64,000 nucleotides of DNA from Chloroflexota bacterium (GTDB taxonomy: Bacteria; Chloroflexota; UBA11872). This document shows, piece by piece, positions 1-64,000 of the stretch. Within the stretch, counting starts at the first letter, position 1. Each line of letters begins with the position of its first letter. The notes under the pieces are model-generated. The model did no database searches. It saw nothing but the letters and a program-made list of their open reading frames with translations, and had not been told where the DNA came from. The position numbers and the translations under genes were made by a program. The DNA lies in the NCBI GenBank assembly GCA_022825895.1, contig JAJDVX010000015.1, positions 45,121 to 109,120 of the forward strand, given 5' to 3'.

Positions 1-2
1 GT

Positions 3-212
3 CAACTGGCGCTTGCCTGGAACCTGGGGCAGCCCGGAATCACCGCGCCGATCGTTGGACCGCGGACCCTGGAGCATTGGAAGGACAATTTGGGCGCGCT
101 GGTAGTTACGGTGACGGACGCTGACCGTGAGCGGCTGGATGCCGTCGCACCGCCCGGTCGAATGATTGCGCCCTACTACGAGGCCCAGTGGGGACCGCGC
201 ACGTACCGGTAA
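3..212 (+). CDS. aldo/keto reductase, C-terminal fragment (5' end outside window)
   Basis: Frame-3 translation ...LAWNLGQPGITAPIVGPRTLEHWKDNLGALVVTVTDADRERLDAVAPPGRMIAPYYEAQWGPRTYR* matches the conserved AKR C-terminus; stop TAA at 210-212. Confidence 0.6.
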   Translation, partial: QLALAWNLGQPGITAPIVGPRTLEHWKDNLGALVVTVTDADRERLDAVAPPGRMIAPYYEAQWGPRTYR

Positions 213-231
213 TCCGAGAGAGGACGAAGCC

Positions 232-1437
232 ATGCGGGTGCATGCCAGCCTGAGCGGTGGTCGGTTTCCCGAAACGAGCCTGACGAGCCTGGAGCCGGAG
301 CCGTCGTTTACCAGGGCTGAGTACCAGGAACGATTGGCGCGCGTGCAGGCGGCGATGGACGCCCAGGGCCTGGACGCGCTGGTGGTGATGAACCCGGCGA
401 GCGTGTTCTACCTGTCCGGTTACCAGACTTTCGCGGTTGACGGCGGGGCCTGCCTGGTCGTGCCCGGCGACGGCGAACCGGCACTAGTGATGGATCCGCC
501 GGAGTTCGGCGGCGCCCTGCTGGGCGTGTGGTTCGAGGACCTGCACGGGTATCCGGCAGACATCGATCGGCCAGTGTATGCGGCCGAGTTGGTGGGCGAG
601 CACGGAGCCACGCGCGGACGCATTGGGCTTGACGGCGCTGTCTGGGGTGCGACAACGGCGTTCTACGCCGAGCTGGCACACGCGTTACCGCTGGCGGAGC
701 TTATCGACGCGACCGATCTGCTGGTCGAACTGAAGCGGCGCAAGTCGGCCGCTGAGATCGAGCACGTTCGCAGCGCAGCGGTGGCTACCCAGGCGGCGGT
801 GGCGGCCGCGACGGCGGCGGCGGCGGCCGGCGTTTCTGATGGTGAGATCGCGGGGGCGGCGTTCGCTGCCATGGCGCAGGCCGGGAGTGAGTACCCATGC
901 CTGTCGCCGATCGTCACCAGCGGCCCGCGCTCGGGGATGTTGCACACCACGCACAAGCGCCACACGATTCAATCGGGCGACAACGTACTGCTGGAGATCG
1001 GGGGTTGCGTGCAGCGCTACACGGCGCCGCAGATGCGCACGCTGACCATCGGCCCGCCTTCGGCGGAGGTGCGCAGAGCCGCCGACGCGTGCCTTGCCGC
1101 CCTGAATGCCGTCCTGGAGGCCATGGGACCGGGCGTGGCCGCGAGCGACGCGGCCGACGCGGGCTGGCGCGAGCTGAAGGCCGCGGGCGATGACCTGGTG
1201 TTTCACGGCACGTTCGGCTACGGCATCGGGGCAGGATTTCCACCGAACTGGGCCGACGGTTCCGGCTTCATTCGGAGCGACGCGGACAGCGTGCTGGAGC
1301 CTGGCCTGGTGTTTCACCACCCGGTCGCCGTGCGGCGGCTTGGCGAGTTTGGAGTGGCTTTCAGCGAGACCAGCGTGATCACCGAGGATGGCTGCGAAGT
1401 CTTGACGCATGGTCCGCGCGAACTGATCGAGCGGTAG
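232..1437 (+). CDS. M24 family metallopeptidase (Xaa-Pro aminopeptidase/creatinase-like)
   Basis: ORF track gives 166..1437, but codon 166 is TTG; ATG at 232 is preceded by GAGAGAGGA RBS. Creatinase-like N-domain (VMNPASVFYLSGY), then M24 pita-bread core (HTTHKRHTIQSGDNVLLEIGG). Confidence 0.8.
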   Translation: MRVHASLSGGRFPETSLTSLEPEPSFTRAEYQERLARVQAAMDAQGLDALVVMNPASVFYLSGYQTFAVDGGACLVVPGDGEPALVMDPPEFGGALLGVWFEDLHGYPADIDRPVYAAELVGEHGATRGRIGLDGAVWGATTAFYAELAHALPLAELIDATDLLVELKRRKSAAEIEHVRSAAVATQAAVAAATAAAAAGVSDGEIAGAAFAAMAQAGSEYPCLSPIVTSGPRSGMLHTTHKRHTIQSGDNVLLEIGGCVQRYTAPQMRTLTIGPPSAEVRRAADACLAALNAVLEAMGPGVAASDAADAGWRELKAAGDDLVFHGTFGYGIGAGFPPNWADGSGFIRSDADSVLEPGLVFHHPVAVRRLGEFGVAFSETSVITEDGCEVLTHGPRELIER

Positions 1438-1442
1438 ATTCC

Positions 1443-2177
1443 ATGGGAAGGCATCAGGTCGGGATTGTGTGGCCGGAGCCTGTGCAGGACGGCCATTGGG
1501 TGGAACTTCAGCAGTTTCTCGGCCCTGAACTCTGGTTGGACATCGAGCCGGTGAGGACCGAGCCGGAGCCGGAACAGAACATCACCGTGGCGCTGGTGAA
1601 GGGTTTAGCGCGGGATCCCGAGAACGGACACGCGGCGGGACGGCTGGCTGAACGCGGGGCGCGGGCCGTGGCATACGGATGCACCTCGGGCAGCTATGTG
1701 CTGGGTCCCGACGGGGACGCGGCCATCATCGAACAGATCAAGGCTGCATCCGGTCTGCCGGCCACAACGACATCGGCCGCCGTTGTGGAGGCCCTGCAAA
1801 CGCTGGGAGCAGAATCGGTTGCGGTGCTTTCGCCGCATATCGACGCCCTGAACGAACGGCTGCGCGCCTACCTGGAAGCCTTGGGGTTCCGGGTAGCGGC
1901 AATGGTCGGGTTGAACCTCAGTTGCGATATCGAAGCCGTGGAGCCGGCGGAGACGCGGGATATCGTCGCCTCGCAAGTGGACAAGCCCGATGCGGACGCC
2001 GTGTTCATCAGCTGCACGGGGATGCGGACGGCGGAAGTCATCAGCGAGATGGAGACCTCGCTGGGCAAGCCCGTGGTCACGGCCAATCAGGCGACGCTCT
2101 GGCACGTCGGTCAGCTTGCGGGAGTCGGGATGATCAGGCCTGAGCGAGGACGGCTGCTCGCAGCTACGCCGGCGTAA
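1443..2177 (+). CDS. Asp/Glu/hydantoin racemase superfamily protein (arylmalonate decarboxylase/maleate isomerase-like)
   Basis: 244 aa, ATG start. Two-lobed racemase-like pattern with conserved Cys regions (AYGCTSGS ... VFISCTGMRT). Confidence 0.65.
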   Translation: MGRHQVGIVWPEPVQDGHWVELQQFLGPELWLDIEPVRTEPEPEQNITVALVKGLARDPENGHAAGRLAERGARAVAYGCTSGSYVLGPDGDAAIIEQIKAASGLPATTTSAAVVEALQTLGAESVAVLSPHIDALNERLRAYLEALGFRVAAMVGLNLSCDIEAVEPAETRDIVASQVDKPDADAVFISCTGMRTAEVISEMETSLGKPVVTANQATLWHVGQLAGVGMIRPERGRLLAATPA

Positions 2178-2315
2178 CCTCGGAAACTCCCGCCGCCGGC
2201 CCTCGACAGACCTATGGTGAAGAATCGCCGATGCTGTTTGACCGTACTTTCGGCGCCCGGTCCGCATGTATCAGACTCACCCCGGACGGGCGACCGGTCT
2301 GAAGCCGAACGGTCG

Positions 2316-3488
2316 CTATTCTGCTGCAATCTGGACGATTTCCCAGGGGATGAGGCGACCCGCTGTTCGCATTTGGGATTCGGCGCCCCCGTACACCACG
2401 GCTGTTTCGGACGGCGGCGATTCCTGGGAGAGCTGGCGCTGAACACGAAGCGCCCCACTGAACAGGCTTGAGTTTGGGGTCTGGGACGACTTGGCCTCGA
2501 CCAGCGTCAGACGTGATGGATGTTCAATGACCAGGTCGACTTCGGCGCCGTCCCGATTCCGATAGAAGTAGAGGCCGCGCGTTTCGCCGCGGTTCAGCCG
2601 ATGTTTGACGATTTCCGAGACGACCCACGTCTCGAATATGGCGCCGCGCAGGGGATGCGTGCGTAGCTGCTGCGGGGTGCGTATCCCCATAAGCCAGCAG
2701 GCGAGGCCGGTGTCGTAGAAGTGCAGCTTTGGTGTCTTGACGAGTCGCTTGCCGAGGTTCCGGTGATACGGCGGCAGACGGAAGACGAGGTAGCTGGCTT
2801 CCAGGACGCCGAGCCAGGCCTTGGCCGTCGGCTGGGTTACCCCGCAATCGCTCGCCAGCGACAGGAAGTTGACCAGTTGTCCGGTGCGACCCGCGCACAA
2901 CTCGACGAATCGCTGAAAGATTGCCAGGTCGCCGACCTGGCTGATGGTCCGCACGTCGCGTTCCACGTAGGTGGCGACATAGGAGCGGAGCCACTCCGAA
3001 GGGTCGAGTCCCCGGTCGAAGATTCGGGGATAGCCACCGGCGAGCATGGCCGCCTCCAACGTTTCCGGATGCTTGGCGAAGCGCACGACTTCGCGACGTG
3101 CGAGCGGCAGGAGGTGATGGACCGCTGTTCGCCCGGCCAGCGACTGGCTGACCGACTGGACCAGGGCCAGATTCTGCGAGCCGGTGAGAATCCAGCGGCC
3201 CGGTCGCGGATCGGCGTCGATGATTCCCTGCAGGTAGGCCGGAAGATCGGGGGCCCGCTGCACTTCGTCAATGATGGCGCCGTCGGGATACCGGGCCAGG
3301 AAACCCCGGGGGTCTTCGGTTGCGAAGGCCCGTGTGTCCGGCGCCTCCAGGCTGACGTATGTGTGCCCGGGGAACACGGTCCGCGCGAGGGTGGTCTTGC
3401 CGCTCTGGCGAGGCCCTGTCAACGTGATGGACGGCGACTTCTGCGCCGCCTGTAGCAATCGGGGAGCGAGGTCGCGCGGGATGGTCAT
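2316..3488 (-). CDS. AAA+ ATPase, DUF4143-type (AAA_14 N-domain + DUF4143 C-domain)
   Basis: Walker A GPRQSGKTTLAR, Walker B-like AIIDEVQRAPDL; C-terminal DUF4143-like region. ATG start at 3486-3488. Confidence 0.8.
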   Translation of the reverse strand: MTIPRDLAPRLLQAAQKSPSITLTGPRQSGKTTLARTVFPGHTYVSLEAPDTRAFATEDPRGFLARYPDGAIIDEVQRAPDLPAYLQGIIDADPRPGRWILTGSQNLALVQSVSQSLAGRTAVHHLLPLARREVVRFAKHPETLEAAMLAGGYPRIFDRGLDPSEWLRSYVATYVERDVRTISQVGDLAIFQRFVELCAGRTGQLVNFLSLASDCGVTQPTAKAWLGVLEASYLVFRLPPYHRNLGKRLVKTPKLHFYDTGLACWLMGIRTPQQLRTHPLRGAIFETWVVSEIVKHRLNRGETRGLYFYRNRDGAEVDLVIEHPSRLTLVEAKSSQTPNSSLFSGALRVQRQLSQESPPSETAVVYGGAESQMRTAGRLIPWEIVQIAAE

Positions 3489-3509
3489 ATACAGATTCTA
3501 GTGCCGAAA

Positions 3510-3546
3510 CTCGGCTAATTCAAAGTCTGATTTTGAATTAGCCGAG
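3510..3546. promoter_or_regulatory. AT-rich perfect 15-bp inverted repeat (terminator of upstream minus-strand gene and/or operator)
   Basis: ctcggctaattcaaa-gtctgat-tttgaattagccgag. Perfect palindrome in a 37-nt AT-rich island between two minus-strand genes, in a 67% GC background. Confidence 0.5.
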
Positions 3547-3602
3547 TTCCGTTACCTTTCCGGGAGCGTAGAGCGATCCGAGGGCCTGGAGTCGGGGGCA
3601 GG

Positions 3603-5249
3603 TCAGCCGGTCGGGTTGGCGTCCTCCGATGTGAATTGGAATGAGTAGAGTTCGGCGTTGCGGAGGGTGAATCGGAGGCGGCGGTAGGGAGCGCCGGGGC
3701 GGCGGGGATCGAGGTCGCCGGGATTGGCGTGGGGGATCCTGGGGCTGCCGTTCCAGGTGACCGTGTGGTCCACGTCATCGCCGGCGAAGGTGTCGCAGTC
3801 GGATTCGGCTGCGCCGGTGAGTGGTCGGTCCTGCGCGTCGGTGACTTCCACGCGCAGATAGCCCCCGGGGCGGCAGCGGGCGTTAATGCGCAGGCGGTTG
3901 CCGGGGGCGACCATGGGCTCGGTGACGATGAGACCTTCGCGTTCGCGGCCCGCGTCCAAGGACACGAATCCGTCCCGCCGCATGCGGGCCAGGCCCAGGG
4001 CGTAGCCGACGTTGCTCATGTCGTTGACCTCGGGCAGGTGATCCCAGGCGGTGGATCCGTCGTACTGCTCGGGCGGGCCGGCGAACCACCAGTCGTGATG
4101 GTTTCGCGAGCCGCCGTAGTAGACGCGCAGTTCACCGTCGTTCGCCACCGGCGCGCTGGACACGTTGACCATGAACTGATCCCAGGCGCCGGACGGCCCC
4201 GGTTCCAGCCACGGGCGACCCGGCCACACGCGCCGCCAGCTGCGCCCGTCCCGGCTGTGGGTCAGCTCCACGTGCATGGTGTTGCTGACCATGTTGAACA
4301 CACCCATGAAGCCGAGCCATTGGGCGCCGATGCGGTATAGCGACATGCCGTAGAAGGAGGTATCGAGATTGTCGATGTCCGGGTCCGGGGCCAGCACGAG
4401 TCGGGGCCGGGTCCAGTGGTGAAAGTCGGCGCTTTCCATCATGAAGACACGGCGGCGGTTGCGACCGCCCGGCTGGTCCGTGGCTACGTCGTATGTGGGC
4501 GTACCGCCGGTTGGTCCCAGCGGCGGAAGGCGCAGCGGGTCGGGCGCTCCGACCATAAACGGATGGCGGGTAATGGCGAGATAGGCGCGGGATTCAGGAT
4601 CGACGGCCACGATCGCCGTGTCATCCAGTCGCGCGCGCTCGGCACCCACCACCGGGGGCTCGTCCAACGGTGCCCAGTGGATGCCATCGGGCGAGACGCC
4701 GTGACGAACGACTCCGCCGCCGACTTCCTCCTCGCTCGGCGGCACGTGGAAGTAGAGCGCCTTGTAGCGGCGCGAGTCGTCGGTTTCCCAGGGATCGCGC
4801 AGCAGGCCCATCGAGTGGGGCGAGCCGTCCACTTCCGATCCCATCACGATGTTGGTGTCCTGACCTTCGTGGGTGAACATGCCCATGGGGGGCTTTGTGA
4901 ATGTCTCGCCGTCGTCGGTGTGGGCGTAGAGGTAGCGCATGCGGGCGTTGGCCCAGGCGTGGATGGTGCCGCCTTCGCCGCGAGCCAGCTTGTCGCGGTC
5001 CAGCCACCAGTCCTCGTACATGCAGTGGGTGCGGCCGGTTTCGGCATCGTGCCAGGCCTGCCAGCCATTGAAGGAGAAGTAGGTGACGTGTTCCCAGGGC
5101 CGGTCGGCCTGGATGACGGGGTTGGCCGGGGACTTCCTGGGCCTGTGCACGGTGCGGGTGATGTTGGCGACGGCGCTGACCACGCCGTTGTCGAAGAAGT
5201 ACTGTGGCGCGTCGCCGATGACGAGTTCCGTCGGGTCCAGGCGTGGCAT
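3603..5249 (-). CDS. hypothetical protein, putative beta-propeller glycoside hydrolase-like
   Basis: 548 aa, ATG start. Trp/Asp/Gly-rich repeats (WHDAETGRTHCMYEDWW, SRDGRSWRRVWPGRPW) typical of 5-bladed propeller GH32/43/130-like folds. No secure family call. Confidence 0.45.
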   Translation of the reverse strand: MPRLDPTELVIGDAPQYFFDNGVVSAVANITRTVHRPRKSPANPVIQADRPWEHVTYFSFNGWQAWHDAETGRTHCMYEDWWLDRDKLARGEGGTIHAWANARMRYLYAHTDDGETFTKPPMGMFTHEGQDTNIVMGSEVDGSPHSMGLLRDPWETDDSRRYKALYFHVPPSEEEVGGGVVRHGVSPDGIHWAPLDEPPVVGAERARLDDTAIVAVDPESRAYLAITRHPFMVGAPDPLRLPPLGPTGGTPTYDVATDQPGGRNRRRVFMMESADFHHWTRPRLVLAPDPDIDNLDTSFYGMSLYRIGAQWLGFMGVFNMVSNTMHVELTHSRDGRSWRRVWPGRPWLEPGPSGAWDQFMVNVSSAPVANDGELRVYYGGSRNHHDWWFAGPPEQYDGSTAWDHLPEVNDMSNVGYALGLARMRRDGFVSLDAGREREGLIVTEPMVAPGNRLRINARCRPGGYLRVEVTDAQDRPLTGAAESDCDTFAGDDVDHTVTWNGSPRIPHANPGDLDPRRPGAPYRRLRFTLRNAELYSFQFTSEDANPTG

Positions 5250-5409
5250 GGGCTGCGTCTTTGCTGGGCTGGCCTCCAGGTGCGCGTCACCTTAGCGGGC
5301 GCGCGAGGATTTGTAAGCGCCGGAACGGTCAGCGACTATCGAGCCGTGTCCACGCTGGCTCATCTCAATCGCAACGGAAACGCGCACCAGCGCCGAAAGG
5401 GGAATCGGT

Positions 5410-6426
5410 GTGACGGCTGACAGCCGGCCGCTCATCGGGCTCATGCTCGGCGACAGCTGCGGCATCGGGCCCGAGGTTGCCGTGAAGGCGAGGGCCTCCA
5501 AGGCCGTCGGCGAGCACGCTCGAGTCGCGATCGTCGGCGACGTGCGCGTCCTCGAGCAAGGCATGCTGGACGCCGACCTGAGATTCGACTACGACGTCTA
5601 CGAGACGCTCGCGGAAGTGACCTGGCCCCGTCGCTCTGTTCCGGTCGTGGACCTCGGCAACGTGGATCCAAGCCAGTTCGAGCGTGGCCAGGTCTCGCCC
5701 GAGTCCGGCCGAGTCTGCGGCGAAACCCTGAAGCACATGATCGGTCTCGCGTTGGCGGGAGACCTGGACGCCATCTGCTACGCCTCGCTGAATAAGACCG
5801 CCCTGCACCAGGGAGGCTGGCGATTTCCCGACGAGGCCCACATGTTCGCCGACTTCGCCGGGTACGACGGTCTCTTCGGAGAGATGAACGTCATTCCTGA
5901 GTTCAGCACGTTCAGGGTCACCTCACACGTCGCGCTGCGCGACGCGGTCGACCTGATCACGCCCGACCGCGTGAGCGCCGTGGTGCGCCTGGCTGACCGA
6001 ACGCTGCGACGCATGCGGCAACGGACTCCGCGAATCGGGGTCGCCGCGTTGAATCCTCACGCGGGAGAAAACGGCTTGTTCGGCGACGAGGAAATCCGGA
6101 TCATTCGCCCCACCGTCGAGCGGCTCCGGGCCAAGGGCCTTCAGGTGTCCGGACCCATCCCGTCGGACACGATCTTCCTGCGAGCGAAGCGCGGGGAATT
6201 TGATGGCGTGGTGATGATGTACCACGACCAGGGACAGATCGCGACCAAGTTGCTCGGTTTCGGTAAGGGCGTCACCGCCCTTGTCGGCCTGCCCGTCACG
6301 TTCACAACTCCGGCGCACGGCACGGCCTTCGATATCGCCGGACAGGGTATTGCCGACTCGGGTGGCCTCGAGTACGCACTACGCCTCGCGACCCGGCTCG
6401 CGGCTCGAACCTCGCCTGACGACTAG
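5410..6426 (+). CDS. pdxA: PdxA family dehydrogenase (4-hydroxythreonine-4-phosphate dehydrogenase / PdxA2-like)
   Basis: GDSCGIGPEV, NPHAGENG, HGTAFDIAGQG motifs diagnostic of PdxA family; 338 aa. Confidence 0.85.
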   Translation: MTADSRPLIGLMLGDSCGIGPEVAVKARASKAVGEHARVAIVGDVRVLEQGMLDADLRFDYDVYETLAEVTWPRRSVPVVDLGNVDPSQFERGQVSPESGRVCGETLKHMIGLALAGDLDAICYASLNKTALHQGGWRFPDEAHMFADFAGYDGLFGEMNVIPEFSTFRVTSHVALRDAVDLITPDRVSAVVRLADRTLRRMRQRTPRIGVAALNPHAGENGLFGDEEIRIIRPTVERLRAKGLQVSGPIPSDTIFLRAKRGEFDGVVMMYHDQGQIATKLLGFGKGVTALVGLPVTFTTPAHGTAFDIAGQGIADSGGLEYALRLATRLAARTSPDD

Positions 6427-6810
6427 CCGCGCGTTTGGGAGTGTTCAGCCGGAAATCAAGCGGCGACGCCGTCGGGCCTGACCAATCACTCGCCGGCGGG
6501 CGGCGCGCATCACCAAGTCAAAGTTCGGTCCCTGCTCGGCCGCGGCCAAAATCGTGAGCGCACGGTTGAAGGCCGCCAGGTCACCCGAGTCAATCGATTG
6601 ATCCGCCGCCCAGGTCGACAGGGCCCGCAAGACTGCTCGCCGCGGTTCCTGTACGAGCGCCCGCGCGGTCGAGGGCGCGTCGCTGTGAAGATTCTGTTGG
6701 GGAGTCGCCGGAGGTGCCGTCGTGCCGATCAAGAGCCGGTGTCCTTGCGAAATGCCGGCGACGGAAGAAGACCGCCGCGTATGAACATATCTTCTCAGGC
6801 ATGAGATATT

Positions 6811-6866
6811 CTGTCAATATTGCAATACATGATCAATAATGGCACTATGGGATGCGTGATTGACAG
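6811..6866 (+). promoter_or_regulatory. AT-rich promoter/operator region upstream of HTH gene
   Basis: Inverted repeat ctgtcaat(6811-6818)...attgacag(6859-6866). Sigma70-like TGTCAA-N17-AATAAT or TTGCAA-N17-CACTAT. Only strongly AT-rich stretch in a ~450 bp apparently non-coding region. Confidence 0.3.
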
Positions 6867-6878
6867 TCGCAGTTGAGC

Positions 6879-7367
6879 ATGACCGGGCGGAATAGCGACG
6901 GACGTCAGGAGTTCCCACGCCGACTGCGTGCTTACATGGGCTACGCCGACCGCACGTTGGACGAGGTGGCGCGGAGCCTGAGCGCCGCCGGTGTGCCGGC
7001 CAGTGCCAGCACCGTCAATCGCTGGTCGCGCGGACAGTCGGTGCCGAATATCGTCGCGGCCCAGGCGCTGGGGCGGCTTGTCGAGGAAGCCGGCATGACT
7101 CCGGCCGGTGAAGGCGTGACCTGGCTGCTGGGCAACCGACCTCCCGGTCCGGACTCAGAACTGTCGGTCACGACGCCAGGCCTGGACGGGGCGGTGAGCG
7201 ACTGGCAGTTCCACACCGCCAGCCCGGCGCTCGCGCAGGCTCTGGCCGAGCGGGGTGTGCCCGCCGCGTACCGTAAGCCGCTCGCCGACCTGCTGGCGCA
7301 ACTGCTGGCTGAGATCGAATCAGACCAGCCGGAATCGCCGTTAGCCGACGAGGACGCCGCTAGTTAG
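6879..7367 (+). CDS. XRE-family helix-turn-helix domain protein
   Basis: ORF track start 6873 is TTG; ATG two codons later. HTH: TLDEVARSLSAAGVPASASTVNRWSRGQSVPN. Confidence 0.55.
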   Translation: MTGRNSDGRQEFPRRLRAYMGYADRTLDEVARSLSAAGVPASASTVNRWSRGQSVPNIVAAQALGRLVEEAGMTPAGEGVTWLLGNRPPGPDSELSVTTPGLDGAVSDWQFHTASPALAQALAERGVPAAYRKPLADLLAQLLAEIESDQPESPLADEDAAS

Positions 7368-7395
7368 AATGGAGCAGCTACGTCTTGGTGGCCCG

Positions 7396-7469
7396 GCGGA
7401 AGTGGCTCAGTGGTAGAGCATCTCCTTGCCAAGGAGAGGGTCACGGGTTCGAATCCCGTCTTCCGCTCC
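7396..7469 (+). tRNA. tRNA-Gly (anticodon GCC)
   Basis: GCGGAAGTGGCTCAGTGGTAGAGCATCTCCTTGCCAAGGAGAGGGTCACGGGTTCGAATCCCGTCTTCCGCTCC. Cloverleaf with anticodon loop TTGCCAA, T-loop GGTTCGAATCC. Confidence 0.9.
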
Positions 7470-7479
7470 TGAACCAGCC

Positions 7480-8154
7480 ATGTGCGCACGGTACAACTTG
7501 CACTCAAGCCCGCAGGCTCTGGCCGAGTACTTTGACGTGGCCGCAGAGGACCTCCCGCGCACGCTTCCGCTTCCCAATTTCAACGTCGCGCCCACGCAGC
7601 AGGCACCCGTGGTGCTTGACGGACCGCGACGTTTCGAGGTCATGCGTTGGGGGCTGATTCCGTTCTGGGCCAAGAGTGACCGAATCGGACGTCGAACAAT
7701 CAACGCCCGGGGTGAAACCGTGGCTGAGAAACCAACCTTCCGCGCCGCGTTTCGCAAGCGCCGGTGCCTGGTGCCGGCGGATGGGTTCTATGAGTGGACC
7801 GGGCCCCGCGGAAAACGCCAGCCCCTGAACATCCACCGAACCGACGGGCAGCCCTTGGCGCTTGCGGGCCTCTGGGAATCTCATGACGAGTTTGGGCCGA
7901 CGTTCACAATCATCACCACATCACCCAGCGAATATATGTCCGCAATCCACAGCCGCATGCCCGTAGTGCTCGAGCAAAGTAATTGGGACGCCTGGTTGTC
8001 CACCGACGATGAGGACCCGGGCTGGCGCGCCGCACTTCTCAAGCCCGCCGGAGATGACGTTCTGTCTGGCTACCCGGTCAATCCCGCCGTCAACTCGGTC
8101 GCGAACAACGGACCTGAACTCATTCAAGCCACGGAGTCCAAGCGCCTGATCTAG
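7480..8154 (+). CDS. SOS response-associated peptidase (SRAP/YedK/HMCES family, abasic-site processing)
   Basis: ORF track start 7426 lies inside the tRNA; in-frame ATG at 7480 gives N-terminal MCARY (catalytic Cys2). Conserved GLIPFWAK and CLVPADGFYEW motifs. Confidence 0.85.
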   Translation: MCARYNLHSSPQALAEYFDVAAEDLPRTLPLPNFNVAPTQQAPVVLDGPRRFEVMRWGLIPFWAKSDRIGRRTINARGETVAEKPTFRAAFRKRRCLVPADGFYEWTGPRGKRQPLNIHRTDGQPLALAGLWESHDEFGPTFTIITTSPSEYMSAIHSRMPVVLEQSNWDAWLSTDDEDPGWRAALLKPAGDDVLSGYPVNPAVNSVANNGPELIQATESKRLI

Positions 8155-8296
8155 CGTTGCATCCGCGCCCGACCCAGCTCGCCCCACAGGCCGACCAGTC
8201 CGGGAATCGCTCAGAGCTCCTCCCAGACATTCCAGCACACGCCCACGCGCGCCCGTGAGGGGTCCCAAATGGGCACGCGTCAATAACGCTCGGCAG

Positions 8297-9166
8297 CTAG
8301 CCGACGAGCGCCTTCTCCCGCTTGACCTGCTCGTGCTCTTCCAGCCAGACCTTGAGAGGAACGTCCGCGTCGGAGGGTGAGGAGCGACCGAACTCGTTGG
8401 TGGAGTGACCCATCATTTGCTTGAGGATGGGGTGCGACTCGTCGTACCAGTCCTGTGGGAACTCCATGTCGTCGCGCGTGCGGATCCAGCGGTAGCCGTA
8501 GCCGTAGAACAGGACCCGCCGGGTCACATCCGAGAAATTGGGGGTGGCGGCGTGCCAGATGCGGCGATCAAAGATGACCGCGGTGCCGGCCCTGACCTTG
8601 ACCGGGATGGCGCCCTCGGGCTGGACCTGGCCTTCGGCCGGCTCGGGGAGGGTGTTGGACAGCTGGCTGCCCGGAACGACCCAGAAGTTGCCCATGCCCT
8701 CGTTGCTGACGTCGGTGAGGAAGTAGCCGACTTTGAGTGAGATTCGCGGACGCGGGTTGGTTTCCATGTCCCGATTCATCTGGCCGGAGTCCTGATGCCA
8801 GCCCCAGGCGCTGGCGGACGGGTCGTAGGTGCCCGGTTCCCTGCCGGTGACGGCCAGATGGGTGTGGTAGAGGTAGACATTCCAGCCGAGGATGCCCCAG
8901 ACCTTGGGCAGCAGGCGTTCGTAGGCCACCATGTCGAAGAACGCGCGGTCGAGATGCACGAAGCCCAGCTTGTTGATGCGCTGGGTGATGGTCTTGTCGG
9001 TGCGGCCTTCTTCGAGGACGCCGCTTTCCATCAGGTCGTCGATGGTTTCGATCAACGATTCCCGCAGATCGTCGGGAATGGCGTCCTCGACGACCAGGAA
9101 GCCGTCGCGCTCGAACGATTCGCGCTCGTCGTCAGTCAGGGCGTATTGCAGACAACTGGGATCCAT
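8297..9166 (-). CDS. phytanoyl-CoA dioxygenase (PhyH) family Fe(II)/2OG oxygenase
   Basis: Start re-picked to MDPSCLQYALTDDERESFERDGFLVVED (ATG 9164-9166). WHQDSG...H and RRIWHAATPN motifs. Confidence 0.8.
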   Translation of the reverse strand: MDPSCLQYALTDDERESFERDGFLVVEDAIPDDLRESLIETIDDLMESGVLEEGRTDKTITQRINKLGFVHLDRAFFDMVAYERLLPKVWGILGWNVYLYHTHLAVTGREPGTYDPSASAWGWHQDSGQMNRDMETNPRPRISLKVGYFLTDVSNEGMGNFWVVPGSQLSNTLPEPAEGQVQPEGAIPVKVRAGTAVIFDRRIWHAATPNFSDVTRRVLFYGYGYRWIRTRDDMEFPQDWYDESHPILKQMMGHSTNEFGRSSPSDADVPLKVWLEEHEQVKREKALVG

Positions 9167-9249
9167 AACCGGCCTCGATCCGTCCGGGTGCGGCGGTTCA
9201 GTATAGAAATAGCGGGGGTGGGCGGTCACCTGCCAGAGGTGCCGCCGCC

Positions 9250-9732
9250 CTAGCCCGCGCCGCCCGCGTCGCCCGGCTGGGCGATGGTGACGACCCACTC
9301 GCCTTCGGCGCGTTCGACGTTCACTGCGTACCTGCCAGCCCTGGTTACCTGGGCGGAGGCCCCGCCCTCGCGACTGAGCGGCGGGATGATGCTGACCGGC
9401 GCGATGGGTTCGGCGTTGGGATCGTCCAGGGACTGAAGGGAGACGCTGAAGGGTTCGACGGTCCCGTCGTAGACGGCCTGCACGATGACCAGACCTTCAC
9501 GCAGGCCGAAGGCTTCGGTTTGACCCGGGCGCAGGCCGTCAAACGAGATAGGGCGGTCAATGGGGGTGACGGTTGGCGCCGGAGTCGATGGGGGCGTCGT
9601 GGAGTCGTCGGCGAGCAGTGCGCCGAGCACGGACGAGCGTTGCGCCGGAACCACGCCCACCACCTTGAGCGCCACAACGACGGCCAGCGCCAGCAGCACA
9701 ATGCCAAGCAGATATGAATGCACTCGCAGCAT
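9250..9732 (-). CDS. hypothetical membrane-anchored/secreted protein
   Basis: Long low-complexity N-terminus in ORF track rejected. ATG at 9730-9732 gives MLRVHSYLLGIVLLALAVVVALKVV (signal-anchor), then a ~130 aa Pro/Thr-rich linker plus domain. Confidence 0.45.
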   Translation of the reverse strand: MLRVHSYLLGIVLLALAVVVALKVVGVVPAQRSSVLGALLADDSTTPPSTPAPTVTPIDRPISFDGLRPGQTEAFGLREGLVIVQAVYDGTVEPFSVSLQSLDDPNAEPIAPVSIIPPLSREGGASAQVTRAGRYAVNVERAEGEWVVTIAQPGDAGGAG

Positions 9733-9889
9733 GGTCCGAGCGTGCGACGCCGAAGCGACGTCCGTCAACGGTCTAACGGACCGCACGCGGGCGGCCACCG
9801 GGGCATGACGAACGAGCAGCGGGTCGGGATTCGTCAGTGTTCGCCCGGCGCTGCCACAATCGGATGACACTCGCAGCGGGAGGGACGCG

Positions 9890-11665
9890 GTGCGGTACGT
9901 AGCCGTCCTGGCCCGTCGCGAAGTCCTGTTTGGGGCGTTGGCCGGGTTGCTGGCCGGGGTCGTGTTCGCGCTGGCGATGCAGGCCGAGCAGATGCGCGTG
10001 GAGGTGACCGGGCTGGCCGGGGTGTCGACCTCCGGCGCCGGGCTGGTTGTGCACCTGGTGCTTGCAACGCTGATCGGCGCTGTCGTTGGCATGCAGTACC
10101 GGCACGAGCCCGGGAGCTATGCGGCGCAGATCACGCTGGGCGTCACGTTCGGGCTGCTGGGCTGGATCCTGGGGCCGCTGACGTTTCGACCGCTGGCGGA
10201 AGGGCAGATTCCCGACTGGTCCATCGCCGTGGCGTCGGCCGGGTTTCCCAGCCTGATGGGACACATGCTCTACGGGGCGCTGACCATCGGGGGCCTGTAC
10301 TGGGCCGTGGACCGGTGGGGCGGCGGCGCCGTGCTGGCGCGTCCGAGCGAACGCGCGGCGGATCGCGTGCATCGGATCGTGGTGCTGGGCGGCGGGTTCG
10401 GCGGGATGAGCGCGGCGCAGACGCTGGAGCGGATAACGCGAAAGCGGCGCGACCTGGACGTCACGCTGGTGAGCCAGAGCAATTTCCTGCTGTTTACGCC
10501 GATGCTGGCCGAGGTGGCGTCCAGCGCGCTGGAAGCGCAGCACATCGCGGCGCCGATTCGCGCGGCCTGCCCGTTCACCAACTTCATTCACGGCGACGTC
10601 GAACGGATCGACCGCGAGCAGCGGCAGGTGCTGGTGCATGGGCGGCGCTCGGCGGAGCCGCAGGCGGTGCCCTACGACCACCTGGTGCTGGCGATGGGAT
10701 CGGTGCCGAACTTCTACGGCCTGCCGGGCCTGGCCGAGCACGCGATCACGCTGAAGACACTGGAAGACGCGGTGGGCCTGCGGCACCGGGTGCTGTCGCA
10801 GTTGGAGCGCGCCGACCATGAGACGGACGTGGAGGTTCGACAGCGGCTGCTGACGTTTGTCGTCGCGGGCGGCGGGTTTGCGGGCGCGGAGACGATCGCC
10901 GAACTGTTCGACCTGGTGTCGAGCGTTCGCCGCTACTACCAGCATCTGCGACCGGGTGACGCGCGGTTTGTGCTGGTGCATTCGCGCGACCGCATCCTGC
11001 CGGAACTTAGCGCGGAACTGGGCGCGTACGCGCTGGAGAAGCTAAGCGCGCGGGGGATCGAGTTTCGGCTGGGGCGCCGGGTCGCGGCGGCGGCCGAAGG
11101 GTCGGTGACGCTGGACGACGACACGGAGATCGCCTGCGAGACGTTCGTCTGGACGGCGGGGAACCAGCCGAATCCGCTGCTGGGAACCATGGACTGCGAG
11201 ACGAGCCGGTCCGGCCAGATCGTGGTGGACGCCACGCTAGGGGTGCAGGACAGGCCGGGGCTGTGGGCCGTGGGCGACGGGGCGCAGATTCCGGATCTCA
11301 CCAACGAGGGCCGGCCCTGTCCGCCGACAGCCCAGCACGCGCTGCGCCAGGGTAAGCGGGTGGCCCTGAACATCCTGGCGACGATCGACGGCCGGACGCT
11401 GAAGCCGTTCCGATACCGGGCGACCGGCTCACTGGTGGGGCTCGGGCACCGTACGGCGGCCGCGGAAATCTGGGGTCGCAAGTTCTCGGGGCTGCTGGCC
11501 TGGTTCATGTGGCGAACGATCTACCTCAGCAAGCTGCCGGGCCTGGAACGCAAGTCGCGCGTGGCGCTGGACTGGGCGCTGGACCTGGTGTTTCCACGCG
11601 ACATCGTGCTGACGACGGCGGCCGACGGCCGGTTCGGGTCCGACGACCCGGAGCGCGGGTCATGA
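9890..11665 (+). CDS. type II NADH:quinone oxidoreductase (NDH-2) with N-terminal ~140-aa 4-TM module
   Basis: GTG start. aa ~160-560: RIVVLGGGFGGMSAAQ, FVVAGGGFAGAE, WAVGD typical of NDH-2. aa 1-140 hydrophobic, with GPLT..PL, DWS, FP.LMGHMLYG motifs shared with the downstream gene. Confidence 0.85.
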   Translation: MRYVAVLARREVLFGALAGLLAGVVFALAMQAEQMRVEVTGLAGVSTSGAGLVVHLVLATLIGAVVGMQYRHEPGSYAAQITLGVTFGLLGWILGPLTFRPLAEGQIPDWSIAVASAGFPSLMGHMLYGALTIGGLYWAVDRWGGGAVLARPSERAADRVHRIVVLGGGFGGMSAAQTLERITRKRRDLDVTLVSQSNFLLFTPMLAEVASSALEAQHIAAPIRAACPFTNFIHGDVERIDREQRQVLVHGRRSAEPQAVPYDHLVLAMGSVPNFYGLPGLAEHAITLKTLEDAVGLRHRVLSQLERADHETDVEVRQRLLTFVVAGGGFAGAETIAELFDLVSSVRRYYQHLRPGDARFVLVHSRDRILPELSAELGAYALEKLSARGIEFRLGRRVAAAAEGSVTLDDDTEIACETFVWTAGNQPNPLLGTMDCETSRSGQIVVDATLGVQDRPGLWAVGDGAQIPDLTNEGRPCPPTAQHALRQGKRVALNILATIDGRTLKPFRYRATGSLVGLGHRTAAAEIWGRKFSGLLAWFMWRTIYLSKLPGLERKSRVALDWALDLVFPRDIVLTTAADGRFGSDDPERGS

Positions 11666-13206
11666 CGCGGCGAAGCGACCTGGCGGCGTGGCTGCTGGCC
11701 GGCGCGGTGGCCGGGCAGGTCGGCGGAGTGGTCTACGGCCTGGTGATGCGGCACCTGGGCGTCATCGAGTCCATTGCCGCGCTGGTCCGGCTGCCGCCGT
11801 CGGCGGTAGGCGGGTGGGTCGTGCACATGGTGGTGGCGGGAGTCATCGGCGCGGGTTTCGCGGCGCTGATTCGCCGCCAAGAGCACGGCGCGGGCGACCT
11901 GCTGTTCTGGGGTCTGATCTACGGGGCAGTGTGGTGGATCATCGGACCGCTGACGCTGGCGCCGCTGCTGATCCGCCGCGAGGCGCTGGCGTGGGACCTG
12001 ACCTCGGCGCAGGAGACCTTTCCGATGCTGCTGGGGCACCTGCAGTACGGCGTGACGACCAGCCTGGCCCTGCTGGTGTGGCGACGGTCAGCCTTTGAGC
12101 GGCCAACGGTTGGATGCGCGGTGCGAGGCGTCCTGGCGGGGGTGGTCGCCGCCGCGCTGACCGGCAAGGCGCTGGTTGACCAGGGGCTGCTTGGCCATTT
12201 CGTCGGAATCGGCGCTTACGATCCCTCCGGTGCCCTGTGGTTGGGAGTTCTTGCGACCGGCGCGTTGACCGGGATGGCGTTCGCGGCGGTGGTGCCCGCG
12301 GTGCGCGACAGCGCGGGCGCAGCGCTGGTGCGGGGGATGGTGTTTGGGTTCCTGGCCTGGATTCTTATTCCCATGACGGTCGTCGGCCTGGCAACCCGGG
12401 GCATGCTGCCCTGGGGCATGGGGTTTGCTCACGATGCCTTTCCGGGGCTGCTGGCCTACCTGCTTTTTGGCGGAATCCTGGGCTTGGCGTACCAGTGGCT
12501 GAGCGTGGCCTGGCGGGTCCTGTTCGACGAATCGACGACGGACGAGGACGAGGGCTACGGCACGGAGGGGCTGCGGGCGCTCGGTCGCGGATCGGCCGCT
12601 GGAATCGCGGGTGGTCTGCTGTACACCGTGATGCTGGCGCGGCTCGGCTCGTTCGAGGGCATCGCCCAGCTGATGCGGGCCGACAACGCAGCCGTCGGGG
12701 TGCTGGTGCACGCCGTTGTCTCCGTGATCTGGGGCGCGGTGTACGGCCTGCTGTTTCGGCGGCAGACGTATGGGATCGGGTCGGCGGTGGGCTGGGGCGT
12801 CGCGTTCGGGTTCTTTATCTGGGTGGTTGGACCGAACACCCTATTCGCCGTGCTGACGGGGCACACGCCGGACTGGTCGGCGGACAGCACGGCGCCGCGC
12901 ACGGCTTCGCTGGTCGGCCACCTGGTGTACGGGGCGGTCCTGGGCGTGGGATTCCACTACTTCGAGTCGCGGCACAACCCCTGGTGGCAGCCGCGCCGCG
13001 AGCGGCTGGAAGCTCGCGCGGATCAACGCCGCCGGCAGTTGCAGACGTCGGCGCCGGCGATCTGGGCGCTGGTGATGCTGGTTGCGCTCACGCTGCCGAT
13101 CGTCTTCGGCGGGTCCGACGAGATGGGACGCAACGCCATGAGGGCGGAGTCCACGTCGAGCGAGGAGCGTGGGCCGCCGATGGACGACATGCAGCCGATG
13201 CGGTGA
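11662..13206 (+). CDS. polytopic membrane protein built from ~3 tandem copies of the NDH-2 N-terminal TM module
   Basis: ATG at 11662 overlaps the NDH-2 stop (ATGA). Repeats at aa ~8-130, ~140-255 and ~300-450, each carrying VVH..V..IGA, W.IGP.T, DW, FP.LLGHL.YG-like motifs. Confidence 0.7.
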   Translation: MTRRSDLAAWLLAGAVAGQVGGVVYGLVMRHLGVIESIAALVRLPPSAVGGWVVHMVVAGVIGAGFAALIRRQEHGAGDLLFWGLIYGAVWWIIGPLTLAPLLIRREALAWDLTSAQETFPMLLGHLQYGVTTSLALLVWRRSAFERPTVGCAVRGVLAGVVAAALTGKALVDQGLLGHFVGIGAYDPSGALWLGVLATGALTGMAFAAVVPAVRDSAGAALVRGMVFGFLAWILIPMTVVGLATRGMLPWGMGFAHDAFPGLLAYLLFGGILGLAYQWLSVAWRVLFDESTTDEDEGYGTEGLRALGRGSAAGIAGGLLYTVMLARLGSFEGIAQLMRADNAAVGVLVHAVVSVIWGAVYGLLFRRQTYGIGSAVGWGVAFGFFIWVVGPNTLFAVLTGHTPDWSADSTAPRTASLVGHLVYGAVLGVGFHYFESRHNPWWQPRRERLEARADQRRRQLQTSAPAIWALVMLVALTLPIVFGGSDEMGRNAMRAESTSSEERGPPMDDMQPMR

Positions 13207-13273
13207 TTCCTGTGATCGCTGACCTGCGAGCGCGCCAACACACGCGCTGACGCCGCCAGCGTCGATAATCCGC

Positions 13274-13942
13274 CTATGGTCGTCCGGCGCGCGTGTAGTT
13301 CGTCGGGTCGCGCACGGTCTTGTAGTCCTCGAAGTCCAGCCAATGGCACCAGACTCTCCTGGGAGCTTCCACATGAAGCCGTCGATTGCTGGTTGGGCTT
13401 CTCCAGGCCGCCAGCTCAACGCGAGGGCCAGGGTTGGTACGCAAGGCGACCCACTCGAGAGCCGGACGAAGATCGGTATCGGTGGAAACGACAATGGCAA
13501 TGTCGAAATATCGACTGAATGCGTGCGTCACCAGATCAACCGCCAACTGGACATCGATGCCCTTTTCCTGCGGTTTGGAGGCTGGGAAGTCAGGGGGATA
13601 TCGCAAAGGCCGCCACGCGACGTGGACTCCCGCCGACTCCCACGCAGCGCATTGGCTCATGTGTGCTCCGTAGTTCTTCGGGTGCTTGGTAGCGTCAGGC
13701 CTTCCCGTGTACATACGAACCTGCTTTAGCTCCCGTTGGTAGCCAGCCGGGGACCGCTCAACTAGCAACTCGCCCATCGCGAGCGGGTCGAACTGGCCGG
13801 AGGTAAAGAACGCTCCAACTGGATGAAACGCGTCGCGAGCACCCATACGCGTGTTTTCCGCGTCGATATACACGACGACCCGGTTGGGCAATGGTCTCAG
13901 CCAAACAAAAAATAGCCCCGCCAGTTCATCGCCCGGAGGCAA
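13274..13942 (-). CDS. NYN (LabA-like, PIN-related) domain protein
   Basis: VVVYIDAENT, IDVQLAVDLV, IVVSTDTDL acidic motifs of NYN domain. GC ~58%, below flanks. Confidence 0.75.
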   Translation of the reverse strand: MPPGDELAGLFFVWLRPLPNRVVVYIDAENTRMGARDAFHPVGAFFTSGQFDPLAMGELLVERSPAGYQRELKQVRMYTGRPDATKHPKNYGAHMSQCAAWESAGVHVAWRPLRYPPDFPASKPQEKGIDVQLAVDLVTHAFSRYFDIAIVVSTDTDLRPALEWVALRTNPGPRVELAAWRSPTSNRRLHVEAPRRVWCHWLDFEDYKTVRDPTNYTRAGRP

Positions 13943-14078
13943 TGGACGGCGGGGAGCATTGAAAGAATTATGGGCTCAGCACTAATGCCTGTCAAGTCAG
14001 CGGCCCCAGGCCGGGCGTCGATCGGCGCTCACTTAGACGTTGGGCTTGCCGGCCCTAGCGCGACATAGATTGAAGCAA

Positions 14079-14118
14079 CCAGCCGCTGCGGAGTTTCGGA
14101 GGGTCTCGCAGCGGCTGG
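14079..14118 (-). terminator. stem-loop downstream of FAH gene (candidate intrinsic terminator)
   Basis: ccagccgctgcg-N16-cgcagcggctgg, perfect 12-bp stem, ~50 nt after the minus-strand stop at 14166. T-tract is weak. Confidence 0.35.
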
Positions 14119-14165
14119 TCGCTCCGTCAACAGCGGTACCGAAAACCTCGGCACCGCCACCAGCC

Positions 14166-14939
14166 TTATTCGGGGTAGCCGACGGTGTTGCTCAGGGTGC
14201 CGTTGCCTTCCAGCTCGACCTCGGTGACGTCGCCGCTCTTCATGGGCTCGGTGCTGCCGGAGGTGCCGGTGAAGATGGCGTCGCCAGCCTCGAGCGTCAT
14301 GTACGTCGAGACGAAGCTGACGATCTGCTCAACGTTGTAGATCAGCTCGCTGGTGTTGGTGTGCTGGACGACCTCGCCGTTGACGCGCGTGGTCATTTCC
14401 AGGTTGCCGTGGTCCAGGCCGGTGGTAACCCAGGGACCGAAGGGCGAGAACGTGTCGGCGCCCTTACCGCGCCACCACTGGCTGTCCGGCTCGCCGTTGG
14501 TCTGACCGTTCTGCCAGATGCGCTCGCTGATGTCGTTCGCGGCGCACACGCCCAGGATGTAGTCCCCGACTTCGTCCTCACTGACGCGCGAGCAGCGCTT
14601 GCTGATGATGACCGCCATCTCGCCTTCGTAGTGAAGGTCCTTGCAGCCCTCCAGCCAGGCGATGGTTCCGCCGGGATTGAGCACGGACGACGGCGGCGCC
14701 AGGAACGGCTGAGGTCGCGAGAAGGGCGGCGAGTCGCCCATGTGGCTCAGGTAGTTGCCCGCCAGGTTGACGATCTTGGTGGGCGAGGTGGGCGTGAGCA
14801 ACTGCACGTCGGCCAGGGCCACCGTGTTGCCGGTGCGCTCCAGGTCGCCGAAGAGGTCGCCCGAGATTTCGGCGATGGTGTCGCCTTCAACGATTCCGTG
14901 GTGGACTTCGCCGTCCACGCTGTAACGCGCCAGGTGCAT
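14166..14939 (-). CDS. fumarylacetoacetate hydrolase (FAH) family protein
   Basis: 257 aa; FAH-fold motifs (EGEMAVIISKRC, IFTGTSGS). ATG start. Confidence 0.85.
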   Translation of the reverse strand: MHLARYSVDGEVHHGIVEGDTIAEISGDLFGDLERTGNTVALADVQLLTPTSPTKIVNLAGNYLSHMGDSPPFSRPQPFLAPPSSVLNPGGTIAWLEGCKDLHYEGEMAVIISKRCSRVSEDEVGDYILGVCAANDISERIWQNGQTNGEPDSQWWRGKGADTFSPFGPWVTTGLDHGNLEMTTRVNGEVVQHTNTSELIYNVEQIVSFVSTYMTLEAGDAIFTGTSGSTEPMKSGDVTEVELEGNGTLSNTVGYPE

Positions 14940-15052
14940 GCTCTGCCTCCGAGTGCCATATCTGACTGTGACCGCGAAAGGATACCGCGTGGAGGCGCAG
15001 CGCCCACGCCGCGTGCCGGGAGACTGGTCAATCCGCCCTTAGAAGCAGCCGA

Positions 15053-16045
15053 TCAAACGGGCCACGCGCCGATCTTTCGCAGGGTGGCGTAGATCTCGAG
15101 TTGCTGGCGTTCCAGCGTTTCCCACTGCGCCGCGAAGTCCACGTCCGACCAGTCGAAGAAGCCGCGGCCGGTCTTCAGCCCGAAATGCCCTTCACCGACC
15201 AGGCGGCGAAGTACGGAGTGCCCGCGGTCGGCGTTGCACAGGTCGGGCCAGACGCTCTCGGTGCCGCTGAGGGCGATTTCCAGGCCGGCCAGGTCGCGGT
15301 CGCGGATAACGCCCATCAGCGGCATGCGCGGCGAGAAGGAGAAGGCCGTCAACTCGTCGATATCCGCAGCGGATATGACGCCACGGTCCACCAGGTCCAG
15401 CGCTTCGCGAAACAGGGCCTGGCGCAGCCGGTTGGCCACCTGGCCGGGCAGATCCACGTTGATTCGCACGGGTCGCAGGCCAGCGCCGCGCAGGAGATTC
15501 AGCACGGATTCCACGGTGGCCTCGCTGGTCAGCTCGCCCTTGGTGACTTCGACCATGGGACACAGGTAGGCGGGCCGGAAAAAGTGGGTGGTGGTGAAGC
15601 GGTCGGGGCGGCCGGTGGCGTCGGCCATCAGGCGGATTGGGATGCTGGACGTGTTCGAGGCCAGCACTGTGTCAGGGGCGAGATGTGGCGCCAGATCGGC
15701 GTAGACCGCGCGTTTGATCTCCACGGTCTCCGTGACGGCCTCGATGATGAGAGTTGATTCGCCGACGTCGCCAAGGTCGGTTGTGAAGTTGAGCCGCCTC
15801 GGGACTACCGCTGCCTGCGCGGACGTGACCAGGCCGTATTCGAGCATGAGCTCAAGATTTCGGGCGACCTTGCTCCGCGCGGCATCAAAGGCGGCGGGGT
15901 TGGTGTCGAGGACGGTGACCTGGTGCCCGGCCAGCGCGAATACCTGGGCGATGCCATGTCCCATGAGGCCGGCGCCGAGCACCCCGATGGGAGAACGTTG
16001 ATCAGTGATTGGAGTGGTCACCTCGTTGCGGCTCAATGGCGCCAT
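15053..16045 (-). CDS. 3-hydroxyacyl-CoA / 3-hydroxybutyryl-CoA dehydrogenase
   Basis: IGVLGAGLMGHGIAQVFALAGHQVTVLD Rossmann N-terminus and C-terminal 3HCDH domain. ORF track start 16072 is TTG; ATG at 16043-16045 preferred. Confidence 0.85.
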   Translation of the reverse strand: MAPLSRNEVTTPITDQRSPIGVLGAGLMGHGIAQVFALAGHQVTVLDTNPAAFDAARSKVARNLELMLEYGLVTSAQAAVVPRRLNFTTDLGDVGESTLIIEAVTETVEIKRAVYADLAPHLAPDTVLASNTSSIPIRLMADATGRPDRFTTTHFFRPAYLCPMVEVTKGELTSEATVESVLNLLRGAGLRPVRINVDLPGQVANRLRQALFREALDLVDRGVISAADIDELTAFSFSPRMPLMGVIRDRDLAGLEIALSGTESVWPDLCNADRGHSVLRRLVGEGHFGLKTGRGFFDWSDVDFAAQWETLERQQLEIYATLRKIGAWPV

Positions 16046-16193
16046 GCTAGGCGCGAAGTAGGCAGGCCACAACGTTGTAGGCGTCTCGGCATTTCATCTC
16101 TGGCATTCCGATCGGCGCGCTGCAGAGAGCCAGAGAGCCTGCCTGGCACGGCATTGGTGGTAAGTTTGAATCTGGCCGGGGACGGCCGATTCT

Positions 16194-16266
16194 TGGGGTA
16201 TCGTCTAGTGGTAGGACGCGCGGCTCTGGACCGTGAAGCGGTGGTTCGAATCCATCTACCCCAGCC
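16194..16266 (+). tRNA. tRNA-Gln (anticodon CTG)
   Basis: TGGGGTATCGTCTAGTGGTAGGACGCGCGGCTCTGGACCGTGAAGCGGTGGTTCGAATCCATCTACCCCAGCC. Anticodon loop CTCTGGA; resembles bacterial tRNA-Gln. Confidence 0.9.
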
Positions 16267-16350
16267 GATTCTGACGTGCCATACGCTTCGAACGCCAGCT
16301 TTGGCGAGTGACACCTCATCGCCCGCGTCAGCCCGCAATCGAGGTGACTT

Positions 16351-16932
16351 ATGTCAATGAAGCTGACGTCTAGCGACGCGCTGCTGCTGGTTGACGTGCA
16401 GAGCGATTTTTGCCCGGGCGGGGCGCTGGCCGTAACCGACGGTGACGCGGTAGTTCCGGTGCTGAACGCGTGGATCGCGGCGGCGCGGCAGGGGGGTGCG
16501 AAGGTCTTCGCTTCGCGCGACTGGCATCCGGCGGACCACCTGAGTTTTGCGGAGCGGGGCGGACTGTGGCCGCCGCACTGCGTGCAGAACACGCCGGGTG
16601 CGGCGTTTCACGTAGACCTGAACTTGCCCGAGGACACGGTGGTGGTGTCCAAGGCCGATCAGGCCGACCACGAGGCCTACTCGGCGTTCGACAGCGGAGA
16701 ACTGGCTGACCAGTTGGGCGCGGCAGGCATCCAGCGGCTGTGGGTGGGCGGACTGGCGACGGACTACTGCGTGAAGGCCAGCGTGTTGGACGCGACGCAG
16801 ATCCCGGGGCTTGACGTGCACGTGATCGTCGACGCCATCCGCGCCGTAGACGTAACGCCCGGCGACGGCAAAGCGGCGCTGGAGGCCATGCGCGAGGCCG
16901 GCGCGATCCTGGAGGACGCCGCGCCCGCATGA
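16351..16932 (+). CDS. pncA: nicotinamidase/pyrazinamidase (isochorismatase family)
   Basis: LLVDVQSDFCPGGALAV, catalytic Cys in TDYCV. GAGGTG RBS before ATG. Stop overlaps next gene start (ATGA). Confidence 0.8.
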   Translation: MSMKLTSSDALLLVDVQSDFCPGGALAVTDGDAVVPVLNAWIAAARQGGAKVFASRDWHPADHLSFAERGGLWPPHCVQNTPGAAFHVDLNLPEDTVVVSKADQADHEAYSAFDSGELADQLGAAGIQRLWVGGLATDYCVKASVLDATQIPGLDVHVIVDAIRAVDVTPGDGKAALEAMREAGAILEDAAPA

Positions 16933-18290
16933 CCGTCCCGGCGCGCGACCCCGTGCCCGCGGACGCGCTGCTGACCGACCTGTATCAACTGAGCATGATG
17001 CAGGCGTACTGGGAACACGGGCTGACGGAGACGGCGACCTTTGACCTGATCTGCCGCCGGCTGCCGCCGAACCGGAATCTGCTGATCGCCTGCGGGCTGG
17101 AAGCGGCGCTGGAATACCTGGAAGGCGTGGCGGTCACGGCGGCGGATCTGGAGTACCTGGCCTCGCTCAATCGATTCTCGATGGACTTCCTGAACCGGCT
17201 GGAGTGGCTCAGGTTCCAGGGAGAGGTGCGCGCCGTGCCGGAAGGGACGCCGGTGTTTGGCAACGAGCCGATCCTGGAAGTAACAGCATCGCTACCCGAA
17301 GCCCAGATCGTGGAGACCTATCTGCTCAGCACGATCCATCACCAGACGATGGCCGCGTCGGCCGCGTACCGGCTGGCGGCAGCCGCCGAGGGAATCCCGG
17401 TGGTGGACTTTGGCACGCGACACGCGCAAGGGGCCGCAGCCGGCGTGGACACGGCGCGCGCGGCCTATGTCGCGGGCGTGGCCGGCACCTCGAACGTGGC
17501 GGCCGGGCGGCGGTTCGGCGTGCCCGTCAGCGGCACGATGGCGCATAGCTACATCCAGGCGCACGAGCGCGAGTCGGACGCGCTGGCTTCATTTGCGGCC
17601 ACACACCACGGGACCACACTGCTGGTGGACACCTACGACATTCGCCGAGGGGTGGGTCTAGTCATCGACCTGGCGGAGCGACAGGGCGACGAATTTGACG
17701 TGGCGGCTATTCGGATCGACTCAGGCGACCTGGGGGCCAATGCGCGCATGGCGCGGGAGATGCTGGATATGTCGGGCCTGACCGCGGTTCGCATTATCGT
17801 CAGCGGCGATCTGGACGCAGAGAGAATCGCGGCGTTGGCCGAATCCGGTGCGCCGATCGACGGGTATGGCGTGGGCACGGCGCTGGCCGTGTCCACGGAC
17901 GCGCCTTACCTGGATACCGCCTACAAGCTGGCCGCGTATGCGGGGCAGGGTCGAATGAAGCTGGCCGCCTCGAAGCGCACGTGGCCTGGGCGCAAGCAGG
18001 TGTTCCGTCAGATCGACGCCGGCGCTGCCGTGCGGGACGTGCTGGGAACGGTGGATGAAGCGATGGATGGTCGCCCCCTACTCGAAACCGTCATGTCGAA
18101 TGGGCGGCGGGTCGAAGAGACAGGTCGGCCTCTGGAGGCCATTCGCCGGCACGCTGCCGACTCGCTGGCGGAACTGCCGCAATTCGTTCGCGGCCTGGAT
18201 CCCGCCGAGCCTCCGTATCCCGTTATCGTGAGCGACAAGCTTGAACGCGCGGCACGCGAACTCGCGAGCCGACTTCGGGCGGAGGCTTAG
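16929..18290 (+). CDS. pncB: nicotinate phosphoribosyltransferase
   Basis: 453 aa; LTDLYQLSMMQAYWEHG N-terminus and NAPRTase core. Coupled to pncA. Confidence 0.85.
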   Translation: MTVPARDPVPADALLTDLYQLSMMQAYWEHGLTETATFDLICRRLPPNRNLLIACGLEAALEYLEGVAVTAADLEYLASLNRFSMDFLNRLEWLRFQGEVRAVPEGTPVFGNEPILEVTASLPEAQIVETYLLSTIHHQTMAASAAYRLAAAAEGIPVVDFGTRHAQGAAAGVDTARAAYVAGVAGTSNVAAGRRFGVPVSGTMAHSYIQAHERESDALASFAATHHGTTLLVDTYDIRRGVGLVIDLAERQGDEFDVAAIRIDSGDLGANARMAREMLDMSGLTAVRIIVSGDLDAERIAALAESGAPIDGYGVGTALAVSTDAPYLDTAYKLAAYAGQGRMKLAASKRTWPGRKQVFRQIDAGAAVRDVLGTVDEAMDGRPLLETVMSNGRRVEETGRPLEAIRRHAADSLAELPQFVRGLDPAEPPYPVIVSDKLERAARELASRLRAEA

Positions 18291-18811
18291 GCTCCGGCGT
18301 CGCCTTCCTCTGCGGCACCCGGCTGCCGGGCGGCCAGTTCGCGGTCGAGAATCAGCAGGCCGGCGCCATCGTTTCCGGCGATGCGCAGCTGGCTCAGCAG
18401 GGTGCGGAGCGTGTCCTCTTCCTCAGTCTGTTCGTTCACGAACCAGTCCACCAGCGACTTGGCCTGGTAGTCACCGAGTTCGACGGCCTGGGCATACAGG
18501 GCGTTGACCGAGCGCGTCGTGCCCTGTTCCAGGGTCAGCGCCGCGGCGACGACCGACTGTGGATCGCTGTATTCAGTATCGGCCTCGTCCAGTCCGCCCA
18601 GGGTAATCGGTGTGTCGCGGGCCGCCAGGTGATCGTAAATCCGCATGCCGTGGGCCCATTCCTCTTCGCTTTGGGCGCGCATCCAGGCGGCGAAACCCTC
18701 CAAATCCAACGACTCGAAGTAGGCGGCCATGCCCAGATAGACATAGGCCGCGCTGAACTCGTGGTTGATCTGGTCGTTGAGCGCCCTGGCCAGACTTCCA
18801 TCCATGGTCAT
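18287..18811 (-). CDS. ferritin-like iron storage protein (Ftn/bacterial ferritin family)
   Basis: Start re-picked to ATG at 18809-18811 with GGAGGAGG RBS. LNDQINHEFSAAYVYLGMAAYF, EEWAHGMRIYDHL ferroxidase-centre motifs. Confidence 0.8.
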   Translation of the reverse strand: MTMDGSLARALNDQINHEFSAAYVYLGMAAYFESLDLEGFAAWMRAQSEEEWAHGMRIYDHLAARDTPITLGGLDEADTEYSDPQSVVAAALTLEQGTTRSVNALYAQAVELGDYQAKSLVDWFVNEQTEEEDTLRTLLSQLRIAGNDGAGLLILDRELAARQPGAAEEGDAGA

Positions 18812-18903
18812 CGCCGCCTCCTCCGTCTTGCTCTCGATCAAGCCTAGCGCCGCGGGCACTCAGGCTCTCATGGGTTCGACGACATCCGACCCCCGGCGCC
18901 CCG

Positions 18904-21363
18904 TCAACTTCTGGCAAAGCGTCGCAGCCGCAGCGAGTTGCCGACCACGGAAAGGTCGCTGAAGGCCATCGCGGCGGCGGCCAGCATCGGGCTGAGCTGC
19001 ACCCCCCACACCGGAAACAAGACGCCCGCGGCGACCGGAATCAGCGCCACGTTATAGGCGAAGGCCCAGAAGAGGTTCTGGCGGATCGTGCGCATGGTGG
19101 AGCGGCTGAGGCGGATAGCGGTCACCGCGTCGCGCAGATCGCCGCGCACAAGGGTGATGTCGCCGGCTTCCATGGCGATGTCGGTACCAGAACCCATGGC
19201 GATACCCAGGTCAGCCTGGGCCAGCGCGGGCGCGTCGTTGATGCCGTCGCCGACGACGGCCACGCGATGTCCGGCGGCCTGCAATTCCCGGACGATGGCC
19301 GCCTTGTCCCCGGGGCGCACTTCCGCCCGCACCTCGTCCACCCCGACCTGCCGAGCAATGGCCTGGGCTGGCGCGTTGTGGTCGCCGGTGACCATCAGCA
19401 CGCGCAGACCGAGCTGCCGCAATTGGGTAACGACTCCCCGAGCTTCCGGCCGCGGAACGTCGGCTAGCGCCATCAGGCCAGCCAGTTCACCGTCAATGGC
19501 GGCGTATATGGACGAACGGCCTTGCGCGGCCAACTCGGTACCGCGGTCCAGCGCGGCCTCAACCGACACGCCCGCGTCCGCCAGAAGATCCGCCGTACCC
19601 ACCACGACCTGACGGTTTTCGACCACGGCGCGAACGCCGCCACCGGTTACCGACGCGAACCGGTTGGCCGGCGAAAGCTCAATGCCGCGCTCGATCGCGC
19701 CATGCACGATCGCCTGACCGATGGGATGCTCGGAGTCGCGTTCAGCCGAGCCGACCAAGCGCAGGATTTCCGACTCGGGCTCGCCGTTGAGCGGAATGAC
19801 GTCCGTTATCGCGGGACGGCCGCCGGTGATGGTGCCGGTCTTGTCCAGCACCACGGTATCGATGCGCCCGGCCGTCTCCAGCGCTTCCCCGCTACGCACG
19901 AGGACGCCGAGTTCGGCGCCCTTGCCGACGCCAACCATGATGGCCGTGGGCGTGGCAATGCCCAGCGCACAGGGACAGGCAATGATCAGCACCGTGACCA
20001 TGGCAACCAAAGCGTGGGGAAGCCGCGGGTCGGGACCGACTGCCAGCCACACGCCGAGTGTCAGAAGGCTAGTCACGATCACGGCCGGCACAAAGCGGGC
20101 CGCCACCCAGTCGGCCAGCCGCTGCACCGGCGCCTTGGACGTCTGGGCCCGTTCAACCAGGGCGATGATCTGCGCCAGCATCGAGTCCTGGCCGAGGCGG
20201 GTGGGGCGAACGCGCAGGCTGCCCGTTGTGTTGAGCGTGGCGCCGATCACCTCGTCGCCCGGCCCCTTATCCACCGGAATGCTCTCGCCGGTGATCATCG
20301 ATTCGTCCAGAGCGGAGGCACCCTCGAGCACCCGGCCGTCCACGGGAACCTTCTCGCCGGGGCGCACCACGACCACGTCGTCATTTCGTACGTCGTCCAA
20401 CGCGACTTCGAGGATCTGCCCGTCCCGCTCGACGCGAGCCGTCCTGGCCCGGAGGTCCAACAGCCGCTGGATAGCCGCGGAGACTCGAGCCCGGGCGCCC
20501 ATCTCGAAATAGCGGCCAAGCAGAACCAGTCCGATGATGACGGCCGAGGCCTCGTAGTAGTGGACGTCGGCCCCGGCCACTCCGCTCAGCAGCCCCGGCC
20601 ACACCGTGACAATCAGGCTGTAGCCGTACGCGGCGCTGGTTCCCAGGGCAATGAGCGTGTTCATGTCCGTGCTCGCGCGCCGCGCCGCCAGCCAGGCGCC
20701 GCGGTAGAACGACCAGCCGGACCAGAATTGAACTGGCGTGACGAGGACGAGCACTACCCATGGGTTGCCCAGGATCTCGGGCGCCCACGGGATGAACTCC
20801 ATCGCTCCCCACATCGCCAGTGCCCCAACGCCGAGCGCGAAGGCGGCCTGAATCCCCAGCCAGCGACGTTCGCGGCGGCGACGCTCCTCCAGCCCTCCGT
20901 CGGCGGCGGCCGCGCCAGTGGAGGAATCGTTGGGCGCGTCGGATTCGAGCACGTCGAAGCCGACACGCTCCACGGCCGTCCGCAGCACGCCATGCTCGGC
21001 CTGGCCCAGCGCGTGACGTACGAGGGCCTGGCCGGAAGCCAGGTTCACGGATGCGTCAAGCACGCCAGGAACTCCCACAAGGGCGTTCTCCACCTGGCCC
21101 ACGCACGATGCGCAGTGCATGCCCTCGACCTGGAGCGTGCGCTCGGCGGTGGGCACCTCGTAGCCCTCCGCCTGAACGGCGGCGGCGACATCGGCCGCGC
21201 TGAGGTCTCGATCGGCGCGCACGGCGAGCGTTTCGTCCGCCAGATTGACCGACGCCTCAACGACACCAGGCACTTGCCCGACCACCTGCTCGATCCGACC
21301 GACGCAGGCGACGCAGTGCATTCCCGCGACGGGAAGGGTGAACGACTGCTCCGCGTCGGTCAT
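18904..21363 (-). CDS. copA: copper-translocating P1B-type ATPase with two N-terminal HMA domains
   Basis: Two [12 protein letters not shown] / [12 protein letters not shown] metal-binding domains, TM CPC ([12 protein letters not shown]), [13 protein letters not shown]. 819 aa. Confidence 0.9.
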
Positions 21364-21734
21364 GACGTCTCACCGTTTCCTCGCGCGTGCGACGAACCTT
21401 CCCGCACGCTCAATGTGGCGGCCACTCGCTCGATGGCCACGCCGGCCGAAGCCACCCGGCGCAGGTGACCCGTCCCCTTGAACACGTCCATGAGTTCCGC
21501 GATCACCCGCTCGCGCTCGGCCGGATCGTCCGAGGCGATGGCGGTGGTAACACAGGTTCTGAGGTGGCGTTCCAGGACTCCGGCGTTGACTTTCTCGATT
21601 GCGCCCTGGATGGCCAGGGTCTGCTTGAGCACGTCCACGCAGTAGGCATCATCTTCGAGCATCTTCTCGACCGCCCGGGCGTGGCCCTGGATCGACTTCC
21701 AGCGGTTGAGGAGGTTCTGAGTTTCCCGATCCAT
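21360..21734 (-). CDS. csoR: CsoR/RcnR family copper-sensing transcriptional repressor
   Basis: [19 protein letters not shown] core (Cys/His metal ligands). Stop TGA overlaps copA ATG, so csoR-copA form an operon. Confidence 0.85.
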
Positions 21735-21764
21735 CGTGTGTCTCCGAGGCGGCCAATCCCTCCT

Positions 21765-21787
21765 TACCCCACCCCCGGTGGGGTGGT
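21765..21787. promoter_or_regulatory. candidate CsoR operator (GC-rich pseudo-palindrome)
   Basis: taCCCCACCCCcggtGGGGTGGt lies 31-53 nt upstream of the csoR start. Closely resembles the M. tuberculosis CsoR operator GTAGCCCACCCCCAGTGGGGTGGGATAC (from memory). Confidence 0.55.
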
Positions 21788-21897
21788 CTTTTCGATCCTA
21801 CGACTCATCCCGGCCAAGTCAAACATCGGCCCCTGTCTTCGCGAGAGCTCTCCTCGCGCTATGTTTCAGGCCCACCACAACGTCAGGAGTCACCTCG

Positions 21898-22839
21898 ATG
21901 GAGTACCGGCGCCTGGGCCGAACGGATTTGCGCGTGTCACTCGCCAGCCTGGGGACGGGCGGCCCCAGCAAGATGGGACAGAATCGCGGCGCCACCCTGG
22001 ACGACGCCCGTCGCCTGGTCCGGCGGGCGCTGGACCACGGGATCAATTTCTTCGACACGGCGGCCAGCTACGGCGACAGCGAGCTTCTGCTTGGGCACGG
22101 GCTGGCCGGTGTGCCGCGCGACGACTTCGTCGTGGCCACGAAATACAGCCCGCTTGCCGACAACGAGTTGAAGAGTCCCGAGGGCGTGCAGGCGTCGATC
22201 GACAGCAGCCTGGAGCGCCTGGGCCTGGATTACATCGACGTAATCCAGGTGCATGGCCTGATGCCTGATCGGTACGACGCGGTCATCGAGCAGCACCTGC
22301 CGGTACTGATTGAAGCTCAGCGCGCCGGCAAGGTCGGTTTCCTCGGCGTGACCGAGCAGGCGCATGACGACGTCCACCACGAGACGTTCAAGCGGATGGC
22401 CGCCGACGGGCACTTCGACGCCTTCATGGTCGGCTACAACCTGCTGCACCAGACGGCCGAGCAGGACGTGCTGGATGCGGCCGAAGCCGCCGACATTGGC
22501 TTGATCGTGATGATCGCCGTGCGCCGCGCGCTGGGTAACCCAGAGCGCCTGCGCGAAGTCATTGCCGAACTCAAGGCGGAAGGGCACCTGGCGGCCGACG
22601 CGCTGCCTGACGACAACCCGTTGGGCTGGTTGGTGCACGGCGACGTGGAGTCGGTGCCGGAGGCGGCTTATCGATTCGTCCTGGAGCCGAGCGCCATCTC
22701 AACAGTGTTGACCGGCACCGCCAACCCCGACCACCTGGATGCCAATGTGGCTTCCATGGCCCGGGGGCCGCTGCCGCCTGAGGACCGGGCGCGGTTACGG
22801 TCGATCTTCGGCAGCCTGGCGCTGGGGCTGGGGAACTAG
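21898..22839 (+). CDS. aldo/keto reductase
   Basis: Start re-picked to MEYRRLGRTDLRVSLASLGTGG (ATG 21898, AGGAG RBS). GINFFDTAASYG, VVATKYS motifs. Confidence 0.85.
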   Translation: MEYRRLGRTDLRVSLASLGTGGPSKMGQNRGATLDDARRLVRRALDHGINFFDTAASYGDSELLLGHGLAGVPRDDFVVATKYSPLADNELKSPEGVQASIDSSLERLGLDYIDVIQVHGLMPDRYDAVIEQHLPVLIEAQRAGKVGFLGVTEQAHDDVHHETFKRMAADGHFDAFMVGYNLLHQTAEQDVLDAAEAADIGLIVMIAVRRALGNPERLREVIAELKAEGHLAADALPDDNPLGWLVHGDVESVPEAAYRFVLEPSAISTVLTGTANPDHLDANVASMARGPLPPEDRARLRSIFGSLALGLGN

Positions 22840-22861
22840 GCCCACAGCCTGATCCGCAGGC

Positions 22862-23854
22862 TCAGTCGATGGCGCCGGTGGCCCGCATGACGGTTTCCTG
22901 CACAACGCGCTCGTGTTCGAGCGATCGTTCCGGCGCCTGCTCGCCGCGCAGCGTGCGGACAAACGCCTCCAGGCTGGCCACATAGCGCGGCCGGGCCTCC
23001 AGCGTCATCGTCTGCTCGCCTTCCCGGAAACCATCGCGCGCGCTGTCCAGCGACAGCCGGACGGTCTGGGCCGGTTCCATGGGCTCCATGATGGCCCAGC
23101 CGCGCGATCCGTAGACCTCATAGCGGCGCGGCCGAGTCGGAACTTCAAGCCCGGCAATATCGACAATCGCCAGCGCACCGGGGTACTCCAGGACAGCCAC
23201 GCCGTTGTCCACGAACCCGCTCTCGGGCCGGACCCGCTGCATGAACGGCGTCACCCGGTCGGGCCGTCCCAGCGTCCAGACGACCTGGTCCAGCACGTGG
23301 CCGCACAGGTCGTAGAACACACCGCCGGCAAAGCTGGCCAGCAGTGAGTGCGTGGACGGCTCGACGTACGTGGACATGTGGGCGCGGATGGCGAATATGT
23401 CGCCCAACATCCCGCTTCGGGCCCAATTGGCAATGCGCTGATAGCCGTCGTGGTGGCGGAACATGTAGCCGAGCTGGATGTAGAGGTCCTGCTCGGCGGC
23501 TGATTCCAGCGCGCGTTCCCAGCGGGGCAGATCGTGCCCGGCCGGCTTGTCCAGCAGCAGGTGGCGGCCGGCCGCGATCACAGCCTCACCCTGTTGCAGG
23601 TTCTCCGAGTTGTCGCCCTCGGCCGCAACGGCATCGATGCTGTCGTCGCCGAGCACGGCGCTCAGATCATTCAGCCACGTCGCCTGATTCCAGGGCGCCT
23701 GGCCGCTGGCTTGGAGCTCAAGCCGGCGGTCGACGTCATCTTCATAAAGACCCACCACATCGACGTCCGGGTTGTCCAGCATCACGCTCAGCCAGCCGGC
23801 CGCATGCGGATGCTTGGTGCCCCACTGCACGAGTCGCAGAGGTGAAGCAGTCAT
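22862..23854 (-). CDS. Gfo/Idh/MocA family oxidoreductase
   Basis: N-terminal Rossmann LVQWGTKHPHAAGW...VVGLYEDD, EKP-like LLDKPAGHD. Confidence 0.8.
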   Translation of the reverse strand: MTASPLRLVQWGTKHPHAAGWLSVMLDNPDVDVVGLYEDDVDRRLELQASGQAPWNQATWLNDLSAVLGDDSIDAVAAEGDNSENLQQGEAVIAAGRHLLLDKPAGHDLPRWERALESAAEQDLYIQLGYMFRHHDGYQRIANWARSGMLGDIFAIRAHMSTYVEPSTHSLLASFAGGVFYDLCGHVLDQVVWTLGRPDRVTPFMQRVRPESGFVDNGVAVLEYPGALAIVDIAGLEVPTRPRRYEVYGSRGWAIMEPMEPAQTVRLSLDSARDGFREGEQTMTLEARPRYVASLEAFVRTLRGEQAPERSLEHERVVQETVMRATGAID

Positions 23855-23969
23855 GCTGTCAGGCTCCCCCCGAAGAGCAGATGCAATTTCACCGACAGCC
23901 TAACGCTCACGGCATCAGCCTTCATGCAGGTCGAAAGGGGTCGCAATACGCGACCGGCGCCGCAGGACG

Positions 23970-25235
23970 TCAGGACTCGTAGAGGATTCGACGCACGTCT
24001 TCAATCCGACCGTCGGCGGTGTATCGCCAGACCCCGAGGTGACCTCGGCGCAGGTCGCCATTGGTGTCCCACGCCAGCGGGCCGGAGGCGCCGTTGAAGA
24101 CGATCTCTCCGCCATCAGCCAGCGCCGCCAGCGCGCGGGCCACCCCGTCCGGACCGGTTTCGATGGACTCCCCCGGTGCAGAGCCAACGGCGCGCAGATG
24201 ATCGCGAATGACTGCGCCGTTGGTGCTATTGCCGGCCTGCGCCGCCAGGGCCAGGGCAATGGTGGCGTCATAGACCTCCCGGGCAAAGCTGCCGATCGGA
24301 GGCTCGCCGTAGGCCTCGACAAACGAGGCCTCCCACGCCGGCGCGAGTTCGCCCGGTGCGGACGATCCAATGCCGTAGGTATCGGCCAGCGCGTCCGCGC
24401 CGATGGCATTGACCAGGTCGAGGTTTCGCAGCGCACTGCCCCACACAAAACGCTCGTAAACGCCAAGCGCCAGCGCCTCACGGACCGCCAACACCGCTTC
24501 GTCCGGAAATAGCATGACGACCAGCGCCTCCGCACCGCCGACAGCGGACTCCCGCACGGCGTCGGCTATGTCAGTCTGGCCAATCTCAACGGCGACTGAC
24601 TTGAGCGAACCTTCCCAGGCTTGCGCAAACGTCTCAGCCAGTCCCTGGCCCCAGAGGTCGTCGCGGTAGAGCACACCAACGTTTTGGAATCCACGCTCAC
24701 GGGTCAATTGCGCCAGTGCCGGTCCGTACGCCCGTTGGGACAACGTGAGGCGGAAGAAGAAGTCATTGTCATCAGCCTCGGTCAGACGAGATGTGCCCGC
24801 GGCCGGACTGATGAAGGGAATCCCGGACGGCCCGGCTACGCGCTCAGCCACTGGAAACGAGTTGGCGCTGGAGCTGGGGCCCACGACTCCGTGCACACCT
24901 TCGTCTTCAATAAGGCGGCGCGCCTCGGCCACCGCCGTGTCTGGATCCAGTTTGGTGTCAGCCACCACGGCTTCGACCGGTCGCCCGAAGACACCTCCAG
25001 CCTGGTTCACGTGGGAAATAGCCAGGTGGAACGCGCGCTGTCGATCCTGGGCGTTCTGCGCGGAACCCTCGCTGATGTAGGTCAGCAGGCCGAGTTTCAG
25101 CGGTTCGGCCGGCGCTGCTTCGCCGCAAGAGTTGAGACCGGCCAAGAGAAGAGCCAACACCAGCACCCTTGCCACCACGGAGGACGCACGCGGGACTGCG
25201 CTGACGAACGGAGTCACGCCGCCCACGGGGTCCAT
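23970..25235 (-). CDS. ABC transporter substrate-binding lipoprotein, type I PBP (Leu/Ile/Val-binding-like)
   Basis: Signal + lipobox (LLAGLNSCG), ANF-receptor/LivK-like fold (HGVVGPSSSANSFP). No cognate permease adjacent. Confidence 0.7.
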   Translation of the reverse strand: MDPVGGVTPFVSAVPRASSVVARVLVLALLLAGLNSCGEAAPAEPLKLGLLTYISEGSAQNAQDRQRAFHLAISHVNQAGGVFGRPVEAVVADTKLDPDTAVAEARRLIEDEGVHGVVGPSSSANSFPVAERVAGPSGIPFISPAAGTSRLTEADDNDFFFRLTLSQRAYGPALAQLTRERGFQNVGVLYRDDLWGQGLAETFAQAWEGSLKSVAVEIGQTDIADAVRESAVGGAEALVVMLFPDEAVLAVREALALGVYERFVWGSALRNLDLVNAIGADALADTYGIGSSAPGELAPAWEASFVEAYGEPPIGSFAREVYDATIALALAAQAGNSTNGAVIRDHLRAVGSAPGESIETGPDGVARALAALADGGEIVFNGASGPLAWDTNGDLRRGHLGVWRYTADGRIEDVRRILYES

Positions 25236-25274
25236 ACCGGCTTGCCCATCGTCTGATCCGATGGCATTGCGCAG

Positions 25275-26162
25275 CTAGAACAGCTTGCGCCCGGGCACAT
25301 TCACTTGCGTTCGATACAGCGATGTGCCGGCATTGATGAATAAGCTGCGCAGGTCGGCGTCGCCCCAGGTGAAGTTGGCAACGCCCTGCGGGACGTAAAT
25401 GACGCCCAGGCAGGTCGCGTCCGGCGCGAACACCTGTACGCCGCCCGGGCCGGAAGTGTACAGGTTGCCCTCGCTGTCGATCTTCATGCCGTCCGCCAGC
25501 CCCTCGCGGTCGCCAGACAGTTCAGCCCAGACGCGGCCGCTGGTCAGCCCACCGTCGGCATCAACGTCGAACACACGGATGTGCCCGCGCATGGTGTCGT
25601 TGATGAACAGCTGCTGCTCGTCCAGCGAGAACGTGAGCCCGTTGGGCTGGTCGAAGTCGTCAACCAGCAATCGGAGCGCGCCGCTCTCGGGATCGAGCCG
25701 GTACACGCCGCGGAAATCAAGCTCCGCGTCACGGGCCACCCCGTAGTACTCCATGCGACCGAACGACGGATCGCTGAAGTAGATCGAGCCGTCACTCTTC
25801 ACGATCACGTCGTTGGGGCTGTTGAGTTCCTTGCCGTCGTAGTGGGTGGCCAGAACAGTGATGGATCCGCTGTGCTCCGTGCGCGTGACGCGGCTGGTGG
25901 CGTGTTCGCAGGTGACCAGCCGTCCCTGTAGGTCATACGTGTTGCCATTCGCCATGTTGCTGGGCTGTCGGAAGACCTCAATCCCGCCCGAAGCTGTCCA
26001 TTTGCGCATGATGTTGCCGGGCATGTCGCTGAAGATCAGGCAACCCTCAACGTGGTTCCAGACCGCGCCCTCAGTGAATTCGAATCCGCCGGCCAGTTCC
26101 TCAACCGGAGCGTCGTAGCCAACCACCTGCCGGAAACGCTCGTCGCGAATCTCAACGTTCAT
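25275..26162 (-). CDS. SMP-30/gluconolactonase/LRE family protein
   Basis: 295 aa; six-bladed propeller motifs (EGAVWN, NSPNDVIVKSDGSIYFSD, NGL). Confidence 0.8.
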   Translation of the reverse strand: MNVEIRDERFRQVVGYDAPVEELAGGFEFTEGAVWNHVEGCLIFSDMPGNIMRKWTASGGIEVFRQPSNMANGNTYDLQGRLVTCEHATSRVTRTEHSGSITVLATHYDGKELNSPNDVIVKSDGSIYFSDPSFGRMEYYGVARDAELDFRGVYRLDPESGALRLLVDDFDQPNGLTFSLDEQQLFINDTMRGHIRVFDVDADGGLTSGRVWAELSGDREGLADGMKIDSEGNLYTSGPGGVQVFAPDATCLGVIYVPQGVANFTWGDADLRSLFINAGTSLYRTQVNVPGRKLF

Positions 26163-26238
26163 GACCGTCCCCTATTCAGGGTTCTGCACAAGCTGCCTTG
26201 CCGCCGGAATGCCATTGTGACGCTCAGGACAGTCCCAT

Positions 26239-26955
26239 TCATGGACCGACCCGTGATGGCAGACATTCCAGGCGATCAAGCCATGCATCGAAATGTGGAC
26301 ATGCGACGCGGATGGCGTTCAAGCCGATGGCCTGCGCCGCTTGCGTGCCTGAGAGGGGCTTCTGGTAGCCGGCGACGAGGCGTTCAATGCGTTTAGAGGG
26401 CGCAGTCTGGGGTGAGTCGTCGATTTCTTCCGGGTTGTCGAACTGGTCCCGAATTGCCTGAAGGTCGGAGGCAAGGTTGGGCCGCCCAATCGTGTCAGCG
26501 AATCGGTGGCAGTCGCTGAAGAGCATGGCTTCAAACTCGTGCATCATCAAGTACGGAACGAACCGATCAGGATTGAAGCTGCGGCCCATAAGTTGGCGGA
26601 CGTCGTCCAGCAACTCAGCCTCGACAGTTCTCGCCCGTTCGGGCAATGGTCGCTGCTGCGCTTGAGTCCGGCCGGGCCATCCTGATGGCAGGCCGTAGTA
26701 GTCCACCATGGTCGTAACGAAGCATCCAGGATCGCCCTGTAGGTTGTTCAAGATTTCCTTCCGCACAGTCGACCAGGGCTTTACACCGCCACGACGGGTA
26801 CGTTGGCGGGCATTTCCTAGCAGACGAGCGCTGATGTCGGTAAAGCTGTGGCCATATAGGTGCGGCGCCAGCACCTGGTTGACAAAGGACTCTTCGGTCT
26901 GACCCTCGACGTGGACGCGCAGTCGGATCGCAGGTCGCCTTCCACGTCTACTCAT
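26239..26955 (-). CDS. DUF4276-like protein (putative TOPRIM-like nuclease partner of upstream ATPase)
   Basis: ATG at 26953-26955 overlaps the ATPase stop by 8 nt (ATGAGTAG). N-terminal IRLRVHVEGQTEESF (TOPRIM-like Glu), later acidic TTMVDYYG and HEFEAMLFSD. GC lower than genome. Confidence 0.6.
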   Translation of the reverse strand: MSRRGRRPAIRLRVHVEGQTEESFVNQVLAPHLYGHSFTDISARLLGNARQRTRRGGVKPWSTVRKEILNNLQGDPGCFVTTMVDYYGLPSGWPGRTQAQQRPLPERARTVEAELLDDVRQLMGRSFNPDRFVPYLMMHEFEAMLFSDCHRFADTIGRPNLASDLQAIRDQFDNPEEIDDSPQTAPSKRIERLVAGYQKPLSGTQAAQAIGLNAIRVACPHFDAWLDRLECLPSRVGP

Positions 26956-28129
26956 GGGCGGGACGACCGCCCAATTCGTTCTTCTCCCAGAGCTGGCCCA
27001 GGCTGTAGTCCTCCAGCCACTCCGCGAGTCTCTCCGCGTCGAGCCGAGAGAATTGCGTTTCCCCATTTACCCGGTCAGCCACCAGCACGTCGTCGGGGTC
27101 GAAATGATCCAGCAGGATTGGGGACTGAGTGGCGAGAATGATCTGCGTGTCGACCGACGCCTGTTTCACCAGCGAGGCCAGCAGAGTGATGGCGAACGGA
27201 TGCAGGCCAAGTTCTGGCTCGTCTAGAAGGATTACAGACGGTCGCAGGTGGACCGGCTGCGAGAGAAGGGTCGCCAAGGCGACGAAACGCAGAGTTCCGT
27301 CGGAGAAGGCCGCGGCGTCGAAATAGGCGTCGGACCCTCGATGTCGCCATTCCAGACGGATCTTGTCCTGGTTCAGCGCGAGCGGCTTGAGCTGGAAGTC
27401 CTCAAAGAAGGGCGCGGCCAATCGGACGGCGCCTTGGATTTGGGCGTACTCGTTCCGGTTCTTGAGCTGCAGCCGGAACAGGAAGGCCGCGAGGTTGGCA
27501 CCATTGGGTCGCAGAAACTGGTTGTCATGCAGATCGACAGTCCGCTTGATCGGCGAACTGGAGCCGGTGTCGTGAAAGTGGTAGATGCGACAGTTCTCAA
27601 GTTGGTCATTCACGTTCTGAACAGGCGTGCTGACCGACGGATCGCTGATTCCAGCTTCAAGATTCTGGCCTAGAGGCAACATTCCTTGCTTGGGACCGAT
27701 CTCGAATAGAGTTCTGGGACTCTCGCCGGACCTTGACATTAAGCTCACGGTGCTCGGCTCGGATCTCGCTTGATCCCAAAAGGAGACCGTCTCTTTCCTC
27801 GGGTAGAGTCCGTCGGCATCTGTCGGAGCCAAAACAATCTCGTACTCACTTTGCTCTTGGCCGGAATCACCCCTAAATGCAACGTGAATCTCTAATCTCG
27901 CCGTCACCTTCGCCCCGAAGTGCAGAGCCCGATCGGCCCCGCCTATGCGACTTACGTAGTCTTGAAGCCTCTCCGCACGGATTGCCTGAAGAAACCCGAA
28001 CACTTCGATGAAGTTGGACTTGCCCGACCCGTTGGCGCCGATGAGCACGTTGATAGGACGCAGGCACAGCTTCTCAAGATGCCTAATGCTCTTGAATCCT
28101 TGGACGCTGATGTGTTCGATTGCTGGCAT
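26948..28129 (-). CDS. ABC/AAA_21-type ATPase (SMC-like, OLD/abortive-infection ATPase family)
   Basis: Walker A GANGSGKSN, signature/Walker B region ILLDEPELGLHP, D-loop; 393 aa. GC ~55% vs ~67% background. Confidence 0.8.
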   Translation of the reverse strand: MPAIEHISVQGFKSIRHLEKLCLRPINVLIGANGSGKSNFIEVFGFLQAIRAERLQDYVSRIGGADRALHFGAKVTARLEIHVAFRGDSGQEQSEYEIVLAPTDADGLYPRKETVSFWDQARSEPSTVSLMSRSGESPRTLFEIGPKQGMLPLGQNLEAGISDPSVSTPVQNVNDQLENCRIYHFHDTGSSSPIKRTVDLHDNQFLRPNGANLAAFLFRLQLKNRNEYAQIQGAVRLAAPFFEDFQLKPLALNQDKIRLEWRHRGSDAYFDAAAFSDGTLRFVALATLLSQPVHLRPSVILLDEPELGLHPFAITLLASLVKQASVDTQIILATQSPILLDHFDPDDVLVADRVNGETQFSRLDAERLAEWLEDYSLGQLWEKNELGGRPAHE

Positions 28130-28209
28130 GCCGGCCCCCGTCAGTCGCTCAGCCTACCGCTCGCCCAGAGGCGAGGATGACGAGTGGGCGCCCATCTCCA
28201 GCCCGGTCG

Positions 28210-29091
28210 TCAGCCGGGAGAGTCGTCTGGCGAGATCACCGGCAGCGCTTCGTTCATGGCGCCGGAGCGGAAGCCCTGCAAGTCCAGCGTGACGTAGGTA
28301 AAGCCAATCGACTTCATGCCGTCGATAATGCGCTGCCGGCGCTCGGAGTCCTGGGTGAATCGAGCCAGTTCGGATTCGGGAACTTCGATGCGGGCAATCG
28401 AACCGTGGTGGCGGACGCGCAGTTCGCGGAAGCCCTCGGCGCGCAGCAGGGCCTCGCCGGCTTCGATCTGTCCAAGCTTCTCCACGGTGACCTCGATGCC
28501 GTAGGCAACGCGTGACGACAGGCAGGCTACCGCCGGCTTGTCCCAGCTGGGCAGGCCGAGACGGCGCGAGAGCTCACGGACCTCGGCCTTGCGCAGGCCG
28601 GCTTCGACCAGCGGCGCGCGAGCGCCGCGCTCGCGGCTGGCGGCCATGCCGGGGCGGAAGTCGCCCAGGTCGTCCACCACGGGCCCATACAGCATGTGCT
28701 GCACCTCACGCTCGGCCACGAACTCGCGCAGGCGGTCAAAGAGCTCGGCCTTGCAGTGGAAGCAGCGGGAACTGTCGTTGGCCCGGTAGTCCGGGTTTTC
28801 GAGTTCGCGGGTCTCAATGAACTCGTGCCGGATACCGATCTGGGCGGCAAACCGGGCGGCATCGTCGCGCTCCGCTTGAGCCAGGCTGGGCGATACGGCG
28901 GTCACCGCCAGGGCCTCAGCCCCCAGCACGTCGTAGGTCACCTTCGCCAGAAGAGTGCTGTCGACTCCCCCGGAGTAGGCCACGACTGCGCGTTCCAGGC
29001 CACCAATCGTCCGCCTCAGGAACTGCGTCTTGGCCTCGAGCGAGGCCTCAAGGTCTATGGACGGCTGGTAGACGGCGGTGGCCATAGCCAA
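28210..29091 (-). CDS. LarE-like PP-loop ATP pyrophosphatase (TIGR00268 family, ATP-dependent sulfur transferase-like)
   Basis: PP-loop AYSGGVDS, conserved Cys in PAVACLSSRVAYG. Confidence 0.75.
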   Translation of the reverse strand: MAMATAVYQPSIDLEASLEAKTQFLRRTIGGLERAVVAYSGGVDSTLLAKVTYDVLGAEALAVTAVSPSLAQAERDDAARFAAQIGIRHEFIETRELENPDYRANDSSRCFHCKAELFDRLREFVAEREVQHMLYGPVVDDLGDFRPGMAASRERGARAPLVEAGLRKAEVRELSRRLGLPSWDKPAVACLSSRVAYGIEVTVEKLGQIEAGEALLRAEGFRELRVRHHGSIARIEVPESELARFTQDSERRQRIIDGMKSIGFTYVTLDLQGFRSGAMNEALPVISPDDSPG

Positions 29092-29094
29092 ATC

Positions 29095-29535
29095 CTACGT
29101 GCCTTCGTCGCCCGTTGGATCGATGACGACCAGTGGCTCCTCGCTGATCGTCCCGCCGCGCAACCAGAAGCAGCGCATGACCGGCCGTTCGGGATTCATG
29201 AGCGAGACGATAATGAAGCGGCTGTACTCGGAATAGCCGGACTCAACAGCCTCGCGCACGTCCGTTGGCGAAGGGTAGGCGTCGCTGCGCGGGTGGGAGT
29301 GATAAAAGGCCGAGATATCCCAGCCCTGCACGTCTTCGATATCGCGCGTGGCGTTAAGCATGTCGCGCGGATCGATGGTGTAGTGCACGCGGCTCTGATC
29401 GGCGTTGCGGGCTGGGTAGACCCGCAGTGCGGTGTCGTCCTGCCCGCCAATCAGACCGCAGCACTCCAGGGGCGCCTCGTCGCGCGCCTGGCCAACGATC
29501 TGGTCGTGCTGAGCACGGGTCAGGTGAAACGGCAT
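29095..29535 (-). CDS. MPN+/JAMM family metalloprotease (Mov34/Mec+-like)
   Basis: E...HSHPRSDAYPSPTD fits JAMM motif E-x(n)-HxH-x7-S-x2-D exactly; 146 aa. Confidence 0.75.
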   Translation of the reverse strand: MPFHLTRAQHDQIVGQARDEAPLECCGLIGGQDDTALRVYPARNADQSRVHYTIDPRDMLNATRDIEDVQGWDISAFYHSHPRSDAYPSPTDVREAVESGYSEYSRFIIVSLMNPERPVMRCFWLRGGTISEEPLVVIDPTGDEGT

Positions 29536-29702
29536 AGCGCAAAGATAAGGGATTGCGGCAGTCGCTGAGCATTATCAGCCGCGGGTTTCGTCATTCCGTC
29601 AGGCTCGTTAGGATCGACGCTTGCCGGTGCGGCGCGCGAACAGAGCCGCCATGACCACTTTGACTACCGGCACCCCAGGGCGGGAGAGGATAACGGTGTC
29701 CT

Positions 29703-30965
29703 ATGCCTTTTCGTCTTCAGGGTCTCTGGCGCCACCCCAACTTCCTGAAGCTGTGGGTTGGCGGAACGGTCTCAGCGTTCGGCTCGCAGATCACCTTCCT
29801 GGCGCTACCGCTCACGGCGGTGCTGGTGCTGGATGCCTCACCGCTGCAGATGGGCGTCCTGGCGGCCATCGGCGGCCTCCCGTCGCTTGCGTTTGGAGTT
29901 GGCGTGGGCGTTTGGGTCGACCGGCTCAGAAAGCGCCGGGTAATGATCGTTGCCGACTACGGTCGCGCGCTGCTGCTGCTCTCTGTCCCGATCGCCGCCT
30001 GGCTGCAGGTGCTGCGGATCGAACACTTGTACGTCGTTGCCCTTGGCACCGGCACGCTGGGGATGTTCTTCGGCGTAGCCAATCGGTCAATTCTCCCGTC
30101 GCTGGTCTCGCGGGAGCAGTTGGTGGAAGCCAACAGCAAGCTTGCGATCGGCACGTCGGCTTCGCAGGTCGCCGGCCCGGGCGTTGCGGGGGTGCTGATC
30201 CACATCGTCACGGCGCCTGTAGCCCTGGTCGTCGACGCCGTGACCTTCGTGATTTCAGCGTTGGCGCTGCGAGGAATTCGCCACCAGGAGGCTGAACCGG
30301 CAACGTCTGTAACCGGCGACAGCATCCTGAAGCAGGCTCGCGAAGGCCTGGCCGTGGTCGGCCGAAACCGGATTCTGCTTTCCATCGCCATCGCCGTCGG
30401 GGGAATCGCCGTTTTCAACGCGATGTTCGAGGCCGTATGGCTGCTTTACGTCAACAAGCAGCTCAACGTCGAGCCGCTGGCCTTTGGCTTCCTCTTCGCG
30501 GTCAGCAGTGTGGGGTTCATGGTCGGGGCCTTCGTCGCGGAACGGCTGATCCGCTGGTTGGGCCCCGGTCCGGCCATGATCGTTGCGGTCGTCATCGCGG
30601 CGCTGAGCGACCTGGTTACCCCTCTCGCCGGAGGGCCGCTCGCAGCCGTCGTCGTGTTGCTTACCACCTCCATGTTTCTGTTCGGCATCGGCGCCACGGT
30701 GTACGGGGTTTGCCAGGGCAGCCTGCGGCAGGCGAGCACACCGCTTCGGCTTCAGGGCCGCATGAACGGCATCATGAATACCCTGGAGATTGGGCTGGTC
30801 CCGCTCGGTGCACTAGTTGGTGGGGCCTTAGCTGAAGTCGTTGGCATGCGGCCAATGCTCTTTGTCGCCGCCGGGCTTGAACTGGCCGTCGCTCTCTGGC
30901 TGTTCATATCGCCGATTCGGTCGCTGCGCGAATTGCCGGAACCTGAGGATTCCGGCGCCGCGTAG
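29703..30965 (+). CDS. MFS transporter (enterobactin-exporter EntS-like)
   Basis: 12 predicted TM segments; MFS motif GVWVDRLRKRRVM. Confidence 0.8.
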   Translation: MPFRLQGLWRHPNFLKLWVGGTVSAFGSQITFLALPLTAVLVLDASPLQMGVLAAIGGLPSLAFGVGVGVWVDRLRKRRVMIVADYGRALLLLSVPIAAWLQVLRIEHLYVVALGTGTLGMFFGVANRSILPSLVSREQLVEANSKLAIGTSASQVAGPGVAGVLIHIVTAPVALVVDAVTFVISALALRGIRHQEAEPATSVTGDSILKQAREGLAVVGRNRILLSIAIAVGGIAVFNAMFEAVWLLYVNKQLNVEPLAFGFLFAVSSVGFMVGAFVAERLIRWLGPGPAMIVAVVIAALSDLVTPLAGGPLAAVVVLLTTSMFLFGIGATVYGVCQGSLRQASTPLRLQGRMNGIMNTLEIGLVPLGALVGGALAEVVGMRPMLFVAAGLELAVALWLFISPIRSLRELPEPEDSGAA

Positions 30966-30999
30966 TGTCGGAGGCGCGCCGCGGCAACGGCGGAATCTC

Positions 31000-31029
31000 T
31001 TGACGCTCATTTTCGCCGATCCCTACAAT
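31000..31029 (+). promoter_or_regulatory. candidate sigma70-like promoter of groEL
   Basis: TTGACG-N18-TACAAT about 150 nt upstream of groEL ATG. No CIRCE consensus seen. Confidence 0.3.
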
Positions 31030-31176
31030 GGGTTGCTAACGCGATTGATTCGATCCGCGTCAGCGCGCGTGCCAAAAAACTCGGTGCGTGGCGCCTGACT
31101 GGCGGACCAGACACGACCCCCACACGAAGACCGAAGCATCCTGCTCGAGGTCAGCCGGGTCGAAAGGGACGAAAGT

Positions 31177-32802
<1,626 letters not shown>

Positions 32803-32824
32803 GTCCACGACTCGGAACGCTCAA

Positions 32825-32861
32825 CCGCCCCGCCGGCGCTAGCCGGCGGGGCGGTTTGCAT
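32825..32861 (+). terminator. intrinsic terminator after groEL
   Basis: ccgccccgccggc-gcta-gccggcggggcgg followed by tttgcatt. Confidence 0.6.
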
Positions 32862-33061
32862 TGCAACAAGTACGGGCGTAACAGCTTGTCGCCACCCTAG
32901 ATCGGGCCGAGTCCCTGCCCTGACACCCGCCCGGCGTTCGACGAGTCCTCCCTTCACTTCGCCTTTCCAGCGGCGGGCAGGCCGCAGTCAGGTTCGCCAG
33001 GCAAGCGACATCGTCCGCACGTCGCGCCACGGGTGGCTGTGAGCCCAGAATTTTGACTTCA

Positions 33062-33127
33062 CTAAAAACATTCTTTTAGGTATCATAAACAGGCCGGCAG
33101 GCCGCATGAGGTGCGGGCCTGCCGGCC
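33062..33127 (+). promoter_or_regulatory. 5' leader of metal ABC operon: AT-rich CTAAAA-N6-TTTTAG palindrome (candidate DtxR/MntR box) followed by 12-bp GC hairpin
   Basis: actaaaaacattcttttagg, then ggccggcaggcc-N12-ggcctgccggcc (33092-33127), upstream of the TTG start at 33161. Confidence 0.3.
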
Positions 33128-33160
33128 CTCGTCAGCAGGTTTGCAGCGAAAGGAAGAGCG

Positions 33161-34141
33161 TTGCGCACGCTGCGAATACTCGCCGTCCTCGCCGCAGTGG
33201 CCGTCTCCGTTGTCGTGACAGCATGCGAAGACACGTCTGTGCAGACGGACACGGACGCGAAACACCGCGTGGCGCCAGTCTCCCGCGAGGGCGGAAGGCC
33301 GTTACGGGTCGTCGCGACCACCGGGCAGATTACCGACGCGGTACGCCATGTCGGCGGAGACCGAGTTGAAGTCCATGGCCTGATGGGACCAGGCGTGGAC
33401 CCGCATCTTTACCGCGCCAGCGAACGCGATATTACTCGGCTCGAAGCAGCAGACGCCGTGTTTTGGAATGGCCTGCACCTGGAGGCCGGGATTTCTGGAG
33501 TCCTCGAACGGCTCGCCGAACTCGGGGTCCATTCAATTCGGGTGACCGATGACATTGACCGGCAACTCTTGCTGGCGCCGCCGGAATTCAATGGCGCTTA
33601 CGATCCCCACGTTTGGTTCGACTTGGATCTCTGGTCGATAACCGTCGGGACCATTCGCGACGCCCTTATCGCGATGGATCCTGAAGGCACGGCGTCCTAC
33701 CGAGCCAACGCCGACGCCTTCATTTCCCAAGTCAGAGATCTCGACTCTTATGTCAAGTCGCGAGCTATGGAGATTGACGAGCGGGTGCGGGTCTTGGTGA
33801 CCGCGCACGACGCCTTCAACTACTTTGCGAACCGCTACGGGATGGAAGTGCGCGGCCTGCAGGGCATCAGTACGGAAAGCGAGGCCAGCACGGCCGACGT
33901 ACAACAACTCGCGCAGTTCATCAGCGAACGCGGGATCCCGGCGGTCTTCATTGAGTCGTCGGTCCCCGATCAAGCCGTCCAGGCCGTGATCGAAGCTGCG
34001 GCCGCTCGTGGGCACACCGTGATTATTGGCGGCGAGATTTTCTCCGACGCCATGGGCGCTCAAGGTACGGCGGAGGGAACCTACCTTGGCATGATCCGCC
34101 ATAACATCGACACCATTGTCGAAGCCTTGGCGCAGCCGTGA
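33161..34141 (+). CDS. metal ABC transporter substrate-binding lipoprotein (ZnuA/MntC/TroA cluster A-I)
   Basis: TTG start with AGGAAGAG RBS. Signal + lipobox VVVTAC. TroA-like fold. Confidence 0.85.
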
Positions 34142-34923
34142 GGATCGGCCTCCGCACCGGCGGGGCACTCGCGATCCAGGCGACCGACCTGACGCTGGCT
34201 TATCAGCAGCAACCGGTCCTCTGGGATGTCGATCTGGAAGTTCCGCAGGGCGTACTGATGGCGATTGTGGGTCCCAACGGTGCGGGCAAGACCACCCTGC
34301 TGCGAGCGGTGTTGGGCCTCCTGAAGCCCGCCGCCGGCGAAGTGCTGGTCTTCGGACAGCCCTACGCGGATCAGCGGCGGCGCGTGGCCTACGTTCCCCA
34401 GCGCGGCAGCGTCGACTGGGACTTCCCAACCACGGCGCTCGACATCGTCACCATGGGAACGTACGGGGGGTTGGGCTGGGTGCGTCGTCCAGGCACATCC
34501 GAGCGCACTCGAGCCGCCGCCGCGCTAGCTCAGGTCGGCATGGAGTCCTATGCCGACCGCCAGATCAGCCAACTCTCGGGTGGGCAACAGCAGCGGATCT
34601 TTCTGGCTCGGGCGCTTGTGCAGGACGCCGACGTCTACCTGATGGACGAGCCGTTCCAGGGGGTCGACGCCACCACCGAACGCGCGATTGTTGAGCTGCT
34701 GCGAGCGCTGCGGGCCGACGGCAAGACCGTAGTCGCGGTACACCATGACCTCCAGACCGTAACCGAGTACTTCGACGAAGTAACGCTCCTAAACGTCCGG
34801 CGCATCGCCGGCGGACCAGTAGATCGAGTGTTTACCGAGGAAAATCTGCGCCTTACATATGGCGGTCGCGTGGCCGGCATCGGTGGACGCGCCGTCGGCA
34901 ACGACCTTGAGCCATCCTCGTGA
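34138..34923 (+). CDS. metal ABC transporter ATP-binding protein
   Basis: GTG start overlapping upstream stop. Walker [11 protein letters not shown], signature LSGGQQQR, Walker B VYLMDEP. Confidence 0.85.
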
Positions 34924-34956
34924 TTCGCACCCGTAGCCCCGCCTAGAAACGAAGCA

Positions 34957-36093
34957 GTGATAGACGTCCTGAGCGGTCTCTTCGTGGACCATACGCTGCG
35001 CACGGTCGCGCTTGGCTCGGCCACGCTGGGAATCGTCAGCGGTGCCCTTGGAGCCTTCGCCGTGCTCCGCCGACAAGCTCTTCTGGGCGATGCCATGTCC
35101 CACGCGGCGTTGCCCGGAGTGGCCCTGGCGTTTCTGCTTACCGGCAGCCGTGCGCCGCTGGTGCTAATGCTCGGCGCGGCCATTGCCGGTTGGCTGGCAG
35201 CCGCGGCCATTGTCGGAGTCGTGCGCACGTCCCGCGTCAAGGTAGACAGCGCCATGGCCTTAACGCTAAGCGTCTTCTTTGGTGCCGGGCTGGTTGTATT
35301 GACTTTCATCCAGCGTCAGCCCGCCGCTGGCAAGGCCGGGCTGGACAAGTTTCTCTTCGGACAGGCGGCCGCCATGCTTGAAAGCGACGTCATCACCATG
35401 GTGGCCGTGGGCGCTGTCGGACTCTTCGGCCTGCTGGCGCTCTGGAAGGAATTCAAGCTCCTGAGCTTCGACCCCGACTTTGCGGCAACCCTCGGCATGC
35501 CCACGCGCCGGGTGGACATTCTCCTGACCAGCCTCCTTGTGATCGCCATCGTTGTCGGACTCAAGACGGTTGGAGTGGTTCTCATGAGCGCCATGGTGGT
35601 GGCGCCCGGTGCGGCCGCCCGGCAGTGGACGAATCGTCTGGGTGTCATGGTCACCCTCTCGGCGTGTTTTGGAGCTGCCGCAGGTGTGCTGGGAGCACTG
35701 CTTAGCACCACGGCAGAGACGTCCACAGGTCCTACCATCGTGCTTGTTGCGACCGGGCTGGTGGTTGTGTCGCTCTTGTTTGCGCCCGCGCGAGGCTTGG
35801 TGTGGGTACGCATGCGCGCCTGGCGGAGCCGGCGGATGCTGGCCTTGGAAGCTGTCATCGCCGACCTGGCGTCGCTGGCGGCGCAGCACGGATCCAACGC
35901 GACGCATCCACATGACATCGGGGCCCTGAACGCAGTTCGCGGCCGCGCCGTCGTCGAACGCGCCTTGACCGAATTGGCTGCGGACGGGCTGGCTCGGCAG
36001 CACGACACCGGCGGCTGGTCGCTGACGCCCCGCGGACTGGCCGAAGCCGACCGTTTGGCCCGAAGCCGACGCGCGCCAGGAGTTGCCCGTTGA
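34957..36093 (+). CDS. metal ABC transporter permease (ABC-3 family) with C-terminal ~90-aa winged-helix-like extension
   Basis: GTG start. ~280 aa ABC-3 permease core, then ALEAVIADLASLAAQHG...ERALTELAADGLARQHDTGGWSLTPRGLAEADRL. Confidence 0.8.
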   Translation: MIDVLSGLFVDHTLRTVALGSATLGIVSGALGAFAVLRRQALLGDAMSHAALPGVALAFLLTGSRAPLVLMLGAAIAGWLAAAAIVGVVRTSRVKVDSAMALTLSVFFGAGLVVLTFIQRQPAAGKAGLDKFLFGQAAAMLESDVITMVAVGAVGLFGLLALWKEFKLLSFDPDFAATLGMPTRRVDILLTSLLVIAIVVGLKTVGVVLMSAMVVAPGAAARQWTNRLGVMVTLSACFGAAAGVLGALLSTTAETSTGPTIVLVATGLVVVSLLFAPARGLVWVRMRAWRSRRMLALEAVIADLASLAAQHGSNATHPHDIGALNAVRGRAVVERALTELAADGLARQHDTGGWSLTPRGLAEADRLARSRRAPGVAR

Positions 36094-37199
36094 CCTCGGC
36101 CCAGATCGACGTCCTCCTCGTCGCCGTCGTGGTCGCCGCCGCTTGTGCGATACCGGGAACGTTTCTGGTCTTGCGCCGCATGGCCATGATGAGCGACGCC
36201 ATCAGCCACACCGTTCTTCTTGGCATCGTATTGGCGTTCTTCGTCGTCGCTGACCTCGGCTCCCCGATTCTCATTGTGGGCGCTGCTCTGGTTGGCTTGC
36301 TCACCGTCGTTCTGGTCGAAGCCACCAGTCGCACTGGCCTGGTGCGCGAGGACACGGCAATCGGCCTGGTGTTCCCAGCCCTTTTCTCTATTGCCGTGAT
36401 CTTGATATCCAGCCTGGCAGGTGATGTGCACCTGGACAGCGATGCGGTATTGCTCGGCGAGATTGCCTTCGCGCCCTTCAACCGCTTCGCACCCTTTGGC
36501 GTCGATCTGGGACCGGTCGCAATCTGGGTCATGGGCGCCATCCTGCTCATCAACCTTGCATGTACAGCTTTGTTCTTCAAGGAATTGAAGCTGGCTACGT
36601 TTGATCCGGCCCTTGCCGCGGCGCTTGGATTCTCGCCGGCACTCGTCCATTACGGGCTTATGGCGCTAGTCTCGATCACCGCCGTTGGCGCCTTTGATGC
36701 CGTGGGGTCGATCCTGGTCGTGGCGCTCATGGTCGGTCCCCCCGCCGCTGCCTACCTGCTCACCGACCACCTGCCTCGAATGTTGGGACTTAGCGTCCTT
36801 ATCGGCGCGACGTCAGCCGCCGGCGGCTATTGGCTTGCGAGGCTGCTCGACGCCAACATCGCCGGCGCGATGGCCACGGCGGTCGGCATCGCCTTCACAC
36901 TTGTCCTACTGCTCGCGCCACGGCGCGGATTGGTCGCCGCGGCCCGGCGGCGGCGCCGTCAGCGATGGACGTTCGCCCGTCAGATGCTGCTCATTCACCT
37001 CGCCACGCACGAGGGCACGCCGACTGAATCCGACGAGAGCCACCCCGACCACATGCAGCGCCACATGCGCTGGCCCGCCGACTTTTCCGCCCGCGTGATT
37101 CAGACCGCCACCGATCGCGGCCTCGTCGTGCTCGAAGCCGAGCAACTTCGCCTCACCCCCCACGGGCGCGAAGCCGCCAAAGAAGCTGCGGTCCGTTAG
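36090..37199 (+). CDS. metal ABC transporter permease (ABC-3 family) with C-terminal winged-helix-like extension
   Basis: TTG start overlapping upstream stop. Second permease paralog with tail ...ARVIQTATDRGLVVLEAEQLRLTPHGREAAKEA. Confidence 0.8.
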   Translation: MTSAQIDVLLVAVVVAAACAIPGTFLVLRRMAMMSDAISHTVLLGIVLAFFVVADLGSPILIVGAALVGLLTVVLVEATSRTGLVREDTAIGLVFPALFSIAVILISSLAGDVHLDSDAVLLGEIAFAPFNRFAPFGVDLGPVAIWVMGAILLINLACTALFFKELKLATFDPALAAALGFSPALVHYGLMALVSITAVGAFDAVGSILVVALMVGPPAAAYLLTDHLPRMLGLSVLIGATSAAGGYWLARLLDANIAGAMATAVGIAFTLVLLLAPRRGLVAAARRRRRQRWTFARQMLLIHLATHEGTPTESDESHPDHMQRHMRWPADFSARVIQTATDRGLVVLEAEQLRLTPHGREAAKEAAVR

Positions 37200-37226
37200 A
37201 CCGCCGCGCCGCGCCGCAATCGAGGG

Positions 37227-37895
37227 TCATGCCTCATGGGTGAAGACGCTGTCGCTGACCGTCTGGCTCAATGCCACCTCGGCGTCCCCAATCCGCACCA
37301 CCAGCGGCCCGTCGAAGGGTAATCGTCGAACCACACGGGCCCGCGTGCCCGGCACAAGCCGGATCTCCGTCAGGTACTCCAGCACGGCCCGGTCGCGGTC
37401 GCGTACTCGCGCCACCACGAAATCCGTGCCATCGGCAACCCCCGTCAACTGGCGCGCATCGTCGGCTTGTAGCGCGTCCAGCGCCTCATTGGGGATCGAG
37501 TCCCCGTGCGGATCCGTTGTCGGGTCGGAGACCTTGGCGGCGATTCGCCGCTCCATCTCCTCGGAAATCACATGCTCCAGCCGGTCGGCCTCCTCGTGCA
37601 CGTCATTCCAGTCGTAATCCAGGAACTCCACCAGGAACCGTTCGATCAGCCGGTGATGGCGGACCATCTCCAGCGCGTGGCGCTCACCTTCCTCGGTCAG
37701 TTGTGCGCCCTGGTAGCGCCGGTAGTCGACCAACGCCTTCTGTCGCAGGCGTTGCAGCGCTACCGTCACCGCGCCCTGGGTCACGTCCAACTGGCTCGCC
37801 AGTTCCCCTGTCCCCACCCGCCGCTCGTGCCCGCCGGCGTCGTAGAGGGCGCGCAGATAGTCTTGGTCGCTGGCTGAAACGGGCGGGTCGGGCAT
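37227..37895 (-). CDS. DtxR/IdeR/MntR family metal-dependent transcriptional regulator with C-terminal FeoA/SH3-like domain
   Basis: N-terminal wHTH DYLRALYDAGGHERRVGTGELASQLDVTQGAVTVALQRL, metal-binding HHRLIERFL, C-terminal SH3-like domain. Confidence 0.85.
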   Translation of the reverse strand: MPDPPVSASDQDYLRALYDAGGHERRVGTGELASQLDVTQGAVTVALQRLRQKALVDYRRYQGAQLTEEGERHALEMVRHHRLIERFLVEFLDYDWNDVHEEADRLEHVISEEMERRIAAKVSDPTTDPHGDSIPNEALDALQADDARQLTGVADGTDFVVARVRDRDRAVLEYLTEIRLVPGTRARVVRRLPFDGPLVVRIGDAEVALSQTVSDSVFTHEA

Positions 37896-37967
37896 TCAAT
37901 CTTGGCGGCGAGTAGGGCCAGCAACCTAACAGGTTGGGCGCCGGCGCTGACTGGCTAGACTGCCAGC

Positions 37968-38942
37968 GTGCACAGTTTCGACCCCCCCGGGCAGCCCCGC
38001 GCGCCGCGCGCCCCTGCATTCTCACGACGAACCATCCTGGGCGCGCTGGGCCTGGCAACGCCGGCGCTCGCCGGATTGCTCCCCGCCTGCGGATCACCGC
38101 CACCCGATCCCAACATCAGCGTCTTCCTGACGGTCAACGAAATGCTGCCGGGTCCGCATCGCTTCCCCTTCGTGGTGGTTGACGGCGAACGCACGGCGGT
38201 CACCGGTGCGCGGATCCAAGTGCGCTTCCTGCGACTGGTGGGGGAACGCGACGAGTTTCGCTTCGAAGTCCCCGCCAGGGAATACGTCGCCGGCGGCAGC
38301 TACAACCACGTCCATGAAGACGGCCGGGTCCACGTCCACGACCTGGCCCGCTCCTACTACCTCGTCGACGACGCCAACTTCGACGAGGGCCTCTGGCGCG
38401 CCGACCTGGAGGTGCATCCGGCCAACGGCTCGGCCTTCTCCGCGTCTACGGTCTTCCAGGTCGGACAACGCACCGCCACTCCGAGGGTGGGAGACCCGGC
38501 GCCCGGCACCGTCCATGCCACGGTCGACGACGTCGCGGATCTCAACCTCCTGACCACCGCCGACCCACCCCTCTCGGCCCTCTACGGGCATACCGTTGCC
38601 GACGCGCTCGCCGCGAACGAGCCATTCCTTGTCGCCTTTAGCACCCCCGCCTTCTGTACGTCGGCGATGTGCGGACCGGTCACTGCCGTTGTGGGCGACT
38701 TGCACGGCCAGCTGGGCGACCGTGTGCGCTTCATCCACCTCGAGCCGTTCGATCTCAATATCGCGCGTACCGAGGGCCGCCTCGTTTGGGCAGACGTGGC
38801 GCGCGAGTGGAACCTCGAAACCGAACCCTGGGTCTTTGTCGTCGATCCTTCCGGGCGCGTAGCCGCGCGCTTCGAAGGCCTGGTCGGGGCCGCCGAACTT
38901 CGGCCCGCCATCGCCGCCGTGGCTGGACCGCCGCTGCGCTGA
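37968..38942 (+). CDS. Tat-secreted lipoprotein, hypothetical (C-terminal thioredoxin/Sco-like CxxxxC region)
   Basis: GTG start. Twin-arginine signal SRRTILGALGLATPALAGLLPAC (lipobox). C-terminal FLVAFSTPAFCTSAMCGP. Confidence 0.5.
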   Translation: MHSFDPPGQPRAPRAPAFSRRTILGALGLATPALAGLLPACGSPPPDPNISVFLTVNEMLPGPHRFPFVVVDGERTAVTGARIQVRFLRLVGERDEFRFEVPAREYVAGGSYNHVHEDGRVHVHDLARSYYLVDDANFDEGLWRADLEVHPANGSAFSASTVFQVGQRTATPRVGDPAPGTVHATVDDVADLNLLTTADPPLSALYGHTVADALAANEPFLVAFSTPAFCTSAMCGPVTAVVGDLHGQLGDRVRFIHLEPFDLNIARTEGRLVWADVAREWNLETEPWVFVVDPSGRVAARFEGLVGAAELRPAIAAVAGPPLR

Positions 38943-39421
38943 TGCGACGTCTCCTGCGGTTCCTGCCGGCACTGACTCTGCTGGCGGCCACGGCAACGCC
39001 CGTCCTGGCCCACGGCGGCGACCTCGTCTACACCGGCGCCACCGGTCCCTACCAGGTCCGCGCCTTCGCAAACTGGGCCGAAGGCTGGCTCGACTACTCC
39101 GTGGATCTCCGCAACGTCTCCACCGGTGCGCGCATCCCTGGCGCCGAAGTCAAGGTGACCGTCTTCGAGAATGGCGCCGAAATCGCCCAATACACCGCCT
39201 TCGAGTCCGGCGCCGTCTACGAGTTCGTCGAGCCGAGCCCCGAAGAAGTCCACTGGAATCTCGTACTGGACATCTCCGGCCCCCTCGGCCCCGCCAGACT
39301 CACCCACGCCCTTGACCTGGCGCCCACCAACTGGGTCCTGCCCAGCCTCCTGGTCGTCGGCGGCTTCTTCGCCGCCGTCGCCGCCCACACCTGGACCGCC
39401 CGCCGCCGCGCTCGCGCCTAG
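38942..39421 (+). CDS. hypothetical secreted protein with C-terminal TM anchor; mature N-terminus begins with His (CopC/YtkA-like?)
   Basis: In-frame ATG inside ORF 38669..39421, overlapping the upstream stop (TGATG). Signal MRRLLRFLPALTLLAATATPVLA|HGGD; TM anchor LPSLLVVGGFFAAVAAH. Confidence 0.45.
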   Translation: MRRLLRFLPALTLLAATATPVLAHGGDLVYTGATGPYQVRAFANWAEGWLDYSVDLRNVSTGARIPGAEVKVTVFENGAEIAQYTAFESGAVYEFVEPSPEEVHWNLVLDISGPLGPARLTHALDLAPTNWVLPSLLVVGGFFAAVAAHTWTARRRARA

Positions 39422-41694
39422 CTCCGCGCCGCCTCCGGCAACGTCTGGATGAAGTTGACGATGTGCCAGGTGTCCAGTTCGCCGTATCGCTCGCCGAACG
39501 CCGGCATCCCCGTTCCCTCGATCCCGTTGAACACAAACCCGAACAGCGCATCGTCCGGGTGCAGCGGCACGTGGATCACCAGGTCCAGCGGCGGCGGATC
39601 CAGCGTCGCCGCCAATGGACCGTCCCCGCGACCCGCCGGCCCATGACAGCTCACGCACTCGGCTTCATAAAGCTCCCTTCCGGCGCTGACCGAGACATCG
39701 TCCGGCGGTATCGGGTTCACCGCAGACACCGAGACGCCCTGCGGCGGTCCGATAATCAGCAGCCCTGCCCCCAGCAAGATGGCGGCAAAGCCCGCCCCGG
39801 TCCCCGCCTGCCGCACGCGCGTTGCCCATCCCTGGCGCGCCAGCGTCGCCAGCGCCAGCACAAAGCCCATCCCGGCCAGCGCCAACCCCCAGAACCGCAC
39901 CGCGACCGCCGCATCAACCTCCGCCACGCCAATCGCCGTCGGCGACCCGATGTTCAGCCGCACCGGAACTCTGGCGTCGAACGCCCCCGGCTGCCGCACG
40001 ATCGCCAGCACCTGCCACCGGCCCGCCAACGCAAAGGCATCCGTCTCCACCACGAATCTGCCGTCCTCGGTGCGAACCGGCCGCTCAACCGTCGTCCCCA
40101 GGTCGGTATCGAGATAGCGAAGCTGCAACTCCACATCCGCATCCCCGGCCCGTCCGCCGTCCGCCGTCACCACGTCAACTTCCAGCGTGTTCGGACCCGG
40201 CCGCCCCGGAACCACACGCACCCGCACTCTCGAATCGCCGCTGGCCCCCACGCCCTCCACCGCCAGCGGCACGTCCCCGCTGACCTGCCGCGCCGGCTCG
40301 CGCTCCGTCAGGAACCCGACAACCAGCAGCACACTCACGGCCAGCACGATCTCCGCGCCCACCAGCGTCCGCAGCGCCGTCTGCGCCCTCGGTCGCGCCA
40401 CACCCCCAGCCGCCAGCCTCGGCCGGGTCCACCCCAGGTTCGCGCCCCCCAGCGCCAGCAGCGGCGCCACCAGCGCCAGCTTGGCCACCAGCAAAACTCC
40501 GTACTCCGTGCTCCACAGCCGCGCCGGCTCGAGTACCTGTAACCACGCGCTATACGCCCCGGTCACCAGGATCAGGCCCACAGCCACTGTGGCAACCGCC
40601 GAGAAGCGCGCCGCAACCTCGGTGATCTCGGCGGCAACGGAGCCGTTGGGACGCGCCTGGCGCGACTCCCACGCCAGCAACAGCACTACCGGCAATCCGC
40701 CCACCCACGCCCCCACCGCCAGCAGGTGAATCAGGTCGGCCGCCAGCGCCGGCCCAACCTCGCGCAGCGCCGCGGCGTGACTGCCCAGCGAAATCGTCAC
40801 CGCCATCACCACGGCCGCCAGCGCCACCCCGCCGAATGCAACCACGCCCCGCCGCTCGTCCGGCGACGACGAACTGGCCTGGTCGGCCAGCACCAGCGCC
40901 ACCGCGAGCGCCGCGGTCCGCGATTTCCACAAAACACCCCACTGCCCCGCCCCAAACACATCCCCGAACCCCGCCAGCAGCGAGTCGCCGCCCAACACCA
41001 GGATCTGCGTCCCCAGCAGTCCAACTTGCCCCGCCAGGGCCAGCAGCCCTCCGCCCAGCAACAGCAGCGCCGTCCGCCGTTCCACGACCCGACGCCGCTC
41101 AGGCAGGGATCCCCGCCGTTGCATCAGCACCTGCAGCGGCCCGCCGAACAGCACCGCCACGCCCACGAACAGCAACCAGCGCGAAATCGCCGCCGCCGGG
41201 CTCGACTCGATCGAAGCCACCGCCACCACCACGTCCGCCGCCACCGGCTCGCCCACCCCGAACGCAAACGACCCGCGGATCACATGACCGTCAATCACCG
41301 AGAGCGTCCGCCACACCACCACGTACGTGCCGTCCGCCAGGTCACCCACAGGAACCAGCATGGCCGCGTCACTCGTTGGGTCCGCCTCCGTCGGCCCCGT
41401 GGTCACCGGCTGACCGTCGGCGTCCAGCACCTCCAGGTTGCTGTAATCCGGATCGATGGCCTCGCTGAACTCCGCGTACACCACCAGCGGCGCCGGATCC
41501 ACCGCCGTCCCCGGGCTCGGCGACGCCCGCACCAGGTTCGCGTGCGCCCCGGACGGCGCCGCCACCAGCGCCAGCGCCGTCAACGCGGCTAGAAACGCCA
41601 GGGCCAGGCGCCCGCGGCGGAGCCCAGGCCCCCGCCACGGGCCGGGTTCCCTACCCGGCGCCACGCCGACGGAACGCATAGAACGCAAGGCCAA
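39418..41694 (-). CDS. CopC-CopD fusion copper resistance/uptake protein with C-terminal mono-heme cytochrome c domain
   Basis: Signal, then CopC domain (HANLVRASPSPGTAV...GTYVVVWRTLSVIDGHVIRGSFAFGV), ~8 TM CopD domain, YtkA-like periplasmic domain, C-terminal CVSCHG (CxxCH) cytochrome c. Exact start uncertain (41694 or 41679). Confidence 0.8.
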   Translation of the reverse strand: MALRSMRSVGVAPGREPGPWRGPGLRRGRLALAFLAALTALALVAAPSGAHANLVRASPSPGTAVDPAPLVVYAEFSEAIDPDYSNLEVLDADGQPVTTGPTEADPTSDAAMLVPVGDLADGTYVVVWRTLSVIDGHVIRGSFAFGVGEPVAADVVVAVASIESSPAAAISRWLLFVGVAVLFGGPLQVLMQRRGSLPERRRVVERRTALLLLGGGLLALAGQVGLLGTQILVLGGDSLLAGFGDVFGAGQWGVLWKSRTAALAVALVLADQASSSSPDERRGVVAFGGVALAAVVMAVTISLGSHAAALREVGPALAADLIHLLAVGAWVGGLPVVLLLAWESRQARPNGSVAAEITEVAARFSAVATVAVGLILVTGAYSAWLQVLEPARLWSTEYGVLLVAKLALVAPLLALGGANLGWTRPRLAAGGVARPRAQTALRTLVGAEIVLAVSVLLVVGFLTEREPARQVSGDVPLAVEGVGASGDSRVRVRVVPGRPGPNTLEVDVVTADGGRAGDADVELQLRYLDTDLGTTVERPVRTEDGRFVVETDAFALAGRWQVLAIVRQPGAFDARVPVRLNIGSPTAIGVAEVDAAVAVRFWGLALAGMGFVLALATLARQGWATRVRQAGTGAGFAAILLGAGLLIIGPPQGVSVSAVNPIPPDDVSVSAGRELYEAECVSCHGPAGRGDGPLAATLDPPPLDLVIHVPLHPDDALFGFVFNGIEGTGMPAFGERYGELDTWHIVNFIQTLPEAARS

Positions 41695-43084
41695 CGCCAG
41701 TCACAAGTCCCAGTCCGCCAATCACCAGCCCGGCCACCGCAATCGTCAGGGCCGTCGCCGAAGCGTCCGACGCCTCCCGCGCCTGCTGCTGCGCCGCCGT
41801 GGCCACCCCCGCGATCTCGCGCGCGCTCGGCACCGGCCGCGGGAACTGCGCCACCGTGGCCGACCGCACGTCGTCGAACGTCCCGGGACCCGAAGTAAAT
41901 GTCTCGTCAACCGGCAGCCCGTCGATCGTGCCCACAAACCGGAACCGGTACGGCCCAGGCGCCGTCGGGATGAACGGCGCCACGTAGCCTCCGTCCTCGC
42001 CGCGCAGCGGCGTCAGCGCCATCTGCCGGGCGATGCCCGACGCCGACATGTCCGCCGCCAGGTGCGTCACCTCCACCACCAGGCTGTTCGCCAGGCCGTT
42101 GATGCCAACTTGCGCCTGCTGGCCGGCGTCCATCTGCATGCCGCCGGACCCACCGCCGTCCGGGATGTGAATCGTCTCTAACGCCTCGATTGTCTCGCCG
42201 CCATACGCGTACTCCTCGTGCATGTTGGTATTCAGCGTCACCCGCACTTCGTTCATGCCCGGCGCCAGCTTGCCCAGGTGCAGGTACGGACTGTAGATCC
42301 GCCCCAGCCGCACCCCATTCACGTAGAGGTGCGGATGCCCTTCGCCCGCCACGTTCGGAGCATTCACCTTCGCCGGGGCAAGCGTGAATCCCTGCGGCGT
42401 CACCTTCAGGTTCGCCCCGCCCAGCGGATCCGGCTCCAGGCTGATCGCGACTCTCATCCCGGCGGGCGCCTCCACGTGGCCAACCTCTTCCGGCGCCGGC
42501 GGCATCGCCGGAACGTTGATCGTGGTCGCCGCCTGCACCGGCTGCCCGTCCACCACGTATTCGCTGTGGCCATTCGTCTGCAGTGTCACCCGGATCTCAC
42601 GGTCCCCGGGTGCAACGCCCTTCAGGTGGAACCACTCGCCGTAGGCTCGGCCCACCTTCTCGCCGTCCACGTAAACGTGCGCGTGCCCCTCGCCGTGCAC
42701 GTCCGCCTGATTCACCCGCTCCGGCGCGAACACAAAGCCGGTGGGGATGATGTGCACGTTGATTCCATCGATCGGATCGACCTCCGCCGTCACCTCCACT
42801 GCCATCCCCGACGTCTCCACCGTTCCACCGTGCTCGTGACCGCCGTCCGCGGCCTGGCCCGAACCCTGGTGATCGTCGCCCGCCCGCGTCACCGACAGGT
42901 ACACCCCATTCGGCTGCCCCTCATACGCCGGCTCCACCAGGAACCCGACGTCAAAGGTGAAGCCATGAACCTCACGTCCCTCGTGCGCCCACACCACGCT
43001 CGCCGCAGCCACTAGCCCGACCGCGGCAAGCGCCAACGCCGGCAGGCTGTGCCTCAAGCGCGGCCGGCGATTCCAGACTCGCAT
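41651..43084 (-). CDS. secreted His-rich protein with internal tandem-duplicated ~90-aa domain and C-terminal TM anchor (putative copper-binding)
   Basis: Start re-picked to MRVWNRRPRL (ATG 43082-43084, GAGG RBS). Repeats DPIDGINVHIIPTGFVFAPERVNQADVHGEGHAHVYVDG... and DPLGGANLKVTPQGFTLAPAKVNAPNVAGEGHPHLYVNG... Confidence 0.55.
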   Translation of the reverse strand: MRVWNRRPRLRHSLPALALAAVGLVAAASVVWAHEGREVHGFTFDVGFLVEPAYEGQPNGVYLSVTRAGDDHQGSGQAADGGHEHGGTVETSGMAVEVTAEVDPIDGINVHIIPTGFVFAPERVNQADVHGEGHAHVYVDGEKVGRAYGEWFHLKGVAPGDREIRVTLQTNGHSEYVVDGQPVQAATTINVPAMPPAPEEVGHVEAPAGMRVAISLEPDPLGGANLKVTPQGFTLAPAKVNAPNVAGEGHPHLYVNGVRLGRIYSPYLHLGKLAPGMNEVRVTLNTNMHEEYAYGGETIEALETIHIPDGGGSGGMQMDAGQQAQVGINGLANSLVVEVTHLAADMSASGIARQMALTPLRGEDGGYVAPFIPTAPGPYRFRFVGTIDGLPVDETFTSGPGTFDDVRSATVAQFPRPVPSAREIAGVATAAQQQAREASDASATALTIAVAGLVIGGLGLVTGVGLAFYAFRRRGAG

Positions 43085-43185
43085 CAACAAACCTCGCAGT
43101 TTCGGCGCATCCCCGCACGACACTTCTCGTCCCTACGGGATTCGCCCATTTGGTCCGCGCACCTGCGTGCGCGGCTGGGAGCCAT

Positions 43186-43545
43186 CTACTGCAAGGCCAA
43201 CCTGGGCGGCGGCCGCGGCGTCCCAATAGTCATGCGGCATGCCCGCCCAACATCCAATCGAACACGCTCGAACAGGCACACGACCAGCACAACGGCCAGT
43301 AATGCCGGCATCACCCCCACCGGAAACGGCGACGACTGCTCCGGAAACTCACCCGTCGTGTCAGCCGCTCCTGCCCCATCCGCCTCCGGCAATGTCCACG
43401 GCAAGTGAATGTGATCGTGCCCCTCATGCCCGTGCGGCGTAACCACCCCAAGCATCGGCGCCGCACTCGTCACCAAAGACGGCGCCAGCAAGGCCGCCAC
43501 GGCCAGAACCAGCACGGCAGCCGCCACAACTCGCCTGAACCTCAT
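43186..43545 (-). CDS. small secreted/membrane-anchored His-rich protein
   Basis: Signal MRFRRVVAAAVLVLAVAALLA, then HGHEGHDHIHLP, C-terminal TM helix. Sits in the copper cluster. Confidence 0.4.
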   Translation of the reverse strand: MRFRRVVAAAVLVLAVAALLAPSLVTSAAPMLGVVTPHGHEGHDHIHLPWTLPEADGAGAADTTGEFPEQSSPFPVGVMPALLAVVLVVCLFERVRLDVGRACRMTIGTPRPPPRLALQ

Positions 43546-43586
43546 GCAGCCAGACTATCTGAACTCAACGCGCCAGGACCCAGGCC

Positions 43587-44468
43587 ATGGCCGGAAGCCC
43601 CATCAACGTCCCAGGGACTCCAGTCGCTCTCGCCATCGGGCAGAATCCCGCCAGGTCCTCCACCCCGTATTCGCAAAGGCCGGTCCCCTTGAGCAATCCC
43701 CCCTATGCCTTCGGCGACGACGACACCGCCGCCGAACGCCATCGCATGCTCGCCTACATATTCGCGCCGGAAATCAAGAGCTTCCTTCGCCACGTGCCGC
43801 CCGATCCCACGCTGGTGATCGACCTTGGCTGCGGCCCCGGCTTCACCACCCGCCTGCTCGCCGACTCCCTCAACGCCCGAAAAACCGTCGGCCTCGACAC
43901 CTCACGGCCCTTCCTGGACATGGCCGGCCGTGATTCCCACGACGGACTCGGCTTTGTCCACCACGACGTAACCCGGGCGCCCTTCCCCACCGGAGCCGCT
44001 GACGTCCTCTTCTGCCACCTGCTGCTGCCGCATCTCGCCGAACCGGCCGGCGCCCTTCGCACCTGGGCCTCGCAGCTACGCCCGGCCGGCCTCCTGCTCG
44101 TCGACGAGGTCTCCGACATCCAAACTACCAACCCGACTTTCCGCACCTACCTGGACGCCGCCGAACGAATGCTCGACGGCATCGGCGGCGACCTCTACGT
44201 CGGCCGCCGAGTCGAAAGCCTCGGCCGCGTCCCCGGCCTGCGCCGCATCTCCAGCCGCCTGGTCAAGAACCCCGTCGCCACCGCCGCCTGCGCCCGCATG
44301 TTCCGACTGAACCTCGACGCCTGGGGCCCCAACCCCCACGCCGCCCTCTCCCCCGAGGACATCAGCGCCCTCGGCTCCGCCCTCGACGACCTCGCCACCT
44401 CCACCGCCACCAACGAAATCCACTGGCAAATGCGCCAAATCATCTTCAAAGCCACCACCGGCGGCTGA
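43587..44468 (+). CDS. class I SAM-dependent methyltransferase
   Basis: Motif I VIDLGCGPGFTT, motif II/III VLFCHLLL. ATG start. Confidence 0.7.
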   Translation: MAGSPINVPGTPVALAIGQNPARSSTPYSQRPVPLSNPPYAFGDDDTAAERHRMLAYIFAPEIKSFLRHVPPDPTLVIDLGCGPGFTTRLLADSLNARKTVGLDTSRPFLDMAGRDSHDGLGFVHHDVTRAPFPTGAADVLFCHLLLPHLAEPAGALRTWASQLRPAGLLLVDEVSDIQTTNPTFRTYLDAAERMLDGIGGDLYVGRRVESLGRVPGLRRISSRLVKNPVATAACARMFRLNLDAWGPNPHAALSPEDISALGSALDDLATSTATNEIHWQMRQIIFKATTGG

Positions 44469-44590
44469 CTAAACGACGCCCGGCCCGCGCCGTAGTACAC
44501 TCATTCAAAGGTTCCCCCCCGATGACAAGAGCCCAAGGGGCCCTCTCCGGCAACGGAGTAGTTGGGGGGGTCACTCTTTAATGGGCCAAC

Positions 44591-45253
44591 CTAGTAGTAG
44601 GCCCTCGTCTTATTCTTAAAGACATCAATCTGACTGAGCACGGCCGGACTAACCAGATCAAAGAATCCTGACTTTCCTCGCTCATACTTGCGAAATACTG
44701 CCCAGCATATGTAGTCGGCTACTTGAAGACCGTAGTGAGCACGGGAATCGTGATGCACGATGTGGTACCGCAGACGATTGGGAATTCTCCTGGACAGTGT
44801 GTGCCGCACCGACTTCTCGAGTGCTTCCCGCCGTCTCCGGTAAGGGACAGTATCGGTAATAACGATTACTTCTTTGGCCTCGGACTTCGACTCTCTCAAG
44901 ACTACGCGTCGGAGCAGGGAACCGAGCATCTCCGCGTAGAACCTCCCGTCAGGTGTCAGAGAAGGTTCGGTTTTGCGTTTCTCTACAATCAACGCATCAA
45001 TACTGAAGTGATCAAGGTGGGATCCGATGATGTCAAAGACCCTGCCACGAACATGTCGGTTGTCATGAGCGCAGTGGAAGTACTCGGTCGCTAGGCCATA
45101 CTCCAGGCAGTCGTACTTATACGCATCCAGCGCCTCATACATCCGAAACGGCCGCTCCATGCTCACGCTCGTCAGCACGAAATAGCGAGTCCCGCGCGCG
45201 CTGAAATCAAGGTTCCCCGACTCGTCCAGGAATATGTACACGCAGTCGCTCAC
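44591..45253 (-). CDS. DUF3800 family protein
   Basis: GTG start at 45251-45253 (ORF track extends to 45358). CVYIFLDESGN N-terminus and GLQVADYICWAV C-terminal motif typical of DUF3800. GC ~52%. Confidence 0.65.
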   Translation of the reverse strand: MSDCVYIFLDESGNLDFSARGTRYFVLTSVSMERPFRMYEALDAYKYDCLEYGLATEYFHCAHDNRHVRGRVFDIIGSHLDHFSIDALIVEKRKTEPSLTPDGRFYAEMLGSLLRRVVLRESKSEAKEVIVITDTVPYRRRREALEKSVRHTLSRRIPNRLRYHIVHHDSRAHYGLQVADYICWAVFRKYERGKSGFFDLVSPAVLSQIDVFKNKTRAYY

Positions 45254-45401
45254 CGGCGGCCCAGGCCCTTTCCTCGTAGTCGCCCCACTGGACAACACAT
45301 CCCGACGTTTCGCCGGAGCCCTGGGATTCCGCGCCACGCGCGCGGAGTCCCACGGCACCCTGCGTACCCGCCCGGCGGCTCAAGACCGCGATCCGCGTAT
45401 C

Positions 45402-46457
45402 ATGCCCCACACCCCAACCGCTGCCACTCTCATGAACCTCGACAGCCGCACCTGGGACGCCCGCTACGGCCGCGGCATCCTGGCGGAACATGGGTCCCAA
45501 TACACCGACTACATCGCCGTCACCTCCCCCAGCGCCTGGGCCGTGGTGGAGCCGTTGCTCCCCCATCCGCCGCGCGCCCTCGAGTTCCAGCGCGGCATGG
45601 ACGAGGAATACCTCGAGGCCCTGATCCAGCGCCTGCCCGACGCCGAACTCGTTTTGGCCATCGGCGGCGGAAACGCCCTGGACGTGGGCAAAGTCGCCGC
45701 CTGGAAGCTCGGCAAGCCGCTGGTCATGATCCCCACTATCGTCTCCACCGGCGCCATCTTCCAGGCCCCCGTCGCCTTCCGCCGCCAGCCCGTCTGGCAG
45801 TTCTACTTCGACACCATCGCGCCCGAATACTTGCTCCTGGACTACGACGTCATCGCCGCCGCGCCCCCGCATCTCAACCGCGCCGGCATGGGCGAGTGCA
45901 TCTGCATCCTCGGCCACGTCGGCTCCTGGCGCTGGTGGGCCGGCAACCGTACGGACGGTATCCCGTGGGACCAATCGGTGGCCGACGCCACGCATTCCTG
46001 GGTCCGCCGACGCTGCCGCGACTTCGCCGCCGGCCTGGACGCCGACGGCCGCCCCAACGACGAGTCCCTCCGCATCGCCAGCGAAGTCAACCGCGAGCGT
46101 TACGACGTCCCCACCCACGACCTCAAGGTCTCCCACAGCATCGACCACACCTTCGTCATGGCCTTCGAGTGGGTCCACGGCTACGAACTCATCCATTCGG
46201 AAGTCGTCTCCCTCGGCGCTCTCATCAACGCCTACGTCTACGAGTGGGGCTTCGACGAAACCAAGGCACTCCTCGACGCCTGCCAGGTGCGCTACCGGCC
46301 TGCCGACATCGGCTGCACCTGGGACGAGGTCAAGGCCGTCCTCGCCAACCTGAACGAACTCAACGACCGCCTCGGCCACGCCCAAAACTGGTTTCATCGC
46401 AATTCGCTCTCCGACCAGTCGTTCCAACAGATGGCGGACGCAATCGACGCACCGTAA
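45402..46457 (+). CDS. iron-containing alcohol dehydrogenase / dehydroquinate-synthase-like superfamily protein
   Basis: Start re-picked to ATG 45402. LAIGGGNALDVGKVAAW ... MIPTIVSTGAIF nucleotide-binding pattern of DHQS/Fe-ADH/glycerol-dehydrogenase fold. Confidence 0.7.
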   Translation: MPHTPTAATLMNLDSRTWDARYGRGILAEHGSQYTDYIAVTSPSAWAVVEPLLPHPPRALEFQRGMDEEYLEALIQRLPDAELVLAIGGGNALDVGKVAAWKLGKPLVMIPTIVSTGAIFQAPVAFRRQPVWQFYFDTIAPEYLLLDYDVIAAAPPHLNRAGMGECICILGHVGSWRWWAGNRTDGIPWDQSVADATHSWVRRRCRDFAAGLDADGRPNDESLRIASEVNRERYDVPTHDLKVSHSIDHTFVMAFEWVHGYELIHSEVVSLGALINAYVYEWGFDETKALLDACQVRYRPADIGCTWDEVKAVLANLNELNDRLGHAQNWFHRNSLSDQSFQQMADAIDAP

Positions 46458-46490
46458 GACCACCATGAGCCCATTCCTTCAGAGTCAGCC

Positions 46491-47558
46491 ATGACCAACG
46501 TCCGCCTCGCCATCGTCGGCTGCGGCACCATCTCCAGGCTCAACGCCCCCGGCTACCTGGAACATCCCCAATGCGAGGTCGCCGCCCTCTGCGACCCCGC
46601 CCGCGAACGCGCCCAACAGCGTGCGGCCGAATGGGGCATCACCCCCCGCATCTACACCAGCTACGACCAATTGCTCGAAGACCCTGAAATCGACGCCGTC
46701 GAACTCCTCACCCCGACCCCGCTCCACGCCGATCAGTCCATCGCCGCCCTGAAAGCCGGCAAGCACGTCTCCTGCCAGAAACCCATGGCCCGCAACCTCC
46801 AGGAAGCCGCTCGCCTCGCAGACGCGGTAGCCCGGGCCGGCACCTTCTATCGGGTTACGGAGAACTTTCTCTACTACCCGCCCCTGGTCAAGGCCAAGAA
46901 ACTCATCGAGAGCGGCGTCATCGGCGATCCCAACATGGTCCGCATGCGCGTCGTCGTTACCAGCGTCGAGGCCGAATCCGAGCGCCTGCCCCTCGCGCCC
47001 GACGCCCTCACCTGGCGCCGCGACCCCTTGCTCAACCCCGGCGGCCTGCTCTACGACGAGGGCGCCCACAAGTACGCCACCGCCATGTGGTGGGTCGGCG
47101 AACCTGCCACTGTCAGCGCCACCGTCACCCGCACCGACGACTACATGGTCGATGCGCCCAGCGTCGTCGTCTGGCGGTTCAAAGACGCCAATTGCCTGGC
47201 CGTCTTCGAATACTCCAGCGCCCCCGACATGCGCATCCGCGCCCCCTACTACGCCCTCGACGACTTCTTCGAGATCCAGGGCACAAAGGGCCTGATCTGG
47301 GTCACCCGCTGCAGCGGCGAAATGCTGGACCTGCCGCCCGTGATGCTGCATACCGGCTCGGAAACCGTCAGCTACCAGGTCCCCATGGACTGGATCGAAG
47401 GCTTCAAGGGCGCCGCCCGCGACTTCATCGACGGCATCCGCGCCGGTCGCCAGCCGCGCCTGGACGTCCACGACTCAACCAAAGTGCTTCGCGCCTCCCT
47501 GGCCGCCTACGCCTCAGACGCCGCCCAGCGCCCGATCGACCCAAGTACCCTGACCTGA
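46491..47558 (+). CDS. Gfo/Idh/MocA family oxidoreductase
   Basis: VRLAIVGCGTISRLNAPG Rossmann, VSCQKPMAR (EKP motif). Confidence 0.8.
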   Translation: MTNVRLAIVGCGTISRLNAPGYLEHPQCEVAALCDPARERAQQRAAEWGITPRIYTSYDQLLEDPEIDAVELLTPTPLHADQSIAALKAGKHVSCQKPMARNLQEAARLADAVARAGTFYRVTENFLYYPPLVKAKKLIESGVIGDPNMVRMRVVVTSVEAESERLPLAPDALTWRRDPLLNPGGLLYDEGAHKYATAMWWVGEPATVSATVTRTDDYMVDAPSVVVWRFKDANCLAVFEYSSAPDMRIRAPYYALDDFFEIQGTKGLIWVTRCSGEMLDLPPVMLHTGSETVSYQVPMDWIEGFKGAARDFIDGIRAGRQPRLDVHDSTKVLRASLAAYASDAAQRPIDPSTLT

Positions 47559-47585
47559 CGTTCGGAGACTCCGGGGAATCTCGAA

Positions 47586-47948
47586 GTGGAAGTCAAGGGC
47601 GTCGACTTCATCTGGACCATCGCCTCCGACGTCGAAGAGACGTCCCGCTTCTACCGCGACGTGCTCGGCCTCACGCCCACCGGAATCCACGACGCCGACT
47701 GGCGCGAATTCCAGGCCGGCTCCACCACCCTGGCCGTCACCCCCGCCCACGTAGGCCTGCATCCGCCCCGGGTCCTAATGGCCCTCGCCGTCGACGATGT
47801 GGACGCCGCGCTCCAGGAAGCCCGCGAAGCCGGCGCCATTGTTCTCCACGAAACCCGCGACACTCCCGCTTGTTTGAACGCCATGATCGCCGACCCCGAC
47901 GGCAACCCCATCTGGCTCCACCAACGCAAAGATGGCACCGCCGGCTAG
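47586..47948 (+). CDS. VOC family protein (glyoxalase/bleomycin resistance/dioxygenase fold)
   Basis: GTG start. VDFIWTIASDVEETSRFYRDVLGL. Confidence 0.7.
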   Translation: MEVKGVDFIWTIASDVEETSRFYRDVLGLTPTGIHDADWREFQAGSTTLAVTPAHVGLHPPRVLMALAVDDVDAALQEAREAGAIVLHETRDTPACLNAMIADPDGNPIWLHQRKDGTAG

Positions 47949-48025
47949 CCGCCCCTAGGCCGGCGCAACCAGCCTAATCTTGGCTAACGCCGCCTCGACC
48001 TCGCCCGCTTGAACGGACTTCCCAC

Positions 48026-48394
48026 ATGTCCCTGCAAACCATCTGGCCACTCATCAACGTCACCGATATGGACCGTTCGCTGGCCTTCTACCGCGACGGC
48101 CTGGGATTCGAAATGGTCGCCTCGTGGGAGACCTCTCACGGCGTCGCCTGGTGCCGCCTGAAGCGCGGGCCCGTCAGCCTCATGCTCCAGATCGCCGGAG
48201 GCAAAGTCCCGCCCCCCGTCGAAGGCCAGGCCGCCGAACTCTACATCCTCTGCGACGACGCCCGCGCCCTCCACGCCGAATTCACAGCCCGCGGCATCCA
48301 CGCCACCGAACCCCAAAACATGGTCTACGACATGCTCCAATTCCGAGTCACCGACCCCGACGGCTACCCCCTCTGGTTCGAAAACCAGGTGTAA
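48026..48394 (+). CDS. VOC family protein (glyoxalase/bleomycin resistance fold)
   Basis: LINVTDMDRSLAFYRDGLGFEMV ... DPDGYPLWF. Confidence 0.7.
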   Translation: MSLQTIWPLINVTDMDRSLAFYRDGLGFEMVASWETSHGVAWCRLKRGPVSLMLQIAGGKVPPPVEGQAAELYILCDDARALHAEFTARGIHATEPQNMVYDMLQFRVTDPDGYPLWFENQV

Positions 48395-48443
48395 TGTCCG
48401 GCCATCACCGTTCCACTGTTGCCGTTCGGCGACGGCCAGATGC

Positions 48444-48770
48444 TTGTCTATACGACTGATATACAATCAAGGCGTCGGTCACGAATGTACCGAGCGTGGA
48501 AGGGCAATCCGCGTGGCGCAGGTGAACTTAAGAGTCAACGACGAGCGCTTGGCTCTCATCGACCGTGGCGCCGCGATTCGGGGAGTTACGCGAACGGAGT
48601 TCGTGCTCCGGGCAAGTGAAGCTGCAGCCCTCGAAGCGTTGAACGAGCGCCCCGTTATCGCACTCGACGACGAAGCGTACGACGCGTTCGTGGCTGCGCT
48701 TGACGCACCAGACGAACCAAGTGCGCGCCTGCGTGAATTGGCTGCCCGCAAACCGCTGTGGGAGCGCTAA
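48444..48770 (+). CDS. DUF1778 (TacA-like, RHH) antitoxin of GNAT toxin
   Basis: VNLRVNDERLALIDRGAAIRGVTRTEFVLRAS...IALDDEAYDAFVAALDAP matches TacA/DUF1778. True start may be GTG near 48513 (GAAGGG RBS). Confidence 0.7.
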   Translation: MSIRLIYNQGVGHECTERGRAIRVAQVNLRVNDERLALIDRGAAIRGVTRTEFVLRASEAAALEALNERPVIALDDEAYDAFVAALDAPDEPSARLRELAARKPLWER

Positions 48771-49261
48771 CCAGGCCAACGCTCATCAGCCGACGTCATG
48801 ACCTCTCGCAATTCGACTGCGGCGTGGACAGCCTCAATACGTGGCTACGGCGCTGGGCCCGCCTGAACGAGACTCGAGGCGGCGCACGGACCTATGTGGT
48901 CTGCGATGGCGACAAGGTAGTCGCCTTCTACAGCCTGGCCGCCACCTCGGTGGAGCGGAGCCGCGTCTCGTCCCGCGTCGGGCGAAACATGCCTGATCCG
49001 CTGCCTGCGATCCTGCTAGGCCAGCTCGCCGTGGACACCTACTGTCAAGGCCGGGGACTCGGTTCGGACTTGGTCGTCGACGCCGCCAGGCGCGCTCTTG
49101 CCGCCGCCGATCTCATCGGTGCGCGCGCTGTCATCGTCCAGGCGCTAGACGATCGAGCACGGGCGTTCTACGAGTCCTTTGGCTTCCGCCAATTCTCGGA
49201 TCGAGAATCCCTGATGCTGCTCACTCGGCTCTCCGAACTAAGGTCCGCGCTGCCGCCGTAG
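48758..49261 (+). CDS. GNAT family acetyltransferase toxin (TacT-like)
   Basis: ISRRHDLSQFDCGVDSLNTWLRRWA N-terminal pattern of TacT-type toxins, acetyl-CoA motif QGRGLGSDLV. Overlaps antitoxin end. Confidence 0.7.
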   Translation: MGALTRPTLISRRHDLSQFDCGVDSLNTWLRRWARLNETRGGARTYVVCDGDKVVAFYSLAATSVERSRVSSRVGRNMPDPLPAILLGQLAVDTYCQGRGLGSDLVVDAARRALAAADLIGARAVIVQALDDRARAFYESFGFRQFSDRESLMLLTRLSELRSALPP

Positions 49262-49453
49262 CGCATTAGTCCGCGACGAGTTCCCGTCGCCCTCGCCGCT
49301 GAAACCTGTCGATCGCTCCAACGTCCCCTCTGGCGGGGCGGCCGCCTGTTAGAGTCGCGATCCGCCAGAGGGGTAGTTGTCCATCAACGTGGCATCGGCT
49401 GCGCGGTGCGGGCGCGGCCCTGACCAGTCGGTCAGGTTCGGTCCGGAACTTAC

Positions 49454-49885
49454 CTACGAAGTCTCCGACTCCCCATGCTCGCAGTTGAACTGCCACGTAA
49501 TCCCGAACTTGTCCGTGCAGGCCCCAAAGTAGGCCCCCCAGAACATGTCCGCCGGCGCCATCTGCACGCTCCCACCCTCGGAAATCTTCGCGAAGAACTC
49601 GTCCGTCTGTTCGCGGTTCTCCGTCGTGTAGGAAACCGAGAAATTCGTGCCCTGCACGTGCGGCGGACCAAACCCGGGCATCACGTCGCTACCCATCAGC
49701 ACGCTCGACCCAATCGGATACGACACGTGCATGATCTGGTCCTTGGCCTCCTCGGGGACTCCCATGTCCGGCGGTCCGTCCGCGAACGTCTGCACAATCG
49801 CAAAGTCCCCGCCAAACACCGACCGGTAAAACTCAAACGCTTCGCGGCAGTTGCCGTCAAAGTTCAGATAGATGCTCAGCGACAT
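49454..49885 (-). CDS. VOC superfamily protein, PhnB-like
   Basis: MSLSIYLNFDGNCREAFEFYRSVFGG ... GITWQF, characteristic of PhnB/3-demethylubiquinone-like VOC proteins. Confidence 0.7.
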   Translation of the reverse strand: MSLSIYLNFDGNCREAFEFYRSVFGGDFAIVQTFADGPPDMGVPEEAKDQIMHVSYPIGSSVLMGSDVMPGFGPPHVQGTNFSVSYTTENREQTDEFFAKISEGGSVQMAPADMFWGAYFGACTDKFGITWQFNCEHGESETS

Positions 49886-50185
49886 CCGTGTCTCCCTGGA
49901 GCTAGCCGGCTGGCAACTGCGGTACCCGCCCGTACCGACTCGATACGAACCACGGCTGACACTGCCGGACCAAGATGACCAATTCTAGCGGCGGGAATCC
50001 TCGATCAGGCGCATTCAATGAATCGGCGTCCATCCACCATCGTTGCAATAGTCGACAAGACTCGTCCCTCTGGATTCGCGTCTCACGATCCTTACTGGCT
50101 TCAGCCAGCCTTTCATCAGCCGTTGATCAAATCGACTCTGCATCCAGTCGCACGAAAGCTCCTCAGCCCAGAATCGCCAGCAACC

Positions 50186-51022
50186 TCACCCGCCGATCGG
50201 AAACGCAAGCTCAAGACGGTGGGCAGCGGCGATATCCAGGATGGCCTGATGGATTCGACCGTTACTGAAGATGCAGCGACGGCTCGCGAAACTCGCCGGC
50301 TCGCCCCTCACGTTGGTGACGAGGCCGCCGGCTCGTTGGACCAACAATCCGGCGCCGGCGTGGTCCCACCACTTGACGCTGCTGAACATCGCGCCGTCGT
50401 AACGACCCGCCGCCACCCAGGCTGTCTCCAGCGCCGCGGAACCGGTAAGGCGCACGCGGTGGAATGTACGTGCGGCCTCCGCCAGCGCGGCGTTATAGCG
50501 TCGATCATCCTCGGCGTCTATCCCACGCTGCGCCCACGCCACGGTGCTCTCGGACGGATTGGTCCGACCGGTAACCTCGACGACCCGGCCATTGAGCATC
50601 GCCTGGCCGTCAGCCAGCGCCGTGAACATCTCGTCGCGCACCGGGTCATAGATCGCGGCGGCGTCTGGTTTCGTATCGCGCGTGTGAGCCACGCTCACGC
50701 AAAACTGCGGCTGCCCGCGCGAGTAGTTGTCGGTGCCGTCCAGAGGGTCGATTACCCAGACGTCAGGCCCGTCGATGTCCTCGTCGTCCGCGAATTCCTC
50801 CGAATAGACCGTGTGCGCTGGCACGCGCTCCGCCAGCACCTCGCGAATTGCGCGGTCGGCGGCAAAGTCGGCGTCCGTGACCACGGTGCGCTCACCCTGC
50901 CAGGTCTTCCACTGCACGCCCAGCAACTCGGACTCGAAGCTCCGCAACAACTCGGCGCCGGCGGCCCGGGCGGCCGTCTCCGCTACGTCCAGCAGCCCGG
51001 CCGGGTCGGTCGGGCCAGCCAC
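50186..51022 (-). CDS. inositol monophosphatase family protein (SuhB/HisN/CysQ-like)
   Basis: VIDPLDGTDNY, WDHAGAGLL motifs. Confidence 0.8.
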   Translation of the reverse strand: MAGPTDPAGLLDVAETAARAAGAELLRSFESELLGVQWKTWQGERTVVTDADFAADRAIREVLAERVPAHTVYSEEFADDEDIDGPDVWVIDPLDGTDNYSRGQPQFCVSVAHTRDTKPDAAAIYDPVRDEMFTALADGQAMLNGRVVEVTGRTNPSESTVAWAQRGIDAEDDRRYNAALAEAARTFHRVRLTGSAALETAWVAAGRYDGAMFSSVKWWDHAGAGLLVQRAGGLVTNVRGEPASFASRRCIFSNGRIHQAILDIAAAHRLELAFPIGG

Positions 51023-51024
51023 TC

Positions 51025-51474
51025 TCAGACTGCCGTCGTGGGCATTTCGGCCAGCGCCTTGCGCAGGCCCTGCGTCCAGCCGCGCACGTTGCGACGCAGG
51101 CTGAATCGCGCGAAGAAGCCCAGCGGACCCAGCGTGCGCGGACCGGACGCCGTCTGTCGAATCCGAACGCCCGTGCCGCCTTCGACTGGTCGCAATTCAA
51201 TCGACATGCCGCGAGTGAGTCCGGCCTTGCTACCGGTCCACGAGGCCGAGTGACCCAGGTCGACCTCGGTGATCGTGTAGATGAATGTCATCCGCTCGCG
51301 TCCGGTCTTCTGTCGAAACCGGAAACCGGGCACCCAGTTGCCCGCGGTAAGCCGCTCGGCGTCCTCGATCGTGGTGTTCCACTTCTGCCAGTCGTTGATC
51401 GTGCTCACCAGTTGCCAGATCGTGTTGACTGGCGCCATGAGTTCAACACTCGCGCTTTCTTCAATCACCGACAT
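51025..51474 (-). CDS. SRPBCC (START/Bet v1-like, polyketide cyclase-like) domain protein
   Basis: 149 aa; pattern WQLVSTINDWQKWNT typical of SRPBCC. Confidence 0.65.
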   Translation of the reverse strand: MSVIEESASVELMAPVNTIWQLVSTINDWQKWNTTIEDAERLTAGNWVPGFRFRQKTGRERMTFIYTITEVDLGHSASWTGSKAGLTRGMSIELRPVEGGTGVRIRQTASGPRTLGPLGFFARFSLRRNVRGWTQGLRKALAEMPTTAV

Positions 51475-51605
51475 CTCCTAACCCCGGGCCGCGCGCGGTC
51501 ATCCCGTCCGCGCAACCGGCAATCTTACGCCGCCTGGCAAGCATCCGCCCTGTGGACGTTACGCTACAGCAGAACCCAAAAACCAACTCACCCCGAGGAG
51601 TGCTG

Positions 51606-52772
51606 ATGGACCCGCTGGGATTTGTAGACGCTCACGTACGTGACCTGCGAGAGCGCGGCCTTTTCCGGCAACTGCCGGTCTTGCAGTCTCCACAAGGCCC
51701 GCGCATCCGCATCGGCGGCCGTGAACTCATCAACATGTCGTCCAATGACTACCTTGGGCTGGCCAACGATCCGGCTCTGCGGGAAGCGGCAATGGCCGGT
51801 GCGGAGACCTGGGGTGCCGGCGCCGGCGCGGTGCGCACGATCGCGGGCACGCTTGACATCCATGAGGCGTTGGAAGCCGAAATCGCCGCCTGGAAAGGCG
51901 TGGAAGCCACGCTCGTCTTCCAGTCAGGCTTCGCGGGCAACCTGGGCACGATTCCGGCACTGGTTGGCCGCGGTGACGTCATCCTCAGCGATGAACTCAA
52001 TCACGCCAGCATCATCGATGGCTGCCGATTGAGTCGCGCCGAAATCCGCCGTTTCGCTCACGCGGACGCCGACTCGCTGCGCGAGCAACTGGCGACCTGC
52101 GCCCCCGATCAGCGCAAACTGGTCGTTACCGACGGCGTGTTCAGCATGGACGGCGACATCGCCCCGCTGCCCGACATTTGCGACGCGGCCGAGGCGTTCG
52201 GCGCCATGGTGATGGTGGACGACGCCCACGGCAGCGGTGTGCTGGGTCGCGGCGGTCGCGGCAGCGTCGACCACTTCGGCCTGCACGGTCGCGTGCAGAT
52301 TCAGCTAGGCACCCTCTCCAAGGCCATTGGCTCCATGGGCGGCTACATCGCGGGAAGCCATGCCCTTCGCGACTACTTGACGCAGACCGCCCGACCCGTG
52401 CTGTTCTCCACCTCGCATCCGCCCGCAGTGGTTGAAACGACCCGCGCGGCCATCCGCGTCCTTAGCCAGGAATCCGAGCGCGTCGAAAGGCTCTGGGACA
52501 ACGCCCGGTTCTTCAAGCAGGGCCTCGCCAACCTGGGCATGGACCTTGGTCGCAGTGCCACGCCCATCACCCCGGTCATCGTCGGCGAAGCCGAACGCGC
52601 CCACGCCCTCAGCGACCGGCTGCGGCAGAGCGGCGTCTTCGTACAGAGCGTGGCCTTTCCGACCGTCCCGCGCGGCGCCGCGCGAGTACGGGCCATGGTG
52701 AGCGCCGCCCACAGCCGGGAGGATTTGTCCCAGGCCATCGACGCCTTCGGCGAGGCGATGCGCGGGCTCTGA
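51606..52772 (+). CDS. class II PLP-dependent alpha-oxoamine synthase (glycine C-acetyltransferase Kbl / BioF-like)
   Basis: Start re-picked to ATG 51606 (GAGGAG RBS). MSSNDYLGL, DDAHGSGVLG, TLSKAIGSMGGY (PLP-Lys). Confidence 0.8.
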   Translation: MDPLGFVDAHVRDLRERGLFRQLPVLQSPQGPRIRIGGRELINMSSNDYLGLANDPALREAAMAGAETWGAGAGAVRTIAGTLDIHEALEAEIAAWKGVEATLVFQSGFAGNLGTIPALVGRGDVILSDELNHASIIDGCRLSRAEIRRFAHADADSLREQLATCAPDQRKLVVTDGVFSMDGDIAPLPDICDAAEAFGAMVMVDDAHGSGVLGRGGRGSVDHFGLHGRVQIQLGTLSKAIGSMGGYIAGSHALRDYLTQTARPVLFSTSHPPAVVETTRAAIRVLSQESERVERLWDNARFFKQGLANLGMDLGRSATPITPVIVGEAERAHALSDRLRQSGVFVQSVAFPTVPRGAARVRAMVSAAHSREDLSQAIDAFGEAMRGL

Positions 52773-52841
52773 CCCTTCGCATCCTCGAATGGCGGCGGAG
52801 CGGTGCTAGCATCGCGCCCCCGCGCTTGCCCGGAGTCTGTG

Positions 52842-53909
52842 GTGTCTGAGTCGCTTGACGATCTGCGGCGAGACATTGACTCCCTGGATGAGGAATTAGT
52901 CACGCTGCTCGGACAGCGCGCCGAGCTTGTCCGAAAAATCGGCCACCGCAAGGCGGACGCTGGAACCCCCGTCTTCGATCCCGGGCGAGAGCGCGATGTG
53001 TTGGCACGGGTCACGGCAATCAACCCGGGCCCATACGACGACGATCACATTCAAGCGATCTACCGCGAGATCATGGCCGCCTCACGGAGCCTCGAGGAGC
53101 CACCCCGTGTCGGCTATCTGGGCCCGCCCCACACCTTTAGCCACCAGGCCGCGCAACTGTACTTTGGACGCCTCGCGGATCTGACGCCGCTCAATTCATT
53201 CCGAGACATCTTCGACTTCGTCGATCGCTCGCCGCGCATGTCCGGCGTGGTTCCCATCGAGAACACCACCAGCGGCACGATCGGCGAAACGTTGGATCTC
53301 TTCGTCACCCGCATGGTGTATATCCAGGCGGAGATTCAGCTTCCGGTCTCGCACAACCTGCTGGCGCTCGCGGATTCACCGGCCTGGGCCCGAGTTTTCT
53401 CGCACCCACACGCCATCGCCCAGTGTCGCGGCTGGATCGAGCGACACCTCGGCACAACGCCCATCCTGGAAGTGGCAAGCACCGCGGAAGCCGCCCGGCG
53501 GGCAAGCTGCGAACCGGACGCCGCTGCCATTGGACCGCTCAGCGCGGCGGAGGCCTTTGGCCTGGAAGTGTTACAGCAGGACATCCAGGACATTGCCTCG
53601 AACCGAACCCGCTTTTACGTGATTGGCGACAAGCCCGCCGCGCGGACCGGCCGCGACAAGATGGCGCTGATGGTTGCCGTGCACGACCGCGTGGGGGCAC
53701 TGCACGACGTGTTGAGTTGCCTTCGCGAACACGAACTGAATCTCAGCTTCATCCAGTCGCGACCCTCCCGACTGAAACCGGATGACTACATCTTTTTCCT
53801 GGAAATGACGGGGCACCCCGACGATGCGCACGTCCAAGACGCGCTGCACGTTCTGGCCGAGTCGACCGTGCTCACACGCGTCCTCGGCGCCTGGCCAGTT
53901 AAAGCGTAA
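52842..53909 (+). CDS. pheA: bifunctional chorismate mutase / prephenate dehydratase (P-protein)
   Basis: CM domain LDDLRRDIDSLDEELVTLLGQRAELV, PDT domain VGYLGPPHTFSHQAA, C-terminal ACT. Start uncertain (GTG 52803/52839/52842). Confidence 0.8.
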   Translation: MSESLDDLRRDIDSLDEELVTLLGQRAELVRKIGHRKADAGTPVFDPGRERDVLARVTAINPGPYDDDHIQAIYREIMAASRSLEEPPRVGYLGPPHTFSHQAAQLYFGRLADLTPLNSFRDIFDFVDRSPRMSGVVPIENTTSGTIGETLDLFVTRMVYIQAEIQLPVSHNLLALADSPAWARVFSHPHAIAQCRGWIERHLGTTPILEVASTAEAARRASCEPDAAAIGPLSAAEAFGLEVLQQDIQDIASNRTRFYVIGDKPAARTGRDKMALMVAVHDRVGALHDVLSCLREHELNLSFIQSRPSRLKPDDYIFFLEMTGHPDDAHVQDALHVLAESTVLTRVLGAWPVKA

Positions 53910-53921
53910 GCCGACTCGTCG

Positions 53922-54740
53922 TCAGCCCGGTCGGGCCTCCTCGATCGCCGCCCGCATTTCCTCGACCTTTCCCCTAACCGCCGACGCGTAGTCCAGGCCA
54001 TCGCCCGCCCAGAGCGCTGAGCGTCCCGCGTTGATGAGCACACCCTCGGGCGCCGGCCCAAACCCGGCCTTCACCGTGGCCTCGAGCGCTCCCCCCTGGG
54101 CACCAACGCCCGGCGCGAGGATCGGCATGCCAACTGCAAGTCTGCGAACCGTACCGACATCTTCGGGACGAGTTGCGCCAACCACGACGCCGAGATTTCC
54201 GAGTTCATTCCACTCGGCCAGACCCCTCGCCAGTCGCAGGTACACCGGCTCTCCGTCGCCGGTCATCAGCCCCTGCAGGTCGTCCGCGCCGGGATTGCTG
54301 CTGCGCAGCCAGGCGAACGCGCCACGGTCGGGCCGCTCAATCAAGGGCTGGATTGCGTCGCGGCCGCCCCACGGATTGAACGTGATGGCGTCGGCGTCGA
54401 GGAAGTCGAAGAGAAAGTCGGCGTACCGCTCGGACGTGTCGGACACATCGCCGACTTTGTTGTCCGCGAGTAGCAGCGCACGGTCGCCGACCGCGTCGCG
54501 CAGGTCACGCAGCAGCCGCAAGCCGTCTGGCCCCAGCGTCAGGTAAAACGGGACGTTCGGCTTGAAGGCCACGACCACGTCGGCGCAGGCCTCCACGACC
54601 TCGGTCAGGAATGCACGCGCCCCGTCCACCGAACGCGGCAGGCCCGCAGGCAAACGCTCCAGGTCCAGGTCAAGGCCCAGGCACACCCAGGACTTCTTCG
54701 CTTCGGCCTCACGCCAAAGTCGCGCGGCGAACCCGGTCAC
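53922..54740 (-). CDS. pyrF: orotidine 5'-phosphate decarboxylase (type 2)
   Basis: WVCLGLDLD, VVAFKPNVPFY, LLADNKVGDV motifs. Confidence 0.85.
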   Translation of the reverse strand: MTGFAARLWREAEAKKSWVCLGLDLDLERLPAGLPRSVDGARAFLTEVVEACADVVVAFKPNVPFYLTLGPDGLRLLRDLRDAVGDRALLLADNKVGDVSDTSERYADFLFDFLDADAITFNPWGGRDAIQPLIERPDRGAFAWLRSSNPGADDLQGLMTGDGEPVYLRLARGLAEWNELGNLGVVVGATRPEDVGTVRRLAVGMPILAPGVGAQGGALEATVKAGFGPAPEGVLINAGRSALWAGDGLDYASAVRGKVEEMRAAIEEARPG

Positions 54741-54871
54741 GGGTGGTCTGTCCTCGCTGTCACGTCGTCACAGCTCCTGAGCGTGGGACCTGCCTTTTGA
54801 GACCGAAGCAGCCCAGTCCTATACTCAGCCCCGCGTAAAGCGCCGCTAGGCGCCAGCCGCTGGGGGCAGGC

Positions 54872-55099
54872 ATGGGTCTCTTAGATTTTTTGAAGCGCGA
54901 GAAGAAAGTGACGGCCGTCCGCCACACGATCAAGGTGATGCCGCGCGAAACCCTTCGAACGATCGCCGAACGGGAGTATGGCGACCAGGACAAGTGGGAA
55001 ATCATCTTCAACAAGAACAAGTGGCGGTTCGACGGAGCCGATCCGAGCACGATCTATCCGGGCATGGACCTGGATATTCCGGAGATCGAGTCGGACTAA
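54872..55099 (+). CDS. small LysM domain protein
   Basis: HTIKVMPRETLRTIAEREYGD...IYPGMDLDIP matches LysM. 75 aa; GC ~54%. Confidence 0.6.
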   Translation: MGLLDFLKREKKVTAVRHTIKVMPRETLRTIAEREYGDQDKWEIIFNKNKWRFDGADPSTIYPGMDLDIPEIESD

Positions 55100-55126
55100 C
55101 GCCGGAGCTTGGGCTTCTGAGCATCA

Positions 55127-55214
55127 GGTGCCGAAGGTCGGGATCGAACCGACACGAGGGATGAACCTCACTGGTTTTTGAGACCAGCGCGTCTACCAGT
55201 TCCGCCACTTCGGC
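55127..55214 (-). tRNA. tRNA-Leu (anticodon CAA), type II long variable arm
   Basis: Minus strand: GCCGAAGTGGCGGAACTGGTAGACGCGCTGGTCTCAAAAACCAGTGAGGTTCATCCCTCGTGTCGGTTCGATCCCGACCTTCGGCACC. Confidence 0.85.
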
Positions 55215-55216
55215 CT

Positions 55217-55292
55217 TGGCAGGAGTGGAGGGACTCGAACCCCCGACCTACGGTTTTGGAGACCGTTGCTCTTCCAGCTGAGCTACACTCCT
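55217..55292 (-). tRNA. tRNA-Trp (anticodon CCA), CCA encoded
   Basis: Minus strand: AGGAGTGTAGCTCAGCTGGAAGAGCAACGGTCTCCAAAACCGTAGGTCGGGGGTTCGAGTCCCTCCACTCCTGCCA. 2 nt from tRNA-Leu. Confidence 0.85.
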
Positions 55293-55414
55293 TCCTCGCT
55301 CGTAAGCTAGCACAGGGGCTCCCGCTAGCCTGAGGCTGTTGAGCCGTCGGGCGTCGCACGCATACCCACCGTTTTGAGGCGGACTGCGCCCCCTGGGCTA
55401 CGCCGGAATCCAGC

Positions 55415-56005
55415 ATGGCCGACTTGCCCGCGGGCCTCACCTTTCGAGCCGTCGATGCGTCAACCTGGCCCGACTTCGAGCGCCTCTTCACATCACGCGG
55501 CGCGCCGCACTATTGCTGGTGCCTTCCCTACCGTGCGACTCGTGACGAGATGCGCCAGCGTGACCGCGCCACCCTGAAGGCCGGTATGGCCCGGCGCATC
55601 TGCCAGGGGGAGCCGGTCGGCTTGCTGGCGTACGACGGCGACGGACCGATCGGGTGGTGTTCCATCGCCCCTCGCCCGACCTTCCCGCGCCTCAAGACCT
55701 CGAGTGTCAACGGCGCCGCAGCCGCCATCGACGCGTCAATCTGGTCCCTGACCTGCTTCTTCGTTCCGCGACGGCTACGCGGCCAGGGGCTCGCCTCACG
55801 CCTGCTGAACGCAGCCATCGACCACGCACGAAGCCAGGGCGCCGCGGCGGTAGAGGCCTATCCCGTTGACCCGGAGTCCCCCAGCTATGGGTACGGCGGC
55901 CGTCGACCGATGTTCGCCGCCACCGGGTTTCGCGACATTGGACGCCTTGGCAAGCGCCGCTACGTGATGCGACTCGACTTGCCAGGCGCTGCGAACGCTC
56001 CCTGA
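55415..56005 (+). CDS. GNAT family N-acetyltransferase
   Basis: 196 aa; acetyl-CoA binding RRLRGQGLASRLL. Confidence 0.75.
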   Translation: MADLPAGLTFRAVDASTWPDFERLFTSRGAPHYCWCLPYRATRDEMRQRDRATLKAGMARRICQGEPVGLLAYDGDGPIGWCSIAPRPTFPRLKTSSVNGAAAAIDASIWSLTCFFVPRRLRGQGLASRLLNAAIDHARSQGAAAVEAYPVDPESPSYGYGGRRPMFAATGFRDIGRLGKRRYVMRLDLPGAANAP

Positions 56006-56012
56006 ACGACGC

Positions 56013-56768
56013 TCAGCGTCGGCGCGGCGTGTACGAGTACAAGGTGCCAATCTGCTTGTAGCCCACCAGCGGATACAACAGTGCCCCAGTGTGGCTCGCG
56101 GCCAGCACGGCCAACCGCGAGCCGAATCGCCTGTCATCGCGCAGCATCCGGCACATCAGTGATCGACCGATACCGCGGCGTCTGAACTCCGGCTTCACGT
56201 ACAGGTTGGCGCACCAGGTCGCCCCGTTGACTGCAGCGCTGCTCACCCATCCCACCGGATCGCCATCGACCAGGGCGGCGTACATGCGCAACGGTGCGTC
56301 CGGCGTGAGGTGTTCGGGAAGAATCTGTCGGCGGCGGACCGCCGTGTTCACCTGGTCCGCCAGCTCGGCGTCCAGCACGCGCACGATCGTGGTCGGTGGC
56401 GCGATCCGTGGAATCCGCCGCAAGTGGTGGACCATGACCGGCTCGGTAAACCCCAGACGGTAGTCCAGCGCCCGGTAGCCAGCCCGAATTGGCGCGTCAG
56501 ATTCCCCAGCCGCGCAGATCGCGCAGATGGCGAACTGACCTCGCGTGTGCCGCTTGACGATCCGCACGGTCTGCTCCGGCGTGCCCCCATGCGCGAACCA
56601 CTCTTCCCTCCGATATCGCCCGCGCCGGCGCGGCGCGTCACGCGTCACCCAGAGCCCGTCAACCCGCTCGGCCAGATATGGATGCGTGAAGCTACGCGGC
56701 ACGCAAATCCCGCGCGCGAAGACTTCCAAGGCCCAATCCAGAAGGCGCACGTCCTCTACCGCGCGCAA
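56013..56768 (-). CDS. GNAT family N-acetyltransferase (C-terminal GNAT fold)
   Basis: YVKPEFRRRGIGRSLM acetyl-CoA motif in the C-terminal half. Confidence 0.6.
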   Translation of the reverse strand: MRAVEDVRLLDWALEVFARGICVPRSFTHPYLAERVDGLWVTRDAPRRRGRYRREEWFAHGGTPEQTVRIVKRHTRGQFAICAICAAGESDAPIRAGYRALDYRLGFTEPVMVHHLRRIPRIAPPTTIVRVLDAELADQVNTAVRRRQILPEHLTPDAPLRMYAALVDGDPVGWVSSAAVNGATWCANLYVKPEFRRRGIGRSLMCRMLRDDRRFGSRLAVLAASHTGALLYPLVGYKQIGTLYSYTPRRR

Positions 56769-56805
56769 GGCGGGTCTTCGCTGCGTCGGACATCTCCGGC
56801 CCGCC

Positions 56806-57066
56806 TCATGGGTGACGATACGCCTCCCGCCTGTGGGCCAATCGCACCGCCAGGATCACAAGCCTATCGGCAAGGACTTCATACACGACGCGATAGTCGC
56901 CGACTCGGATCCGCCGCAGACCGCGCAGCTCACCTTTCAGCGCGCTGCCAGCCAGCGGATGTTCTGCCAGCCCATCGATCGCCCGAACTATGCGACGGCG
57001 ATCCGAACGCGGAGCCCGTGCCAGTTCCCTCGATGCACTCCGCTTAATCCGAAGCGAGTAGCTCAC
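56806..57066 (-). CDS. RelE/ParE family type II toxin
   Basis: 86 aa; IVRAIDGLAEHPLAGSALKGELRGLRRIRVGDYRVVYEV typical RelE/ParE. Overlaps upstream antitoxin. Confidence 0.75.
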   Translation of the reverse strand: MSYSLRIKRSASRELARAPRSDRRRIVRAIDGLAEHPLAGSALKGELRGLRRIRVGDYRVVYEVLADRLVILAVRLAHRREAYRHP

Positions 57067-57265
57067 GCCTGACCTGGTCCCAGTCCAGCACTGGATCGGA
57101 GGGATCCCGCAACCGTTCGATGGCTACGGTGAGATCGTCAAAGTCCTCCAGATAGCGTTCCAGCGCCTGCCGGACGACATCGGCGCGGCTTCGTTTCAGT
57201 TGCGCCGCGGCCTCATCCAGCGCCCCAACAAGGGCATCGGGCACGCGTGCCGTGATCTGGGCCAT
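57044..57265 (-). CDS. ribbon-helix-helix (CopG/RelB-like) antitoxin
   Basis: MAQITARVPDALVGALDEAAAQLKRSRADVVRQALERYL RHH fold. 73 aa, ATG at 57263-57265. Confidence 0.7.
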   Translation of the reverse strand: MAQITARVPDALVGALDEAAAQLKRSRADVVRQALERYLEDFDDLTVAIERLRDPSDPVLDWDQVRRELLASD

Positions 57266-57300
57266 CTCAACTCCAATCTCTCAGCCTGACTTCAAGTAAA

Positions 57301-57319
57301 GTCAATTGAGTCATTTGAC
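57301..57319. promoter_or_regulatory. candidate RHH-antitoxin operator in AT-rich promoter region
   Basis: GTCAA-ttgagtcat-TTGAC inverted repeat, ~35 nt upstream of the antitoxin start. ~40% GC local. Confidence 0.3.
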
Positions 57320-57403
57320 ATTACTACAAACTCAAGCGATCGCGACACCGTTGCGATTCCGGGGCTTGATGCAGCAATCAGCGGCTCGCGCCGATGCACC
57401 CAA

Positions 57404-57478
57404 TGGCTCCTCGGGCAGGACTCGAACCTGCAACCCTGCGGTTAACAGCCGCACGCTCTACCATTGAGCTACCGAGGA
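57404..57478 (-). tRNA. tRNA-Asn (anticodon GTT), CCA encoded
   Basis: Minus strand: TCCTCGGTAGCTCAATGGTAGAGCGTGCGGCTGTTAACCGCAGGGTTGCAGGTTCGAGTCCTGCCCGAGGAGCCA. Confidence 0.85.
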
Positions 57479-57541
57479 ATGGCCGCCTGATATGAGGACT
57501 TGCCGCGAAAGCGACCTTCGCCGCAAGTCGCCGCGCTTAGC

Positions 57542-57652
57542 CTAAGCGCCCGCTTCCGACTCGTCTTCGACGCCCATCAGGCTCTTGGCTTTCCGAAACA
57601 GGACCGCCAGAACCCCAAGGACGACCGCAAGCACGCCGAGCTTCTTGATCAT
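57542..57652 (-). CDS. small 36-aa single-TM protein (below ORF-track length cutoff)
   Basis: MIKKLGVLAVVLGVLAVLFRKAKSLMGVEDESEAGA*. ATG start; 29/36 codons end in G/C, matching genome codon bias. Confidence 0.3.
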   Translation of the reverse strand: MIKKLGVLAVVLGVLAVLFRKAKSLMGVEDESEAGA

Positions 57653-57795
57653 CTGTTGCGCCCGTGGGTAACCGACTGCAAGGAGATATCGCGAGAATAG
57701 CAAAGTCCTATCCGGCGCCCCTTCGCCGAACCAGGCGAGGCCAGCCCCCAGGCTCCGCGGCTAGACTTGCCCGATCCCCGAGCCGGGTCGCCCGC

Positions 57796-59079
57796 ATGAC
57801 TGACCTACAGACGTTTCTCTCAGTAGACGACGCGCTGGAGCGCATCCTACGAGGCTTCACCCCGTTGCCAGCGCGCCACACCCCGCTGGCCGAGGCCCTA
57901 GGCTTGGTCGCCGCCGAGGACGTGCTGGCACGCGACAACGTCCCGGGCTTTGACAATTCGGCCTACGACGGCTACGCCGTACGCGCCGCGGACCTTGCAC
58001 AGGCCTCGGCGGACACACCAGCCCAACTGCGAGTCGTGGACGAAATCCCCGCCGGACGCGTGAGCCCGCTTACCCTGCAACCCGGCGAGGCGGCGCGGAT
58101 CATGACCGGCGCACCCGTTCCCGCCGGCGCTGACGCCGTGGTGCCGTTCGAGGACACCGACCGCACCGACTGGGGTTACCTGGGAAGCGACCCGCTCAGC
58201 GCTTCTGGCGACCGCCGCGTGGTGGCCGTGCTGGAAACCGCGGCGCCCGGCGAAAACGTTCGCCCAGCGGGCGGCGACATCTCGGCCGGTTCGGTCGTCG
58301 TCGAGGCCGGCCGCCGCCTCGGGCCCGCCGAAATCGGCGTGTTGGGCTCGGTTGGCGTCACCACGGTCCGCGCCCATCCCCGCGCCAGCGCGGCCATCAT
58401 CCCCACGGGCGATGAAATCGTGGAGATCGACGCCGGTATCCGACCCGGCCAGATCCGCAACAGCAACGCCTGGGCCCTCGAAGCCGCCACCCGCACGCTC
58501 GGCGCCCGGCCGAACCGATTGCCCATAACCGGCGACACCGTCGAAGCACTGCAAGCCGCCCTGACGACCGGGGCGGAGTCCGACGTTATCGTCACCATCG
58601 GCGGGGTCTCGATGGGCGACTTCGACCTCGTCACGAACGTCCTCGGCTCCGAGGGCCGCATGGACTTCTGGCAGATCAACATGCGCCCCGGCAAGCCCCT
58701 GGCGTTCGGCTACGTGCACGGCACGCCTGTCATCGGCCTTCCCGGCAACCCCGTGTCCAGCATCGTCTGCTTCGCCCTGTTCGTGCGTCCCGCCCTGCTG
58801 CGCCTGATGGGCCACCGCAACCTCACCCACCCGCGGGTCCGGGCGGTAGCCGGTGAGCGCCTACGCAGCGCCCAGGGCAAGCGCACGTTCCTGCGCGCAC
58901 AGCTTCGCCGAAGGAACGGCCAACTCGTCTGCACCTCCGCCGGCGATCAGAGTTCGTACCGGATGTCGTCCCTTGTCGCCGGCAACGGCCTGGCCGTGCT
59001 GCTCGAAGACCAGACCATCGAGCCTGGCCAGCGCGTGGACGTACTGGCCCTGGACTCCGAGGCACTGCTGCAACTCTGA
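57796..59079 (+). CDS. moeA: molybdopterin molybdotransferase MoeA (gephyrin E-domain family)
   Basis: Start re-picked to MTDLQTFLSVDDALERIL (ATG 57796). GFDNSAYDGYAVRAAD, IVTIGGVSMGDFD. Confidence 0.85.
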   Translation: MTDLQTFLSVDDALERILRGFTPLPARHTPLAEALGLVAAEDVLARDNVPGFDNSAYDGYAVRAADLAQASADTPAQLRVVDEIPAGRVSPLTLQPGEAARIMTGAPVPAGADAVVPFEDTDRTDWGYLGSDPLSASGDRRVVAVLETAAPGENVRPAGGDISAGSVVVEAGRRLGPAEIGVLGSVGVTTVRAHPRASAAIIPTGDEIVEIDAGIRPGQIRNSNAWALEAATRTLGARPNRLPITGDTVEALQAALTTGAESDVIVTIGGVSMGDFDLVTNVLGSEGRMDFWQINMRPGKPLAFGYVHGTPVIGLPGNPVSSIVCFALFVRPALLRLMGHRNLTHPRVRAVAGERLRSAQGKRTFLRAQLRRRNGQLVCTSAGDQSSYRMSSLVAGNGLAVLLEDQTIEPGQRVDVLALDSEALLQL

Positions 59080-59116
59080 CCGGCAAACCGCCGTCGTTGA
59101 TACGATGCACGCCGTC

Positions 59117-59192
59117 GGGCGCGTAGCTCAGCTGGTTAGAGCGCGCGGTTCACATCCGCGAGGTCATAGGTTCGAGTCCTATCGCGCCCACC
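59117..59192 (+). tRNA. tRNA-Val (anticodon CAC)
   Basis: GGGCGCGTAGCTCAGCTGGTTAGAGCGCGCGGTTCACATCCGCGAGGTCATAGGTTCGAGTCCTATCGCGCCCACC. Confidence 0.9.
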
Positions 59193-59225
59193 GCTCCTGG
59201 TCGCCGACCAATACCGCGTTCCACG

Positions 59226-60467
59226 TCATAACGCAGTCTTGGGGCGCTCCTTTGTCGGATCGACGAACGGTACTCGCACGACTTCGGCATCCACGGGACC
59301 GTCTGCCGGCAGTTGGACGTTGACGCGCGTTCCGCGTCTCCAATGCGACCGCGGCATCACCGCCAGCGCGATGTTCGACTGGTGGTTGGGCGACCAGAAC
59401 GCACTGGTCACGTAGCCCACGGCCTTGCCGGACTCCTCGTCACTGACCAGGTAGAAGTCCTCGTTGTACCAGGTCAGCGGCTCACCGCCGACCTTAAGGC
59501 CCACGAGTCGCTGCGTCACGCCGTTGGCCTTGATTCTGGCCAGGGCCTCCTTGCCGATAAAGTCGCCCTTGGTCAGGTCCACCTGCCATCCCAACCGAAC
59601 TTCGAACGGGTTGTTCTCAATGTCCAGATCCTGGCCGTATGACAGGATCCCGGCCTCGATTCGACGGATGTGGCTCGGTGCGATTACTCGCAGGTTGAAC
59701 TCTTGCCCCTGCTCCAGGATGTGCGGCCACACCTCATCCGCATGCCGCATCGCACCGTGCAAGTAAATCTCGAAGCCGACTTCGGCTGAGAATCCTGTAC
59801 GCGAAATCGTCACGGCGTGCCCGTTCAGCGTGTCGTGTATCAGGCCGTAGTAGGGAATGTCCCTGATGTGGGATCCGAACATCTTCTCCATCAGTAACAC
59901 CGACTTTGGACCTTGAATCTGGACTGGCGACACATCAATCTCGCGGATGTCCACGTTGAACCTGGCTTGGGAATTGACTCCCTGCGCCCAGAGCAATACG
60001 TCGGAATCGGAGATACTGAACCAAAACTCGTCCTCGGCCACGCGCAGTAGCACCGGATCGTTGATGACGCCGCCATACTGATTACAAAGAATCACGTAGC
60101 GGGCCTGCATTGTGGGAACGCGACTGTGCACGTCACGCGTGATCAGCAGGTCCACAAAGTCCGCCGCCTCCGGGCCCTTGATCCGAATCTGCCGCTCGAC
60201 CGCCACATCCCACATGCTCACGTGCTCAGTCAGGTACTTGTACTCCTCCAGCAGCCCGCCATCCTCGGGCTTGATATAGGCCCGCGGGTGATACATGTGG
60301 TTATAGGTCGTGTAGGCCCAACAACCAGCCGCCTTCGACAAATGCCACCACGGTGACTTTCTGATCCGAGTCGATATGAGGATCCGGGCGTCGCTGTTGC
60401 CGCTCTGCCGCAGGTTTATGGGCAGTTCGCGACGCTTGAGACCGTCGATTACTAGACGCTGAGCCAT
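59226..60467 (-). CDS. aminomethyltransferase (GcvT) family folate-binding protein
   Basis: 413 aa; GcvT-fold region (WDVAVERQIRIKGPEAADFVDLLITRD; GFSAEVGFEIY). GC ~58%. Confidence 0.75.
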   Translation of the reverse strand: MAQRLVIDGLKRRELPINLRQSGNSDARILISTRIRKSPWWHLSKAAGCWAYTTYNHMYHPRAYIKPEDGGLLEEYKYLTEHVSMWDVAVERQIRIKGPEAADFVDLLITRDVHSRVPTMQARYVILCNQYGGVINDPVLLRVAEDEFWFSISDSDVLLWAQGVNSQARFNVDIREIDVSPVQIQGPKSVLLMEKMFGSHIRDIPYYGLIHDTLNGHAVTISRTGFSAEVGFEIYLHGAMRHADEVWPHILEQGQEFNLRVIAPSHIRRIEAGILSYGQDLDIENNPFEVRLGWQVDLTKGDFIGKEALARIKANGVTQRLVGLKVGGEPLTWYNEDFYLVSDEESGKAVGYVTSAFWSPNHQSNIALAVMPRSHWRRGTRVNVQLPADGPVDAEVVRVPFVDPTKERPKTAL

Positions 60468-60617
60468 CGGACGACCTCCAGTGGTTTGGCAATTCCGTTG
60501 CCTTCACATTGACACGCTATCCCTAGGCCCTGAGTTGGAATACTCGTCGTTGACTTATGCGCGAAGGTTCGTAGGACCTTCATCCGCACACCAACCTGAA
60601 ACTCCCACGCACTCGAT

Positions 60618-63086
60618 TCACGCTCGCATCTTCCGGCCCTGCGGATCGTACAGCGGCTCCTTCGCAACCGTCGCCGGCATTCGCTCGCCGAAGTACACGA
60701 CGTCCACGCCTGTCCCCGGCTTTGTATGGCTCGCGGGGAGATAGCCATAGATGATCCCTCGACCAATCGTGTGACCGTAGTTCGCGCTGGTCACATGCCC
60801 CAGCACACGCTGACCGTCCATAATCGGCTCCTTCCCCATCACCACAGCGCCTGGATCGTCCAGCGTCATGCAGCACAGCCTGCGCCGCGGACCCCGCGCT
60901 CGAATGTCCCGCAGCGCCTCCCTGCCGATGAAGTCGCCCTTCCGCATCCGCACCGCGAAGGCCGTGCCGGCCTCATACGGGTTGTATTCGGTGTGGATGT
61001 CGTTGCCCCACAGCCGGTAGCCCTTTTCCAAGCGCAGCGAGTCGAAGGCGCCGCCGCCCGCGGCGATGACGCCGAGCGGCTGGCCCGCCTTCCAGACCGT
61101 CTCCCAGAGCCTCAGGCCTTGCTCAACGGGCGCGTACACCTCCCAGCCAAGCTCGCCCACATATGAGATGCGTAGCGCCAACGCCGAAACGTCGGCAATC
61201 GCAATTCGCCTGGCTGTCAAATACGGAAACCCGGCGTCGGTCACGTCGTCCGCGCAGACACGGTCCAGCAAATCGCGCGCCTTCGGCCCCCAGAGTCCAA
61301 TGCAGCACAACTCCGCTGACGTATCGGAAACCGTGACCGAGCCATCATCCGGCACGTGCATCTGGATCCAGCCAAAATCGTGCAGCCCCATCGCTCCACC
61401 TGTAACAACCATGAAGCGGTGCTCCGCCAGGCGCGTCACGGTCAGGTCACACTTGATCCCACCGCGCGGCGTAAGCATGGGGGTGTAGGTGATCGTCCCG
61501 ACCGGCCTGTCCATCTGGTTGGCCGTGAGGCGCTGCAGCGCGGCCAGCGAACCAGGGCCAGTGATTTCGAACGTGGCAAAGGGCGTGAGGTCGAACATGG
61601 CCACCCGTTCGCGCGTGGCCGCGTGCTCGGCCGCGATGGTCGGCGACCATTCGCGGGCTTCCCAGCCCTCCCGCACCGCGCCCGACACGGTCAGGGAGTC
61701 GAGCAGGCCCTCGTTCGCCTCGTACCACTCAGGTCGTTCCCAGCCAGCGCTCTCGAAAAAGGCAGCCCCAAGCTGGCACTGCCGCGAATGGAAGGGCGAC
61801 AACCGCAGGTTCCGAGGCTCGGCGATCTGCTGCCGCGGGTGGATGATGTCGTACACCTCGCGGTATTGCTGCGCGGCGCGCGCCCGCACGTAGGCGCGGT
61901 CATGGGCGTGCGCGTGGAAGCGGCGCATGTCGCACTCCCGCAGATCGCTGGTCGGCTCGCCGTTCACAATCCACTCGGCCACCGCCTTTCCCACGCCGCC
62001 GGCGTGCGTGATCCAGACCGCCTGCGCCGACCAGAACCCGCCAACCTGCGGCGACTCGCCCAACACCGGAAATCCGTCCGTAGTGAACGAGAAGATGCCG
62101 TTCAACGTGCGTGTCAGCCCCGCGCCCTCGAGGCTGGGCATCAGCTCACCAGCGGCCGCCCGTGCCCTCTCGAAGTGCTTGGGTACGAACGGCAACTCCG
62201 CCGGCGCAATCGGCGCTTGGTCATAGTCGACAAGGTCGGCGGCCTCCACCAGCATCGGCTCGTGCCGGTACGACCCGATGCCGTAGCAGTCGCCCTCCTG
62301 GCGGAAGTACATCGCGGCGTCTTGGTGGCGCACCAGGGGCTGGGATATCTCCTCGGTTGCGCCGGCCAGTGCTTCGATCGGCGTGGTAACCGCATAGAGG
62401 TGCTGCATTGGCGACAGTGGAATCGGCACCCCAGCCATTTCGCCCACCATCGGCGCCCAGATACCTGCGGCCGCGATCACCAGGTCCGTCCGAATCTCAC
62501 CGTGGGTGGTCCGGACTCCGCGAATCCTGCCGCGGGCGATATCGAGTCCCGAGACTTTCACCTTGCCGTGAAAACTCGCGCCGTTGCGTTCGGCCTCCCT
62601 CGCCATGGCCTCGGCCGGCCTCGTCGCCTTGGTGTGGACGTCGGATGGGACATACAGCGCGCCAAGGATTCGATCCGACAGCACCGGAACGAGGTCGCGG
62701 GCCTCGCGGGGACTGAGCAGATGCGCATCCACGCCCCAGCTCAATCCATACCCGGCCTTGCGCTTCAGGTCGACGATACGCTCAGGTGTCCACGCAACCT
62801 CGAGGCTGCCTACGGTTTTGGCGCATGGGACACCGTCGAGTTCCAGTTGGGTCCACAGATCCACGCTATGGCGCGCAAACCCTGTCATCGTCTTCGAGGG
62901 ATTCAACTGAAACACCAGCCCCGGGGCGTGAGACGTTGATCCGCCGGTTTCAAACAGCGGTCCCTGCTCGACGACCACGACGTCGCGCCAGCCGAGCTTC
63001 GTCAGGTGATACGCCACGCTGCAGCCGACGATTCCCGCGCCAATGATGACCGCTCGGGCCTGTCTCGGAGTCATGCGTGCGGACAT
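60618..63086 (-). CDS. dimethylglycine/sarcosine dehydrogenase family protein (FAD DAO domain + GcvT-like domain)
   Basis: N-terminal RAVIIGAGIVGCSVAYHL FAD Rossmann, DAO domain, C-terminal GcvT-like aminomethyltransferase domains; 822 aa. Confidence 0.85.
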   Translation of the reverse strand: MSARMTPRQARAVIIGAGIVGCSVAYHLTKLGWRDVVVVEQGPLFETGGSTSHAPGLVFQLNPSKTMTGFARHSVDLWTQLELDGVPCAKTVGSLEVAWTPERIVDLKRKAGYGLSWGVDAHLLSPREARDLVPVLSDRILGALYVPSDVHTKATRPAEAMAREAERNGASFHGKVKVSGLDIARGRIRGVRTTHGEIRTDLVIAAAGIWAPMVGEMAGVPIPLSPMQHLYAVTTPIEALAGATEEISQPLVRHQDAAMYFRQEGDCYGIGSYRHEPMLVEAADLVDYDQAPIAPAELPFVPKHFERARAAAGELMPSLEGAGLTRTLNGIFSFTTDGFPVLGESPQVGGFWSAQAVWITHAGGVGKAVAEWIVNGEPTSDLRECDMRRFHAHAHDRAYVRARAAQQYREVYDIIHPRQQIAEPRNLRLSPFHSRQCQLGAAFFESAGWERPEWYEANEGLLDSLTVSGAVREGWEAREWSPTIAAEHAATRERVAMFDLTPFATFEITGPGSLAALQRLTANQMDRPVGTITYTPMLTPRGGIKCDLTVTRLAEHRFMVVTGGAMGLHDFGWIQMHVPDDGSVTVSDTSAELCCIGLWGPKARDLLDRVCADDVTDAGFPYLTARRIAIADVSALALRISYVGELGWEVYAPVEQGLRLWETVWKAGQPLGVIAAGGGAFDSLRLEKGYRLWGNDIHTEYNPYEAGTAFAVRMRKGDFIGREALRDIRARGPRRRLCCMTLDDPGAVVMGKEPIMDGQRVLGHVTSANYGHTIGRGIIYGYLPASHTKPGTGVDVVYFGERMPATVAKEPLYDPQGRKMRA

Positions 63087-63157
63087 CCCTGCAGATCTCC
63101 CTTGTCAGATCATGAATGATGACGGCTGCGTCGATCTACCCCGGTGGCTTCATATGT

Positions 63158-64000
63158 TCACTTGGAGATTAGTGTCCGTACGACCTCCACGGCTCGCCCG
63201 ACATCAACCCCTAACGCCACCCGCACGGGCCCGTCGCCGAAACTCGCGACGGTTCGACCTCGCTCATCCCCATCCGTGACGACCTCCACCTGCGCGCGTC
63301 GATACGTCAGGAGTTCAGGCTCAACGGCCGCCGCCACAGCCAGGGGATCGTGCAGATAGAACTCCTGCACACCCGCTCGCTCCCGAAAGCTGTTCGCCAG
63401 GATGCGGTTCCCCAATTGGGCGGACCTGGACGTGCCCTCGAACCACAGCGGGCCGCCGTCGCGGTGCATGGAGGTCTTGTGGGTCACGTCCAGTCCGACG
63501 AGAGTGACGGGCACCCCGGACGCGAATACGCCGTTCGCGGACCACGGATCTTCAAAGATGTTGAATTCGGCGTGGGGCGTAATGTTGCCGGGCACATCAA
63601 CAGCTCCGCCCATGACGACGATCTCCGAGATGGCCTTGGCAACGTCAGGCCGACGGTCCAGTGCCGCGGCCACGTTTGTCAGCGGCCCAAGCGCAATGAC
63701 AGATACCTGTCCGGGCGCCGCAAGAGCGCGGTCGTGAATGAAGTCGACGGCGTCCGCTCGACGCGGTTTCCGCGCAGTGGAAGGCAAGTCGACCCCAAGA
63801 CCATCGGTGCCGTGCACGTGGTACGCATACGAAAACGAGCCCCGCGCCGGTCGGTCGGCGCCTGCGGCGACTGCTACAGCCCGCCCCCCGGCAACGTAAT
63901 CGAGGAGACGCAGCGCATTCCGGGTCGTCTGCGCAAGCGTGGCGTTGCCCCCGACGGTCGTGATGCCCTCAATGTGCAAGTCCGGGCAGTTCAATGCCAT
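63158..64000 (-). CDS. inosine-uridine preferring nucleoside hydrolase family protein (N-terminus beyond window end)
   Basis: ORF open to 64000. VTLVGLDVTHK, HDPLAVA motifs of the IUNH family. Missing the DxDxxxDD N-terminus. Confidence 0.75.
   Translation of the reverse strand: MALNCPDLHIEGITTVGGNATLAQTTRNALRLLDYVAGGRAVAVAAGADRPARGSFSYAYHVHGTDGLGVDLPSTARKPRRADAVDFIHDRALAAPGQVSVIALGPLTNVAAALDRRPDVAKAISEIVVMGGAVDVPGNITPHAEFNIFEDPWSANGVFASGVPVTLVGLDVTHKTSMHRDGGPLWFEGTSRSAQLGNRILANSFRERAGVQEFYLHDPLAVAAAVEPELLTYRRAQVEVVTDGDERGRTVASFGDGPVRVALGVDVGRAVEVVRTLISK

Follow-up and report, generated by a model that had tools for sequence, protein, structure and literature searches.

The window analysed here, a stretch of 64,000 nucleotides from a Chloroflexota bacterium, encodes a single protein that joins a CopC domain, a CopD membrane domain, a β-sandwich, two further transmembrane helices and a c-type cytochrome domain. 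We propose, with a probability of roughly 0.45, that this fusion is a copper acquisition protein of the YcnJ type with a built-in electron-transfer module, the haem of which would reduce Cu(II) bound to CopC. The idea of reduction fits the fusion because of its topology, its Cu(II)-only CopC domain, its kinship to the copper-linked cytochrome c552 and the statement in the YcnJ literature that a reductase is missing. Copper import in bacteria is far less understood than export. In recent work on YebZ and YcnJ the oxidation state imported by YebZ was called unassigned, no reductase was known for YcnJ and a local reductase was thought necessary for loading respiratory oxidases. The fusion is predicted to bring a haem that carries single electrons next to the Cu(II)-only CopC domain and the CopD entry site. 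As a natural fusion, conserved across a phylum with abundant members in oceans, sponges, soils and groundwater, it may serve as a "Rosetta stone" for the reduction step, and it is a natural candidate for the copper reductase so far lacking in bacterial copper import. YcnJ is already well studied and proteobacterial fusions of CopD with cytochrome and Sco domains were mentioned in a 2025 paper (PMC11923076); the four-part CopC-CopD-sandwich-cytochrome family of Chloroflexota appears to be undescribed.

An earlier sequence-only reading of this DNA had described one 758-aa protein, and the ORF is indeed uninterrupted from 39418 to 41694, although the strand had to be corrected to minus. All peptides quoted in that reading are found in the translated protein. 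The order it gave (CopC, CopD, sandwich, cytochrome) stands, but the protein has five parts rather than four, since the two helices before the cytochrome had been missed. Judging from gene calls of close homologues, which use the ATG at 41679 (Met6), this codon is a likelier start than the TTG; it would give a protein of 752–753 aa and a 29-nt overlap with the upstream gene. An exact-sequence lookup of the fusion protein gave no match, so homologues with 91–92% identity were used for context. A domain scan, which had been suggested as a check, yielded Pfam matches to CopC, CopD, Cytochrome_CBB3 and Cytochrom_C, while the Pfam and NCBIfam scans gave no match to any CcoG-type or Fe-S family. Seven of the eight histidines in the whole protein are at conserved positions (the CopC site, the CopD site, the haem ligand and H708/H712).

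The claim that CopC starts with histidine after the signal peptide is supported by a predicted cleavage after SGA, which makes His51 the first mature residue; A50 and H51 are nearly invariant. Alignment with PfCopC shows a complete Cu(II) brace, including the D-x-H motif, with H51, E78, D135 and H137 corresponding to H1, E27, D83 and H85, and these residues are kept in 92–94 of 94 aligned sequences. The predicted fold closely matches that of YcnJ CopC (9c14, TM 0.92). A complex of a flavocytochrome c with CopC is known as a crystal structure (5n1t), which speaks in favour of the proposed electron transfer. There is one methionine in the domain and hence no Met-rich Cu(I) site, such that this CopC, as judged from its residues, is of the Cu(II)-type His-brace kind only and lacks a Cu(I) site.

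The polytopic CopD domain named in the sequence-only reading was recovered by CopD HMMs (for Pfam, residues 360–462, E 4e-22) and has eight predicted helices. H306 is kept in 94 of 94 sequences and H323 in 93 of 94. These histidines are spaced 17 residues apart and are predicted to sit towards the outside of the membrane, in the outer loop and the outer half of TM5; D320, W330, K405 and E448 are also conserved. Outer-face CopD histidines are required for copper uptake in YebZ (H135/H154) and YcnJ (H295), and H306/H323 may be their counterparts, matched by location and not by residue alignment.

The region that follows CopD is predicted by AF2 to be all-β (pLDDT 75–87). Of the claim that this region is YtkA-like, the β-sandwich is retained as a prediction, but the Pfam YtkA match of the fusion protein itself stays below threshold (residues 494–562, E 0.017, 16.2 bits against a cutoff of 25.9). 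The sandwich of homologues matches YtkA/FixH at 2e-5 to 1e-4, and homologues are listed with PF13115 in precomputed annotations. No His, Met or Cys occurs in the domain. According to hydropathy and the AF2 model of the whole protein (pLDDT 82.8, pTM 0.73), the signal peptide is followed by an even number of helices, ten in all. The loops predicted to be cytoplasmic are the Arg-rich ones, including the ARQGWATRVRQ loop that joins the two extra helices, and the CopC, sandwich and cytochrome domains would therefore all be outside. The two extra helices are predicted to bring the haem domain back to the outer face, and this topology would place the cytochrome outside the cytoplasmic membrane, where haem attachment occurs.

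Evidence from HMMs, sequence and predicted fold that the C-terminal region is a genuine cytochrome c domain is strong. Both Cytochrome_CBB3 (residues 669–749, E 4e-11) and Cytochrom_C (E 8e-8) score above their gathering cutoffs, all 73 of the 73 homologues that have the cytochrome retain C680, C683, H684 and M730, and the H708/H712 pair is conserved. The only two cysteines of the whole protein both lie within CVSCH, which argues that the CxxCH is not fortuitous. The closest solved relative of the domain is CytC552 of Thioalkalivibrio paradoxus (phmmer E 2e-20), and the AF2 domain matches 9vr0 with an rmsd of 1.2 Å, a TM of 0.79 and 47% identity. The fusion protein ends six residues past the cytochrome domain. 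The proposed CxxCH module is thus upheld by the HMMs, invariant ligands and fold match, and it survives the refutation that had been envisaged for it, a failure to find a cytochrome c fold, because the domain scan and the fold comparison both support one. We also searched exhaustively with the cytochrome domain alone, instead of by a word index, with which the short query gave only 55 candidates. Among the best 150 matches, about 76 of the 95 single-haem ones have CopD and/or the sandwich upstream, a sign that this type of cytochrome is dedicated to the fusion.

The 490-aa protein encoded upstream has His47 as the first residue after its signal peptide, a His-rich linker, two GEGHxH β-sandwich repeats and a C-terminal transmembrane helix, and its family lies directly upstream of the fusion in 49 of the best 80 loci. 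The fusion locus thus also flags an unannotated partner family. Pfam gives no match of this protein to YcnI/DUF1775, and because its AF2 model has only generic Ig-like fold matches, a relationship to YcnI is not established. The 119-aa protein is conserved in six close loci, with a weak match in locus L002, and the convergent 159-aa protein has no family match. Searches of the partner proteins against Pfam and solved structures gave no matches except one weak thioredoxin-like match. The latter domain, in the 324-aa lipoprotein, has a conserved Cx4C (FCTSAMCGP); its gene is kept in closer relatives but occurs in only 9 of the 80 loci. The position of the DtxR/MntR regulator, divergent from this gene, is conserved in relatives. 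A palindrome that resembles a DtxR box in the divergent promoter is shared with four close relatives only and is too weak a basis for any conclusion.

The fusion cluster adjoins this regulator and Mn/Zn transporter genes, not oxidase-assembly genes. Cytochrome c maturation and oxidase genes are absent from the 64-kb window, and its annotated genes include none for thiocyanate dehydrogenase. A separate CsoR-CopA efflux operon lies in the window, 18 kb off, and the fusion gene is not a member of it. In some relatives a multicopper oxidase gene stands beside the cluster.

Features of the fusion gene and of its neighbours (positions in the window)
Feature	Position	Strand	Remarks
CopC-CopD-β-sandwich-2TM-cytochrome c fusion gene	39418..41694	-	single 758-aa ORF, TTG start
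N-terminal region and signal peptide (residues 1-50)	41545..41694	-	hydrophobic core 30-48
CopC domain (residues 51-147)	41254..41544	-	Pfam CopC E 3e-18
CopD membrane domain (residues 168-467), 8 TM helices	40294..41193	-	NCBIfam CopD 168-467
YtkA/FixH-like β-sandwich (residues 475-590), predicted extracytoplasmic	39925..40272	-	weak YtkA HMM and predicted fold
Two additional TM helices (residues 595-650)	39745..39912	-	between β-sandwich and cytochrome
Class I c-type cytochrome domain (residues 658-758)	39421..39723	-	NPxPP lead-in, CVSCH, H708/H712, distal Met730
CVSCH putative haem-attachment motif (C680, C683, H684)	39643..39657	-	within cytochrome domain
Stop codon of fusion gene	39418-39420	-	
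490-aa membrane-anchored partner protein, no known family	41651..43123	-	upstream, overlapping fusion gene
119-aa His-rich (HGHEGHDHIH) membrane protein	43186..43545	-	head of same-strand gene string
159-aa convergent protein	38942..39421	+	signal peptide, N-terminal His (LA|HGGDL), β-rich body, C-terminal TM helix
324-aa predicted Tat lipoprotein, C-terminal thioredoxin-like domain	37968..38942	+	weak Thioredoxin_2
DtxR/MntR-family metalloregulator	37227..37895	-	divergent from thioredoxin-like gene

If the fusion reduces copper, its haem might take electrons from the respiratory chain (for example from a complex of the bc type, from alternative complex III or from a soluble carrier) and hand one electron to Cu(II) on CopC or on the upstream N-terminal-His partner. 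The resulting Cu(I) would bind the brace poorly and would be released to the CopD His site for import or, alternatively, pass to chaperones at the outer face, from which haem-copper oxidases and other cuproenzymes would receive their copper. In this way the fusion would supply the local cupric reductase that is missing for YcnJ or YebZ. A bolder version of this proposal, which we put forward as a tentative possibility, is that a CopC/CopD import pathway has in the haem domain its first dedicated cupric reductase, which acts by "reductive release" from the His brace, with Cu(I) received by H708/H712 or H306/H323 and with the N-terminal-His partner collecting Cu(II) outside the cell as a protein of a new class. 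Reductive release, if true, would settle the oxidation state that CopD transports.

The fusion shares its basic order with YcnJ of Bacillus subtilis and YobA/YebZ of Escherichia coli, namely an N-terminal His-brace CopC, an eight-helix CopD in which two histidines lie near the outer face (essential ones in the known proteins) and a C-terminal β-sandwich outside the membrane. A gene for an N-terminal-His protein adjoins both ycnJ (YcnI in Bacillus) and the fusion gene. The fusion differs from YcnJ in its two added transmembrane helices and cytochrome c domain, in a sandwich devoid of His, Met and Cys, in a 490-aa neighbour that does not match YcnI/DUF1775 and in an adjacent regulator that is of the DtxR type and not YcnK. 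The B. subtilis and E. coli homologues function without a fused cytochrome, which speaks against a reduction role, as do the lack of maturation or oxidase genes in the window and the DtxR and Mn/Zn neighbours.

The cytochrome domain and T. paradoxus c552 (PDB 7o9u and 9vr0) have in common the NPIPPD lead-in, CxxCH, an HxPxH pair and the MP(A/G)F distal Met. The haem of c552 is exposed to solvent, has an Em of about +160 mV and exchanges electrons with copper in thiocyanate dehydrogenase; copCD belong to the cluster in which the c552 gene is found. The c552 protein is soluble, resides in the periplasm and has disordered tails rich in His, whereas the domain in the fusion is tethered to CopCD via two membrane helices. 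As an electron acceptor from thiocyanate dehydrogenase, this one characterised relative is reduced by Cu(I). Electrons would have to flow the other way in the proposed reduction, and the precedent counts against it.

With regard to function, the job proposed for the fusion is the one that CcoG of Rhodobacter capsulatus does as the dedicated cupric reductase for cbb3 oxidase assembly, namely to reduce Cu(II) to Cu(I) locally at the membrane for copper trafficking, but the two proteins are not homologous. CcoG uses Fe-S clusters on the cytoplasmic side, whereas the fusion has a haem c domain predicted on the outer face. The cytochrome domain of cellobiose dehydrogenase is likewise a tethered one-electron cytochrome, which reduces Cu(II) in the N-terminal His brace of LPMO. 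Unlike the fusion, it carries haem b rather than haem c, is fungal and secreted and serves catalysis rather than metal release or transport. A further point against the proposed reduction is that a high-affinity Cu(II) brace is expected to be low in potential unless its reduction is coupled to Cu(I) capture.

Alternatively, the cytochrome might serve the assembly of cuproenzymes, either by docking the transporter to a haem-copper oxidase or other acceptor or by feeding electrons to the Cx4C thioredoxin-like lipoprotein or a Sco/PCuAC-type chaperone. Copper and thiols would then be kept reduced for CuA/CuB loading, and the target would not be CopC-bound copper for import. We regard this as unlikely, although several lines of evidence point towards it. 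In YcnJ, the YtkA domain has a part in CuA assembly, the thioredoxin-like gene is adjacent in the Chloroflexota locus and in some relatives (P0094, P0096) a PCuAC Cu(I)-chaperone domain replaces the cytochrome, a substitution that also favours the reduction proposal. In addition, proteobacterial CopDs have been reported that carry both a cytochrome cbb3 domain and a Sco1/thioredoxin-like domain, for example in Methylosinus trichosporium OB3b (Commun Biol 2025, PMC11923076). Compared by description, these proteins and the Chloroflexota fusion both combine CopD and a Cytochrome_CBB3-family haem domain in one chain, but the fusion has CopC and the β-sandwich and lacks a Sco/thioredoxin domain after the cytochrome, the thioredoxin-like protein being encoded by a separate neighbouring gene. 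This protein was also looked for in the long C-terminal tails of relatives of 900–1090 aa and was absent from them, the tails being unrelated. Against a role in assembly, the sandwich has no residues of the kinds that would bind copper, the thioredoxin-like gene is rare among the loci, no oxidase genes are nearby and a one-electron haem would be an unusual disulfide reductant.

Electrons might also flow in the reverse direction, such that toxic Cu(I) in the periplasm gives up an electron to the haem, the CopC brace captures the Cu(II) produced and the electron passes to a terminal oxidase. Such cuprous oxidation for detoxification would be in keeping with c552 as an electron acceptor from copper, with the Cu(II)-only site of CopC and with the multicopper oxidase gene of some relatives. 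However, CopC/CopD without CopA/CopB is linked to uptake and not to resistance, the CsoR-CopA efflux operon is separate and does not include the fusion gene, and a one-electron haem without a catalytic copper site would make a poor oxidase. This function is rather improbable.

Reduction of CopC-bound Cu(II) is also to be weighed against a purely regulatory function, in which the redox state of the haem reports on the respiratory chain or oxygen and gates transport by CopD with no chemistry on copper. The AF2 model and hydropathy suggest that the haem domain is tethered by its own helix pair packed beside CopD, and such membrane-helix-tethered layouts are known from sensor-transducer proteins. 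Nevertheless, His/Met class I cytochromes with exposed haem, like c552, are electron carriers, and no signalling domain was found by the Pfam and NCBIfam scans, making a sensor very improbable.

About 80 clusters (at the 90% identity level) share this architecture, down to approximately 30% identity, which points to selection on the fusion. We scanned species-representative genomes with a 20-sequence alignment, and most of the top 80, out of at least 563 species genomes, carry the fusion as a single ORF. The search for orthologs that had been suggested thus recovered single ORFs of this architecture in species-representative Chloroflexota genomes. Because most of these best 80 species-level assemblies, which are independent, match across approximately residues 50–752, no frameshift separates the modules, and the fusion withstands the refutation by a frameshift or stop that had been considered for it. 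The cytochrome is a separate short ORF in a few public assemblies, but two of the three split cases are on long-read contigs of 5x and 7x coverage with the CopC/CopD ORFs broken alongside, and an artefact, whether a fortuitous CxxCH or a joining of two genes by misassembly or frameshift, is refuted by the invariant ligands, the recurrence among species genomes and the strength of the HMM, sequence and fold evidence. We also rejected the possibility that stand-alone cytochromes form an independent family, as the split ORFs come immediately after CopC/CopD ORFs. A further candidate, P0260, might be seen as a minimal CopC-2TM-cytochrome c fusion, but both CopD and the D-x-H motif are gone from it and it lies at the syntenic position, and it is thus probably a decayed gene rather than evidence of a smaller architecture.

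The fusion gene is a single open reading frame, and its translation reproduces exactly the peptides quoted by the sequence-only reading. An ATG five codons downstream of the TTG (at 41679; residues below are numbered from the TTG) is the start called in close homologues, and from there the gene overlaps the end of the upstream gene (stop codon 41651-41653) by 29 nt, as co-translated operon genes typically do. That reading had proposed four parts, three of which are borne out by Pfam matches: CopC (residues 51-147, E = 3e-18), CopD (360-462, E = 4e-22; 168-467 by NCBIfam) and cytochrome c (669-752; Cytochrome_CBB3 and Cytochrom_C, E = 4e-11 and 8e-8, each passing its curated cutoff). The YtkA match (494-562, E = 0.017) falls under the Pfam cutoff. 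A hydropathy scan and an AlphaFold2 model (94 homologues; mean pLDDT 82.8, pTM 0.73) agree that a signal peptide with a hydrophobic core at 30-48 precedes a beta-sandwich CopC, that the eight helices of CopD come next, and that another beta-sandwich (479-582) is followed by two helices that had been overlooked (595-618 and 625-647) and by an alpha-helical C-terminal domain. The Arg-rich loops (K+R: L1, 7 in 19 residues; L7, 5 in 24; helix 9-10 loop, 3 in 11) are exactly those predicted to be cytoplasmic, a coincidence that would place CopC, the second sandwich and the cytochrome together on the outer face. Attachment of c-type haem takes place on this face.

The same architecture recurs in many orthologues. 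Of the 120 best relatives at 90% clustering, 81 share the Pfam set and the position of a single CxxCH, at identities from 92% down to about 30%. In a scan of one genome per species, at least 563 genomes contained a relative, and most of the best 80 match across about residues 50-752, with no frameshift parting the modules. Carriers belong to the Dehalococcoidia (including SAR202 and Tepidiforma), Anaerolineae, Chloroflexia and Thermomicrobiales; three MAG contigs bear other labels, and the one 'Proteobacteria' MAG protein inspected is identical in architecture. Used by itself in an exhaustive HMMER search, the cytochrome domain retrieved 13,652 proteins (E <= 1e-3), the best 150 of which comprise 42 full four-part proteins, about 33 N-terminally truncated fragments that still contain CopD and/or the sandwich, 19 cytochrome-only proteins and a remainder of multihaem proteins scoring highly through repetition. 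Three 'stand-alone' copies all lie right behind CopC/CopD ORFs and look like frameshift splits; two are on long-read contigs of 5x and 7x coverage. This tally, dominated by fusions and with stand-alone copies that are apparent splits, indicates that the cytochrome subfamily is essentially dedicated to CopCD. One homologous protein of 327 aa (P0260; locus L089, 6001-6984) stands where a full-length gene would be expected by synteny and looks like the product of a gene in decay: its CopC is degraded and has lost D-x-H, CopD is missing, and the two TM helices are followed by an intact cytochrome.

The residue before H51 is a near-invariant Ala in the 94-sequence alignment (cleavage SGA↓H), and E78, D135 and H137 are kept in 92-94 of the 94. 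Together with H51, which also aligns with residue one of the crystallised YcnJ CopC construct, they correspond to H1, E27, D83 and H85 of Pseudomonas fluorescens CopC. The CopC domain has the Cu(II) brace and, with a single Met, lacks a Met-rich Cu(I) site. In CopD, H306 (94/94) and H323 (93/94), separated by 17 residues, map to the outer loop and to the outer half of helix 5. H295A abolishes function in YcnJ, and YebZ has two equivalent periplasmic histidines, H135 and H154, which are found in 99% of 8-helix CopDs and needed for uptake (PMC11923076). All 73 cytochrome-bearing homologues retain C680, C683, H684 and M730, and the only two cysteines of the fusion are those of CVSCH. A second histidine pair, H708 and H712 (DLxxHVPLHPD), is retained in 71 of the 73; these are not normal class I haem ligands, and possible roles for them are contact with a haem propionate or a metal site next to the haem. 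Conserved ligand or pair positions account for seven of the eight histidines in the whole protein. By residue count the middle sandwich has no His, Met or Cys, and is itself unlikely to bind copper.

The closest solved relative of the cytochrome domain is Thioalkalivibrio paradoxus cytochrome c552 (phmmer E = 2e-20; Foldseek rmsd 1.2 A, 47% identity), with which it shares the NPIPPD lead-in and an HxPxH pair. This monohaem carrier is unusually solvent-exposed, has an Em of about +160 mV and is reduced by the trinuclear copper centre of thiocyanate dehydrogenase (PMC9456337); its gene cluster also contains copCD (PMC5328954). The flavocytochrome c-CopC crystal structure 5n1t in the Foldseek listing, also from T. 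paradoxus, thus provides a precedent for cytochrome-CopC contacts.

Features of the fusion locus and other genes of the window
Feature	Position	Strand	Remarks
Type II NADH dehydrogenase (NDH-2)	9890-11665	+	
Copper-efflux operon	18287-21734	-	18 kb from the CopCD-cytochrome cluster
Ferritin/Dps-like gene	18287-18859	-	Efflux operon
P1B ATPase	18904-21363	-	Efflux operon; two HMA domains
CsoR-type repressor	21360-21734	-	Efflux operon
DtxR-family regulator	37227-37895	-	Divergent from the 324-aa/159-aa genes
324-aa predicted Tat lipoprotein	37968-38942	+	Weakly thioredoxin-like C-terminus; conserved Cx4C (FCTSAMCGP)
159-aa protein	38942-39421	+	Signal peptide LA↓HGGDL, beta-rich body, C-terminal TM helix
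Fusion gene	39418..41694	-	One ORF, 758 aa, TTG start
HVPLH pair (H708/H712)	39559-39573	-	HAPHH in T. paradoxus c552
490-aa membrane-anchored protein	41651-43123	-	Directly upstream of the fusion gene
119-aa small membrane protein	43186-43545	-	Head of the string; HGHEGHDHIH motif; kept in closest relatives

The genes for the His-rich 119-aa protein, the 490-aa protein and the fusion follow one another on the minus strand. The 490-aa gene immediately precedes the fusion gene in 49 of the best 80 species loci; other neighbours are limited to closer relatives (6-9 of 80 loci apiece). No Pfam family above threshold and no solved-structure relative was found for the 490-aa protein, and its model matches only generic Ig-like structures. 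It has His47 as mature N-terminus (kept in 61/68), a His-rich disordered linker, two beta-sandwich repeats with GEGH(A/P)H and a C-terminal TM helix, and some homologues contain a cupredoxin insert (PF13473). Position and chemistry resemble those of YcnI beside YcnJ, a likeness of role rather than of demonstrated descent, and we consider the protein a candidate new extracellular copper-binding partner. A DUF3800 gene (44591-45358, -) between a methyltransferase and the next gene is missing from the otherwise syntenic 91%-identity locus L001 and is likely a small insertion.

From the other side, the 324-aa and then the 159-aa gene converge on the fusion gene. The former, with a homologue at a 36%-identity locus (L004), is a separate protein that echoes the Sco/thioredoxin-like domain fused in proteobacterial CopD-cytochromes. 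The latter, which has a mature N-terminal His, is kept in close relatives and at a 47%-identity locus and has no match in Pfam or PDB. Past the DtxR-family regulator lie Mn/Zn-type ABC transporter genes, both of whose ABC-3 permeases (34957-37199, +) have C-terminal soluble extensions of about 80-90 aa that reach beyond the membrane domain. The same gene set occurs at homologous loci of 91% and 47% identity. At the 47% locus and two others (47-54% identity; L002 14617-17091, L006 7211-9636 and L013 13545-15979), the transporter's place behind the DtxR gene is taken by a two-domain multicopper oxidase and a polytopic membrane protein of 406 aa. In the 72-bp divergent promoter that separates the regulator gene from the thioredoxin-like gene lies a perfect palindrome, CAACCTAACAGGTTG (37922-37936), and four close relatives (L009, L011, L012 and L014) have AACCT-N3-AGGTT at the corresponding place; the palindrome is a weak candidate for an operator.

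The fusion, which is under long-term selection, unites in one chain, and by prediction on the same membrane face, a Cu(II)-type brace, a CopD entry site and a c552-like haem domain. The most likely reading, to which we give a probability of about 0.45, is haem-driven reduction of the brace copper: the haem would donate to Cu(II) bound by CopC, and the Cu(I) formed would depart the brace, either to the CopD histidines and thence into the cell or to outer-face chaperones. Some relatives have a PCuAC Cu(I)-chaperone domain where the cytochrome would be, which points the same way. Nevertheless, electron flow in c552 is the reverse, with Cu(I) as the donor, and the potential of a tight Cu(II) site should be low except where capture of Cu(I) is coupled to the reduction. 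Alternatively, the haem domain might act as an electron or docking relay in cuproenzyme assembly together with the thioredoxin-like partner; we consider this unlikely for a partner confined to closer relatives. Cu(I) oxidation serving detoxification would agree with the direction seen in c552, and seems less likely still. Redox sensing by the haem domain is improbable. An artefactual fusion is scarcely conceivable given its recurrence across genomes.

The CopC-CopD-YtkA order is that of YcnJ, now well studied, and a haem domain attached to CopD is not a new idea, since proteobacterial CopD-cytochrome fusions have already been mentioned (PMC11923076). In a literature search of incomplete coverage, we found no account of the Chloroflexota form (CopC, CopD, sandwich, two TM helices and c552-like cytochrome without a Sco domain), no description of the dedicated cytochrome subfamily or conserved partner gene and no experiment on any CopD-cytochrome fusion; public annotation of the relatives goes no further than 'CopD family protein' or 'copper transport protein'. 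If haem does reduce the brace Cu(II), this would bear on the oxidation state imported by YebZ, unassigned according to PMC11923076, and the fusion offers a clean handle on an open copper-import question.

With the efflux operon at this distance from the fusion locus, the window has its uptake-type copper genes separate from those of efflux type. NDH-2, also encoded here, is counted among the copper-dependent enzymes of E. coli in a paper on the AZY operon (PMC8689200), which lists among its references a study of a putative Cu(I)-binding site.
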